Assembly: GCF_000497125.1 (NCBI RefSeq)
Contig: NC_090601.1
Span: 992,001 to 1,056,000, forward strand
Origin: Spironucleus salmonicida
Taxonomy: Eukaryota
Direction: 5' to 3'
DNA length: 64,000 nucleotides
Of the stretch, positions 1-64,000 are shown piece after piece. Positions within the stretch are counted from its first letter, which is position 1, and every line of letters starts with the position of its first letter. The position numbers and the translations under genes are program-made. Below the pieces are notes generated by a model. It was not told where the DNA came from. It worked only from the letters and a program-made list of their open reading frames with translations, and ran no database searches.

Positions 1-3000
1 CTGGTACCACCGTCCTGGCCTCCCTGGGCTGGTACCTGTCGGCTGGTTCCTGGGCTCCTGGTGGTAACCTCGCGGTTCCTGGGCTGGTACCTCGCTGCTC
101 CTGGGCTGGTACCTCGCTGCTCCTGGCTGGTACCTCGCGGCCTGGCTGGTACCTCGCTGCCTCCTGGGTGGTACCCTCGCTGCTCCTGGGCTGGTACCTC
201 GCGGTTGCGAGCTGCTCCTGGGCTGGTACCCGCTGCTCCTGGGCTGGTACCTCGCTGCTCCCTCGCTGCTCCTGGGCTGGTACCTCGCTGCTCCTGGGCT
301 GGTACCTCGCTGCTCCTGGGCTGGTACCCGCGTCTGGCTGGTACCGCTGCTCCTGGGCTGGTACCGCGGTTCCTGGGCTGGTACCACGCGTCCTGGTGTT
401 CGCTGCTCCTGGGCTGGTGCTGCCTGGCTGGTACCTCGCTGCTCCTGGGCTGGTACCTCGCGGTTCCTGGCTGGTACCTCGCGGTTCCTGAGTTGGTACC
501 TCGCTGCTCCTGGGCTGGTACCTCGCTGCTCCTGGGCTGGTACCTCGCTGCTCCTGGGCTTGGGTACCACGCGGTTCCTGAGTTGGTACCTCGCTGCTCC
601 TGGGCTGGTACCTCGCGGTTCCTGACTTGGTACCTCGCTGCTCCTGGGCTGGTACCACGCGGTTCCTGAGTTGGTACCTCGCTGCTCCTGGGCTGGTACC
701 TCGCGGTTCCTGACTGGTACCTCGCTGCTCCTGAGTTGGTACCACGCGGTTCCTGAGTTGGTACCTCGCTGCTCCTGGGCTGGTACCTCGCGGTTCCTGA
801 CTTGGTACCTCGCTGCTCCTGGGCTGGTACCACGCGGTTCCTGAGTTGGTACCTCGCTGCTCCTGGGCTGTACCTCGCGGTTCCTGACTTGGTACTCGCT
901 GCTCCTGGGCTGGTACTCGCTGCTCCTGGCTGGTACCACGCGGTTCCTGAGTTGGTACCTCGCTGCTCCTGGGCTGGTACCACGCTGCTCCTGGGCTGGT
1001 ACCACGCTGCTCCTGGGCTGGTACCTCGCTGCTCCTGGGCTGGTACCTCGCGGTTCCTGGCTGGTACCACGCTGCTCCTGGCTGGTACCTCGCTGCTCCT
1101 GGGCTGGTACCTCGCGGTTCCTGGGCTGGTACCACGCTGCTCCTGGGCTGGTACCTCGCTGCTCCTGGGCTGGTATCCACGCTCGTCCTGGGCTGGTACC
1201 TCGCTGCTCCTGGGCTGTACCCGCGGTTCCTGACTTGGTACCTCGCTGCTCCTGGGCTGGTACCACGCTGCTCCTGGGCTGGTACCACGCTGCTCCTGGG
1301 CTGGTACCTCGCGGTTCCTGGGCTGGTACCTTGCACCACGCTGCTCCTGGGCTGGTACCGCTGCTCCTGGCTGACCACGCGTCCTGGGCTACCTGCTTCC
1401 TGGGCTGGTACCTCGCCCTGCTTCCTGGGCTGGTACCACGCTGCTCCTGGCGCTGCTCCTACCTCGCTGCCCTGCTGGTACCTCGCGCCTGGGTACCTCG
1501 CTGCTCCTGGGCTGGCTGCTCCTGGCTGGTACCACGCTGCTCCTGCCTCGCTGCTCCTGGGCTGGTACCACGCTGCTCCTGGGCTGGTAACCTTCGCGGT
1601 TCCTGGGCTTGGTACCCGCTGCTCCTGGGCTGGTACCACGCTGCTCCTGGCTGGTACCGGTTCCTGGGTACCTCGCTGCTCCTGGCTACGCTGCTCCTGG
1701 GCTGGTACCTCGCGGTTCCTGACTTGGTACTCGCTGCTCCTGGCTGGTACCTCGCTGCTCTGGGCTGGTACCACGCGGTTCCTGAGTTGGTACTGCCCTG
1801 GGCTGGTACCGCTGCTCCTGGGCTGTACCACGACCTCCTGCTGGCTGCTCCTGGGTACTTCCTGAGTTGGTACCTCGCTGGGCTCCTGGCACCTCGCGGT
1901 TCCTGGTACCTCGCTGCTCCTGCTGGTACCACGCTGCTCCTGGGGTACCTCCTGCTCTGGGCTACCTCGCGGTTCCTGAGTTGGTACCTCGCTGCTCCTG
2001 GGCTGGTACCGCTGCCCTGGGCTGGTACCTCGCTGCTCCTGGGCTGGTACCTCGCGGTACCACGCTGCTCCTGGGCTGGTACCTCGCTGCTCCTGGGCTG
2101 GTACCTCGCTGCTCCTGGCTGGTACCACGCTGGGGCTGGTACCTCGGTTCCTGCTGGTACCACCTCGCTGCTCCTGGGCTGGTACCGCTGCTCTGGGCTG
2201 GTACTCGCTGCTCCTGGGCTGTACCTCGCTGCTCCTGGGCTGGTACTCGCGGTTCCTGGGCTGGTACCACCGCTGCCTGGGCTGGTACCTCGCGGTTCCT
2301 GATTGGTACCTCGCCTGCTCCTGGGCTGGTACTCGCTGCTTCCTGGGCTGGTACCTCGCGGTTCTGGGCTGGTACCCACGCTGCTCCTGGGCTGAGTACC
2401 TCGCTGCTCCTGGGCTGGTACCTTACGCGGTTCCTGACTTGGTACACGCGTTCCTGAGTTGGTACCTCGTGCTCCTGGGCTGGTACCTCGCGGTTCCTTG
2501 CTTGGTACCTCGCTGCTCCTGGGCTGGTACCACGCGGTTCCTGAGTTGGTACCTCGCTGCTCCTGGGCTGGTACCTCGCGGTTCTGACTTGGTACCTCGC
2601 TGCTCCAGTGGTACCACGCGGTTCCTGAGTTGGTACCTCGCTGCTCCTGGGCTCTGGTACCTCGCGGTTCCTGACTTGGTACCCGTGCTCCTGGGCTGGT
2701 ACCACGCGGTTCTGGTTGGTACCTGCTGCCCTGGGCTGGTACCTCGCGGTTCCTGACTTGGTACCTGCTGCTCCTGGGTGACCTCGCTGCTCCTGGGCTG
2801 GTACCACGCGGTTCCTGAGTTGGTACCTCCGCTGCTCCTGGGCTGGTACCATCGCTGGTCTCCTGGCTTGGTACCACGCTGCTCCTGGGCTGGTACCTCG
2901 CTGCTCCTGGGCTGGTACCTCGCGGTTCCTGACTTGGTACCTCGCTGCTCCCTGGGCTGGTACCATCGCTGCTCCTGGGCTGGTACCTCGCTGCTCCTGG

Positions 3001-6000
3001 GCTGGTACCTCGCTGCTCCTGGGCTGGTACCCGCTGCTCCTGGGCTGGTACCACGCTGCTCCTGGGCTGGTACCTCGCTGTCCTGGGGCTGGTACCTCGC
3101 TGCTCCTGGGCTGGTACCACGGTCCTGCTGGACCTCGCTGCCTGGGCTGGTACCACGCTGCTTCCTGGGCTGGTACCCGCTGCTCCTGGCTGGACCTCGC
3201 GGTTCCTGGCTGGTACCCCGCTCCTGGGCTGGTACCACGCTGCTCCTGGGCTGGTACCACGCTGCTCCTGGGCTGGTACCACGCTGCTCCTGGGCTGGTA
3301 CCTCGCTGCTCCTGGGCTGGTACCTCGCGGTTCCTGGCTGGACCAGCTTCCTGGCTGGTACCTCGCTGCTCCTGGGCTGGTACCACGCTGCTCCTGGGCT
3401 GGTACCCGCTGCTCCTGGGCTGGTACCTCGCTGTCCTGGGCTGGGTACCACCGCTGCTCCTGGGATGGTACCTCGCTGCTCCTGGGGCTGGTTACCACGC
3501 TGCTCCTGGGTGGTACCGCTGCTCCTGGTGGTACCACGCTGCTCCTGGGCTGGTACCTCGCGGTTCCTGGCTGGTACCTCGCTGCTCCTGGGCTGGTACC
3601 ACCGCTGCTCCTGGGCTGGTACCTCGCGGTTCCTGACTTGGTACCTCGCTGCTCCTGGGCTGGTACCACGCTGCTTCCTGGGCTGTACCTCGCGGTTCCT
3701 GACTTGGTACCTCGCGCTCCTGGGTGGTACCTCGCTGCTCTGGGCTGGTACCACGCGGTTCCTGAGTTGGTACCTCGCTGCTCCTGGGCTGGTACCACGC
3801 TGCTCCTGGGCTGGTACCTCGCTGCTCCTGGGCTGGTACCACGCGGTTCCTGGGCTGGTACCTCGCGGTTCCTGACTTGGTACCTCGCTGCTCCTGGGCT
3901 GGTACCACGCGGTTCCTGAGTTGGTACCTCGCTGCTCCTGGGCTGGTACCACGCTGCTCCTGGGCTGGTACCTCGCTGCTCCTGGGCTGGTACCTCGCGG
4001 TTCCTGGGCTGGTACCACGCTGCTCCTGGGGCTGGTACCTCGCTGCTCCTGGGCTGGTACCACGCTGCTCCTGGGCTGGTACCTCGCTGCTCCTGGGCTG
4101 GTACCTCGCGGTTCCTGAGTTGGTACCTCGCTGCTCCTGGGCTGGTACCACGCTGCTCCTGGGCTGGTACCTCGCTGCTCCTGGGCTGGTACCTCGCGGT
4201 TCCTGGGCTGGTACCACGCTGCTCCTGGGCTGGTACCTCGCTGCTCCTGGGCTGGTACCTCGCTGCTCCTGGGCTGGTACCACGCTGCTCCTGGGCTGGT
4301 ACCTCGCGGTTCCTGACTTGGTACCTCGCTGCTCCTGGGCTGGTACCTCGCTGCTCCTGGGCTGGTACCTCGCTGCTCCTGGGCTGGTACCTCGCTGCTC
4401 CTGGGCTGGTACCTCGCTGCTCCTGGGCTGGTACCTCGCGGTTCCTGGGCTGGTACCACGCTGCTCCTGGGCTGGTACCTCGCGGTTCCTGACTTGGTAC
4501 CACGCTGCTCCTGGGCTGGTACCTCGCTGCTCCTGGGCTGGTACCTCGCGGTTCCTGGGCTGGTACCACGCTGCTCCTGGGCTGGTACCTCGCTGCTCCT
4601 GGGCTGGTACCTCGCTGCTCCTGGGCTGGTACCACGCTGCTCCTGGGCTGGTACCTCGCTGCTCCTGGGCTGGTACCTCGCGGTTCCTGACTTGGTACCT
4701 CGCTGCTCCTGGGCTGGTACCACGCGGTTCCTGAGTTGGTACCTCGCTGCTCCTGGGCTGGTACCACGCTGCTCCTGGGCTGGTACCTCGCTGCTCCTGG
4801 GCTGGTACCTCGCGGTTCCTGACTTGGTACCTCGCTGCTCCTGGGCTGGTACCACGCGGTTCCTGAGTTGGTACCTCGCTGCTCCTGGGCTGGTACCTCG
4901 CGGTTCCTGGGCTGGTACCACGCTGCTCCTGGGCTGGTACCTCGCTGCTCCTGGGCTGGTACCTCGCTGCTCCTGGGCTGGTACCACGCGGTTCCTGGGC
5001 TGGTACCACGCTGCTCCTGGGCTGGTACCTCGCGGTTCCTGACTTGGTACCACGCTGCTCCTGGGCTGGTACCTCGCTGCTCCTGGGCTGGTACCTCGCG
5101 GTTCCTGGGCTGGTACCACGCTGCTCCTGGGCTGGTACCTCGCTGCTCCTGGGCTGGTACCTCGCTGCTCCTGGGCTGGTACCACGCGGTTCCTGGGCTG
5201 GTACCACGCTGCTCCTGGGCTGGTACCACGCGGTTCCTGGGCTGGTACCTCGCGGTTCCTGAGTTGGTACCTCGCTGCTCCTGGGCTGGTACCTCGCTGC
5301 TCCTGGGCTGGTACCTCGCTGCTCCTGGGCTGGTACCTCGCGGTTCCTGACTTGGTACCACGCGGTTCCTGAGTTGGTACCTCGCTGCTCCTGGGCTGGT
5401 ACCTCGCGGTTCCTGACTTGGTACCTCGCTGCTCCTGGGCTGGTACCACGCGGTTCCTGAGTTGGTACCTCGCTGCTCCTGGGCTGGTACCTCGCGGTTC
5501 CTGACTTGGTACCTCGCTGCTCCTGAGTTGGTACCACGCGGTTCCTGAGTTGGTACCTCGCTGCTCCTGGGCTGGTACCTCGCGGTTCCTGACTTGGTAC
5601 CTCGCTGCTCCTGGGCTGGTACCACGCGGTTCCTGAGTTGGTACCTCGCTGCTCCTGGGCTGGTACCTCGCGGTTCCTGACTTGGTACCTCGCTGCTCCT
5701 GGGCTGGTACCTCGCTGCTCCTGGGCTGGTACCACGCGGTTCCTGAGTTGGTACCTCGCTGCTCCTGGGCTGGTACCACGCTGCTCCTGGGCTGGTACCA
5801 CGCTGCTCCTGGGCTGGTACCTCGCTGCTCCTGGGCTGGTACCTCGCGGTTCCTGACTTGGTACCTCGCTGCTCCTGGGCTGGTACCACGCTGCTCCTGG
5901 GCTGGTACCACGCGGTTCCTGGGCTGGTACCACGCGGTTCCTGAGTTGGTACCTCGCTGCTCCTGGGCTGGTACCACGCGGTTCCTGAGTTGGTACCTCG

Positions 6001-9000
6001 CTGCTCCTGGGCTGGTACCACGCGGTTCCTGAGTTGGTACCACGCGGTTCCTGAGTTGGTACCTCGCTGCTCCTGGGCTGGTACCACGCGGTTCCTGACT
6101 TGGTACCTCGCTGCTCCTGAGTTGGTACCACGCGGTTCCTGAGTTGGTACCTCGCTGCTCCTGGGCTGGTACCACGCGGTTCCTGAGTTGGTACCTCGCT
6201 GCTCCTGGGCTGGTACCTCGCGGTTCCTGACTTGGTACCTCGCTGCTCCTGAGTTGGTACCACGCGGTTCCTGAGTTGGTACCTCGCTGCTCCTGGGCTG
6301 GTACCTCGCGGTTCCTGACTTGGTACCTCGCTGCTCCTGGGCTGGTACCTCGCTGCTCCTGGGCTGGTACCACGCGGTTCCTGAGTTGGTACCTCGCTGC
6401 TCCTGGGCTGGTACCACGCTGCTCCTGGGCTGGTACCTCGCGGTTCCTGGGCTGGTACCACGCTGCTCCTGGGCTGGTACCTCGCTGCTCCTGGGCTGGT
6501 ACCTCGCGGTTCCTGACTTGGTACCACGCTGCTCCTGGGCTGGTACCTCGCTGCTCCTGGGCTGGTACCTCGCGGTTCCTGGGCTGGTACCACGCTGCTC
6601 CTGGGCTGGTACCTCGCTGCTCCTGGGCTGGTACCTCGCGGTTCCTGACTTGGTACCTCGCTGCTCCTGGGCTGGTACCTCGCTGCTCCTGGGCTGGTAC
6701 CACGCGGTTCCTGACTTGGTACCTCGCTGCTCCTGGGCTGGTACCACGCTGCTCCTGGGCTGGTACCACGCTGCTCCTGGGCTGGTACCTCGCGGTTCCT
6801 GGGCTGGTACCACGCTGCTCCTGGGCTGGTACCACGCTGCTCCTGGGCTGGTACCACGCTGCTCCTGGGCTGGTACCACGCTGCTCCTGGGCTGGTACCT
6901 CGCGGTTCCTGGGCTGGTACCACGCTGCTCCTGGGCTGGTACCTCGCTGCTCCTGGGCTGGTACCACGCTGCTCCTGGGCTGGTACCTCGCTGCTCCTGG
7001 GCTGGTACCTCGCGGTTCCTGACTTGGTACCTCGCTGCTCCTGGGCTGGTACCACGCTGCTCCTGGGCTGGTACCACGCTGCTCCTGGGATGGTACCTCG
7101 CTGCTCCTGGGCTGGTACCACGCTGCTCCTGGGCTGGTACCTCGCGGTTCCTGGGCTGGTACCACGCTGCTCCTGGGCTGGTACCACGCTGCTCCTGGGC
7201 TGGTACCTCGCGGTTCCTGACTTGGTACCTCGCTGCTCCTGGGCTGGTACCTCGCTGCTCCTGGGCTGGTACCACGCGGTTCCTGAGTTGGTACCTCGCT
7301 GCTCCTGGGCTGGTACCACGCTGCTCCTGGGCTGGTACCTCGCTGCTCCTGGGCTGGTACCACGCGGTTCCTGGGCTGGTACCTCGCGGTTCCTGACTTG
7401 GTACCTCGCTGCTCCTGGGCTGGTACCTCGCTGCTCCTGGGCTGGTACCACGCGGTTCCTGACTTGGTACCTCGCGGTTCCTGGGCTGGTACCTCGCTGC
7501 TCCTGGGCTGGTACCACGCGGTTCCTGACTTGGTACCTCGCTGCTCCTGGGCTGGTACCTCGCTGCTCCTGGGCTGGTACCACGCTGCTCCTGGGCTGGT
7601 ACCTCGCTGCTCCTGGGCTGGTACCTCGCGGTTCCTGGGCTGGTACCACGCTGCTCCTGGGCTGGTACCTCGCTGCTCCTGGGCTGGTACCTCGCGGTTC
7701 CTGACTTGGTACCTCGCTGCTCCTGGGCTGGTACCTCGCTGCTCCTGGGCTGGTACCTCGCGGTTCCTGGGCTGGTACCACGCTGCTCCTGGGCTGGTAC
7801 CTCGCTGCTCCTGGGCTGGTACCTCGCGGTTCCTGACTTGGTACCTCGCTGCTCCTGGGCTGGTACCTCGCTGCTCCTGGGCTGGTACCACGCGGTTCCT
7901 GACTTGGTACCTCGCTGCTCCTGGGCTGGTACCTCGCGGTTCCTGACTTGGTACCTCGCTGCTCCTGGGCTGGTACCTCGCTGCTCCTGGGCTGGTACCT
8001 CGCTGCTCCTGGGCTGGTACCACGCTGCTCCTGGGCTGGTACCTCGCGGTTCCTGACTTGGTACCTCGCTGCTCCTGGGCTGGTACCTCGCTGCTCCTGG
8101 GCTGGTACCACGCTGCTCCTGGGCTGGTACCACGCGGTTCCTGGGCTGGTACCTCGCGGTTCCTGACTTGGTACCTCGCTGCTCCTGGGCTGGTACCTCG
8201 CTGCTCCTGGGCTGGTACCACGCTGCTCCTGGGCTGGTACCTCGCTGCTCCTGGGCTGGTACCTCGCTGCTCCTGGGCTGGTACCTCGCTGCTCCTGGGC
8301 TGGTACCACGCTGCTCCTGGGCTGGTACCTCGCGGTTCCTGACTTGGTACCTCGCTGCTCCTGGGCTGGTACCACGCTGCTCCTGGGCTGGTACCTCGCT
8401 GCTCCTGACTTGGTACCACGCTGCTCCTGGGCTGGTACCTCGCTGCTCCTGGGCTGGTACCACGCTGCTCCTGGGCTGGTACCTCGCTGCTCCTGGGCTG
8501 GTACCTCGCTGCTCCTGGGCTGGTACCTCGCTGCTCCTGGGCTGGTACCACGCTGCTCCTGGGCTGGTACCACGCTGCTCCTGGGCTGGTACCACGCTGC
8601 TCCTGGGCTGGTACCACGCTGCTCCTGGGCTGGTACCTCGCTGCTCCTGGGCTGGTACCACGCTGCTCCTGGGCTGGTACCTCGCTGCTCCTGGGCTGGT
8701 ACCACGCTGCTCCTGGGCTGGTACCACGCTGCTCCTGGGCTGGTACCACGCTGCTCCTGGGCTGGTACCTCGCTGCTCCTGGGCTGGTACCTCGCGGTTC
8801 CTGACTTGGTACCTCGCTGCTCCTGGGCTGGTACCACGCTGCTCCTGGGCTGGTACCTCGCTGCTCCTGGGCTGGTACCTCGCGGTTCCTGACTTGGTAC
8901 CTCGCTGCTCCTGGGCTGGTACCACGCGGTTCCTGGGCTGGTACCTCGCGGTTCCTGGGCTGGTACCACGCTGCTCCTGGGCTGGTACCACGCGGTTCCT

Positions 9001-10293
9001 GGGCTGGTACCTCGCGGTTCCTGACTTGGTACCTCGCTGCTCCTGGGCTGGTACCACGCGGTTCCTGGGCTGGTACCTCGCGGTTCCTGACTTGGTACCT
9101 CGCTGCTCCTGGGCTGGTACCTCGCGGTTCCTGACTTGGTACCTCGCTGCTCCTGGGCTGGTACCACGCTGCTCCTGGGCTGGTACCTCGCTGCTCCTGG
9201 GCTGGTACCTCGCGGTTCCTGACTTGGTACCTCGCTGCTCCTGGGCTGGTACCTCGCTGCTCCTGGGCTGGTACCACGCTGCTCCTGGGCTGGTACCTCG
9301 CTGCTCCTGGGCTGGTACCACGCTGCTCCTGGGCTGGTACCTCGCTGCTCCTGACTTGGTACCTCGCTGCTCCTGGGCTGGTACCTCGCTGCTCCTGGGC
9401 TGGTACCTCGCGGTTCCTGACTTGGTACCTCGCTGCTCCTGGGCTGGTACCTCGTGGTTCCTGACTTGGTACCACGCTGCTCCTGGGCTGGTACCTCGCT
9501 GCTCCTGGGCTGGTACCACGCTGCTCCTGGGCTGGTACCACGCTGCTCCTGGGCTGGTACCTCGCTGCTCCTGGGCTGGTACCTCGCTGCTCCTGGGCTG
9601 GTACCTCGCGGTTCCTGGGCTGGTACCACGCTGCTCCTGGGCTGGTACCTCGCTGCTCCTGGGCTGGTACCTCGCGGTTCCTGACTTGGTACCTCGCTGC
9701 TCCTGGGCTGGTACCACGCGGTTCCTGGGCTGGTACCTCGCGGTTCCTGACTTGGTACCTCGCTGCTCCTGGGCTGGTACCTCGCTGCTCCTGGGCTGGT
9801 ACCACGCTGCTCCTGGGCTGGTACCTCGCTGCTCCTGGGCTGGTACCACGCTGCTCCTGGGCTGGTACCTCGCGGTTCCTGGGCTGGTACCTCGCGGTTC
9901 CTGACTTGGTACCTCGCTGCTCCTGGGCTGGTACCACGCTGCTCCTGGGCTGGTACCTCGCGGTTCCTGGGCTGGTACCACGCTGCTCCTGGGCTGGTAC
10001 CACGCTGCTCCTGGGCTGGTACCACGCTGCTCCTGGGCTGGTACCTCGCGGTTCCTGACTTGGTACCTCGCTGCTCCTGGGCTGGTACCTCGCGGTTCCT
10101 GGGCTGGTACCACGCTGCTCCTGGGCTGGTACCACGCGGTTCCTGGGCTGGTACCACGCTGCTCCTGGGCTGGTACCTCGCGGTTCCTGGGCTGGTACCA
10201 CGCTGCTCCTGGGCTGGTACCTCGCGGTTCCTGGGCTGGTACCACGCGGTTCCTGGGCTGGTACCACGCGGTTCCTGAGTTGGTACCTCGCTG
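1..10293. repeat. 22-bp tandem satellite, consensus TGGTACC(T/A)CGC(TGC/GGT)TCCTG(GGC/ACT/AGT), roughly 460 units, running off the window start
   Basis: Period of 22 is directly visible, with a GGTACC in nearly every unit and three variable sub-sites. The first ~3.8 kb is indel-ridden, probably low-quality consensus. It ends abruptly at ...tggtacctcgctg|tttatt. Confidence 0.98.
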
Positions 10294-10833
10294 TTTATTA
10301 TAACTTACAATGATATTAAAGACCCTCAATTAGCAAATTTACTTCTTAGTTTAGTAATAAATCGTATAGTACGAGATAAACAAAATTTAGATCCATTTGA
10401 TGGTTTAAACAATTAACCTTATACTTAGTTTTAACTAATAGTTAATATAGTACATACATAAATATTATTGTATAGTAATTAAATACATTATATCCTTTAC
10501 AAGATTCAGAATGTGATAAATATAATATTAAGATTATTTGCTACAATCACTATATAGTTTATAATAATTTTATAAGCTTACATCGATGATAGTAATAGAT
10601 TATAATAATAATTGAATGTAAAACTAGTTGAAATAATTATACAATCTTGTTAAATAATTGATAAATAAATATTTGTAAACCCTTCTATTTTGATTCATTT
10701 CTCATAAGCTAAATCTCATTTATATAATACCGTTTATATATCAATTTAAAAAGATTAATCATAACAAAATAGAGGTAAATTTCAAATCCGTAGTCTGAAT
10801 TGGGTTATCAACAAATCTAATAATAGAAGTTGA
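10291..10833 (+). pseudogene. Headless coding remnant (~180 codons in code 6) directly abutting the satellite
   Basis: Frame LFIITYNDIKDPQLANLLLSLVINRIVRDKQNLDPFDG... is open to TGA 10831-10833. It has no ATG, and a satellite TGA lies in frame at 10276-10278. Confidence 0.4.
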
Positions 10834-11113
10834 TTGAGGAATTTAACTGAAGATCCTGTCAAGTCAGATTTCAATAATTTTTTCTGGTCCCAACTTAGAT
10901 TACTCCTCTCGAGTGCTCAGACCTCAGACCTTCCCCTGAACATAAAGCTCAGAATCCTCATCCGGATGAAATTAATTTAAGGAGTGAAAAAATAATCAAT
11001 TTTAATAATAGCAGTAACAATATATAATAATTGAAACTCCTTTATAAATCATATCTATCTATTAGTAATTTTCAATTATTGCTAATATAAATTTATATAT
11101 GAAAATATTAGTA

Positions 11114-11377
11114 TCATTCAAGCTTGATCAAACCAGCTTTTTAGGCAAGTAAATTGAAGGCAGCATCAGAGTTACCAGCTTTCCTGACTGGGCCAGAAAT
11201 TGCAAATGCTACAGTATTGCTCTTATATTTACAATCATCATTAAGTTGAGCGATGTTGATTTAAATAGAGTTATGATCCTTAGGCCCAATGATATTATTG
11301 GTAGCAGAACATTTTCTAGGGATAAAGTTATCAACCATCATACCTTCAGCGTTAGTCATACCAATTTCGGAGCTCAT
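11114..11377 (-). CDS. RPS21: 40S ribosomal protein S21 (eS21), 87 aa
   Basis: Code-6 translation [45 protein letters not shown]...[16 protein letters not shown] matches the eS21 signature PRKCSA.N.II..KDH.SIQ. The conserved Q is encoded by TAA. Confidence 0.95.
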
Positions 11378-11466
11378 TATTGGCGCAGGGAGTGGAAATT
11401 AAAATTAAAATGTAATTAAAATATATATATTATATTTATCTTAATAATTGTTCTTTCAAATCAATA

Positions 11467-12804
11467 ATGAAATCATTTAATGTTTAGTTACCGTAAATAT
11501 TAGTTTAATTATAAAAGCTTACACCACTCAAATAAACTTAGTAAGTAAATTTATTTTTATAATAAATAACTACACTGCTACTGTAAGAAAAGCAGCCCTA
11601 ATTAAATGAATTCTATATATAAATTCTTTCGTCAGTAAGACATACACAATCGCTTTAATCAGTCAATCATGAACTGTATAAATTTGTGTAGATAGCATTA
11701 TAAAACTCAAAGGAATTTAAAGCATGTTCGATTTAGATTGATGAGTTTTATGACTTTCTCCTATTTGAAGCTAAACAAGATATAATGCTTGCAGCTAGTA
11801 GTGCAAGAATTATATCAGAAAATTTATAAGAGATATCAGAGTATGCCAAGTTAAAATTATTGGAAATTGGAAATTTAGGCGGCAATTCAGCAATCCACTT
11901 ACTAATAAACATGAACACTGTTAGTACTTCAATTATATTTGATTATGTGAATACATAAATATAAAAGTTGACTAATTGTATTTCTGGGGAAGAATATCGT
12001 GAATTTTTAGATATTCTATATGATCTAAAAGAAATATATAAAGGTTAAGCTAAGGATATTATTGATGAACGGTTACTTGAAGGAATTATTTATCCGGATG
12101 TAATAGTAGTTTTGACAGATTATTAAGCAAAATAATATTAAAATGATATAGCAAATATAGTGATAAGTCCTATTATTTAGCGGTTTATCAATTCCACATT
12201 TATCTCACATTAGAATGAGGAAAAATTATAACATCGTCAATAATACTAATGCCCTTAACCTAAATTATATGATTTATTCTCTGAACCAGTAAAATAATTA
12301 AAGCATCGAAATACAAGCGTAGAAGAAGCATTATTTATTTTGTCTGAAGTTTCTATTATCCTAGACTTAAATATATTTTCACTTTTAGACTAAACTATAA
12401 GTAATTAGAATTTATATCAAGATAATATGATCCTTGGATAAGAGAATAAAATAAAAGATAGTTTTACAAATATTTATCAAAATACATTTAAAGCTTCTTC
12501 TTTAGTTTTGCATGATATTCTTTTGTATTATAAAAACTTATTAGTTCCACGTTACATCAATGCATATTGTAGAATCTACTAATCCTAACCAAAAATAATA
12601 TAATAATTTATTAAAATGGTCGGAATAACACCATTAGCAAGTGATGTTCAGAAAATAATAAAATAGGTGTCTAGTGAAGAAGAATGGTAAAACTAAATTA
12701 AAATAGTTTAATAGTTTAATTCATATCGTAGCTAATAGCCCAGTAATCTTGTTGACAGAGTTATAACGTATTTCCAAGATATTTTCGATGAGGTGTAAAT
12801 ATGA
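11467..12804 (+). CDS. Hypothetical protein, 445 aa
   Basis: ATG to TGA open for 446 codons in code 6; divergent from RPS21 across an 89-bp gap. Confidence 0.8.
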
Positions 12805-13395
12805 TAATCTTTGTATTTATTCTTAAAGGTTATATATAAATATAATATATATTTATTTATATAAAATTATAATATCAAAATAATATTTAACAATCACTTC
12901 ATATTTGGATTATTATCTATTATAGATAGATAAAATTTACTTAATTTTATAGTATTTATAAAATAATTAGAACTAACTAATATAAATATCAAATACGGAA
13001 CTTATTAAATATCAATATTATAGAATATTATACTATTAACTTTATGGTTTCACTATCTTGTATGAATATATGTCCAATATTAATCTTGTATAAATAATTT
13101 AAAGTTTAGTTAATAAAGCTTTTAATAGAAAATTAAAGATAAAAACAAGTATATGACTATGCAGTTTTAATATTCCCTCTCCCACGCTTCATGCGGCATA
13201 CATCCCGCAACCGATGGCAGGGCGCATTTCTGAAGAAGGGTGCACTTCTGCATGCTACTTTATGACAAAACTCTGGAATGCTGGATAATGCAATATATCG
13301 TAAGCGCCGGCTTGTGAATTCACACTCCTTCCCAAAATAACTCGCGCCATCCGCGCCCAACCTGACGCGTTTTTCCTGTCCCGCTCCCTCGACCA

Positions 13396-13689
13396 ATGGA
13401 AGACGTGACCTTCGCCAACGCCCAGGTGGTGGTAGTCGCCACCATCGCCTCCCTCGAGCCCGGCATGATGACCATGTCGCTCCCCCCTCAGTGCCACTAC
13501 ACCGTTGCGCTCGCGGGCGCCGAGGTGCTCAGGGGCGCCCTCCCCGCGGGCCCCTTGAAGCTCATCGTGGTTGGCGATGACAAGCCCGCGACCGGCAAAC
13601 CCGTCGCCCTCTGCGGGAACTACATCGAGGAGTTCTTCGCGTTCACCTGCCTCAGCGAGAATGTGGAGCAGGCCAAGGCTTCGATGTGA
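13396..13689 (+). CDS. Hypothetical 97-aa protein (GC-rich), left-arm copy
   Basis: ATG...TGA with strong GC3 bias. Confidence 0.7.
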   Translation: MEDVTFANAQVVVVATIASLEPGMMTMSLPPQCHYTVALAGAEVLRGALPAGPLKLIVVGDDKPATGKPVALCGNYIEEFFAFTCLSENVEQAKASM

Positions 13690-13820
13690 CAGATTGTCCT
13701 TAGTTTCATATTCCCTGCGCGCCCATTCCGGCATCGCGCTTTGCTATTAATTATATAATATTCTCACTGCATTAATTATGCCTCGCCCTGGCCCACGCGA
13801 TGTCGGCCCGCCTGCTGAGT

Positions 13821-14786
13821 TCACTCGACGTGCAGCATCTCTGCATTGTACACAGCTTCGTAGGCACTGCTGTCCTGGCGGCCGTCGCCAACCACATCGC
13901 ACGTGGACGTCTGACTATCAAAAGAGCACTGGCCGAGATATCTTGAGTACTGAGACGAGGTAGACCTGGCGAGGCTGACCTTCGCCAGTGGTGATAAGTT
14001 GCACCTGCGCTGGTCCTTTTCGATCCGGAATGCGGGCTAGGACTGGGGCGTTTGGTTCTAAAAATAAAAGTTGAGGACCGACAGGAGATCTAGGCTTTCA
14101 AGGCTGCCGCACGCCATGTCTCGTGGCATCAGATAGCCCTTCACATCTAATACGACGGAGCAGTTCCCAGTAGCACCCTCCTCCTCGGCGAGATGGCACA
14201 CGATGTTCCCGACCAACTCCGCTTTTGGGCAACCAACGTCCACGAAATTCTAGGTCAATAAACCTGCGAACTAGGAAAGATTTTCAGCGATAAACCAAGC
14301 CACATAAATAACAGGTCCGATAGCGTCGCGCAGGCACTCATAGATTTCGGAGCTCGCCAGGCAAGTGAAGTCACGCTCCTTCGCAAAATGCACGTAAGAG
14401 ACCTCGGGGGCCGATGAAATCACGGGATAGTCGGTGCGGAGAAACCCGGTATCCTTAAGGCGGGCAAACCCAAGCCCAGCTTACTAGAGTCCTGTGATTG
14501 TGATCGCATCGCCCTAAGACCCAAAAACTGCAACCGAGCTCGAGCAGTTTTGCACAATAGTGAGTATATTACTCTTCTATACGGCGGTGATGATGGTGGT
14601 TTCAATATTGGGATCCTCAGCAGTGAGTGACTCGTTGAGCTGTTACATATTTCTACAGTCCTTGGCGTGCTAAACTGTCCGCTTAGTTTGCAAATGGTCT
14701 GCGCCCTCCGACAGAGCCATGAAGGTTTAGTCGATAATACAACTATCTGTGATTTCTATTCGAGTACCTGAAGTTTAGATTATCAT
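13821..14786 (-). CDS. PP2C-like (probably inactive) phosphatase-domain protein, 321 aa, left-arm copy
   Basis: Code-6 ORF containing PVISSAPEVSYVHFAKERDFTCLASSEIYECL and AEEEGATGNCSVVL, resembling the PP2C motifs P.vS..PeV...dFliLASDGlwd and Gs.DNitvv, with the Asp residues replaced. Confidence 0.65.
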
Positions 14787-15222
14787 TTTATAATTTTGGG
14801 ATAAGGAGTAATAATAAGGAGGGAGTATATATTAGATAGGAATTGCTTACGAATGTTTGTTATTGTAGATTTCCGTCCACACAAGATTTACAACACGGTT
14901 TCATTAGTAAAGCAGCGAAATCGTAAATAATTAAGTAATGTGTGTTCTGAGAGGACGCTCGTTTTAGTTGGACCCGACCAAGAAAACTGAACAATGATGT
15001 CATATGTTATATGATGAAGAATTTCACCAATGATCCGCATTCTGCAATTCAGTTTCAGCTGTCTGGACTATTTATATTCGTATGAGTGAAGTTGACATGA
15101 TGGACAATGGTAATATATTATATAAAAGTATAATTATATCTTAACACACTCTGAGAGAAATCATAATGAGCAATTATCTTGCTCAATACATTATATAATG
15201 CAATATATTATATTGTTAATAT

Positions 15223-15305
15223 GCATTTTTGGCCGAGTGGTTAAGGCGTAACGTTAAGGCCGTTATGGGACTTATCCCGCGTGGGTTCGAGCCCCACAGA
15301 ATGCA
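15223..15305 (+). tRNA. tRNA-Leu(AAG)
   Basis: Acceptor GCATTTT/AGAATGC, D arm TGGCCGAGTGGTTAAGGC, anticodon stem TAACG/CGTTA with loop TT-AAG-GC, long variable arm, GGTTCGAGCC T arm. Confidence 0.93.
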
Positions 15306-15368
15306 ATTTTATCTTTAATTAATCCTCTGCAGTATACAATTTAGTGTATTATATTAATTAGTTTTATA

Positions 15369-15866
15369 ATGAACCTTGCCATTGATAAAATCTGCTACTT
15401 AGACATCTCCATCAACAATGCAAGCCCGTAACGTACAAGAATTGGCTTACACGCTGAAGGATATCCACTTTCTACAAGTAATTTTTATGAACTATGTCAA
15501 AGCAAAAAATACTAGAATTGCAAATTCTTTAGATCCCTACCAGGAGTTTGCGTTTAATCAGGAGATTTTGTTTATAATTCTGGTGCAGGTGGATACTCAA
15601 TACATGGATGTAGGTTTAATGATGAGGGCATGCCTCTTAAGCCATTTGCAACGTCTATTGCAATGGCTAATTCTGGGCCTGATAGCAACGGGAGCTAGTT
15701 TCTGATCTTTACCGGAGAAGCCTATTGGCTAGCTGGCAAGCATGTAGTATTTGGGAGAATCTTAGACGGCATCGAAATAATAAGAGAAATTGAAAAATCT
15801 GGGGTCGACGAAGAGGGTAATGTTATTGGTGAATGCATTATTGTTGATTGTGGATGTGAGAATTGA
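15369..15866 (+). CDS. Cyclophilin-type peptidyl-prolyl cis-trans isomerase, 165 aa, left-arm copy
   Basis: Code-6 translation contains FFRSLPGVCVQSGDF, GGYSIHG.RFNDE, AMANSGPDSNGSQF, WLAGKHVVFGRI. Confidence 0.95.
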
Positions 15867-16206
15867 TTTTTGTGGTAATTTATAATCGTTAACTATGAGT
15901 TAGAGGAAATTAAACAATCTAGGTCTATAAAGTTAATCAATTTTCTAAATTATAGTTTACATCAATGTAAAGTCTTTTACTTCTAAAAAAATATAATAAG
16001 GATTTATTGATAAGAATATTGTATTATTAAATGGTTAATTAAAATTAGAATATATCAATGCTAAAATTGATCAACTTATTAATGTATAATATAAAAATGA
16101 TGCTATTGTTATGTAAACTATAATTTAGAAAATTGATTAACTTTATAGACCTAGATTGTTTAATTTCCTCTAACTCATAGTTAACGATTATAAATTACCA
16201 CAAAAA

Positions 16207-16704
16207 TCAATTCTCACATCCACAATCAACAATAATGCATTCACCAATAACATTACCCTCTTCGTCGACCCCAGATTTTTCAATTTCTCTTATTATTTCG
16301 ATGCCGTCTAAGATTCTCCCAAATACTACATGCTTGCCAGCTAGCCAATAGGCTTCTCCGGTAAAGATCAGAAACTAGCTCCCGTTGCTATCAGGCCCAG
16401 AATTAGCCATTGCAATAGACGTTGCAAATGGCTTAAGAGGCATGCCCTCATCATTAAACCTACATCCATGTATTGAGTATCCACCTGCACCAGAATTATA
16501 AACAAAATCTCCTGATTAAACGCAAACTCCTGGTAGGGATCTAAAGAATTTGCAATTCTAGTATTTTTTGCTTTGACATAGTTCATAAAAATTACTTGTA
16601 GAAAGTGGATATCCTTCAGCGTGTAAGCCAATTCTTGTACGTTACGGGCTTGCATTGTTGATGGAGATGTCTAAGTAGCAGATTTTATCAATGGCAAGGT
16701 TCAT
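16207..16704 (-). CDS. Cyclophilin, right-arm copy
   Basis: Mirror of 15369-15866. Confidence 0.95.
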
Positions 16705-16767
16705 TATAAAACTAATTAATATAATACACTAAATTGTATACTGCAGAGGATTAATTAAAGATAAAAT

Positions 16768-16850
16768 TGCATTCTGTGGGGCTCGAACCCACGCGGGATA
16801 AGTCCCATAACGGCCTTAACGTTACGCCTTAACCACTCGGCCAAAAATGC
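16768..16850 (-). tRNA. tRNA-Leu(AAG), right-arm copy
   Basis: Mirror of 15223-15305. Confidence 0.93.
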
Positions 16851-17286
16851 ATATTAACAATATAATATATTGCATTATATAATGTATTGAGCAAGATAAT
16901 TGCTCATTATGATTTCTCTCAGAGTGTGTTAAGATATAATTATACTTTTATATAATATATTACCATTGTCCATCATGTCAACTTCACTCATACGAATATA
17001 AATAGTCCAGACAGCTGAAACTGAATTGCAGAATGCGGATCATTGGTGAAATTCTTCATCATATAACATATGACATCATTGTTCAGTTTTCTTGGTCGGG
17101 TCCAACTAAAACGAGCGTCCTCTCAGAACACACATTACTTAATTATTTACGATTTCGCTGCTTTACTAATGAAACCGTGTTGTAAATCTTGTGTGGACGG
17201 AAATCTACAATAACAAACATTCGTAAGCAATTCCTATCTAATATATACTCCCTCCTTATTATTACTCCTTATCCCAAAATTATAAA

Positions 17287-18252
17287 ATGATAATCTAAAC
17301 TTCAGGTACTCGAATAGAAATCACAGATAGTTGTATTATCGACTAAACCTTCATGGCTCTGTCGGAGGGCGCAGACCATTTGCAAACTAAGCGGACAGTT
17401 TAGCACGCCAAGGACTGTAGAAATATGTAACAGCTCAACGAGTCACTCACTGCTGAGGATCCCAATATTGAAACCACCATCATCACCGCCGTATAGAAGA
17501 GTAATATACTCACTATTGTGCAAAACTGCTCGAGCTCGGTTGCAGTTTTTGGGTCTTAGGGCGATGCGATCACAATCACAGGACTCTAGTAAGCTGGGCT
17601 TGGGTTTGCCCGCCTTAAGGATACCGGGTTTCTCCGCACCGACTATCCCGTGATTTCATCGGCCCCCGAGGTCTCTTACGTGCATTTTGCGAAGGAGCGT
17701 GACTTCACTTGCCTGGCGAGCTCCGAAATCTATGAGTGCCTGCGCGACGCTATCGGACCTGTTATTTATGTGGCTTGGTTTATCGCTGAAAATCTTTCCT
17801 AGTTCGCAGGTTTATTGACCTAGAATTTCGTGGACGTTGGTTGCCCAAAAGCGGAGTTGGTCGGGAACATCGTGTGCCATCTCGCCGAGGAGGAGGGTGC
17901 TACTGGGAACTGCTCCGTCGTATTAGATGTGAAGGGCTATCTGATGCCACGAGACATGGCGTGCGGCAGCCTTGAAAGCCTAGATCTCCTGTCGGTCCTC
18001 AACTTTTATTTTTAGAACCAAACGCCCCAGTCCTAGCCCGCATTCCGGATCGAAAAGGACCAGCGCAGGTGCAACTTATCACCACTGGCGAAGGTCAGCC
18101 TCGCCAGGTCTACCTCGTCTCAGTACTCAAGATATCTCGGCCAGTGCTCTTTTGATAGTCAGACGTCCACGTGCGATGTGGTTGGCGACGGCCGCCAGGA
18201 CAGCAGTGCCTACGAAGCTGTGTACAATGCAGAGATGCTGCACGTCGAGTGA
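17287..18252 (+). CDS. PP2C-like protein, right-arm copy
   Basis: aaaATG start, open in code 6 to GAGTGA; mirror of 13821-14786. Confidence 0.65.
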
Positions 18253-18383
18253 ACTCAGCAGGCGGGCCGACATCGCGTGGGCCAGGGCGAGGCATAATTA
18301 ATGCAGTGAGAATATTATATAATTAATAGCAAAGCGCGATGCCGGAATGGGCGCGCAGGGAATATGAAACTAAGGACAATCTG

Positions 18384-18677
18384 TCACATCGAAGCCTTGG
18401 CCTGCTCCACATTCTCGCTGAGGCAGGTGAACGCGAAGAACTCCTCGATGTAGTTCCCGCAGAGGGCGACGGGTTTGCCGGTCGCGGGCTTGTCATCGCC
18501 AACCACGATGAGCTTCAAGGGGCCCGCGGGGAGGGCGCCCCTGAGCACCTCGGCGCCCGCGAGCGCAACGGTGTAGTGGCACTGAGGGGGGAGCGACATG
18601 GTCATCATGCCGGGCTCGAGGGAGGCGATGGTGGCGACTACCACCACCTGGGCGTTGGCGAAGGTCACGTCTTCCAT
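18384..18677 (-). CDS. Hypothetical 97-aa protein, right-arm copy
   Basis: Mirror of 13396-13689. Confidence 0.7.
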   Translation of the reverse strand: MEDVTFANAQVVVVATIASLEPGMMTMSLPPQCHYTVALAGAEVLRGALPAGPLKLIVVGDDKPATGKPVALCGNYIEEFFAFTCLSENVEQAKASM

Positions 18678-19301
18678 TGGTCGAGGGAGCGGGACAGGAA
18701 AAACGCGTCAGGTTGGGCGCGGATGGCGCGAGTTATTTTGGGAAGGAGTGTGAATTCACAAGCCGGCGCTTACGATATATTATATAATATGCAGTTCTTT
18801 CCTTTTGTGGAAAGGCCGTTCCCAGCGTCGCTACGCGCCTGTGAAGCCGCACGTACTGATATAAACGAAAAATATTTGCCAACGTTAAATTTGCAGCATT
18901 ATGAGTGCGCGCTGGAGCACCAGCTTAGAAGCGTGGGCGTCTGAGGCTAAAAATTACTATTATATCAGTTCGCTCCATTTGGTGCATTTACAGGTTCTCA
19001 TAAATGCGGATTATAGTTATTCATCGCTTGCACCGCAAAATTAGCAGTTTAAGATAACGCGCATATAGGGCTACTATTTCGCTTATTGCAGCAGCTAGAA
19101 GCGCAAATTCAGGAACTGTGTAATAGGCACTGCCGCGATAGCGCAAAACGCTAATTCCGCACTAACTCAGCCGTACCCAAATTATAATTTGTAAACTTCA
19201 ATATATTATTATTATATATTTAAATATAAGATTCAACTTGTATATTTTTTTCGAATAATTTTATTGTATTTTAACTCATTTCATCGATATGTAACTAAAA
19301 G

Positions 19302-19317
19302 TTATACAATTGTATAA
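19302..19317. promoter_or_regulatory. Perfect 16-bp palindrome TTATACAATTGTATAA ~60 bp upstream of a cysteine-rich membrane protein gene
   Basis: The same motif sits at the same distance upstream of the paralog (36599-36614), although the flanks have diverged. Confidence 0.5.
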
Positions 19318-19377
19318 AGTTAAGACAAGCTCCGAACCCCTAAATACAGACTATACCCGCCGCGGTACTTTTTAAAA

Positions 19378-20526
19378 ATGACGGACTGCAAGGGTATCCC
19401 CAACTGCACATCCTGCGATTCTACCATCCCAGCTCTATGCGCGACCTGCGGTGCCAACCACACGCTCACCGCTGACAAAACCCAGTGCCTCTGCGGTACA
19501 AACGCCTCCTGCAAGACTAAGGAAATGTGCATCACCGCGACCTCCACCTGCGCGAACATAAGCGCGTGCCGCCAGAATCCGTTTTGCACGAAGTGCAGTA
19601 AGACGAACTCGGTCGACTGCTCGAGCTGCGCGGCGGGCTACGGCCTCGACTCGACCTCCAAGCAGTGCATCAAAATCGCGTGCGGCGTCATTCCGTACTG
19701 CAACAAGTGCACCACCGCGGACCCGACCAAATGCGAGGCCTGCTCAGCACACATGCAGATTAACCCCACCACCAACCTCTGCGAGTGCACGGTCAATTCT
19801 GGCAAGGGCTGCCAGTCGGACGAGATCTGCTCCCCGACGCGCGCCTGCGTGAACGTGGCCGCCTGCCTGCACGTCCAGAACTGCCTCCGCTGCAACAAGA
19901 CGGACCCCGAGAAGTGCCAGTTTTGCAACAACGGAATGACGGTGAACACACTTGGGCAGTGCGAAGTAGCGGCTAAGTGCGGTGATAATATTTACTGCGC
20001 CAAATGCGACAGTAGCAACGTCTGCGAGAACTGCCAGATCAACCTTAAAATGGCGCTCGACGGCAAGACCTGCGAGTGCGTTCTGGGGTCCGGAAAGGCC
20101 TGCCCGGACGGAATGCAGTGCGCCAGGGACACTAGGATATGCGTCAAAGAGGCAATATGCTTGGGAGCGATCTCCAACTGCGAGACCTGCTGGTATCACG
20201 ACCAGCGCCTGTGCGACGTCTGCAGGGCTGGTTACATACTGTCTCCGGACAAGTCGCAATGTGTAGCCTTTACGGCGTGCATGAACATCGATGGGTGCTC
20301 GTCCTGCAATATGGGCGTCCCAGCGCTCTGCGCGGCTTGCGACACTGAACTGGTTGGAAATGGCGAGGCGTGCGTTGCGAATAATAAGATTGGGACAGGC
20401 GGTATTGTAGGGATTGTTGTCGCGGTGGTAGTCGTTATTGGTGTTATTGGTGGCGTGGTGTACTTTATGATGAAGAAAAAGAACAGAAAAACTGGACAAG
20501 CCGCTGTGGTTAGGGACTACAACTGA
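19378..20526 (+). CDS. Cysteine-rich membrane protein (VSP/HCMP/CRMP-like), 382 aa
   Basis: Many CXXC repeats, C-terminal TM segment GGIVGIVVAVVVVIGVIGGVVYF, basic cytoplasmic tail, TGA stop. Confidence 0.92.
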   Translation: MTDCKGIPNCTSCDSTIPALCATCGANHTLTADKTQCLCGTNASCKTKEMCITATSTCANISACRQNPFCTKCSKTNSVDCSSCAAGYGLDSTSKQCIKIACGVIPYCNKCTTADPTKCEACSAHMQINPTTNLCECTVNSGKGCQSDEICSPTRACVNVAACLHVQNCLRCNKTDPEKCQFCNNGMTVNTLGQCEVAAKCGDNIYCAKCDSSNVCENCQINLKMALDGKTCECVLGSGKACPDGMQCARDTRICVKEAICLGAISNCETCWYHDQRLCDVCRAGYILSPDKSQCVAFTACMNIDGCSSCNMGVPALCAACDTELVGNGEACVANNKIGTGGIVGIVVAVVVVIGVIGGVVYFMMKKKNRKTGQAAVVRDYN

Positions 20527-20639
20527 TTAATTCTATACGTATTTAGTAAAATTACAGTACATATAATATCAAATTATTTCATTTAGCTCTTGATTGATTA
20601 ATCTACTCTATGACCTATCTGTAATATAATAATAGTAGC

Positions 20640-21386
20640 ATGTTTCAACTTCCAAAGATGAACAAGCGCCTGCTAGCCGAGCGGTACGCAAAGCTTCCGG
20701 AGGCCAGCGCACAGGACACCATAGCATCGCTCAAACAGCTCTATCCAGAGTATCGGGGGTTCTCTGCGAAGCTGATCCAGCAGAACCTGAGCCAGTCGCC
20801 GGTGGCGGCCTACCAGCTGGCGAACTCGTTCCAGCGGTCCCAGGCATCCTTCAATGGCCAGACCACGCCCCTCGCGCTCTCGCTGTAGTCGTCGGTCTCC
20901 GGCTCCCAGACAGCCGGCGGGCTCCAGATCTTCCAGCAGCACTTCATTTTCCAGGACGCGTTCCTCCTGCCGGTGCTGATGCTCCCGGGGAAGAAGCACT
21001 CGAAGGACCTACGGATCCGGCTAGTGGTGGGCAGGGAGCACTTCCGCATCACGGCGATCATCAAGAAGGCGGGCTGCGACCTGCAGGTGCAGGCGCTGTC
21101 GCCCGTTCCGCACATTGGCGAGATCGAGGTCCGGACCGAGTTCGAGAGAATTGTCATCACGGTAGAGGGGTTCTGCGTCAGTGCGCCCCAGCAGCCGGTG
21201 GTCCAGGCGCAGCAGGAGGCCCAGGGTGCGCCGAAGCAGCAATGGGCACAGGAGGCCAGCGATGCGACGCCGTGCGCGCTGGCGCGGGTGGCAGCGGCGG
21301 GCCCGTTTGGTGTCGGGGGCGACACCGCGGCCAAGTGGCGCAACCGGGCGGAGAAGTACAACCGGGTGTACGGGCGCAGCATCTGA
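20640..21386 (+). CDS. Hypothetical protein, ~245 aa (conserved start probably ATG 20658)
   Basis: ORF-track pieces 20640-20888 and 20973-21386 join through TAG=Gln; high GC3; duplicated in the other arm. Confidence 0.8.
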
Positions 21387-21473
21387 GGCGAAGTGACGTT
21401 TGGGGTTTGCGTGCCTGGTGAGGCGGAGGGACGGGCGATGCAGCGGCAGGCCGTACCACGGGATAGCTAGCAG

Positions 21474-21545
21474 TCCTACTTGGTATAACGGTTAGCATAC
21501 TTGGTTCTCACCCAAGTGATCCGGGTTCGATTCCCGGAGTAGGAG
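21474..21545 (+). tRNA. tRNA-Glu(CTC), copy 1
   Basis: TCCTACT/AGTAGGA acceptor, CTTGG-TT-CTC-AC-CCAAG anticodon arm, CCGGGTTCGATTCCCGG T arm, followed by a T-run. Confidence 0.95.
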
Positions 21546-21629
21546 GATTTTTAATGCTTGCGAGTCACTCGGCAGGAGGCATGGGGAGCACCAGGTCCAA
21601 CCCATTCATTCATTCGCTCACTCGCTCCC

Positions 21630-21836
21630 TCACTCGGCACCGCTGAGGTCCGCCTGCAGCGCCTCCGGGCCGAAGGTCTGGCACAGCATCAGCTCCGCCA
21701 GCTCCACCAGATCCGAGGAGAGCGGCCGGGCGGTGTACAGCGGCTCGCTGGCGACCGTGGCGCTGATGAGCTCGCTGAGCTGGAGGCCGAGGCTGCAGGC
21801 GGGCTTCCGGGGAAGGTGCGTGGCCTGCGCTCCCAT
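21630..21836 (-). CDS. 68-aa hypothetical protein (cassette copy 1; also 24917-25123 -, 30789-30995 +, 34078-34284 +)
   Basis: taaaATG start, GAGTGA stop, high GC3, intact in all four copies. Confidence 0.6.
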   Translation of the reverse strand: MGAQATHLPRKPACSLGLQLSELISATVASEPLYTARPLSSDLVELAELMLCQTFGPEALQADLSGAE

Positions 21837-21941
21837 TTTAGAGCGGCGATGCTGTTATATGGGGGTCTGCGCAATACCCAAAAGCGCTTCCAAAATAGAC
21901 CCAAGAAACCCCTCGGCCGGTTTCGGAAGGCAGCACCACTC

Positions 21942-22181
21942 TCACTCGAGCATCCTCGCCAGCAGCTGGATGTCCGCCAGCGCGATGTTGGCCAGCCCGC
22001 CGGCCGCCTTGAGCACGACGGGCTCGGCGCGGGCGAGCTTGTAGTACTTGTTCTTCAGCTGGGACACGGTGGCCCCCCGGAAGGCGTTGTCGCGGATCAC
22101 CTCCCAGCGGCCGCCGTAGTCCGCGTAGGCCTGGCGCAGCTGCTCCTCCTGCTCGTGCGTCCACCTCGTGCGCGCCCTCAT
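21942..22181 (-). CDS. Single Myb/SANT-domain mini-protein, 79 aa, copy 1
   Basis: RTRWTHEQEEQLRQAYADYGGRWEVI...FRGATVSQLKNKYYKL matches Myb W-T-x-E-E...G..W..I....R....lk.kw. Confidence 0.85.
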   Translation of the reverse strand: MRARTRWTHEQEEQLRQAYADYGGRWEVIRDNAFRGATVSQLKNKYYKLARAEPVVLKAAGGLANIALADIQLLARMLE

Positions 22182-24760
22182 TCTAAGGGAAAGGAGCAGC
22201 GTGGGCCGGGAATGCACTTTGCCCTTCCGCTCGCCATGCGGACGGGTACTCCGCAGGCCGAAGAAACAACGGCGCGGATGGATGTTGTCCCGCCAGCAGG
22301 AAGCCGGTTTCGGAGATTATTCTGCGGACTTCCCCTCGTAAGTTGGTACCAAAGTATAATACCTGCAGAATAATTCGTCAAAAACTGAGCTTAAAACCGT
22401 GGCTTGATTTCAGCGGAATGAGTTACCAGTAGTTATTGGGCTAGTGTAGAGTTCTATCGCGGGAGCTAAAATTTCCTATATAATATATTACGTGAGGGAT
22501 TTACTTTAAAAACTGATTTTTAATTTTAGGATATCTTGTGCAAACACATTAAAACTAACATTAGCGAGTCGCGAGTTGCATTCGGCCAACACACTTGTAA
22601 CTGAATATTCACTGCCCATCATTTTATTCGTAGCTGCGCTGTATGCGCAACCCAGTCAGGTGCCTTATGGCGCACGAGCCTCCTGAAGCTACGCTCTGGG
22701 AGTGCGTACCCGAGGTGTGGATTGGAAACGAGCATTTGTAGTTCGCGGTTCGGGTAATTTATTATATACCTACATATGCGCGTAGTATATGATGTGCCCA
22801 ACGCGAGGTCCTCCGGGCCTTCTGTAGGAAATAGGCCCCATGCATAGGCAGTAGAGGTTAGAATCGCGAGTTTCTGTGCCGCATACGCGAAAACACAGCA
22901 GCCGGAGCCAGCAAGAGCTACGCGCCCGACAGTGCCGATGACTTTACTGCGTTTTGAGGCTTGGCGCGGGGTTCAAGGCTAGGCCAGTTTTTGGAACCCG
23001 CAAATCGAGAGCTCAAACGCGCAATAAAGGCGCGGACTTTAAGCAGCACCGGGCCTTCAGCAGTACCAGCTGGGAGCTGGGACTTGCTGCTAATTAGCAG
23101 ATCTGGCCTGCCTCTCTTGATCTGGGAAGGCCGCCAGGCCGGATTGCCGCCATCCTTGTGCCAGTCCCAGAGCATGTCCGAGTAGCAGTTCGAGGAAGGA
23201 AGCCGCGAAGTTACTAAGCACGACGCATGCGATAACCATGCTGGAAATTGCGAAACGGTGCTCGCAATTACAGCGCATGACTCCATAACGCAGGACGGAG
23301 CTATGCGGCAAGGGTGCTGATTAGTTAATTTCTAGTATATAATAATGCATTGTATAGGTAAATGGACGTCTTTTGAGCACCAACCTACCTCGCCCGTCGA
23401 GTAGGCTTGCCCGCTGTCCACAATTTGTTTTTGGCGATTCCCTCGAATTGTAACTACTGGAAATCGCTGGAGTCTGTAAATCTACGCAGACCTGCGGTGG
23501 TCCAACTATGCATTTACTCCAGCGCGCACGCCACATTTCACGGCGCCCTACACCACCTAAAATACCGCTGTAAATGGCACCAAGCCGCAGACTGTTTCCT
23601 CTCCGAACACGCCCTATTTTTGAACGAATTCAAAATACCGTTCAGGCTGAAGGATGCGGACCATTTTCAGCCTACGCTATAATACCATTATAAGCGTATT
23701 TCGTAGTCATCTTACGTGCGCCATAAATAGCGTACATAGTCTGGCAGCACGACGATCTTTAGCCTGGGCCTACGAACAAACGGCAGCAAACTGATTTAAG
23801 ATGCGCAACACAATGTAAGTGCGGTAAAGTAGCCTGAAGTTCCAAAAGTGCCCCAGAACAAGCTCGTAAAGGATCCCCTTTCTTCTAGAGCAAATTGGGC
23901 GCAGCAGGCCCAGGCTCGCAAGCGCGCATGAACGTAGTAAGCCCAGTTTGGATCGCTTTTCGACTGCCAGGGTTTGCTTAGCTATTGGCGCGAATGCGCG
24001 TGCTGCTGAGCCGGCTGGAACAGCAGATACGAAAGAATGCAAATTGGGATAGTTTCCATCCGCGGACTTAATGCTCTATGGTATCGAGAAATAGCACCAA
24101 GAGCGCAGGTTGGGATAGTTTCTGGCCTAATACTCATGATCCAGCTATATTAATTAGACTCGCAGATGCGATTCCGCTTAAAATGGCCATGCAGCCAGCA
24201 CCGCAGAGTGGCTATCAATGATAAAAGCAAGCTCCTGTGTAATCATGCGTTTGCACCCAGTTCCGTTCTAAGTTCCACGAATTAGAATATCGGGGCAAAC
24301 TTATAATTTCTCCGTTGGCACATTTTATTGCCGATTTGGTAGGTATTTAGAACTCTCAGTCTGGCCGAAAAATGAATTGTTATGACTCCGGCGTACGGCC
24401 AATAGGATGTAGTCGCCATCTCCATGAAACGCAAGGTAACAAACTCTCCGAGCACTTGGGGCAGGACGCTGAGGGAAATGCGTTGAGTAAAAACTGGCGT
24501 TCTCGTTTGCTAAATAACACTTAGCAGAACCCATGCACGCCCAGTATGGAGAGCATTTGGACCTGTATTAGAGCGATCGTTCTTTTCAGCTGCGAGATAC
24601 TTTCCCACAACATATTATCTAAGATTTAGGAAATCTTTAAGTTTAGATACAATAAGCATATTTTACGGAAATGTAAGCATTTGGCAAATACTCCGAATTG
24701 TCGCAGACGGGTTCAGGCCATGGGTGATAGCTGCGCGCCGTACCATGGGATAGCTAGCAG

Positions 24761-24832
24761 TCCTACTTGGTATAACGGTTAGCATACTTGGTTCTCACCC
24801 AAGTGATCCGGGTTCGATTCCCGGAGTAGGAG
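24761..24832 (+). tRNA. tRNA-Glu(CTC), copy 2
   Basis: Same sequence as 21474-21545. Confidence 0.95.
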
Positions 24833-25228
24833 GATTTTTAATGCTTGCGAGTCACTCGGCAGGAGGCATGGGGAGCACCAGGTCCAACCCATTCATTCAT
24901 TCGCTCACTCGCTCCCTCACTCGGCACCGCTGAGGTCCGCCTGCAGCGCCTCCGGGCCGAAGGTCTGGCACAGCATCAGCTCCGCCAGCTCCACCAGATC
25001 CGAGGAGAGCGGCCGGGCGGTGTACAGCGGCTCGCTGGCGACCGTGGCGCTGATGAGCTCGCTGAGCTGGAGGCCGAGGCTGCAGGCGGGCTTCCGGGGA
25101 AGGTGCGTGGCCTGCGCTCCCATTTTAGAGCGGCGATGCTGTTATATGGGGGTCTGCGCAATACCCAAAAGCGCTTCCAAAATAGACCCAAGAAACCCCT
25201 CGGCCGGTTTCGGAAGGCAGCACCACTC

Positions 25229-25468
25229 TCACTCGAGCATCCTCGCCAGCAGCTGGATGTCCGCCAGCGCGATGTTGGCCAGCCCGCCGGCCGCCTTGAG
25301 CACGACGGGCTCGGCGCGGGCGAGCTTGTAGTACTTGTTCTTCAGCTGGGACACGGTGGCCCCCCGGAAGGCGTTGTCGCGGATCACCTCCCAGCGGCCG
25401 CAGTAGTCCGCGTAGGCCTGGCGCAGCTGCTCCTCCTGCTCGTGCGTCCACCTCGTGCGCGCCCTCAT
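25229..25468 (-). CDS. Mini-Myb protein, copy 2 (G to C variant, DYCGRW)
   Basis: As copy 1. Confidence 0.85.
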   Translation of the reverse strand: MRARTRWTHEQEEQLRQAYADYCGRWEVIRDNAFRGATVSQLKNKYYKLARAEPVVLKAAGGLANIALADIQLLARMLE

Positions 25469-26643
25469 TCTAAGGGAAAGGAGCAGCGTGGGCCGGGAAT
25501 GCACTTTGCCCTTCCGCTCGCCATGCGGACGGGTACTCCGCAGGCCGAAGAAACAACGGCGCGGATGGATGTTGTCCCGCCAGCAGGAAGCCGGTTTCGG
25601 AGATTATTCTGCGGACTGATGCTATCAGTTCTAGTTAGTACGGACATAATGCACAGAAAAATTCTACAGTGGGATTAGTTGGCCAATGTTTTGATAGTTA
25701 AGGATGTAATGACGTGAAGTCGCTTAATACTATATAGTTTGACCGAATATGTAAAGTTTGTCAAGGCCCCTGCTACACTATATACCCCTTAAAGATTACT
25801 AGCAAACTAGAATAGCGAAATAAGTAAGGTATCGTTACCAGGTAATCTGAAATCTAGTGAACTCTACGACTGCTGATAATCTGAATACGGCGTGTATTTT
25901 TTAGAAGTATGGACTGAATCATGATAGCGATCCCAAATGACCATTATACTATTTGCCGTACCACACGCACAATATACACAATCCCGTAGCAAACGATCAC
26001 CTACCTTTCGTGCGATAGTCATAATGGAGTTTGGTTCGATTCCATTTTGGAATGGGATAGACGTTGCACTATCTGGACCCACAGTTTATAAATAACCCAG
26101 CACTTAGCATCCCAGTACGTATATGGGAACGAGACACGCTTTCTCTTATACGGCTGAATGGACATGTTTCTACCCTGCATATATATCTTGTGTAAACCAT
26201 ATTATTTATGTGAAAAAAGTTTGCTGCTCTGCAATCAATACAAAGAAAAATGGTTTCACCTCATATACTCATTAACGCATAATGAAAATGTATTTAAAAC
26301 TAAGAAGTAAGGCATCACAGCTTTAAATGAGTGATAGATCTTCCTATAGATTAACTTAATTTTATTGTATTAACGGGTTATTTAAATTAATACTTTTATC
26401 AGAGTAAATTTCGTGAAATAATAATATCTTTTAATAACCAATGGCTCCCAATTTATCATATATAATGCTGATATACTATATTATATATGAGAATACTTTG
26501 TAGATAACACTGCACTATAATCTTTGGCGCACTTAAAAATATATATTAAATAAGAAAAATAGACTTGTATTCAAACAGAATTACAATACATTCATAGATA
26601 ATACATTATGAAAATTATGTAGTGAGAAATACTGTTTGTTCAT

Positions 26644-28776
26644 TCATCTCCAAATCCTCACAGTCCCATCACCTGCACAACTTACCAAATTATCGCCAAA
26701 CCATGCTAGATCTGTTACTCCCACTTAATTCTTCACACCATGGCCCCGCAGTACGCAACAACTTGCTATCTTATAATCAAACATCCTCAATATTAAGATG
26801 GTGCCGTCCGCTCCCCCAGCAGCTATCAGACCGCTGCTGTTAATATTTATACAGTTTACGGGAACACGGAAGAATGCGTTCTTATTCTCGCAAAAACCAT
26901 CAGTTCCGACTCCAAAGAATGATATTCCACCATTGGAATGACCAAATACCACATTCCCCCCACTGGCGCAGCTGCACTAGATTTAGCCACTTCGACAATC
27001 AAATTTTTATACTTTACCTTGTATTTTTAAATCATATCCAAATGCTGATTTTTATTCTGAAACTACTAATTTCTTACCTGAAAAAACACAGTTTTATACT
27101 TAATTAGCACGTGAGAAAGGAATTTAGGTTATACCTGACGACACTTTATGCACAGAAACATTTGAAGCACGTTCGGATATTCTTGATGTTGAAAGAAGAT
27201 AATTTCCATTAGTATTAAAATCAATTTAATTTATTATCTCCGGCCCGTGTATCCTTAATATAATTTCATCATTTAATGAAGAATATAAAGAAATTCTATC
27301 TGGCAAGTTATTTTTATCATTTTAGTACTTTATAGATACTAAACGTTGATCAAGCTATTTTAAAGCATCTCTATGCTTTTCTGAATCTTTAGATTCATTA
27401 TTCTTAACTTTATCCTTAAATTCTTCAAACTTTTGATCTTCAGAATCTGAGTTTTCTCGTTTTTCAGCAATTACACTTTCACCATTTTTATAAACAATTG
27501 TGCCCTATAAACACTCCCATGCCCATCCAGGTGCAGTTTTAACAGCATCTGCATTCACATTCAAAAATTTTCGCGTTCTCTACTTTGTTTCGGTCAAATT
27601 CTCACCAAAACTTATTCCTAAATCTATAAAAACTATTTAATTTGCACATGCACACGCTACTATAGATACATCAGTCCTTGGACAAAATTTTACACAATTT
27701 ATTTCATGGAAATAATATTTATTTAAATTTTCTGCTAATTTTTTATATTTTATTAATATTATTTGTTTTAGTAATTTGCCTGTCGCTATTTCATAAATTC
27801 TGCAAATACCATCTTTACCACCAGTAGCTAAGAACTTTTGATTTGGTGATGTGTCAACACTATTAACTTTACCTAAGTTTCCACGTAAAATCATATCTGT
27901 AAAAACGGGGAAAGGTCTTAAGTTCTATTACTAAATCTTATTCTAAAGTTTGAAAAATTAATCAGATTCAATCTGTTTCTTAATTTATCTTGGAGCGAGA
28001 TAAAGATCAAGTTATCTGTTAAATCTATCAAGCCACAGTTTTTCAGTATCTGGTACCAAAGTTCTAAGTGATTTTGAACGCCTTTAGGAAAATTCAGCTG
28101 GTGCATTATATGATTCTTAAGTAGTTGGTGGTGCTATTTTGGGTGGAGTAATATAATTAATTTAATCAGCTGTAAATTAAATTTCTTTTTCCCATACATT
28201 ATTGATTTTATTTAACTTTAGCTAATATTATTTCTGCTTCAATTTATAATTATTTGGGTCTTCTGGATCAAGTTTACCTTCTTAGATAAGCTTTCTAAAC
28301 ACCAATGCTCTTTTATATTCATGAATTTTCGTAAAGGCACCTTTTGAGCCTACCACATCTGTTTTCATAGCCATTGGGAATGTCTCATTAATATTTTTAA
28401 GATGAGGTTGATCACGAACATTAATGTTAGACAGAGGTTGGTTTTTCGTTATTAAATTGTTTAATGCTGTATATTCTTCATCGGATAGCTTTTTAATTTT
28501 TCCCGTTTTAGGATCTGTAATTTCTCTAAATAGTAATGACGGATCTTTCTATAAAGCTAAGAATTTTTCTAATTATTCGCCTGGCTCGGATATCTTAAGA
28601 GGAAGCTCTTTTCCAAATACTGTATAGCCTTAAACTTACTCATTAGGTTCTGCACGATTATAATCATCAGGATCAAAAGATGAATCGGATAAATCTTCTG
28701 AATAAGCAAATGATGATGGTGTAGATATTTCATCAAAAGAAGCTAATGATTCTGAGAAGGAAGATGCTTCACTCAT
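26644..28776 (-). CDS. BOP1: Ribosome biogenesis protein BOP1/Erb1 (WD40), 710 aa
   Basis: Single code-6 ORF with acidic N-terminus, LEKFL...DP...REITDPKTG...LSDEE, PPKIAPPTTQESYNAPAEF, SLRTLVP...DRFNRQLDLYLAPR, LRPFP, then WD40 repeats. Confidence 0.9.
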
Positions 28777-28926
28777 TGTGAAGTGAAAAATGAAGTGTAT
28801 CTATACTTATATCTATTATATATGAAATAATCAAAATGTTATAAAATATAACAAAATGAAAATTAGAATATTTTAATCAGCTTATATTGGTAATTGATTA
28901 CTGCAAAAATTAAGTGAAGTAATGAT

Positions 28927-29268
28927 TAAATCTAGTGCAGCTGCGCCAGTGGGGGGAATGTGGTATTTGGTCATTCCAATGGTGGAATATCATTCTTTGG
29001 AGTCGGAACTGATGGTTTTTGCGAGAATAAGAACGCATTCTTCCGTGTTCCCGTAAACTGTATAAATATTAACAGCAGCGGTCTGATAGCTGCTGGGGGA
29101 GCGGACGGCACCATCTTAATATTGAGGATGTTTGATTATAAGATAGCAAGTTGTTGCGTACTGCGGGGCCATGGTGTGAAGAATTAAGTGGGAGTAACAG
29201 ATCTAGCATGGTTTGGCGATAATTTGGTAAGTTGTGCAGGTGATGGGACTGTGAGGATTTGGAGATGA
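28927..29268 (+). pseudogene. 3' fragment of BOP1 created by the inverted duplication
   Basis: Mirror of 26644-26985 (last WD40 repeats), lacking the 5' ~1.8 kb. Confidence 0.85.
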
Positions 29269-30443
29269 ATGAACAAACAGTATTTCTCACTACATAATTT
29301 TCATAATGTATTATCTATGAATGTATTGTAATTCTGTTTGAATACAAGTCTATTTTTCTTATTTAATATATATTTTTAAGTGCGCCAAAGATTATAGTGC
29401 AGTGTTATCTACAAAGTATTCTCATATATAATATAGTATATCAGCATTATATATGATAAATTGGGAGCCATTGGTTATTAAAAGATATTATTATTTCACG
29501 AAATTTACTCTGATAAAAGTATTAATTTAAATAACCCGTTAATACAATAAAATTAAGTTAATCTATAGGAAGATCTATCACTCATTTAAAGCTGTGATGC
29601 CTTACTTCTTAGTTTTAAATACATTTTCATTATGCGTTAATGAGTATATGAGGTGAAACCATTTTTCTTTGTATTGATTGCAGAGCAGCAAACTTTTTTC
29701 ACATAAATAATATGGTTTACACAAGATATATATGCAGGGTAGAAACATGTCCATTCAGCCGTATAAGAGAAAGCGTGTCTCGTTCCCATATACGTACTGG
29801 GATGCTAAGTGCTGGGTTATTTATAAACTGTGGGTCCAGATAGTGCAACGTCTATCCCATTCCAAAATGGAATCGAACCAAACTCCATTATGACTATCGC
29901 ACGAAAGGTAGGTGATCGTTTGCTACGGGATTGTGTATATTGTGCGTGTGGTACGGCAAATAGTATAATGGTCATTTGGGATCGCTATCATGATTCAGTC
30001 CATACTTCTAAAAAATACACGCCGTATTCAGATTATCAGCAGTCGTAGAGTTCACTAGATTTCAGATTACCTGGTAACGATACCTTACTTATTTCGCTAT
30101 TCTAGTTTGCTAGTAATCTTTAAGGGGTATATAGTGTAGCAGGGGCCTTGACAAACTTTACATATTCGGTCAAACTATATAGTATTAAGCGACTTCACGT
30201 CATTACATCCTTAACTATCAAAACATTGGCCAACTAATCCCACTGTAGAATTTTTCTGTGCATTATGTCCGTACTAACTAGAACTGATAGCATCAGTCCG
30301 CAGAATAATCTCCGAAACCGGCTTCCTGCTGGCGGGACAACATCCATCCGCGCCGTTGTTTCTTCGGCCTGCGGAGTACCCGTCCGCATGGCGAGCGGAA
30401 GGGCAAAGTGCATTCCCGGCCCACGCTGCTCCTTTCCCTTAGA

Positions 30444-30683
30444 ATGAGGGCGCGCACGAGGTGGACGCACGAGCAGGAGGAGCAGCTGCGCCAGGCCTAC
30501 GCGGACTACTGCGGCCGCTGGGAGGTGATCCGCGACAACGCCTTCCGGGGGGCCACCGTGTCCCAGCTGAAGAACAAGTACTACAAGCTCGCCCGCGCCG
30601 AGCCCGTCGTGCTCAAGGCGGCCGGCGGGCTGGCCAACATCGCGCTGGCGGACATCCAGCTGCTGGCGAGGATGCTCGAGTGA
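30444..30683 (+). CDS. Mini-Myb protein, copy 3 (DYCGRW)
   Basis: Mirror of copy 2. Confidence 0.85.
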   Translation: MRARTRWTHEQEEQLRQAYADYCGRWEVIRDNAFRGATVSQLKNKYYKLARAEPVVLKAAGGLANIALADIQLLARMLE

Positions 30684-31079
30684 GAGTGGTGCTGCCTTCC
30701 GAAACCGGCCGAGGGGTTTCTTGGGTCTATTTTGGAAGCGCTTTTGGGTATTGCGCAGACCCCCATATAACAGCATCGCCGCTCTAAAATGGGAGCGCAG
30801 GCCACGCACCTTCCCCGGAAGCCCGCCTGCAGCCTCGGCCTCCAGCTCAGCGAGCTCATCAGCGCCACGGTCGCCAGCGAGCCGCTGTACACCGCCCGGC
30901 CGCTCTCCTCGGATCTGGTGGAGCTGGCGGAGCTGATGCTGTGCCAGACCTTCGGCCCGGAGGCGCTGCAGGCGGACCTCAGCGGTGCCGAGTGAGGGAG
31001 CGAGTGAGCGAATGAATGAATGGGTTGGACCTGGTGCTCCCCATGCCTCCTGCCGAGTGACTCGCAAGCATTAAAAATC

Positions 31080-31151
31080 CTCCTACTCCGGGAATCGAAC
31101 CCGGATCACTTGGGTGAGAACCAAGTATGCTAACCGTTATACCAAGTAGGA
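31080..31151 (-). tRNA. tRNA-Glu(CTC), copy 3
   Basis: Mirror of 24761-24832. Confidence 0.95.
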
Positions 31152-33731
31152 CTGCTAGCTATCCCATGGTACGGCGCGCAGCTATCACCCATGGCCTGAA
31201 CCCGTCTGCGACAATTCGGAGTATTTGCCAAATGCTTACATTTCCGTAAAATATGCTTATTGTATCTAAACTTAAAGATTTCCTAAATCTTAGATAATAT
31301 GTTGTGGGAAAGTATCTCGCAGCTGAAAAGAACGATCGCTCTAATACAGGTCCAAATGCTCTCCATACTGGGCGTGCATGGGTTCTGCTAAGTGTTATTT
31401 AGCAAACGAGAACGCCAGTTTTTACTCAACGCATTTCCCTCAGCGTCCTGCCCCAAGTGCTCGGAGAGTTTGTTACCTTGCGTTTCATGGAGATGGCGAC
31501 TACATCCTATTGGCCGTACGCCGGAGTCATAACAATTCATTTTTCGGCCAGACTGAGAGTTCTAAATACCTACCAAATCGGCAATAAAATGTGCCAACGG
31601 AGAAATTATAAGTTTGCCCCGATATTCTAATTCGTGGAACTTAGAACGGAACTGGGTGCAAACGCATGATTACACAGGAGCTTGCTTTTATCATTGATAG
31701 CCACTCTGCGGTGCTGGCTGCATGGCCATTTTAAGCGGAATCGCATCTGCGAGTCTAATTTAATATAGCTGGATCATAAGTATTAGGCCAGAAACTATCC
31801 CAACCTGCGCTCTTGGTGCTATTTCTCGATACCATAGAGCATTAAGTCCGCGGATGGAAACTATCCCAATTTGCATTCTTTCGTATCTGCTGTTCCAGCC
31901 GGGTCAGCAGCACGCGCATTCGCGCCAATAGCTAAGCAAACCCTGGCAGTCGAAAAGCGATCCAAACTGGGCTTACTACGTTCATGCGCGCTTGCGAGCC
32001 TGGGCCTGTTGCGCCCAATTTGCTCTAGAAGAAAGGGGATCCTTTACGAGCTTGTTCTGGGGCACTTTTGGAACTTCAGGCTACTTTACCGCACTTACAT
32101 TGTGTTGCGCATCTTAAATCAGTTTGCTGCCGTTTGTTCGTAGGCCCAGGCTAAAGATCCTCGTGCTGCCAGACTATGTACGCTATTTATGGCGCACGTA
32201 AGATGACTACGAAATACGCTTATAATGGTATTATAGCGTAGGCTGAAAATGGTCCGCATCCTTCAGCCTGAACGGTATTTTGAATTCGTTCAAAAATAGG
32301 GCGTGTTCGGAGAGGAAACAGTCTGCGGCTTGGTGCCATTTACAGCGGTATTTTAGGTGGTGTAGGGCGCCGTGCAATTTGGCGTGCGCGCTGGAGTAAA
32401 TGCATAGTTGGACCACCGCAGGTCTGCGTAGATTTACAGACTCCAGCGATTTCCAGTAGTTACAATTCGAGGGAATCGCCAAAAACAAATTGTGGACAGC
32501 GGGCAAGCCTACTCGACGGGCGAGGTAGGTTGGTGCTCAAAAGACGTCCATTTACCTATACAATGCATTATTATATACTAGAAATTAACTAATCAGCACC
32601 CTTGCCGCATAGCTCCGTCCTGCGTTATGGAGTCATGCGCTGTAATTGCGAGCACCGTTTCGCAATTTCCAGCATGGTTATCGCATGCGTCGTGCTTAGT
32701 AACTTCGCGGCTTCCTTCCTCGAACTGCTACTCGGACATGCTCTGGGACTGGCACAAGGATGGCGGCAATCCGGCCTGGCGGCCTTCCCAGATCAAGAGA
32801 GGCAGGCCCGATCTGCTAATTAGCAGCAAGTCCCAGCTCCCAGCTGGTACTGCTGAAGGCCCGGTGCTGCTTAAAGTCCGCGCCTTTATTGCGCGTTTGA
32901 GCTCTCGATTTGCGGGTTCCAAAAACTGGCCTAGCCTTGAACCCCGCGCCAAGCCTCAAAACGCAGTAAAGTCATCGGCACTGTCGGGCGCGTAGCTCTT
33001 GCTGGCTCCGGCTGCTGTGTTTTCGCGTATGCGGCACAGAAACTCGCGATTCTAACCTCTACTGCCTATGCATGCGGCCTATTTCCTACAGAAGGCCCGG
33101 AGGACCTCGCGTTGGGCACATCATATACTACGCGCATATGTAGGTATATAATAAATTACCCGAACCGCGAACTACAAATGCTCGTTTCCAATCCACACCT
33201 CGGGTACGCACTCCCAGAGCGTAGCTTCAGGAGGCTCGTGCGCCATAAGGCACCTGACTGGGTTGCGCATACAGCGCAGCTACGAATAAAATGATTGGCA
33301 GTGAATATTCAGTTACAAGTGTGTTGGCCGAATGCAACTCGCGACTCGCTAATGTTAGTTTTAATGTGTTTGCACAAGATATCCTAAAATTAAAAATCAG
33401 TTTTTAAAGTAAATCCCTCACGTAATATATTATATAGGAAATTTTAGCTCCCGCGATAGAACTCTACACTAGCCCAATAACTACTGGTAACTCATTCCGC
33501 TGAAATCAAGCCACGGTTTTAAGCTCAGTTTTTGACGAATTATTCTGCAGGTATTATACTTTGGTACCAACTTACGAGGGGAAGTCCGCAGAATAATCTC
33601 CGAAACCGGCTTCCTGCTGGCGGGACAACATCCATCCGCGCCGTTGTTTCTTCGGCCTGCGGAGTACCCGTCCGCATGGCGAGCGGAAGGGCAAAGTGCA
33701 TTCCCGTCCCGCGCTGCTCCTTTCCCTTAGA

Positions 33732-33971
33732 ATGACGGCGCGCACGAGGTGGACGCACGAGCAGGAGGAGCAGCTGCGCCAGGCCTACGCGGACTACGGC
33801 GGCCGCTGGGAGGTGATCCGCGACAACGCCTTCCGGGGGGCCACCGTGTCCCAGCTGAAGAACAAGTACTACAAGCTCGCCCGCGCCGAGCCCGTCGTGC
33901 TCAAGGCGGCCGGCGGGCTGGCCAACATCGCGCTGGCGGACATCCAGCTGCTGGCGAGGCTGCTCGAGTGA
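33732..33971 (+). CDS. Mini-Myb protein, copy 4 (MTARTRW..., two substitutions vs copy 1)
   Basis: Mirror of copy 1. Confidence 0.85.
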   Translation: MTARTRWTHEQEEQLRQAYADYGGRWEVIRDNAFRGATVSQLKNKYYKLARAEPVVLKAAGGLANIALADIQLLARLLE

Positions 33972-34368
33972 GAGTGGTGCTGCGTTCCGAAACCGGCCGA
34001 GGGGTTTCTTGGGTCTATTTTTGGAAGCGCTTTTGGGTATTGCGCAGACCCCCATATAACAGCATCGCCGCTCTAAAATGGGAGCGCAGGCCACGCACCT
34101 TCCCCCGAAGCCCGCCTGCAGCCTCGGCCTCCAGCTCAGCGAGCTCATCAGCGCCACGGTCGCCAGCGAGCCGCTGTACACCGCCCGGCCGCTCTCCTCG
34201 GATCTGGTGGAGCTGGCGGAGCTGATGCTGTGCCAGACCTTCGGCCCGGAGGCGCTGCAGGCGGACCTCAGCGGTGCCGAGTGAGGGAGCGAGTGAGCGA
34301 ATGAATGAATGGGTTGGACCTGGTGCTCCCCATGCCTCCTACCGAGTGACTCGCAAGCATTAAAAATC

Positions 34369-34440
34369 CTCCTACTCCGGGAATCGAACCCGGATCACTT
34401 GGGTGAGAACCAAGTATGCTAACCGTTATACCAAGTAGGA
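34369..34440 (-). tRNA. tRNA-Glu(CTC), copy 4
   Basis: Mirror of 21474-21545. Confidence 0.95.
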
Positions 34441-34527
34441 CTGCTAGCTATCCCGTGGTACGGCCTGCCGCTGCATCGCCCGTCCCTCCGCCTCACCAGG
34501 CACGCAAACCCCAAACGTCACTTCGCC

Positions 34528-35256
34528 TCAGATGCTGCACCCGTACACCCGGTTGTACTTCTCCGCCCGGTTGCGCCACTTGGCCGCGGTGTCGCCCCCG
34601 ACACCAAACGGGCCCGCCGCTGCCACCCGCGCCAGCGCGCACGGCGTCGCATCGCTGGCCTCCTGTGCCCATTGCTGCTTCGGCGCACCCTGGGCCTCCT
34701 GCTGCGCCTGGACCACCGGCTGTTGGGGCGCACTGACGCAGAACCCCTCTACCGTGATGACAATTCTCTCGAACTCGGTCCGGACCTCGATCTCGCCAAT
34801 GTGCGGAACGGGCGACAGCGCCTGCACCTGCAGGTCGCAGCCCGCCTTCTTGATGATCGCCGTGATGCGGAAGTGCTCCCTGCCCACCACTAGCCGGATC
34901 CGTAGGTCCTTCGAGTGCTTCTTCCCCGGGAGCATCAGCACCGGCAGGAGGAACGCGTCCTGGAAAATGAAGTGCTGCTGGAAGATCTGGAGCCCGCCGG
35001 CTGTCTGGGAGCCGGAGACCGACGACTACAGCGAGAGCGCGAGGGGCGTGGTCTGGCCATTGAAGGAAGCCTGGGACCGCTGGAACGAGTTCGCCAGCTG
35101 GTAGGCCGCCACCGGCGACTGGCTCAGGTTCTGCTGGATCAGCTTCGCAGAGAACCCCCGGTACTCTGGATAGAGCTGTTTGAGCGATGCTATGGTGTCC
35201 TGTGCGCTGGCCTCCGGAAGCTTTGCGTACCGCTCGGCTAGCAGGCGCTTGTTCAT
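34528..35256 (-). CDS. Hypothetical protein, 242 aa, right-arm copy
   Basis: Mirror of 20658-21386. Confidence 0.8.
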
Positions 35257-35393
35257 CTTTGGAAGTTGAGAAATAATAGTATTATATTATTAATAAGGAA
35301 TTGTAAAGATTGTAAGAATGTGTTCGAACTACGCTAAATTATGCGCAAATTTCTATGCATTCAGTATATTTTTATAAATAAAATAGTAATTCA

Positions 35394-36539
35394 TCAGTTG
35401 AATTTTGTTTAAATATCATCGGGTACTCTGCGACTATTTTTCTTCTTCATAAAGTACACCACGCCACCAATAACACCAATAACGACTACCACCGCGATAA
35501 CAATACCTACAATACCGCCTGTCCCAATCTTATTATTCGCAACGCACGCCTCGCCATTTCCAACCAGTTCAGTGTCGCAAGCCGCGCAGAGCGCTGGGAC
35601 GCCCATATTGCAGGACGAGCACCCAACGATGCCCATACACGCCGTAAAGGCCACACATTGCGACTTGTCCGGAGACAGTATGTAACCAGCCCTGCAGACG
35701 TCGCACAGGCGCTGGTCGTGATACCAGCAGGTCTCGCAGTTGGAGATCGCCCCCAAGCATATTGCCTCTTTGACGCATATCCTAGTGTCCCTGGCGCACT
35801 GCATTCCGTCCGGGCAGGCCTTTCCGGACCCCAGAACGCACTCGCAGGTCTTGCCGTCGAGCGCCATTTTGAGGTTTATCTGGCAGTTCTCGCAGACGTT
35901 GCTACTGTCGCATTTGGCGCAGTAAATATTATCACCGCACTTAGCCGCTACTTCGCACTGCCCATCTGCGTTCACCGTCATTCCGTTGTTGCAAAACTGG
36001 CACTTCTCGGGGTCCGTCTTGTTGCAGCGGAGGCAGTTCTGGACGTGCAGGCAGGCGGCCACGTTCACGCAGGCGCGCGTCGGGGAGCAGATCTCGTCCG
36101 ACTGGCAGCCCTTGCCAGAATTGACCGTGCACTCGCAGAGGTTGGTGGTGGAGTTAATCTGCATGTGTGCTGAGCAGGCCTCGCATTTGGTCGGGTCCGC
36201 GGTGGTGCACTTGTTGCAGTACGGAATGACGCCGCACGCGATTTTGATGCACTGCTTGGAGGTCGAGTCGAGGCCGTAGCCCGCCGCGCAGCTCGAGCAG
36301 TCGACCGAGTTCGTCTTACTGCACTTCGTGCAAAACGGATTCTGGCGGCACGCGCTTATGTTCGCGCAGGTGGAGGTCGCGGTGATGCACATTTCCTTAG
36401 TCTTGCAGGAGGCGTTTGTACCGCAGAGGCACTGGGTTTTGTCAGCGGTGAGCGTGTGGTTGGCACCGCAGGTCGCGCATAGAGCTGGGGTGGTAGAATC
36501 GCAGGATGTGCAGTTGGGGATAACCTTGCAGTCCGTCAT
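35394..36539 (-). CDS. Cysteine-rich membrane protein, 381 aa, paralog with a different cytoplasmic tail (KKKNSRRVPDDIQTKFN)
   Basis: Near-identical to 19378-20526 through the TM segment; reads through TAA to TGA at 35394-35396. Confidence 0.92.
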
Positions 36540-36960
36540 TTTGAATAGCTATTGCGGCATATATTGGCAATATTGATGTTTGGAATAAGCTTTAAGAATT
36601 ATACAATTGTATAATTTCAAATATTTCGATGTTAGAAAAGTGTAAGAATTATAAAATTTGGTTAAGGCTTAAAATAGTACAGTTTATTGCAAATAAATGG
36701 TTTTGATATTATTAGTTTTCTTTCCAAAAACACTTATGATTTAGATACTTATGATAAATCTAAATCAGTATGAGAGGTTAATTATAATATTGACATAAGT
36801 AAGTATAATAAAGAAAATATAAGATAAAAATTTAGAGTATAAATATAATAATATTATTAATTTTAAAAGTATTATTAAATTTGTTATATAAAAAATATTC
36901 AATGAGATGTATTTAGGGCAGAATATGAAGTTAATTATTATAAAAATACAATTTCTTGAG

Positions 36961-37890
36961 TCACTTAACATCAGTGTTAGCATCAAAATATCGGTTTATA
37001 CACTTTTGATCTTCTTCATATATCTAAATTTCACTTTAAACCTAACCAATAAGCACCATTCCCATACCAGAAATAACATACTCAGTTCCTGGTTTTACAT
37101 AGAAGCTATCACCTTTGCAGCGTTATGTTCCATCGATCATAGTGTTTTCTAAAACGAGAAGAACTTAAAACTTTTGTGCAAGAATTTTAATCGATCCTGC
37201 TAAAGAGACCTCATAAACACTGAAAAATTCACAAGAACTGAGCTGCTTTATAGCTGACTACTCACATTTTTCAACCTTCAAATTTTAGCTTAGTGGATCT
37301 TATTTATCAAATTTTAGCACTTTTAAAGCTGAAGTAACGTGCAGCTCTCGTGATTTTCCAAAGCTGTCCTTTCTGTTATAGTCATAAAGACGATATGTCG
37401 AGTTGCTATTTTACTACACTTCAGCTATCAAAATACCGGCACCAATTCCGTGGACAGTACCAGCTGGAACGAAGATGGCATCTCCCTTCTTGACTGGCTC
37501 ATAGTTGATATACTGCTCCAAATTTTCACTGTTTATTGCCTCTTCAACTAACTCTGCTGTCATAGTTTGGTTCCAGCCGTAAGCGATTTTAGCGTCTTTG
37601 ACAGCATCCAAAACGTACCACATTTCAGTTTTTCCGTTTATTTTGTCTGCAGGATGGACCTGAATTGACAGATTATCTTTAGCATCGATAAATTTGACTA
37701 AAAGTGGGAAATCCTCGCCTACGATTTCTGAGAATTTTTTATTGTCTTCAGTCCAGGACGGTCCGTCAGCTCTGCTAGATACAACCCATGCTTCAGCAAC
37801 CTTATCAAATGCGGTTTGGTAGTTGAATTCTTATTTGAGGCGGATTCCGCCCCAGAGGTAATTGGTAAGATGTGGTGTTAATTTTAACAT
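36961..37890 (-). CDS. manA: Mannose-6-phosphate isomerase, class I, bacterial (ManA/GmuF-like) type, 309 aa
   Basis: YLWGG, AEAWVVS, FPLLVKFIDAKDNLSIQVHP, GKTEMWYV, VPAGTVHGIG, EVQQNSNSTYRLYDYNR (QQ encoded TAG TAA), RELHV. Confidence 0.93.
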
Positions 37891-38141
37891 TTTAGGATGA
37901 TACTAGATATTTTAAATAATATATAATATTTTTATGCAACGAATAATTTGTTTAATAAACAATATTCATATATTAGGTTTAGCTAACTGTTTAATTTTAT
38001 CCAGTAACTGAGAATAACTAATGGTAGAAAAAACTACGTAATAGGTATAAAAAATTAAATTATGTTTTATAAAATATGATTATTACTTACTTTAAGTTCG
38101 GAATATAATTTTTTAAGTAAAATCAGATTTGTCCATTCCTT

Positions 38142-39104
38142 ATGAAATATTACATCGGGATTGACTTTGGTGGAACTAACATTGCTTCTGGCGTAGTTGA
38201 TGAAAATCACAAGATAGTCGGTACGCATTAAGTTAAGACCCTTTCTGAGCGCGACCCTATGCACGTAATTGCTGATATGGCTCAGTGTGCACGTGAAGCT
38301 GCTAAGAAGGCCGGCCTTGATTTTGATAAGGATATCGAGTGGGTAGGTATTGGAGCTCCTGGCACTATCAACGGAAAAGATGGTATAGTCGAATATTCCA
38401 ACAATATCAATTGGTTTAATGTCCCACTGGGCGATGAGCTCAAAAAAGCATTAAACAAACCAATTTATATGGACAATGACGCCAATGCAGCCGCTTATGG
38501 CGAATATATTGAAGGATCTGCTAAAGGCTCTAAAATCTTTGTCATGGTAACATTAGGGACTGGCGTAGGCGGCGGCATTGTCATCAACAACGAAATCTTC
38601 ACGGGATTCAACTCAGCCGGCGCCGAATTGGGCCACTAAGTCATAATCCTTGATGGCAGACAGTGCACGTGCGGAAGAAAGGGCTGCTTGGAGGCATACG
38701 CCAGCGCAACGGGCATTATCGCGCTCACGAAGGAAGTGATGGAGCAGCACAAGGAATCGCTTATGTGGAAGCTCGTAGACGGCGATTTAAGCAGAGTAAG
38801 CGGCCAGACGTGCTTTGACGGCAGAGAGAAGGGCGATAACGCTGCAAAGCTCGTCGTAGAGCAGTTTATCAAGTATCTTGGCTGCGGCCTAACTGATATA
38901 ATCAACGTCTTCTAGCCGGATTTGCTATCGATCGGAGGCGGTATTTCGGCTCAAGGAGACTGGCTCATTGAGGAGCTCAGAAAGTGCGTTTCCGAGCAGG
39001 TATTCACGAGATTCAGCAAGAGAAACACGAAGATCATCAAGGCCTCTTTGGGTAATGACGCCGGAATTATCGGCGCTGCGCTCCTCGGCCAGTCCGGAAA
39101 ATGA
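38142..39104 (+). CDS. glk: ROK-family glucokinase/hexokinase, bacterial type, 320 aa
   Basis: YIGIDFGGTNI, GIGAPG, MDNDANAAAYGE, TLGTGVGGG, AGAELGH, CTCGRKGCLEAYAS, IGGGIS, LGNDAGIIGAA; ORF-track pieces join via TAA/TAG. Confidence 0.95.
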
Positions 39105-39419
39105 CTGAAATTTGACTTTTACTCGCTGCTTAAATGCTTATAATTGCAGAAAAATCGCGTTATCGCTTTGAAACTACAGAAACTTGATCCGCATAAGCAT
39201 ATTTGGGATTCGAGTGACAACGATTTTCATGTCAAAATTTGAGCGGAAACTGCCTCCGCTGCAGTTTCTTCGAGCGCTTGAAGTCGTAAAATTCGTTGTT
39301 GCCTGCGGGGTAATTTTCAGTGAAAGTTTGCACGTAGCCGCTGAACGGTTAGTTTGGGGCTTTTCTGGTGAGATTTGGGGGTTCGTTAGTTAGTTTTTGC
39401 ATTTCGTGGAAAAATTTTG

Positions 39420-40064
<645 letters not shown>

Positions 40065-40083
40065 TGAATAACAATATTGGTAA

Positions 40084-40437
40084 ATGAAGAATCACTATTT
40101 TCGGGCAGCGACGGATTACCACGACGCGGCGCAGGCGATTGTCGCACAGTTTTCGTCCCCGGAAGATCCTAGAATCGTGACCATGCCGTCGCTGTGCGGA
40201 AAGGATTCGCGCTGTGGGGCCGCGCACGCAGCCGTTATGCTGCGGCCGGATTTGGAGGATCTGATTGTTTAGGAGTTCAATGTCGAAGCGGGCAGTGCGA
40301 ACTGCATCGAAATCCTGCGGCTCAAGAAGCTAACGTGCGTAGAGTGCGTCCAGCTTGTAGGGTAGTTCCTAGACGATTTCCTGGTAGACGAAAAAAAAAT
40401 TGCTCAGGATATTTGGTGGAAGGAAATGAAAGAGTGA
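40084..40437 (+). CDS. Hypothetical protein, 117 aa
   Basis: aaATG start, open in code 6 to GAGTGA; GC-rich against AT-rich flanks. Confidence 0.55.
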
Positions 40438-40767
40438 CAATTATATATAATAATATGTTAATCAAAAATGGAATTATATAAAGTTTTGTAGTGTGAGGAA
40501 CGAAAATATGTATTTCGGGTATGTTTGAGTTATGTTAGAGTTTCAATGAGGATGGTATAAGAAGATAGTTCTAATTGAAAACTCTAGATAATTTTATGCA
40601 AGTTAGTTGCTGAAAGATTAGGCAGATTGGCGTCAGTTATATGTTTTAAGGTATTGTATAGATTAGTATTAGTTACAATAAGAAAACCTACAAATTGTAA
40701 ATAGTTAGGCTATATTGTAGTTAATATTAGGATATTAGTTTTTCAGTAACTTATTTAAAATTAAAAA

Positions 40768-40980
40768 ATGGAATCCACAACCTTTTTGAAATTATAATTA
40801 CACCAGTTTGAGATTAAATACGAAAGAGCTTCACTGGCGCTTTAGCTTGGAAGCAGTGTACAACAGCAGCTCCATATTGAAATAAACGGGCTCAGAAGAT
40901 AAATTGACTTTGTAACGAAATTATTGTCTAATTTATCACCAATTAGTCTTAATATTAAAGATTATATTATATCTATGTGA
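40768..40980 (+). CDS. 70-aa hypothetical protein, AT-rich paralog of 47659-47874
   Basis: MESTTFLKLQL...LGSS...EINGLRRQIDF...LLSNLSPISLNIKDY aligns without gaps to METTIFVKLQL...LGSS...EVRGLRRQMGF...LLASLAPVRLSVRDF. Confidence 0.75.
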
Positions 40981-41006
40981 GAATTTTTGTGCAAACTTAT
41001 AAAATT

Positions 41007-41080
41007 TACCCTATAAGGGACTCGAACCCTCAACCTCTAACTTAGAAGGCTAGCGCTCTATCCAATTGAGCTAATAGGGC
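41007..41080 (-). tRNA. tRNA-Arg(TCT)
   Basis: GCCCTAT acceptor, TAGCTCAATTGGATAGAGC D arm, CTAGC-CT-TCT-AA-GTTAG anticodon arm, GGTTCGAGTCC T arm. Confidence 0.93.
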
Positions 41081-41356
41081 ATGAATTATATAGTTTATTT
41101 ATATAAATTATATATATTTGAAATATTCATTATAAATTTACGATATTCATATATAACTACAAGTAATTTTTATAAAAATAGATCTTCATATCCCTGATAT
41201 ATTATACATATATTATTGATAAATTAGAATTACATTCTAGAATAATCAATCTGATCTTATTGTATTCTTAGTTAGTTCATTATTATATATGATATTATTT
41301 TTCAGAGAAAGTAAATAATATTGTTGTATGTAACTAATAAGTGAATATAAAATAAA

Positions 41357-41692
41357 ATGAAGTAATTACAATCTAAACACAATATGTTCCTCAATTAAGA
41401 ATCGTCTTCTGATAATTACGAATATTAGCAGATTTTTAGTCAATCATACAGTAAGACAAAATCATAGATGCTTAAGCCAATCAAACAGTTATTCACACCA
41501 ACAGTGAACTAGTTAAAAAAGCATGCAACAAAGGATAAAAAATCACTAATGATTTTGAGTTAAATAATGACTCATTCTGAAACTTTTGATGATGAAAGTA
41601 TATCCTCATCAACCACATGTATCTCCGAATAGATACTAAAAATTGAGCAAAACCCTAAATGCAAAGATGATAGTACAGATTTTATGTTTTGA
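41357..41692 (+). CDS. 111-aa hypothetical protein (MKQL...DFMF)
   Basis: Code-6 ORF with the same length, start and C-terminal DFMF as 42901-43236. Confidence 0.6.
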
Positions 41693-41703
41693 AAAATACA
41701 CCA

Positions 41704-41922
41704 TCAAATCCCACTAACAGAATTCCCCACAATACTATACCCAGCCTATCTTCGTGTTGAGCTGGCTCTAGAAATAGTAGAACTTTTAACAATTGAGCTA
41801 GCATGTCGGTAGTGAACAAGAACATCTATTGTCTATTATTATGTTTCTTATCCAAATTTACAATCAGGTTCTTCTTCCATTTTGTCGTCTTAAACCTAAG
41901 GTTTAGAACAGATTTGGCCCAT
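41704..41922 (-). CDS. 72-aa protein with an N-terminal MGQICSK acylation-type motif
   Basis: aaaaATG start, MGxxCS motif, code-6 ORF to TGA. Confidence 0.5.
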
Positions 41923-42388
41923 TTTTAAATTTATCAATATATTTCATATAAAAGTATTCATATATTATATTTAAAAAACATTGCTTATTTTAATACTTGT
42001 GCTATATATTTAATTATTTTACAGTTAAATTTATACGACAAGATATAATTAATTAATCAAATATAATTATTATTTAGTTAAAATTTTATAAAACATACGT
42101 ATGAAAAACATTACACTCTACAACGTATACTACTGCATAAAATATTAATAAGATGTATTATATTAGATAACCCTATGAAATATAATAGTATTGATACTAA
42201 TTTATGAATCAGAACAAAGTCATCTTGCTCAATTAGGTATTTAAAAATATGGGATTAGTTTTGACAGTATTCATTTTTACAATATTAAAGGACTTAAAGA
42301 ATTATTTTAAAGTCTCTTTAAGAAACAAAGAAACTTAGAAAATGGAAATAAATATATAATTTAATTTCTAATAATTAAAATTCAAAAC

Positions 42389-42718
42389 TCATTGTGCTAC
42401 TATTTCATGTAAGTCCCTTCCAATTTGACCAAATTGAGCGCCATTTCGATCAGTCATATCATTAATTAATCGAAAACTCTTAAGGTATTCGTAATTCATA
42501 TGATTAAATCGCCCCTACAGTTATAAAATATCTTTATAGCTCTATTCCAGTTTAACTTTTAATGAAGAAATATTTGTTTCTAATTCACATGGATTGCTTA
42601 ATATTTAAGGAATGACGTTAACAATAGGCTAAGGTAGTAGAGGCGTATTAATTCTTAGCCTAGGTTTGCGTGCATTTGACTGTTTCCGCAGCTACTCAAA
42701 AAAAGTCAATTTCGTCAT
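42389..42718 (-). CDS. 109-aa hypothetical protein
   Basis: aaaATG start, code-6 ORF to TGA. Confidence 0.5.
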
Positions 42719-42900
42719 TTTAACTATATAATAATTTTGAATATATAATATCACAATTAAAGGTTTAATTAATTTCGAGATTATAAGGTAATAAGCAATA
42801 TTTTAATTTTCTTTAAATACTTATATTTAAATAATAGTATGTATCTAAGTTAAACTGAATTTTTAAACTACATTATAATATATATAAAGAATTTTACTCA

Positions 42901-43236
42901 TCAGAACATAAAATCTATTTAAGGTTTTTAAAGATCCTCCTAATCGGAATCGGTAAGAACAAAATCTTTTAACTGCTAAAAACTAACATTATCCACGACT
43001 GCATCTTCTATTACTTCCAAGTCCAATTCCCTAACGGATTCTTTAATTTTCTTTAATGTAACATGCTGTTTGGTTAAGAGATTTTCGGGTTTCCGGGAGT
43101 AGAAGCTTAGTGATCTTTCGCCGTCATTTCTAGCTGTTATAAACTCAGGCATCTGCACATACTCGTCTGAGTCTGAGTTATTTCGCTTGAGTGTTAACTT
43201 TAAATTCATTGAAGGCGATCTGTCGATTTGTTTCAT
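42901..43236 (-). CDS. 111-aa hypothetical protein (MKQI...DFMF)
   Basis: Extends ORF 42976-43236 through TAG to TGA at 42901. Confidence 0.65.
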
Positions 43237-43569
43237 TTTCTTACTTTCTTATTAGTATTATTAATATAATTTTAAAGTATATAATAATCAAAATTAACCA
43301 CTCCATATTTCTATTATTAAATAATATTATATATAATTTAAATTTTGTTAGTAAAAATTTTTGTTCAGTAAAATTGTGCAAAAATCAATATTTAGATGAA
43401 CGAAAATCTTTCAGATTCGAGAGAGCAAAGTTCTCAGTTTCTGGTGAACCGATTTTTGCGGAAATTCAAATTATTTGCGTCCTCCGAACTTATAAACATT
43501 GTTCCTAATATGCCAATAGCTACTTTCACAAATTTTATAGTCATTATTTACATTATATATTTTCCCCAT

Positions 43570-43642
43570 GCTTCTATGGTGTAGTGGTTAGCACAGTGGA
43601 CTTTAGATCCACCAGACACCAGTTCGAATCTGGTTAGAAGTG
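43570..43642 (+). tRNA. tRNA-Gln with anticodon TTA (decodes reassigned UAA, possibly also UAG)
   Basis: GCTTCTA/TAGAAGT acceptor, Gln-like TGGTGTAGTGGTTAGCAC D arm, GTGGA-CT-TTA-GA-TCCAC anticodon arm (TTA at 43603-43605), ACCAGTTCGAATCTGGT T arm. Confidence 0.92.
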
Positions 43643-43958
43643 AATTTTTCAAATCACAAACTGCGCGTTCTAGCACCAGCGCTTCCTGGCGCAAACTTGA
43701 CGTGCTGACGCCACTGGAGTTTCGCACCTGAAAAGGCAATTTTGCTACGCTGAAGTGGCAGTCCGCGGCCCGTTCTGCGCGCATGTCTGGAAAACTTTTT
43801 AGAAGAAAAAACCTTTGCGAATTTTGAGGTAGTATGGATATAATAATAGTATATTTTTATAATGTGAAAATTTGAGAAAAGATGATTATATATGTATAAT
43901 AATTATTTCTAAAATTAAAAACCAATTATTATTATACTAATTCTATGAAGAGTCGAAA

Positions 43959-44192
43959 ATGCGCCTGGCGATATTATCGCCGCAGATGTACCCTAAGAGC
44001 GTGCCGCGATCGTATTCTCCTGGGCTTATCAAAACTGAACGCCTAAAGTTAAATCAAGCGGCACAAAATTTATCTGGAATCAAGTCCAGATTTTAGCAGC
44101 TGCCGAAAATTCGGGCAGCGCAGCGCCCAAAAACGCCACAAAATACAGGTTTATCTCTGCAAGAAATACTCAGGAATAATAGAATATAGTGA
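43959..44192 (+). CDS. 77-aa hypothetical basic protein
   Basis: aaaATG start and TAGTGA end; no recognisable motif. Confidence 0.35.
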
Positions 44193-44203
44193 TTACAAAT
44201 TAG

Positions 44204-46117
44204 TCATATCATGGCCTGCTTTTTAAGCTCAAGCTTTCTTTTGCTAGCTTCCTGGTCCATCTCGGGTCTCTGGATTGGGGGCTTAAGCCAGGCGAGAATA
44301 ATAAGACACCCACTTTAAAAAATCGTGTTCAGCAGTTGAGAGTCTCTTAAATTGTAGACCTGCATTTGGCCCGTTATCACACCGCTCAAACTTCTTCCAA
44401 TTGAGTTCCCCACCTGGAAAACACCCATCACGCAACCTCTGTTCTGAGGTGTGGTGTACATTGACACCAACTGTAGGAATATTGCATCACAAAATATGAG
44501 GGAGACGCCGGTCAGGAACATGGTGAAATACATAAGGGCAGGAGGCTGAGGAGGATTTGGGGCAAAGTACACAATTGATTCGAAAATTGAGAAGTACTGA
44601 GCTAATATAATTGCGCGAAGCTCACCGAAAAAGGAAATAAATGGGCGCGCGATAACCGCGGATACCACCAGCCCCAGGAGGATAGATACAATTTAGACGG
44701 TGTTAGCGTAGCCTTTTGCGACGTTTGCATTAGTGAAACCATACATTCTTCCAGTAAAATATGGTCCACCTGTGCGAGAATTGGTAGAGCCGAGGAGGCT
44801 CAGAACGTAACTAAAGAACAAAATAAGCATATTAGTATTTTTGAGCATTGAGAGAAGGATTTTTAGAAAATTCTAATTACGGAGCGAAGTATTTTTGGGA
44901 ACCTTAACATTCATTTTCTTCAGTTTTCTATACGTTTTGAGTTTCTAATTAGATTCTTTTAAGAATAAAGCACAAAAGACGACACTTATAATATATAAAA
45001 CAACACAAGTAATATGCGTATCCCTAAAACTGAGTTTAACACGTCTCAAAATTTCATCTTAAGTTATATTACCAGCACTAGTGTTATACTTCTTATAATT
45101 ACTAAAGAATACAGTTAGACCACTAGATATGACACTTCCAACTTAAGAAAAACAATTTACTAAAACTATAACAACACCTCTAAGCTTTGGAGGGGCTAAG
45201 TCGCTTGCTATAAGAAATGAAAGAGGTACTAAAATAGCAGAAATCCCAGATATTGCTCTTATTGTTAAAACAAAGTTTATGATAATTGTATTATCAGTAA
45301 AATTTTCAGCAAGTAAAAGAACTCCTACAAGAATGGAATAAATTGAAAGAATTATTAAGAATACTATTTTTCTGCCAATATAATCAGATACAAATAACCA
45401 GAAGAACGACGAAAACATTTGCACTAAATTGAAATATGTAGTTAAATTAGCAATGTCGGTAGCAGTAGCTCCAAAGGATTAAATAAAATAGGTGAGGTTA
45501 ACTGCCGATAGCTAGAAGGCTATAGATGCAATAATTAGTGTAATATAGAGAGCCCACAAATTATTTTGGTAAAATCTTGGTTGTGTTTAAAGGTTCTAGT
45601 TAATGTCTTATACTTCCAAAATTTCAGTTCCTTGCATATTTATCAAAAGTTTAATTTCGGCATCAGATGCTTAAAATTCATAAATAAATTCATCCGAATT
45701 GAATTCCATTTTAGTCATATTTTCCACTTTCTAAAGCTAAGTGATATGGTTAAGCAGAGAACCAATAAAATTGAAATATGATGAGAAATCCAGTGGCTAG
45801 AGAGATGCATCAACTGTGATTGAGAATCTTTAAATTTGACTAACATATTTCGTAAAATTTGCTTTCTATTGCTCAGTAGGGGTGAACTAGAAGAGATCAA
45901 AAAGAGTAATTTATTCTGACTCTACTACAGGATCGGATACCAAGAAGGCTAGATTTTGCAAAAACGGCGAAGTAAATAGCAAACCTCCAAGATAGTGATC
46001 GTCCTCAATTTTTATATCAAAGTCGCGCTCTTTGGCGAAGAGCTTGACATACTGGGCCAGCCGATATTAGTTTCTGGCGTACTGAAGGCCTAGCTGGTTG
46101 AGGGCGAGGTCGGTCAT
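44204..46117 (-). CDS. Major facilitator superfamily transporter (MFS core from ATG 45637, 477 aa; frame open upstream to ATG 46117)
   Basis: VSDYIGRK (MFS motif A), ASDLAPPKLRG, TTPQNRGCVMG and many hydrophobic segments, all in one continuous code-6 frame. Confidence 0.85.
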
Positions 46118-46252
46118 TTCGAAATTGCCATTCGGATTATTAAGCACTGTATACTGTATTTTTATTTCCAGTGACCTAAAACTTAAAAACTTTTAGATAT
46201 ATACTATACATTATATAATATCGTAATAGATAACATTTATAGTAAATCAAAT

Positions 46253-46543
46253 TCAGTTGGCGCGCTTAAACCTGCGCGCTATTCTTGCAAACAGCATCCC
46301 GTCCCGGATCTTCTGGAGCTCCTTCTCGTAGAGTTCGGTGAACTTTGCCTCGTCCAGCGGCTTCTTGTTTGCCTTGAGGCGCTTTTCGTTCAGAAGTCGT
46401 ACCGCAGGAATCTTGTCGTGCAGGTCGTACGATGCCTGCAAGACCAAAATTTCCTGGTTATCCCGCCGCACGAACAACATCCACAGCACGGCCAAAAGCG
46501 CGGTGAGGGCTGGGGCGAGGTAGTGCGCGGGCGTGATGGCCAT
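46253..46543 (-). CDS. 96-aa protein with an N-terminal TM/signal segment
   Basis: aaaATG start, TGA stop, high GC3, hydrophobic LAPALTALLAVLWMLFV. Confidence 0.7.
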   Translation of the reverse strand: MAITPAHYLAPALTALLAVLWMLFVRRDNQEILVLQASYDLHDKIPAVRLLNEKRLKANKKPLDEAKFTELYEKELQKIRDGMLFARIARRFKRAN

Positions 46544-46756
46544 TTTGGGAATAGCGGGGAATACGTATAATAGTGGAGTAATGTGTGAAGTGGAATTACA
46601 TTATAGGCATATTTAAATCGGGCAGATAGATGTCTTGCAGTGCAGGGGCACGGTGGCGAACGCAAGCTCGGTTCGTAAGTGGTGCCGCCGCCAATAAACC
46701 TCAAGACTGGTCGCAGTATGACCATATAATATCCCAAGTTCCCTCTCCGCATAATT

Positions 46757-47611
46757 ATGGGATGCGGATCACAGCACGAGGCCGCGTCGGACGCGCAGAA
46801 GACAGAGCCGCAGGCCGAGCAGGCACCCAAGGTGACACACCTGGAATACGTGGCGGACGAGGACGGCAAGTCCCGCTACTCCAACTCCTCGGTGGACTTC
46901 TCGTGCCAGTACCGCCCAGAGGAGTTCGCGGTGGCGTTCCTGGAGATCGTGGACTACAAGCCGGAGACCCGCATCACCTTCCAGAAGTTCCGCCAGCTGA
47001 TGCTGCAGCAGTACTCCTTCCTGTTCCCGAAGGACATCGACTCGATGTTCCGGTTCCTGTACTACAACAAGATCTAGGACTACAAGCAGGCCTTCCCCGA
47101 CTCCAAGTTCGACGAGATCTCGCTGTCGTGCCTCCAGTTCATCAAGATCGGCTACATCTTCTACCGCTTCCACGATGTGCTGCGCGACCCCAGGCGCGCC
47201 CTATTCTACTTCCTGGACGACGGGTTCAACCTCCACGTTGACTACAAGAACCTGAAGAAGCTTCTGCGGCTGCACTACAACATTGACGCGAAGAACGCGA
47301 TCACGCTCTTCAAGGTGATCTCGGCCAAGCACGGCTTCATCAACCTCAAGAAGTTCAACGCGCTGCTCGAGTACTTCGACAAGGCCTGTCTCACAGACGA
47401 CCTGGCTTTCCTGTTCCAGGAGGAGCGGGACGAGGCCCACATGCCGCTAGACTTCGACAAGGAGCTGGACAAGGAGGTGGAGGTCTTCAGCGACATCAGC
47501 ACGCGTAAGCAGGAGCTCGCGAAGCAGGCCGAGGACGGCATTCGGAAGTAGAAGCTGAAGGAGGAGGAGAGGCGGAAGAGGAAGCAGATCGAGAACCAGC
47601 TTATGATATGA
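46757..47611 (+). CDS. 284-aa N-acylated (MGCGS) protein with degenerate EF-hand-like segments and a C-terminal coiled coil
   Basis: ORF-track pieces join via TAG; ITFQKF, VDYKNL and GFINLKKF resemble EF-hand exits; very high GC3. Confidence 0.75.
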
Positions 47612-47658
47612 GATTTGCCGCCGATCTCACTCCCGTGGATACTGAAGCAAAAGGAAGC

Positions 47659-47874
47659 TCACTGGGCGGGAGTGCCAAAATCTCTGACACTGAGCCGCAC
47701 GGGCGCGAGGCTCGCGAGCAGCGCCTCCGCGAAGCCCATCTGCCGGCGGAGCCCGCGCACTTCCGTCACGAGCCGGGGGTTGGAGCTGCTCCCGAGCTCC
47801 ATGGCGTGGGCTGCCAACGCGTGCCGGGCCGCCAGCTCCTTCAGCTGCAGCTTGACGAAAATGGTAGTCTCCAT
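47659..47874 (-). CDS. 71-aa hypothetical protein, GC-rich paralog of 40768-40980
   Basis: aaATG start, CAGTGA stop, homology to the 40768 ORF. Confidence 0.75.
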   Translation of the reverse strand: METTIFVKLQLKELAARHALAAHAMELGSSSNPRLVTEVRGLRRQMGFAEALLASLAPVRLSVRDFGTPAQ

Positions 47875-48103
47875 TTGTGGAGTGTGCGATTCCTGGTATC
47901 ATCAGTACTCACGGCAGATTTAGGTCGGTGCGCGCCGTGGAAGGGTTTGTGATTTCAACCAACCTACCGTGGTTTCGGCGCAGCGCGAGTAGTATACCCA
48001 GAATAGGGTTCGCGAGAATAGGAAAGCAGTTTTCTGCGGAAGTGAGTTATTGGTTTTTCGGGGTCCGAGGCCGGCAATGCAAAATATATCCGTAGAAAAT
48101 TCC

Positions 48104-48787
48104 TCAGAAATCGGCGCCCTCGATGGCCTGCTCCGTGCGGCAGTGCCCCTCCTGCTGGCTGACCGTGCTCGCGGTGCAGTCGGTGGCCCGCCCGTACTTC
48201 CTCTGCAGCCGCAGTTCCGCCCTCTGCGCGTCCTCCCTGCGGTGCCGCTTCCGGTCAGGGCTCCCAGCCCGCTTCCGCCTTCGTTCCTACGGTGCGCTGA
48301 CCTCGCAACATACTGCTGGCGGGGGCGCGTAGAGAACCTCCGGGGTCCAGGGCGCGATACAGCACGGAGGCGCGACCTCGATCCTGCGCTCCCAGTGCTG
48401 CCACCGGAAGCTGGCGTTCATGAAGGCGTCGAAGGGCAGGCTGGACCGTTGGTGGTACTGGCCCAGCTGGAGCACGAACTTGGCCAGGACGCGCACGGTC
48501 TTCACGTTGTGGTAGTGCTCGTAGTGGCAGAACTGCTCGATGGGCACCAGGGGCCGAAAGCGCATCTGCTGCTGGACGATGTTGTACATGAGGGTGATCC
48601 GCTCGGTGCCTGGCAGGTTGCGGGCCAGGAAGCTCGCCAGGGCCGCGTCGGTAGCGAAGACGCTGTACACCAGGTCCAGGAGCAGGGCCTGGTTCGTGAG
48701 GAGCAGGAGCGTGGTGCGCAGGGTCTCGGTCTGCGAGAACCCCAGCTGCAGCAGCAGCGCCGAGAGCTTCGCGATCTCGCCGTTCAT
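48104..48787 (-). CDS. Hypothetical protein, 227 aa
   Basis: aaaaATG start (MNGEIAKL), reads through TAG at 48287 to TGA at 48104; high GC3. Confidence 0.7.
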
Positions 48788-48834
48788 TTTTGGTGGGCGC
48801 CGGATATTAAATACCAAGGCGCGTATTCCCCAAA

Positions 48835-49194
48835 ATGACGCTCTTCCCCTACGCCTGCACGAACCTGACCTGCCGGTTCACGCCCCTCTTCGTGAACTCG
48901 CTGGCGATCCAGCTGCTGCTGGAGGAGGGCCTGCAGATATTCAACGCGATCATGCTGATCTTCCGCGTCCGGAAGCACCGCAAGAGCTTCATGCGCGATG
49001 TGGCCGTCCTCACGGCGGTCTGCGGCCACCAGCTGTGCAAGACGATCGTGCAGACCGTGCTCACGAGCGCCTTCCTACTGGCCTTCTACACCAAGCTGCA
49101 GATCCTCACCACGCTCTCGCAGCTCAGCATCGTCGTGTGGAACGCCTGCTTCGTGCTCTTCACCATCGCGCTCCAGTACTTTCACCTGATGTGA
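48835..49194 (+). CDS. 119-aa small membrane protein
   Basis: aaaATG start, TGA stop, high GC3, hydrophobic; a paralog lies at 49885. Confidence 0.75.
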   Translation: MTLFPYACTNLTCRFTPLFVNSLAIQLLLEEGLQIFNAIMLIFRVRKHRKSFMRDVAVLTAVCGHQLCKTIVQTVLTSAFLLAFYTKLQILTTLSQLSIVVWNACFVLFTIALQYFHLM

Positions 49195-49221
49195 CCCGTG
49201 GAAGTAAAATCTCACTGGCCC

Positions 49222-49557
49222 TCAGAGGGCGATGGCCTGCGCCATGGAGGATATCCTGATCTCGATCTCCTCCAGCACGCCCGAGATCCGGCCCAGCTTG
49301 TAGACCATGTCCTCCGAGTCGTTGATCAGCGCGAGGATGTTCTGCGTCACCATCTTCATGTGGGTGTCCTCCATTATGGACAGGGCGCGGAAGCAGAACA
49401 CATCGATCTGCGAGCAGGTCGAGGAGCGCGACACCGGGGTCACGGCCTGTAGGATGTCGTCGGCGGCAACCTAATACTTGCCTCTGAGGTTGTCCAGCTG
49501 CGTGGGGACGCTGCCGGGGGACCTGTTTCTGTTAATGAAGAGCGCGCCGGGTCTCAT
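49222..49557 (-). CDS. 111-aa hypothetical protein
   Basis: aaaATG start at 49557, one TAG=Gln, TGA at 49222; high GC3. Confidence 0.65.
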
Positions 49558-49884
49558 TTTGTCGGCTGAGCAGATAATTGGGCCGGCATTCGCAGCAATC
49601 GCCATAACCTATCCTACAGAAAAAACTTTTCAGTTTCTTGGAGTAAAGTCTCGCAAGCGTCGCGGTATTGATACTGTGATTTGGGCATCTGCCGGTTGAT
49701 ACATATTGCCCCAGAAGCGCATTTGGAGTGGCAGAAACATCGCGATTGGTGGCCAATTGGGTGCATCCGGTGCGTGTGTTGGACAAGGGGTGGCCTGGGC
49801 CCGCTCCAGTCATAAACCTATATCCTGCCCGGACTTCCATGGTTCCGCAGAATACCATCATACCCGGACCCCGTCGCCCGAGAA

Positions 49885-50117
49885 ATGTGCCTCTTCCCCT
49901 ACTCCACCTTGCCAGCCTCGGCCTGCTGCTGGCCAGCGCCCAGAAGCACCGCCTGGGCCTCGTGTGCGTGGGATGCCTGGTCGTCACCTTCGTCCAGGCG
50001 CTGCTGTCCAGCTACATCCTGGTCTTCCTCTCGGTCCAGCTCACGCTCACGCAGGGCGTCAGCCAGGCCGGTATGGCGCTGCTGAACCTCGCAGGGCAGC
50101 TCTTAGTCGGGCTCTGA
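49885..50117 (+). pseudogene. Frameshifted, internally deleted paralog of 48835-49194
   Basis: MCLFPY resembles MTLFPY. In another frame, KHR...TFVQALLSSYILVF...QLTLTQGVSQ resembles KHR...TIVQTVLTSAFLLAF...LQILTTLSQ. Confidence 0.55.
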
Positions 50118-50884
50118 CTCATCGGTTCAGCGGGTACGACATCGCGAGGGTTCGGCCCCATCCGGCCCAGAGCGCGGGGTCTCGCTACACTTGCTCTACA
50201 GCCCAGCCTGGCTCTCCCTCGCACCCATAGGGCCGTGCCCAGGGTAATGCGTCCCCATGCTTCAGAATTAGGCCCTCGCATTTTCGAATCGGCCCACCTG
50301 CCCGCTTTCGGCCTACATACCCACGTATCCGGTTGGCCGAACTGTAGAAAAGAACCCCCTATTGTATACCCTTCTGCTGCGAGTTTGGACCCGAAGAGTG
50401 TGTTTCCACTAATCGGAGTATCCGCCAGAATGGACTCCGGGAGCACCCCCTTTCCCGTAGAATCGCCGGCCTCTAGTATACGAAAATCGCACCTCCCAGG
50501 CCCCACCCAAAACGAAACCGATCGTGCGCCAGAGCAACCAGACCCTCAGGCCCCATCTCGCCTGCGTGCTGGCCCCCGCTGGCTTCCCCATGGAGGGCGA
50601 CGACTCGCTCCAGCTGTCCGGCAGCAAGTACCCGTCGGCACGGCGCTTCTTCCTAGATGCGGAGTGATACATATAGTACGTTCGGCCCGGCGCTAGAAAC
50701 GCCGCGGCAGCACTATAACTTGCCTCACAGCAGGCTGCCGCGCTAGACCTTGGAAGGTCGCGCGCCCAGTCTTTAGAAACCCAGTTTTTCTGAATACCTC
50801 ATCCGCAAATCTAATTTATATTACGTATATTTCACGCTTTTTATTTGGGTGCAATACCCTTCCCAGCCTATTCCGTTTCACAAA

Positions 50885-52657
50885 ATGGCCGATCCTGGAA
50901 CCTGCGTAGACTTCCTGAGCTCCTGCAAAGCGGGCTTCTACTGTCCCGAGGACGGATAGCCAGGCAGAAAATGCCTGGTGTGCTCCGAATAAACCGGCTA
51001 CTTCAACAGCTGCAACTGCTAGGACAGCGTCGTCACCCCCCACTGCCGCGAATGTACTGCCGGAGCCTGTACGGCCTGCGTGGACTCCACCTACTTGGAA
51101 AACGGCGCGTGCGAGGACTGCATTCCTGGCTGCGAGCGCTGCGTGGACGGCCGGACGTGTATTGCCTGCGAACATGGGTACCTCATGAACACGACAACAA
51201 ACAGGTGCGAGGCGGTCTGCAAAATGAACAGCGAATGCGATTACGGCGAGAACTAGTTCTGCGACCAGAGCAACAAAACCTGCAAGGCCTGCCGCAATAA
51301 TTGCGAGTTCTGCCTGGCTGACAATGTCTGCACGCAATGCAGCAGCAGGGACCACGCCCTCAACCACGACGGAACCTGCACCACCGAATGCCCGAATCTG
51401 CAGAACGGACAGTACTGCAAGAACGGCACCGCCATGACCTGCGCCCCTGGGCTCACTTCGGACTGCAAGTGCGGGTTTGCGATCAACTGCGCGTCCTGCA
51501 CCTCCTCCGGAAATTCTTGTGCAACATGCGTCCCGAACACTAGCAAGGATAGGGATGGGAAGTGTCTCGTTTGCGCAGAGGGCTACGAGCTGCTCAATAG
51601 CTCTTGCTGGCCCAAGAACAACGTCCCGCCGGTATCTGGTACCTGTTCCTCCGAGGTCTCAAGCTGCCGCGTGGGCTATTTCTGCGATGCCACGGGGACG
51701 AAGATTCTCCTCTGCAAGCAGTGCTCCGCCTCCATCAAGCCAGGCCAGGGATGCTACTGCACAGATGGCGTCGCTACGGCGGACTGCCTTTCGTGCAGTG
51801 GTGCGACGTGCGCGACGTGCATTTCTGGGAGCTTTTTGGCTGGCGGAAAGTGCGAGCGCTGCCCCGTGAACTGCGCGGTTTGCACGAATGCGGGAACGTG
51901 CACGACGTGCGCCACTGGGTACATTTCTGGCCTGGATGGGAAGTGCGTCCTGGCTTGCAAAGTCGATAAGGACTGCAAAAACGGGGTCGCGGAGTTCTGC
52001 GACAGGACGACCGGAAAGTGCGCATCATGCATCCAAAACTGCTAGACCTGCGTGGATAACTCGACGTGTAAGACGTGCAAATCTGGATACTCTCTGGTCC
52101 CTAGCGCCAAGCAGTGCATTGTGAGCTGTAGAAGCAGCCAGGACTGCTCCGGGGGTGTTTCGTAATTTTGCAACAGCGCCACTGGACTCTGCGGAAATTG
52201 CAGCGCAAACTGCGCCGCCTGCGCTTCTAGTACTGTTTGCAGCTCTTGCAGTGCAGGCTTCGTCGCAACGACGGCCGGAGTATGTGTTAAGGGGTGCACA
52301 GACTTTCAGAACGGGCAGTATTGCAAAGACGCCGCTGCAGCCAGCTGCGCAGAGGGTATCGACAGTCAGTGCAAGTGCGGGGATAACGTAAACTGTGCTA
52401 CGTGCGATTTGAAGACGGTTCAGTGCGAAAAGTGCCTGAAAGGCATACTTAAAGACGAATCTGGGAAGTGTATGAAGTGTCTCGCTGGGCATACACTAAT
52501 TGGATCAGTATGCTAAAAAGATCCTGATGTGCCTGTGGAGGATGGAAATAAGCTTAGCGGCGGCGCAATTGCCGGTATTGTAATAGCTATGATGGTGCTA
52601 ATTGGAGGAATTGGGTGTGGAGTTGTCTACTATTTGATGAAGCGCTATAAGAAGTGA
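50885..52657 (+). CDS. Cysteine-rich membrane protein (HCMP/CRMP-like), 590 aa
   Basis: Code-6 ORF with dense CXXC/CXC motifs, [30 protein letters not shown], tail MKRYKK, AAGTGA stop. Confidence 0.92.
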
Positions 52658-52764
52658 AATGTTTCCTTTTTATTGTTTAGTTAACTGAGTCAACGAATTT
52701 TTATTTTTTGTGTCTTGTATTATCGAAAATGTTAATATTTTTTACTCATTTTGATTTTATATGA

Positions 52765-53797
52765 TTATTATATTCATATGTATAACAAAAGTATTTTTGA
52801 ATGTAAATTGATTATCAGTTGCGTTGATGAAGTAGATGAAAATAACATTTACTATCTTAATTTATTGTAAATTTATATAGGAATGCAAACAGTTCGTAAT
52901 TATCTTGTTTAATATTGAAATAAATTTTTGATATTAACTGGTTATTTTAACTAATAACCCAGGCTATACTGATTCCGTAGTATAATAATAGAATATCTTT
53001 TATTTGTTCAGAGATAATATCTAAGTAGCTATACAAAATACTTTATGAATGTTAGAATGAAACCTAATAAAGTATATATTTTTACTGTATTATTATATAA
53101 TACAATAGTAAAATGTATGGTACTAATATATAATTCAAATAATGAATTTTAGCACTTAAGCTTTTAGTATTTTAAAATTTAACATCAATATATATTTTAA
53201 TACCTAAAAAATTAATCTTAAAGGAGTTAAGACCAAAGTAAAATTTGACGATAAAAAATAATAACACTATTGATATTATAATAAATAAATTTTATGACAC
53301 TAAGTTAGTCAAGATTCATTAAATCACAACTATAACATAGGATACATTAACTGCAAGGTGGCATTTTCATTACTAATAGGTTTCTAGATCCATAACATTA
53401 GATAGAATTTTCAACTACGTATTATTGACATTATATTACCTATTAGTTTAAATGTATAACTATATAGTATTAAAATTTAAAAAGATTTATCTATAGAAAT
53501 AGGCAGTATCAACTATGCATAAGTTTATTCAGCCAGAAATTTAAATAAAAGCTATTTCACTGACTTATAAATGATCCAGCTATTTTTGCAAAAATTTAAA
53601 TTATTAATCCCTTAAAATAATATTATGAACTTACTTGTAGTATATAAACCTCATAGAAGATATTATTTCATATGCATTCATATATAAGTTTACAATAAAT
53701 TAAGATAGTAAATGTTATTTTCATCTACCTCATCAAAGTAACTGATGAGAATCAATTTACACTCAAAATGCATTTTATTATAGACATAAATATAATA
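52765..53797. repeat. Diverged inverted repeat (core ~125 bp: 52765-52890 vs 53672-53797), either a decayed palindrome or a MITE-like element
   Basis: gtagatgaaaataacatttactatcttaatttattgtaaa is present as an exact reverse complement, with imperfect similarity extending on both sides. Confidence 0.75.
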
Positions 53798-54057
53798 GGA
53801 GTAAGTAGCTAAGTACAAAAACAACTTTCTGCTGCATTCAGTTTTAAACCCACCAAAGTCATTTTATGATAGTGTTGTCATCATAACAATGACTTGCCGT
53901 ATTTTAAATCGAAGCCGACTGAACCATACTTTTAGTAAGTATTACTTACTACTCCATTAATTGAATGCAGTCAAAGACAAATTTGATTAATAAATGATCA
54001 ATAAACATAAATATTAAATAAATAGAAACCCAATAGTTTAGAAAAATAACATAGCAA

Positions 54058-54109
54058 GCGGCCCGACCCGAAAGCGATTGCTTTAGAGATTGCTGGGCGG
54101 GTGGGTCGC
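54058..54109 (+). other. Isolated GC-rich stem-loop ~65 bp upstream of the pPolB region
   Basis: GCGGCCC(G)ACCCG pairs with CGGGTGGGTCGC, inner AGCGAT/ATTGCT, in strongly AT-rich flanks. Confidence 0.65.
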
Positions 54110-54174
54110 ATTAAACAAAATCAGAGCATCAAAATTATAGATCATTTTATTTATTTAAAATCAAAAAATAAAAT

Positions 54175-57100
54175 ATGATTAAAATAGTAAAAGCAAAAAG
54201 CTGTAATTTAACAAATTAATTTTTTAAACCCATATAAAATGTAGCTCAATCACACCAAACTTGTATAATCAGACACTAAAGGTATTCTATAAGCATTGTA
54301 ATAAGTTTCATAACAGTACTTGAAGAAAGAGATATCTCTTTAAGAGTATTACTAAAAATCATAGCAATATAAATTATAGCATCTTCATATTAAATTACTG
54401 AAATATAAAGTATCAAAAGATAACTTAAATTACAATGAAGCTATTCTCTTAAAATAACATATACTAAAATAAGAAAGATCAGGTCACACTAGCAATCAGA
54501 TAAAATTAAAATTGATTACTACACCAAATATTAAAAAGAATATAAGCACAGAACTATTTTAAAGGATTAAACAGAATAAACTAATAAATATTACTTTACA
54601 CTAAAAATACGTTTCACAACAATATAAAACTAGAGAAACTAATTTGTTAAACGCTAAAATAGAAAAATTTAAAGATGTACTTGAGAATCTATACGAATAC
54701 ACTTTAAGGAGTTATTTCCGAAAACTGACTTAAATAGATATATAATATACTTACTACTATTAAGGAATCAGATTCAAAAATTAAAATTAATGAATAAGTA
54801 TATATTATGATTAATTTAATGTAGATAACGTTAAGTTGAATTAAAGAATTAATACCGAGTGTAGCTTACCATAAATGAATTTACCACGTAGCGAAACGAT
54901 AGAATAGTTTTTAATTGAATTCGATAGAAATTTGTCTTTTACAGTTCACGCAGGCGAAACCTTTACATGTCAGCAAGATAGAGTTAACGGAAATATTAAT
55001 TCATTCCTTTTTATAATAATATAATATATCGTTTACAATAAAAAATTATACACATTATTTTGTTAAATTAAAACTAAGAGAAAGAGGTTTAAATACAAAC
55101 ATTTAAAGAAATAATGGCGGATAGTACAAAAATTTGCTGTATAAAGAAATTTAAAGGGTGAATTATCATTTTCAAATATTGGTATTAAGCAAGTTTTAGA
55201 GATTAATATTGATGATTTAGTTGAGTCTTTGTTTGAGGTATTTGAAATGTTCTATAAGATGTTTAATGAATGGGATCCGACTTATGACTACGGATTTTAA
55301 ATAGGCTTACTTCGCAAAAATTCAGGAAATGCATATGAAGAAGATAAATAAATAAAATATCTTTATAAAAGATCAATATTCTTTGTTAGAAATAATGATG
55401 AAAAGTGTTTATATGCAGCAATAATTTCAGCATCCATTAAAAAAACAACTTATTGTTAATGGTAAATATACTTTTAAAATTAATAATTAAATATACATGA
55501 TTCCTAAAGATGCATTCAGTCATGGAAGATAACTTAGAAACTATTCAATAAATGTAAAAGTTATAACTTATATTTCTTTACTTAGTTATTATTTGGATTT
55601 ATAAGCATTGTTGGAGATGATTTATCAGGGGAGGAAATAGTTTAAAGAGCAGAAAGCGTATTCGAATTAAATATACTAAGATTAACATTAGCAAATTAAA
55701 ATGATATCTTACCATCTCGTACAGAAGATTTATTACTTGTTCAAAACAAAACAGCGAATTACAAAGGGCATTACAATGTAATTATGGAATATAAATAATA
55801 CGTAAATACTATCAAACCACTCTACAAAGATTATAATTATTGCTACTAACATAGATTGTTTACATACCGTAGAAACAAATGTAAAAACTGTGTTCTAGTA
55901 GGAGCAGTTGATCAAGAATATTATTGTTAGCTCTGTTGTTACAAACATGAATTGGATTAAAATAACATGAATCATTAATGCGAGAATTGCAATATTAGAG
56001 TAAACCATGAACCTAATACTAAATGCTTAAAAAGAAATAATGATATTTGTTAATTATTTACGCCTTGTGTTAATTGTGGTAGGATTCATAGTAGTATGAG
56101 TAACTGCTATGCAAAATTATAACATGATGAGTTATACTTTAAAGAAGGGCTGCTTAAGAAAGATTAAAAGTCATACGTAGTTTGGGATATTGAAAGCTAC
56201 TTTGAAAACGTTCCAGAAGAATTAATAGACAAAGCTTCAATGCAACACATACCGTTTTTAGTATCTTGGTATATAATGAAATATGATAGAGCGAAGAATG
56301 AATATACTTAACAAGACTTCTTTTATAAAAACAACCTTACGTTTATACAACATGGTACCTTTACTCCATCAAATGATTAATTCTTAATTAAGTTTATTGA
56401 TCATATGAAACTTGTAGATATGAAATATAAGGTATACGATTTCTACGCTCACAATGCAGCTGCATATGATAATTATTTATTACTATCTGAAGTATCAAAA
56501 TACGGAGTTGAAAACTATAAGACTGACACTATAATTAGTAATAACAAACTACTTCAACTAAAATTGATAATATATATTTTAAAGATTCATTTAGAATCAT
56601 TCCTATGCCACTGTCTAAATTAAATAAAGACTTAGATTTGAGACTTGTTGTAGGAAAACAGCTGCAGTCATATACGTACCTGACTAAAAACATGTTTGAT
56701 TAATTTATTGAAAGAAGAGGTAAACTAATGACCATAAAACAACTTGTAGATTCAAACAACCTATAGTTAAAACATTTTAATAACTTGTCAAAAGATGAGT
56801 TTGAATAGTACGTAATTGACTATGGGCATATTGACTATGTTACTTAATACGTAAACTACTGCATTCCAGACTGTTTCGTTTTAGCTGTAGCAATAAGGAA
56901 GTAAATTGAAATCTCACTTCAGGAATAAAAAGTCAACATCATTAATTATTTAACAGCACCAGCAATGGCTATGAACTTAAATACTCATCATTGTGTTTCA
57001 TAATTATAAAATGGATTCTAAGATTTAAAACATAACAAATCTAAATGTGAATGCAAGTTGTCTTAATTAATTTAATAAGATATTTAATTAGTAAATAAAT

Positions 57101-59094
57101 TATTAGATACTGGTTTTAATAAATATCAAATGTTTTATATAACTAGCAATTCAAAGGATCAAGATACAGCATTGACATGGTGTTAACGGCTGATAATAAG
57201 AAATATGGGCTTGAGTTAGATGGTACCTTTTATCATGGATTAAAAGAACTAAGTTGCAAAGATGAATATCATATATTATAACATGAAAGATTAGAAGCTC
57301 ATAATAATAAAACTTAAGATTTAAATGATAAAGTAAAACTCAATGGCTTCGTGTAAATATTTCACGTAACTCACAAGCAGTGTATACAATTCGAAAAAGA
57401 TAACAATGTAAAGATAGAAGTACCTAAACGCTTTGACATAACCAACAGATCAATCTTGACTGAAGGAAGAGCATAGTGCTTTACAGATCACATGAAAATA
57501 AACAAGAAGAAGTTTAAGATGTACGGAATTGATTTCATATAGCTGTATCCATCTGCAATGGTATTTAGGAACTGGCCATTAAGTGATTTAGTTATTGGAA
57601 CGCATTACGGAAACACTATTTATGATTCAACAATACACGACGAGTATAATATTAATTAATTCAAATTTAAAATAGATTAAAAGTATATTGATTAAGTAAA
57701 GTAGTATGTTAAATAGATCCCAAGAATCATTAACTCCGAAGCAATGCTGTAGTACTTCTTATAAGGATGTGATAACCATAAAAGATTGATCTAAATCAAA
57801 TGTCAAATGCTTCCTCCATAGTTATTAAAGTACCCAGTTTTAGGAACTAACATTTGTGCTAAGTTACTATATCCACTTTGCAGAACATGTTCGGAATAGA
57901 AATGCTTAGATGTAAACAATCATGCACGTTACAACCACAATGAAGATGAAATAATACTTACAGGAGTATGGCATGGAACTGAATTGATAAATGCTTTATA
58001 CGAAGGACATAAGTTCGGGGAGAAATACGAGGCACACACTTACTAAACATCAAGTTTTAATGATAACTAATATTAAGGAGGAAACTTCATTAATTCATAG
58101 ATGTTCAACAAGACAATGAACTCAGATCAAGATGATTATAAGGATGAAGCTGTACTAAAGCAATTAGCAAATGATTGTAACTTTGACTATATTTATAACG
58201 ATGGCATAGCATCAATCAAATAAAAGAGTGGAGTTGAATATAGGTAACTTAAACTAAACCAAGGAGTAAAGACCTTCTATACACTATTGTTAAATTCAAC
58301 GTATGGTAAGACAGGCTAGAATGTTGTAATACCAACGGAGTCGTTTGATAAGGGTGAATTCCTTTTTGGTATGCATGACGAAGAGCTGCATAAGAATTAT
58401 AAATTGAATTAATTGGATAAGTATGATTAAGAATACTTATGCATACGAATAAGAGTTGTAATAAACATAAAGAACCTAATCAAATGCATCCTTGGCAGGA
58501 ACGATAACAACAGTAGCAAGAACTATGCGTTATACATTAATAAGATATGTAAATGATGAATTAAAAGGAACTGTCTTATACGCTGATACAGATTCAGTTT
58601 ACTGTGTTTTAGATAGAGTAAAGTACACAAACTTAACTTCAGTAACATTCAAGAACACATACTCTTGCAAATGCGAATAGAAACTTGATCCAAATGAATG
58701 GGTTTGTATAGGAGCGAAGTAATATGCATATACAGATGGAGTTAGATATGCATAAACACCAAAAGGTATCACCTTAGATAAAACAGGTATTATTGAAGTA
58801 GAGGAAGGGAAGCTTGTTCATGTGTTCGATATTTATAAACCAATACTGTTTGATTAAATATAGGTTAACGAGGACGGTAGTATTTAAAAGAGAGACTCAA
58901 ACGCTGAGACAAAAGTAAAACAAGATCTAAACTTTATAAGAGATAATAAAATATATAACATATACACTCACACAAGATATAAAGTAATTAGGTAATAGTA
59001 ATAAAAGAGGCTTATTGATTTTAGTTCAAGAGTTGATTAAATATCAACATTGCTTTTTGGATATGATAAAGTATAATCACGATTTTATAATATG
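54175..59094 (+). pseudogene. Protein-primed family B DNA polymerase (Polinton type) with N-terminal OTU-like and Zn-finger regions and an inserted PD-(D/E)xK/Vsr-like nuclease; several frameshifts
   Basis: Code-6 motifs: KRSIFFVRNNDEKCLYAAI (~55400), GHYNVI (~55770), Cys/His clusters, ExoI WDIES (56183), ExoII HNAAAYD, FKDSF, ExoIII YCIPD, IDM...ELDGTFYHG (~57200), PolA DFIQLYPSAM (57531), KLLYPLCRTC...LTGVW, PolB LNSTYGK, PolC YADTDS (58579), GAKQY, KGIT, KR...TLLFGY. Frameshifts at ~54800, ~56560, ~57150 and ~58450-58490; the 5' start is uncertain. Confidence 0.9.
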
Positions 59095-59120
59095 AATCAT
59101 TTTTTTAATCTATAATAAAA

Positions 59121-59472
59121 ATGGAGAATCAAGAAATCTTTTTTTCCAAGTCTCGATAGCATAGCTGGATATCATTATCTACGCTAGCTGTAGCTGTTCT
59201 CATTAGATGAGGTATCATACTTATCAAAGTTGGTATATTTGAACTTCTAATAGTACTCATGGCCAACCCTAAGTAAGTTAGTAAAAAAATAAAAAACAAA
59301 TGTTAAATACTTAAAATAATAAGGTAGTATAAAACTCAATAAAACTATTATCGACAACTCGAAAGAAGAGTTAGGATACTTAAATTAACTCATTAAACGA
59401 CTTGAAAAGTTTATTGAAATTTCTACAGTTTTTGATGTAATAACAGAATTATCCAGCTACTATGAGGCGTGA
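59121..59472 (+). CDS. Element ORF2, ~116 aa, unknown function (one extra T in a T-run at ~59140)
   Basis: aaaaATG start MENQEIFF, then PSLDSIAGYHYL...ELSSYYEA* in the shifted frame. Confidence 0.5.
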
Positions 59473-59505
59473 ACAAAGCTATATTTTTTAATTAATAAAA
59501 CAACC

Positions 59506-60472
59506 ATGCCAACAAACTCAATTGACACAAATATAAATGAATAAAATAATTCAACTAATTCAACTGATACAAATATAAAATTCAAAAAATTAAAAGATAA
59601 CTATGAATACACAGACGATACAAAACGAGATAACGCAAGATACTAACAGATGAATAAAAACAAGAAAGATTACTTAAGAAATAAAAATTATAAAAAGATA
59701 GGCTACCCAAAGATGATTGAAGTAAAATAGAAAAATAAATAAATAAATAATTTAATAATCAACATTCCAAAATATTGATACACTAACAGAATTATAAAAC
59801 AGTTTAAAATAATTTAAAGATGAATTATTTTCAAAATTTGAAAGTTAAGACAGCTCAAAATGTAAACATAAGTTGAATCAGTCACAAACATAAAAAAGGA
59901 ATCAGATTCGCATTAACAAGTCAGGGAACAACCGATTTAATAACAATCTGGAAAGCCATAGTTTTTCTGGTCCTAAAGGGACCAATTAACAACATATTAA
60001 AGTTTATAAGCAAGATTTAAATGAATTAATTATTCAAAATCATTTTTTAATTAGTAAAATAAATATTGCAAATTAAATTAATAAAGGAGCAGACATAGCT
60101 ACAGATGCAGGTTATCAACTTATTAATAAATTAAGTCTAAAAGATCAAACTAAAGATAACTCAGGCAGAGTGTTAGACATAGCAAACAGGTTTACAAAAG
60201 ATATGGCATATTCAGGATCATTGCATAACGCAAATAAAATATAACCAGAAACATTGCATGACTCAAACAAGATACCACCACAGTAACTATAACAAACAGC
60301 AAAACAATAAAGATAGATCAGATTAAGATCTGGTTGGGAGAGATTCAAATCGGGATTCAAAGCTGTATTTAAACCAATTGCAAGTTTTGGAGCTAACTTA
60401 CTAAACTTCATACCTGGCGTTGGTCCAATACTATCAGCTGGAGCAAAAGGACTTATAGGTTTAATGAAGTGA
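59506..60472 (+). CDS. Element ORF3, ~320 aa (frameshift ~59750), ending in an amphipathic Gly-rich peptide
   Basis: C-terminus RLRSGWERFKSGFKAVFKPIASFGANLLNFIPGVGPILSAGAKGLIGLMK*, with AAGTGA stop. Confidence 0.6.
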
Positions 60473-60669
60473 ACAATAATATTAATTATCATTCAATTTT
60501 TTGGATCCAATTGAATTGATTACATATATTATTTTATCAATAGATTCCGTAACGCAAATTTTCGTGTTACAAATTTTCTAATTTATGAATAAAATACTAA
60601 TATACTTTCTACTTGCACATTAACTATACTTCCAGCTTGCTTTGCAAAGTGATAATCTTAACAAATGCA

Positions 60670-61990
60670 TCACTATTACCTCTTTTATAAAATAATATTT
60701 TATTCCTATAACATTTATAGATTGGCGTGCTTTATTTCAGCGTCTTTACACGGTGACACGACTGCGTACTTTCTCTTCTTGACAGCTGCAGCCACAGCAA
60801 TGAACATCACCCCCAAAGAACGACCCCAGTGCTCGAACTGTTCCTGTCTGGAATGCACAGCCTATCGATCCTCTGGAAAGCATGATAGCAGCATTAGCTC
60901 TTATTGCTGCCAACTAACACCCCGTTGACGTACTTATATCATTCCATTCCCCAGGAGTGCTGCAGAACGCGCAGTCCTTTTAGCATTTCGCGCGCACGCT
61001 CCCCGAGCGATTCCTGGAACAGCAAAAGCTCTGGGGGCAAGGCTTGCTGTTCGAGCTTTTTGGTAGTGCTAAGGGCGTACCCGTCCTTGCACTAGGTGCA
61101 GATATATTTGTCAGGACAGATATTCCAACCATCTGTGCAGAGTTTGCAGCCAGCATTTTATAAAAAGGCACCGTCTGGATATGGCGAGCAAGAAGTTACG
61201 CCTATATATGGGGTGTGTCAGTTTTTGCAATTCTGGCATGCATTTGGGGGGTAGTGCAGAACTTTTTAGCACATTTGACGTTTTGGAGGTCAAATCCTGC
61301 CATGATAAGACCACAAGCTGAGGCTGATACGCATCTAAAGTATTTTCAGTGCATATAGTGCATTTGCTTGCTTCCAAAAAATTTTCACTTTTGCATGAAG
61401 TATAGATGGATGAGTCAGAGCAGGCCTCACAATTACTGGGGCAGGCCTCGCATTCTTCTTGTTTCAGTACGAAGGCGATTTAGCACTTGGTGCACACTCC
61501 AGCAGACAAGCAGGGGAGGCAGTTGGAAGGGCATGCGACGCAGATATTTCCGCTGAGGACGTATCCGGCCTGGAACTCCGAGCACGTGCTCATACCGGAG
61601 CATTTGCTGCATCCACTGATACAGGTGGAATATATGAACTGGGCGTTGTGGCAGTACCCAGTGGCACACACTGCATTTTCCTGACTCAAAGCAGTCCTCT
61701 CAGTGATTGGGCAACTTGTACAGGGGATTCCGCTGAAATAGTAGCCCACGGAGCACAACGTGCAGTCTATGGCATTGACACACATTTTTCAGTCCTTGTT
61801 GCAGGCCCTGCAGTTATCCCCGCTCTTGTAGTATCCCAAGCTGCATTTCTGACATGTGTCCTTATTGGAAATACTGAATTTATCACAGTTATATTATCTG
61901 CCACTTTAGCAAATTTCAGGATTGATGATATCTCTGGTTGGGCAAACAGTTCCAGTAGGACATGTATTTGTGGGAGATTGATAACCGGAT
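60670..61990 (-). pseudogene. Decayed cysteine-rich membrane protein gene
   Basis: CXXC repeats (CVNAIDCTLC, CISGCSKC, CPSNCLPC) spread over several frames, an in-frame TGA at 61789-61791, and a shortened TM segment before KKRK. Confidence 0.7.
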
Positions 61991-64000
61991 ATTTTAAAAC
62001 GAACAGGAGTAAAAAGATGTAGTATTAAATCCAAAATATAAGTTATTATTTTATTATGTTTTGATTTTTATAAAGATTAAAAATACTATATGAATATCAA
62101 TTATAAAAAATATATAAATCTTTAGTAAATATCAATTATAGAGACAAACATTTACTTAAACTATCAAAACTAAACTATATGTTAATATATTATTAATAAA
62201 CTAAACTTTTTATTTTCGAAAATACTAATTATTTAGTAGATGCATATTGAATTAGTTTATGTTACAAATGATGTGCTTATCCAAATACCTATTTAGAATA
62301 ACCCCTACACTTCTCTAATATTGCAAAAAGTATATTGTGGACTGTAATATATTCAAAATACTAAGTCGAGTTAATGCGATTGTTGCTTAGGTTGCTCGTA
62401 CCACCTAAAATTCTGACTAAAATTATATGATAAAATTAAAGAAAGTATAAAGTTATGCAACTAAAACACGAAAATATATTTCATGAACATTAGAGAAATT
62501 ATGCATGAAACAATATCAACAAATAAATGCATACTTATAAATATATTGATAACGCGTAAGGCAAGCTATATACATACTAAAACACGTCCATTATAAACTT
62601 ACAACTTCACTAAATATCTAAATAGATGCTTAACTTTAAAACTTAATGAACAATTCGTAATCAAGTATATCACCAAAAATATAGTATGATGTTAGTATAG
62701 TTATTATTTAAGCAATGGGGAGCAAGTGGCATATAATCTAATTATCTCTATTGCCGTCGAAATATTTTATATAAAGGCATTTTAGAGGAGTTAATAATAT
62801 TTTATATAAAATACTATATATTATACTTGAGTCTACTTGTCTAGTTAAAATGGTATGTGGATTTGGCGTTTTGCTGACTACTATTTTATATTTTACGATA
62901 TACGAAACTTCCTATATTATATTTTATGCGTCATACTTATACTAGATGCGCCGTGTTACTAACCATTACCACGATTTGCCACACCTTATTGCCGATATAC
63001 TCAAACGAGTAAGCGAACCTTGCTTGATACTAAACAGGTACATTTGATCTATGCTAGCAGCATACTGCCTGTATAGTCTATGTTGCTTATATTTTTATTT
63101 TAAATAAGTAATCATATATGAAATTTGAAACAATAATACTATACAAAGATAGCTTGACATTAGATATGTGGAACATCACTCCAATATCTCATTTACTTCA
63201 TTACTATCTTAATGCAAGTACACTTGTTGCTACCACTGCAACGATAGTTATCAAGCTTATGATTACCCAAAAGTAAATCAAAATAATACTTTTTTGGTCT
63301 ACTATGACATTCAGACTAAGCTGATAGTCGTACTCGTTAGTAATAAAAATACGCGTTATAAATGATTTTTTAAGCTCTTGTATAAAGCCCTTTTGCCGGA
63401 CATGGTAGTCTCCAGGAAAGAATGGAAATTGGCTATGTTCAATCGTATCAGCTTCACTAAAGCACTCAGTAAAAAAGCTCTTATTCTAGATTACTAACCT
63501 CTTCTTATATACTTAGAATTGAATTCTTGACTGTGTGTCGGACGTCATTTACAAAACCTCCTGCTGCTAGGTTAGCACTCCATCTTTGTATTTATCTAAG
63601 CACTCCGGGGTCAAAGTGGGGAATACGATTATGCAAGTATCCTTGAAGCTTACTTAAGTAATAATTTTATAAAAACAGGACTGAATGGGTGCATATTCAA
63701 TAGTTTACTCTGAAATAATTTCCTGGTTTGCGTCATAAAAGCTTATAAATAGTTATTAAGTTTGCCCAGTTAAATTTTGCGTCAATAAAGACATATTCTC
63801 AACATCAAAAAAGAATACAATCCCTGTTCTTTCGGCGAAACCATTTGTTGCCTCTTGTCTTACCTATTATGTTTTCTAAAATACACTTGTTGCCATGATA
63901 AAGCTGCTGCTAATACATGTTTTCAAGCTTGAAAGATCAGCTATGTTTTAGATGGCCGTCGATGTTACTATGGTTATTAGATTTAGATCAGTAATACAGT

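Follow-up and report, generated by a model that had tools for sequence, protein, structure and literature searches.

A probable pseudogene of a Polinton- or adintovirus-like DNA polymerase, written with TAA and TAG as glutamine, in the diplomonad Spironucleus salmonicida

The window analyzed here (the whole 64,000-nucleotide stretch of S. salmonicida contig NC_090601.1, positions 992,001 to 1,056,000) contains an AT-rich island of 8 kb (52.66–60.65 kb, 23–32 % GC) set between cysteine-rich protein genes of 56–59 % GC, one ending at 52657 and the next starting near 60.7 kb. Translated in code 6, the island shows four long open frames (54794–56638, 56527–57456, 57051–58553 and 58408–59469), which carry, in order, a vOTU-like protease, a Cys/His zinc region, Exo I–III, a Vsr-like insert, motifs A, B and C, KxY and a C-terminal FGY. 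The initial annotation had reported all exonuclease and polymerase motifs of a family B DNA polymerase that is protein-primed (pPolB); every motif that it named was located. The features are listed below; segments were aligned by hhalign to profile A1, which has 1,346 positions and was built from 21 full-length PF03175 (DNA_pol_B_2) polymerases.

43569–43643, + strand: host tRNA (ARAGORN); its anticodon, UUA, pairs with TAA (context for the code)
54058–54109, + strand: hairpin rich in GC within the AT-rich spacer upstream, close to the left end initially given for the element (fold of 54040–54125)
54875–56559, + strand: pPolB segment 1 (frame 2), residues 191–592 aligned to A1 209–579 (97.8 %, E 8e-13)
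about 55364–55810, + strand: vOTU-like module, Cys in NNDEKCLYAAI and His in GHYNVI
about 55805–56113, + strand: Cys/His zinc region, within segment 1
56177–56197, + strand: Exo I, VVWDIES (DIE at 56186)
56444–56470, + strand: Exo II (HNAAAYD at 56444)
56555–56569, + strand: frameshift 1 (frame 2 to frame 1), where homology changes frame
56560–57119, + strand: pPolB segment 2 (frame 1), residues 10–150 aligned to A1 575–707 (92.4 %, E 5e-7)
56857–56874, + strand: Exo III, YCIPDC
57114–57123, + strand: frameshift 2 (frame 1 to frame 0), across which paralogues P0005 and P0155 stay in one frame
57120–58421, + strand: pPolB segment 3 (frame 0), residues 32–432 aligned to A1 759–1096 (99.2 %, E 1e-19)
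about 57144–57380, + strand: Vsr-like endonuclease insert (...LELDGTFYHG...), segment 3
57525–57554, + strand: motif A, GIDFIQLYPS, segment 3
57861–57890, + strand: KLLYPLCRTC, segment 3
58275–58322, + strand: motif B, LLNSTYGKTGQN, segment 3
58420–58421, + strand: frameshift 3 (frame 0 to frame 1); P0155 aligns through residue 489 to 58421 in frame 0 and from residue 490 at 58420 in frame 1
58420–59073, + strand: pPolB segment 4 (frame 1), residues 10–222 aligned to A1 1128–1312 (94.9 %, E 4e-8)
58576–58596, + strand: motif C, YADTDS
58711–58731, + strand: KxY, GAKQYAY
59047 to 59064, + strand: C-terminal KR...TLLFGY, segment 4
59074–59472, + strand: run-on tail, ~131 codons open to the TGA at 59470–59472, no homology to polymerases
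59473–60472, + strand: orphan ORF2 and ORF3 (59506–59778 and 59717–60472); ORF3 ends in AAGTGA (60470–60472), matching the AGTGA first described

The four segments align colinearly with positions 209–1312 of the profile (E 8e-13 to 1e-19), in agreement with the original assignment to the Polinton/Maverick/adintovirus type. A search of segment 3 against 1.84 billion proteins with phmmer returned 627 matches at E ≤ 1e-3; the non-diplomonad matches that were tested are PF03175 proteins (6/6 in one set, 21/21 in another), and the source animals, where named, are a beetle, a sandfly, a damselfly and a spider. All 21 relatives connected through phmmer (E 1e-10 to 1e-14) pass the Pfam threshold for PF03175. 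The suggested check against DNA_pol_B_2 was therefore borne out through relatives and profile but not in a direct Pfam scan, where none of the four window pieces reached the gathering threshold or matched PF03175 at E ≤ 0.1. Paralogues P0155 and P0004 likewise gave no PF03175 match in that scan (E ≤ 0.1), and phmmer found no match of the window pieces in the PDB. Membership of the window copy in the family would thus be transitive, by way of relatives and profiles. Profile A1 matched phi29 polymerase (E 1.3e-7), C2H2 zinc fingers and Vsr (E 0.003) in the PDB, as well as a 175-aa viral polymerase N-terminal fragment (6dx3_A, E 0.02), which we take to be a nairovirus OTU domain. Segment 4 matched PHROG 1907 DNA polymerase (E 7e-6). 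AlphaFold2 models, in which TPR1/TPR2 insertions were sought, were of poor quality (mean pLDDT 55.9 and 47.0), and Foldseek with such a model retrieved pieces of adintovirus PolB (E 1.6e-6, with TM ≤ 0.19). Collectively, these comparisons support a protein-primed PolB of Polinton/Maverick/adintovirus type over a cellular PolB, the label "Polinton-type" being based on architecture and neighbors and not on a rooted phylogeny.

Segment 1 matches 19 invariant columns, namely the vOTU-like Cys and His, 12 Cys/His of the zinc region, the Exo I D/E, the Exo II H/D and one Gly. Its N-terminal ~160 aa, where relatives have the terminal-protein (TP) domain, are not recognizable as such. Segment 2 holds the FKDSFRIIPMPLSKL block and Exo III, and the exonuclease motifs align to the profile-invariant D551/E553, H644/D650 and Y770/C771/D774 with the catalytic Asp/Glu kept. 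The Vsr-like insert was detected mainly through the relatives: three Vsr structures matched their profile at positions 771–846, across which the window aligns (E 0.003), the only direct Vsr-type match of the window was PF18741 (E 0.025), and among the 21 relatives Pfam Vsr matched one (E 0.27) and RAP three. Motifs A, B, C and KxY are all present and aligned, with Gln for Ser in motif A and Thr (ACA) for the invariant Lys in motif B (K1183T). In segment 4, the alignment with P0157 reaches 59070 in a tblastn-type comparison. The window copy is probably a family member by descent in which the polymerase catalytic set is not intact.

The gene had been described as nearly invisible in the standard code, and indeed table 11 yields no ORF of at least 80 aa on either strand of 52,493–60,144. 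In frame, the 1,402 codons include 62 TAA and 19 TAG (81 in total) and no TGA; off frame, 94 TGA occur in 2,796 codons. During its evolution the gene was therefore translated, in a cell using code 6, in which TAA and TAG specify Gln, as was first proposed. The host BOP1, MFS, ROK and PMI genes in the window require this reassignment too, and the TAA/TAG share of Gln codons is 78 % in the polymerase, 78 % in BOP1 and 59 % in the four host genes pooled. The further claim that these codons occupy Gln-compatible motif sites held at one of three. The motif B Gln, a TAG at 58317, is Gln in 20/21 references; the Q of DFIQLYPS (TAG), however, stands where references have an invariant Ser that paralogues keep, and the Q of GAKQY is not a conserved Gln. 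Over 53 aligned TAA/TAG columns, Gln in the references was weakly enriched (0.050 versus 0.035, permutation p 0.096).

Reading in table 6 made the gene legible but not as one ORF: homology is spread over four frames, and there are therefore three frameshifts. Frameshift 1 recurs in the 98 %-identical annotated paralogue P0166, with the same out-of-frame end (...LKLIIYILKIHLESFLCHCLNQIKTQI), and contigs of sequencing runs X5 and X6 cross the site gap-free. Since P0166 shares this lesion, the duplication postdates inactivation. Frameshift 2 is absent from the paralogues that cover its site, and the tblastn matches of P0005 and P0155 stop at 57123 in the frame of segment 2. In DNA run X1, one contig is identical to the window over 56940–57264 without a gap, and another, from a paralogue and with 26 differences, carries one extra base behind 57119. 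Junctions 1 and 2 are thus reproduced in short-read contigs independent of the window. At frameshift 3, P0008 shows the same frame change as the P0155 alignment; the contigs matching 58235–58624 are all paralogue-like, and one of the three breaks could therefore be an assembly error.

The other copies carry damage of their own. P0155 has Gly for the motif A Asp, Ser for the motif B Gly and, at about the place corresponding to 58.9 kb, a frame change of its own, and P0005 has Tyr for the Exo III Asp; paralogues are in frame across junctions 2 and 3, yet with these separate lesions. The window copy also lacks the paralogues' stop: two paralogue contigs cease to match at 59075 and 59078 and reach a TGA two codons on, at which position the window has CGA, and beyond it their loose ends align to the window no better than chance. 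The window copy and the other copies are decaying independently. Because the catalytic carboxylates of Exo I–III and of motifs A and C are all retained, together with 56/80 invariant columns, the window pseudogene is young or was functional until recently.

The closest relatives are annotated protein fragments of S. salmonicida (55–98 % identity) and of Hexamita inflata, which agrees with the diplomonad host first suggested, and the N-terminal half has several copies at ≥90 % identity (a cluster of 7). In a tree of 120 rows (190 columns, quick search, adenovirus, virophage and plasmid references left out), the diplomonad rows fall 8/8 on one side of a branch with SH-aLRT 97, on a long stem of 0.65. 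With this support, the window and its diplomonad relatives appear to form one clade within the Polinton/adintovirus-type pPolBs. The nearest relatives outside diplomonads are arthropod genomic copies and 13–15 kb viral contigs; among the latter, in IMG/VR, L001 adjoins a Pox_A32-type packaging ATPase (E 4e-11) and L002 an rve integrase (E 2.4e-6, which falls short of the Pfam cut-off). Giardia, which uses the standard code, was not recognized among the matches.

Within the island, the absence of other element genes that the initial annotation had described was reproduced. Pfam scans of 10 flank ORFs of 52.66–60.65 kb (the distinct ones are six + strand ORFs and a single − strand ORF, 59172–60254; the others overlap) found no rve integrase at E ≤ 0.1, and no packaging ATPase, protease or capsid family, although Pfam detects such capsid proteins poorly. 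No inverted repeat has one arm on each side of the gene, the sole long inverted pair (52766–52887/53673–53797) lying entirely upstream. ORF2 and ORF3 matched no Pfam family at E ≤ 0.1, and no contig of a paralogue covered them at ≥90 % identity. The contigs listed over them in DNA runs X1 and X4 are the window's own (59003–60674), and of the 8.1 kb compared with reads theirs is the part with the lowest depth. The upstream hairpin folds at −31.2 kcal/mol (z −4.9, 0/200 shuffles as good) and occurs once in the window. It overlaps no Rfam match at E ≤ 1, the sole match in 52000–62500 being a weak snoZ267 (53765–53840, E 0.61). Contigs of X5 and X6, RNA by guess, lie on 53955–54274, over the hairpin, and pieces of 54764–58827 have contigs from two runs that are likewise taken, by guess, as RNA; the window copy may still be transcribed.

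We consider it likely, with a probability of about 80 %, that the locus holds a copy, now a pseudogene, of a polymerase gene that belonged to a dsDNA element of Polinton/Maverick- or adintovirus-like type. Judged on its sequence, this copy would have no polymerase function and would not be an autonomous element. Polinton/Maverick (Polintoviricetes) and adintovirus pPolBs combine a TP domain, vOTU protease, exonuclease and polymerase (PMC11161782); the window shares their module order and motifs, the vOTU-like Cys/His, the zinc region and a KR..T.P.GY-type end, and differs in being frameshifted, in code 6, and without integrase, ATPase, protease or capsid genes or terminal inverted repeats nearby. 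The pPolB2 of mollusc and marine-nematode Polintons carries a VSR endonuclease (PMC10748475), and the window appears to have a similar block (Y.VDG ... EF.GC..HG) between Exo III and motif A, except for Thr in place of Cys (DGTFYHG); this would be a likeness of feature, not a clade placement. Streblomastix strix, an oxymonad and thus a metamonad host as well, has integrated Polinton-like virus genes written in the same TAA/TAG = Gln code (PMC10120064), but those endogenous elements were found via capsid genes, whereas here there is only a polymerase, in a diplomonad. The initial annotation knew of no such elements characterized in diplomonads. That stands for Spironucleus and Hexamita, for which the literature searched gave no description of such a pPolB, but not for diplomonads at large: the Fig. 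6 legend of PMC4642659 includes a Giardia intestinalis pPolB, so that another diplomonad genome has a Polinton-type polymerase, and PMC3511435 mentions Polinton-Maverick polymerases of G. lamblia.

A family of host genes that has been domesticated or is still of use, in which the polymerase or its N-terminal vOTU/zinc/exonuclease half (an annotated 557-aa protein) is expressed and used, is an unlikely reading but the best of the alternatives. The first 565 codons are open with every invariant Cys/His and Exo residue kept, that half is the part with the seven-member cluster, and contigs of the two runs lie on 54764–56371 and 56503–57572 with none on the flanks. Entamoeba histolytica offers a precedent, with several solitary Polinton-derived family B2 polymerases in a parasitic protist, proposed to be used by the cell and with no integrase, protease or ATPase found alongside. 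The Entamoeba enzymes, however, are intact and one is biochemically active (PMC3511435), whereas each Spironucleus copy has its polymerase half broken in its own way, a pattern of neutral decay and not of conservation. Moreover, the last part of the N-terminal ORF is an out-of-frame tail, and the RNA nature of the two runs is a guess.

Much less probable is an intact, possibly active pPolB-only element, minimal and capsid-less like a linear plasmid or transpoviron, as the initial annotation had entertained, with frameshifts that are assembly errors. The retained catalytic Asp/Glu, the multi-copy family, the island without other element genes and the paralogue-like contigs at frameshift 3 would suit it. 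Nevertheless, junctions 1 and 2 stand in independent short-read contigs, both versions of junction 2 occur in the same DNA run, and P0166 repeats frameshift 1. The Thr in motif B, the absent stop, the different inactivating changes of other copies, the missing terminal inverted repeats and an ORF2/ORF3 without family also speak against it, and a truncated or decayed virus remnant fits better. That the AT-rich block is a contaminant or chimeric join foreign to the chromosome, as its contrast in GC with the cysteine-rich protein genes might hint, is extremely improbable, given host housekeeping genes in the same window that are equally AT-rich (32–38 % GC) and in the same code, paralogues annotated as proteins of the same species, and DNA contigs of two runs that connect the polymerase to both flanks (53815–55279 and 59003–60674).

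For the favored reading, a decayed polymerase copy of viral descent, we propose that a Polinton/Maverick- or adintovirus-like lineage colonized hexamitine diplomonads that read TAA/TAG as Gln. From knowledge of the family, the ancestral protein would have been a self-contained replication enzyme, comprising a priming part at the N-terminus (the terminal protein), a cysteine protease of vOTU-like type, a region of zinc fingers, a 3'-5' exonuclease, an inserted Vsr-like endonuclease and a polymerase of the phi29 type. Such pPolB enzymes replicate a linear element from a protein primer, and the vOTU-like cysteine protease is thought to free the terminal-protein part. Copy number may then have risen, at least partly, by host-side duplication of dead copies, because the 98 % copy shares frameshift 1. 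More tentatively, and on balance doubtfully, hexamitine diplomonads have, or recently had, their own Polinton/adintovirus-like dsDNA virus lineage with genes that use TAA/TAG for Gln; full copies that include capsid, ATPase and integrase may persist in genomes, most likely the 142-Mb genome of H. inflata, or circulate as particles, and the Spironucleus copies would be fossils.

The locus reveals no new kind of element, given the Giardia pPolB, the solitary polymerases of Entamoeba and the same-code elements of Streblomastix. It extends the host range of Polinton-like elements to hexamitine diplomonads, and offers a clean example of a virus-derived gene translatable only in a TAA/TAG = Gln cell, with 81 of these codons, of which one stands at an invariant Gln, and no TGA. 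The diplomonad-only clade across Spironucleus and Hexamita points to a long association and not to a gene taken up recently from an animal host. For annotation, several Spironucleus proteins labeled "hypothetical" or "transmembrane domain-containing" are fragments of one polymerase pseudogene family. If hexamitines do have a virus lineage of their own, these would be the first DNA viruses linked to diplomonads, and metamonads would then provide two independent cases in which a virus lineage is locked to a reassigned code.

Along the window, GC-rich genes for cysteine-rich membrane proteins are interspersed with AT-rich stretches. One AT-rich island begins at the stop codon (52657) of a gene for a cysteine-rich protein and reaches to a VSP-like gene encoded on the opposite strand (from about 60.7 kb). 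Using the bacterial/standard set of stop codons, we found no ORF of at least 80 aa between 52,493 and 60,144. When TAA and TAG were read as glutamine (code 6), four long open frames emerged on the + strand of the polymerase region.

Open frames of the polymerase region with TAA/TAG read as Gln
54794-56638, + strand: open frame, frame 2, 615 codons
56527-57456, + strand: open frame, frame 1, 310 codons
57051-58553, + strand: open frame, frame 0, 501 codons
58408-59469, + strand: open frame, frame 1, 354 codons

All the exonuclease and polymerase motifs of a protein-primed PolB (pPolB) that the initial annotation had claimed were found in order across these four frames. A Cys...His module (NNDEKCLYAAI ... 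GHYNVI) comes first and is followed by a Cys/His-rich stretch, and then by Exo I (VVWDIES), Exo II (HNAAAYD) and Exo III (YCIPDC). A Y.ID...LELDGTFYHG block separates Exo III from motif A. The polymerase half comprises motif A (GIDFIQLYPS), KLLYPLCRTC, motif B (LLNSTYGKTGQN), motif C (YADTDS) and KxY (GAKQYAY), and the series closes with KR...TLLFGY.

Direct scans with the window pieces were negative, and the link of the polymerase to the PF03175 family comes via its relatives and a profile. No piece matched PF03175 at E ≤ 0.1 in a direct Pfam scan, phmmer against PDB chains returned nothing, a word-based search of segment 1 against longer proteins gave no match, and single-sequence scans of IMG/VR and the JGI metagenomes gave no close relative; the sole direct polymerase match was that of segment 4 to PHROG 1907, 'DNA polymerase' (E 7e-6). 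The word-based search with segment 3 led to three long proteins with PF03175 (E 1e-10, 5e-7 and 1e-3), and exhaustive phmmer with the same segment to 627 proteins at E ≤ 1e-3. An alignment of 21 full-length relatives of about 1,250-1,650 aa each (A1; 1,346 positions), all 21 of which pass PF03175, served as the profile; named relatives, some of them outside A1, come from a beetle, a sandfly, a damselfly and a spider. The four window pieces match A1 in consecutive order.

Matches of the four polymerase segments to profile A1
Segment 1, 54875-56559, + strand: A1 positions 209-579, probability 97.8 %, E 8e-13
Segment 2, 56560-57119, + strand: A1 positions 575-707, probability 92.4 %, E 5e-7
Segment 3, 57120-58421, + strand: A1 positions 759-1096, probability 99.2 %, E 1e-19
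Segment 4, 58420-59073, + strand: A1 positions 1128-1312, probability 94.9 %, E 4e-8

Among PDB sequences, phi29 DNA polymerase matched the A1 profile at E 1.3e-7. Three parts of the profile had further matches: positions 206-317 to a 175-aa viral polymerase fragment that we take to be an OTU domain (E 0.02), positions 360-445 to C2H2 zinc fingers (E 1.7e-6), and positions 771-846 to Vsr endonuclease (three chains, E 0.003). In IMG/VR the profile found 17 loci; two of them, on contigs of 13-15 kb, were examined, and the neighbour of the polymerase is a Pox_A32-type ATPase in L001 (E 4e-11) and an rve integrase in L002 (E 2.4e-6, under the Pfam cut-off). The architecture of the profile agrees with that published for Polinton pPolBs, namely a TP domain, vOTU, exonuclease and polymerase (PMC11161782), and its Vsr matches agree with a VSR insert known from one pPolB2 subgroup (PMC10748475). 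Structure predictions were of low confidence (mean pLDDT 55.9 for segment 1 with 22 rows, and 47.0 for segment 3 with 31 rows). Foldseek searches with these models gave no match against PDB at E ≤ 1e-3, and those against BFVD returned adintovirus, MELD virus, bidna-like and adenovirus polymerases at TM ≤ 0.19, a hint at most. The feature, a Polinton-type pPolB pseudogene, is real and has good support. The Polinton type and the code-6 adaptation of the proposed Polinton-like pPolB stand; the gene is broken over four frames.

The homology switches frame three times, at ~56,555-56,569, 57,114-57,123 and 58,420-58,421 (junctions 1-3). Contigs of the short-read runs X5 and X6 cross both junctions 1 and 2 free of gaps. 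At junction 2, the paralogues P0005 and P0155 are continuous in one frame; the DNA run X1 contains two versions, one contig identical to the window and gap-free, and another with 26 differences and one extra base behind 57119. At junction 3, a probable break, P0155 and P0008 are continuous, and reads on 58235-58624 give paralogue-like contigs only. We considered programmed -1 frameshifting at junction 1, where a U_UUA_AAG-like heptamer occurs; it sits just 3' of the frame change of the homology. Because the heptamer lies past the frame change and paralogues cross junctions 2 and 3 in one frame, we interpret the breaks as mutations.

Of 80 columns invariant in the references, 56 are retained in the window, among them all catalytic carboxylates. 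The Ser of motif A is replaced by a TAG-encoded Gln, and the invariant Lys of motif B by Thr. With this substitution and three frame changes, the feature is a pPolB pseudogene and not a minimal active element; the present copy cannot make the polymerase enzyme. Two codons past ...FGYDKV, two paralogue contigs have a TGA where the window has CGA and stays open until 59470. We also weighed a sharp 3' boundary at 59075. Past this point the paralogues' loose ends resemble the window no more than chance allows (score 18, matched by 9 % of random windows), and 59075 may be either a breakpoint or a point change combined with divergence.

The paralogues carry lesions of their own. In P0155/P0004, the motif A Asp is changed to Gly and the motif B Gly to Ser, KxY is without its Lys, and the C-terminus leaves the frame at a point equivalent to about 58.9 kb. 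A single copy holds P0005 and P0006 as separate ORFs, and in P0005 the Exo III Asp is changed to Tyr. P0166, annotated as 'Transmembrane domain-containing protein' and in a cluster of 7 sequences, is 98 % identical to segment 1, and its end is exactly the window's out-of-frame tail after frameshift 1. The start of P0166, MSADRVNG, matches a length variant of one base at 54,975, with three nearby substitutions relative to the window. This variant is present in contigs of X4, X5 and X6 as well as in P0166 (the 98 %-identical version), and absent from X1, which has the window version. Since X1 and X4 come from the same sample, two near-identical copies or alleles coexist. Since P0166 carries the out-of-frame tail, the window/P0166 duplication postdates gene breakage, and we infer from the shared frameshift that the family grew at least partly via duplication of dead copies.

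The homology-supported frames contain 62 TAA, 19 TAG and no TGA in 1,402 codons, where the zero for TGA is partly by construction as the frames were picked as open ones; 94 TGA occur among the 2,796 codons of the remaining two frames. Construction does not account for how long the open runs are: at the off-frame TGA rate, a run of ~30 codons would be expected. The Gln of motif B, present in 20 of 21 references, is a TAG at 58317 in the window. Among 961 A1-aligned codons, 53 are TAA/TAG; at these columns Gln is weakly enriched in the references (0.050 vs 0.035, p 0.096), which also have fewer Leu/Ile/Val and more Glu/Asn/Lys/Ser/Asp. TAA/TAG make up 78 % of Gln codons in the polymerase, 78 % in the host gene BOP1 and 59 % in four host genes together. 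The same code is required by the window's host genes for BOP1, an MFS transporter, a ROK kinase and mannose-6-phosphate isomerase. A tRNA gene with anticodon UUA (43569-43643, + strand; labeled 'tRNA-Stop' by ARAGORN) is the expected decoder of TAA as Gln in the host, and its body presumably resembles tRNA-Gln. From codon counts, the motif B TAG, host codon usage and this tRNA, we therefore conclude that the gene was shaped under translation in a code-6 cell. The proposed adaptation to a code-6 diplomonad host is borne out, with 81 in-frame TAA/TAG codons in the gene.

Several other features of the window were noted. The bacterial-type ROK sugar kinase gene (E 2e-71) adjoins that of a type I phosphomannose isomerase (36961-39104); both have in-frame TAA/TAG and look like typical diplomonad genes of bacterial ancestry. 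Long trinucleotide-type simple repeats, read as poly-Leu/poly-Tyr/poly-Ile, adjoin the kinase gene (39229-40437, + strand, 19 % GC). A 22-nt tandem repeat (consensus TGCTCCTGGGCTGGTACCTCGC) fills 418-10293 with ~452 copies, 83 % matches, 66 % GC and a strong T-over-A skew; because the unit lacks a stop codon, 3,000-codon minus-strand 'ORFs' are listed there. Very large inverted repeats lie at 13285-18788 and 19343-36574: one is a perfect palindrome with arms of 2,678 nt, a spacer of 148 nt and a tRNA-Leu(AAG) per arm, and the other is built of nested 97-100 % arms, the longest of 2,856 nt, and its four copies of tRNA-Glu(CTC) lie around the BOP1-like gene. They may be real palindromes or an artefact of long-read assembly.

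Within the island, flanking ORFs matched no Pfam family at E ≤ 0.1, and no inverted repeat joins the two sides of the polymerase. The sole long inverted-repeat pair (52766-52887 / 53673-53797; arms of ~120 nt, 81-93 % complementary) lies upstream, just 3' of the cysteine-rich protein gene, and encloses ~0.8 kb; short-read contigs break at the arms (52842-53718), and the pair may represent a foldback or an insertion of the MITE type. Over 55.3-59.1 kb, several contigs of 90-99 % identity are stacked, although their summed depth does not equal copy number. ORF2/ORF3, the two orphan ORFs 3' of the polymerase (59.5-60.5 kb), are covered in DNA runs by no contig other than that of the window itself, and depth is at its minimum for the stretch here. 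Among short-read contigs, paralogues of at least 90 % identity thus exist for the polymerase, and none fell on ORF2/ORF3.

In 25 %-GC DNA of the upstream spacer, a GC-rich hairpin (54058-54109, + strand; -31.2 kcal/mol, z -4.9) stands alone, with no second copy in the window. Rfam at E ≤ 1 gave a single, weak match in 52000-62500, snoZ267 (53765-53840, E 0.61, under the gathering score), which lies outside the hairpin. Short contigs from two runs, RNA by guess, fall on the hairpin zone (53955-54274), and the hairpin could be a small RNA gene. Contigs of X5/X6, likewise RNA by guess as no listed run is recorded as RNA, cover 54764-58827 in pieces, so transcription of the window polymerase copy is possible; none fall on 52871-53954 or 58833-60700, which we do not take as silence.

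In the literature searched, supplementary tables aside, we found no paper that links Spironucleus, Hexamita or 'diplomonad' with Polintons/Mavericks in substance, mentions being incidental. By term search, such polymerases are absent from the main text of two diplomonad genome papers (PMC9509377; PMC11787283), the latter of which credits S. salmonicida with '29 DNA transposons', no detail being given. The pPolB tree of PMC4642659 (Fig. 6) includes a sequence from Giardia intestinalis. Polinton-Maverick polymerases of G. lamblia are mentioned in PMC3511435, which also describes four solitary Polinton-derived polymerases of Entamoeba histolytica that have no integrase, protease or ATPase with them. 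In the oxymonad Streblomastix strix, endogenous viral elements share the host's reading of TAA/TAG as Gln (PMC10120064). The window feature is ordinary in kind.

The best matches of segment 3 are all from S. salmonicida: P0004 (668 aa, 55 %, E 2e-147), P0005 (81 %), P0006 (82 %), P0007 and P0008, followed by P0010 of Hexamita inflata (47 %) and then P0011. P0004 and its cluster members are 'DNA-directed DNA polymerase' in UniRef and hypothetical in NCBI. We built a tree of 120 rows and 190 columns (IQ-TREE quick search, LG+G4), with mostly nameless rows and no adenovirus, virophage or plasmid references, in which a branch with SH-aLRT 97 and a stem of 0.65 separates the eight diplomonad rows from all others. 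Inside this clade, support is 99 for the grouping of the six Spironucleus rows, 93 for the pair of the window and P0006, and 89 for that of Hexamita and P0011. The descent, code and decay of the gene are matters of observation; by analogy with characterised family members, the ancestral pPolB would have both primed and copied a linear virus-like genome. The lineage of the window pPolB is diplomonad-specific and code-6-adapted, and its fragments are already in protein databases, unrecognised.
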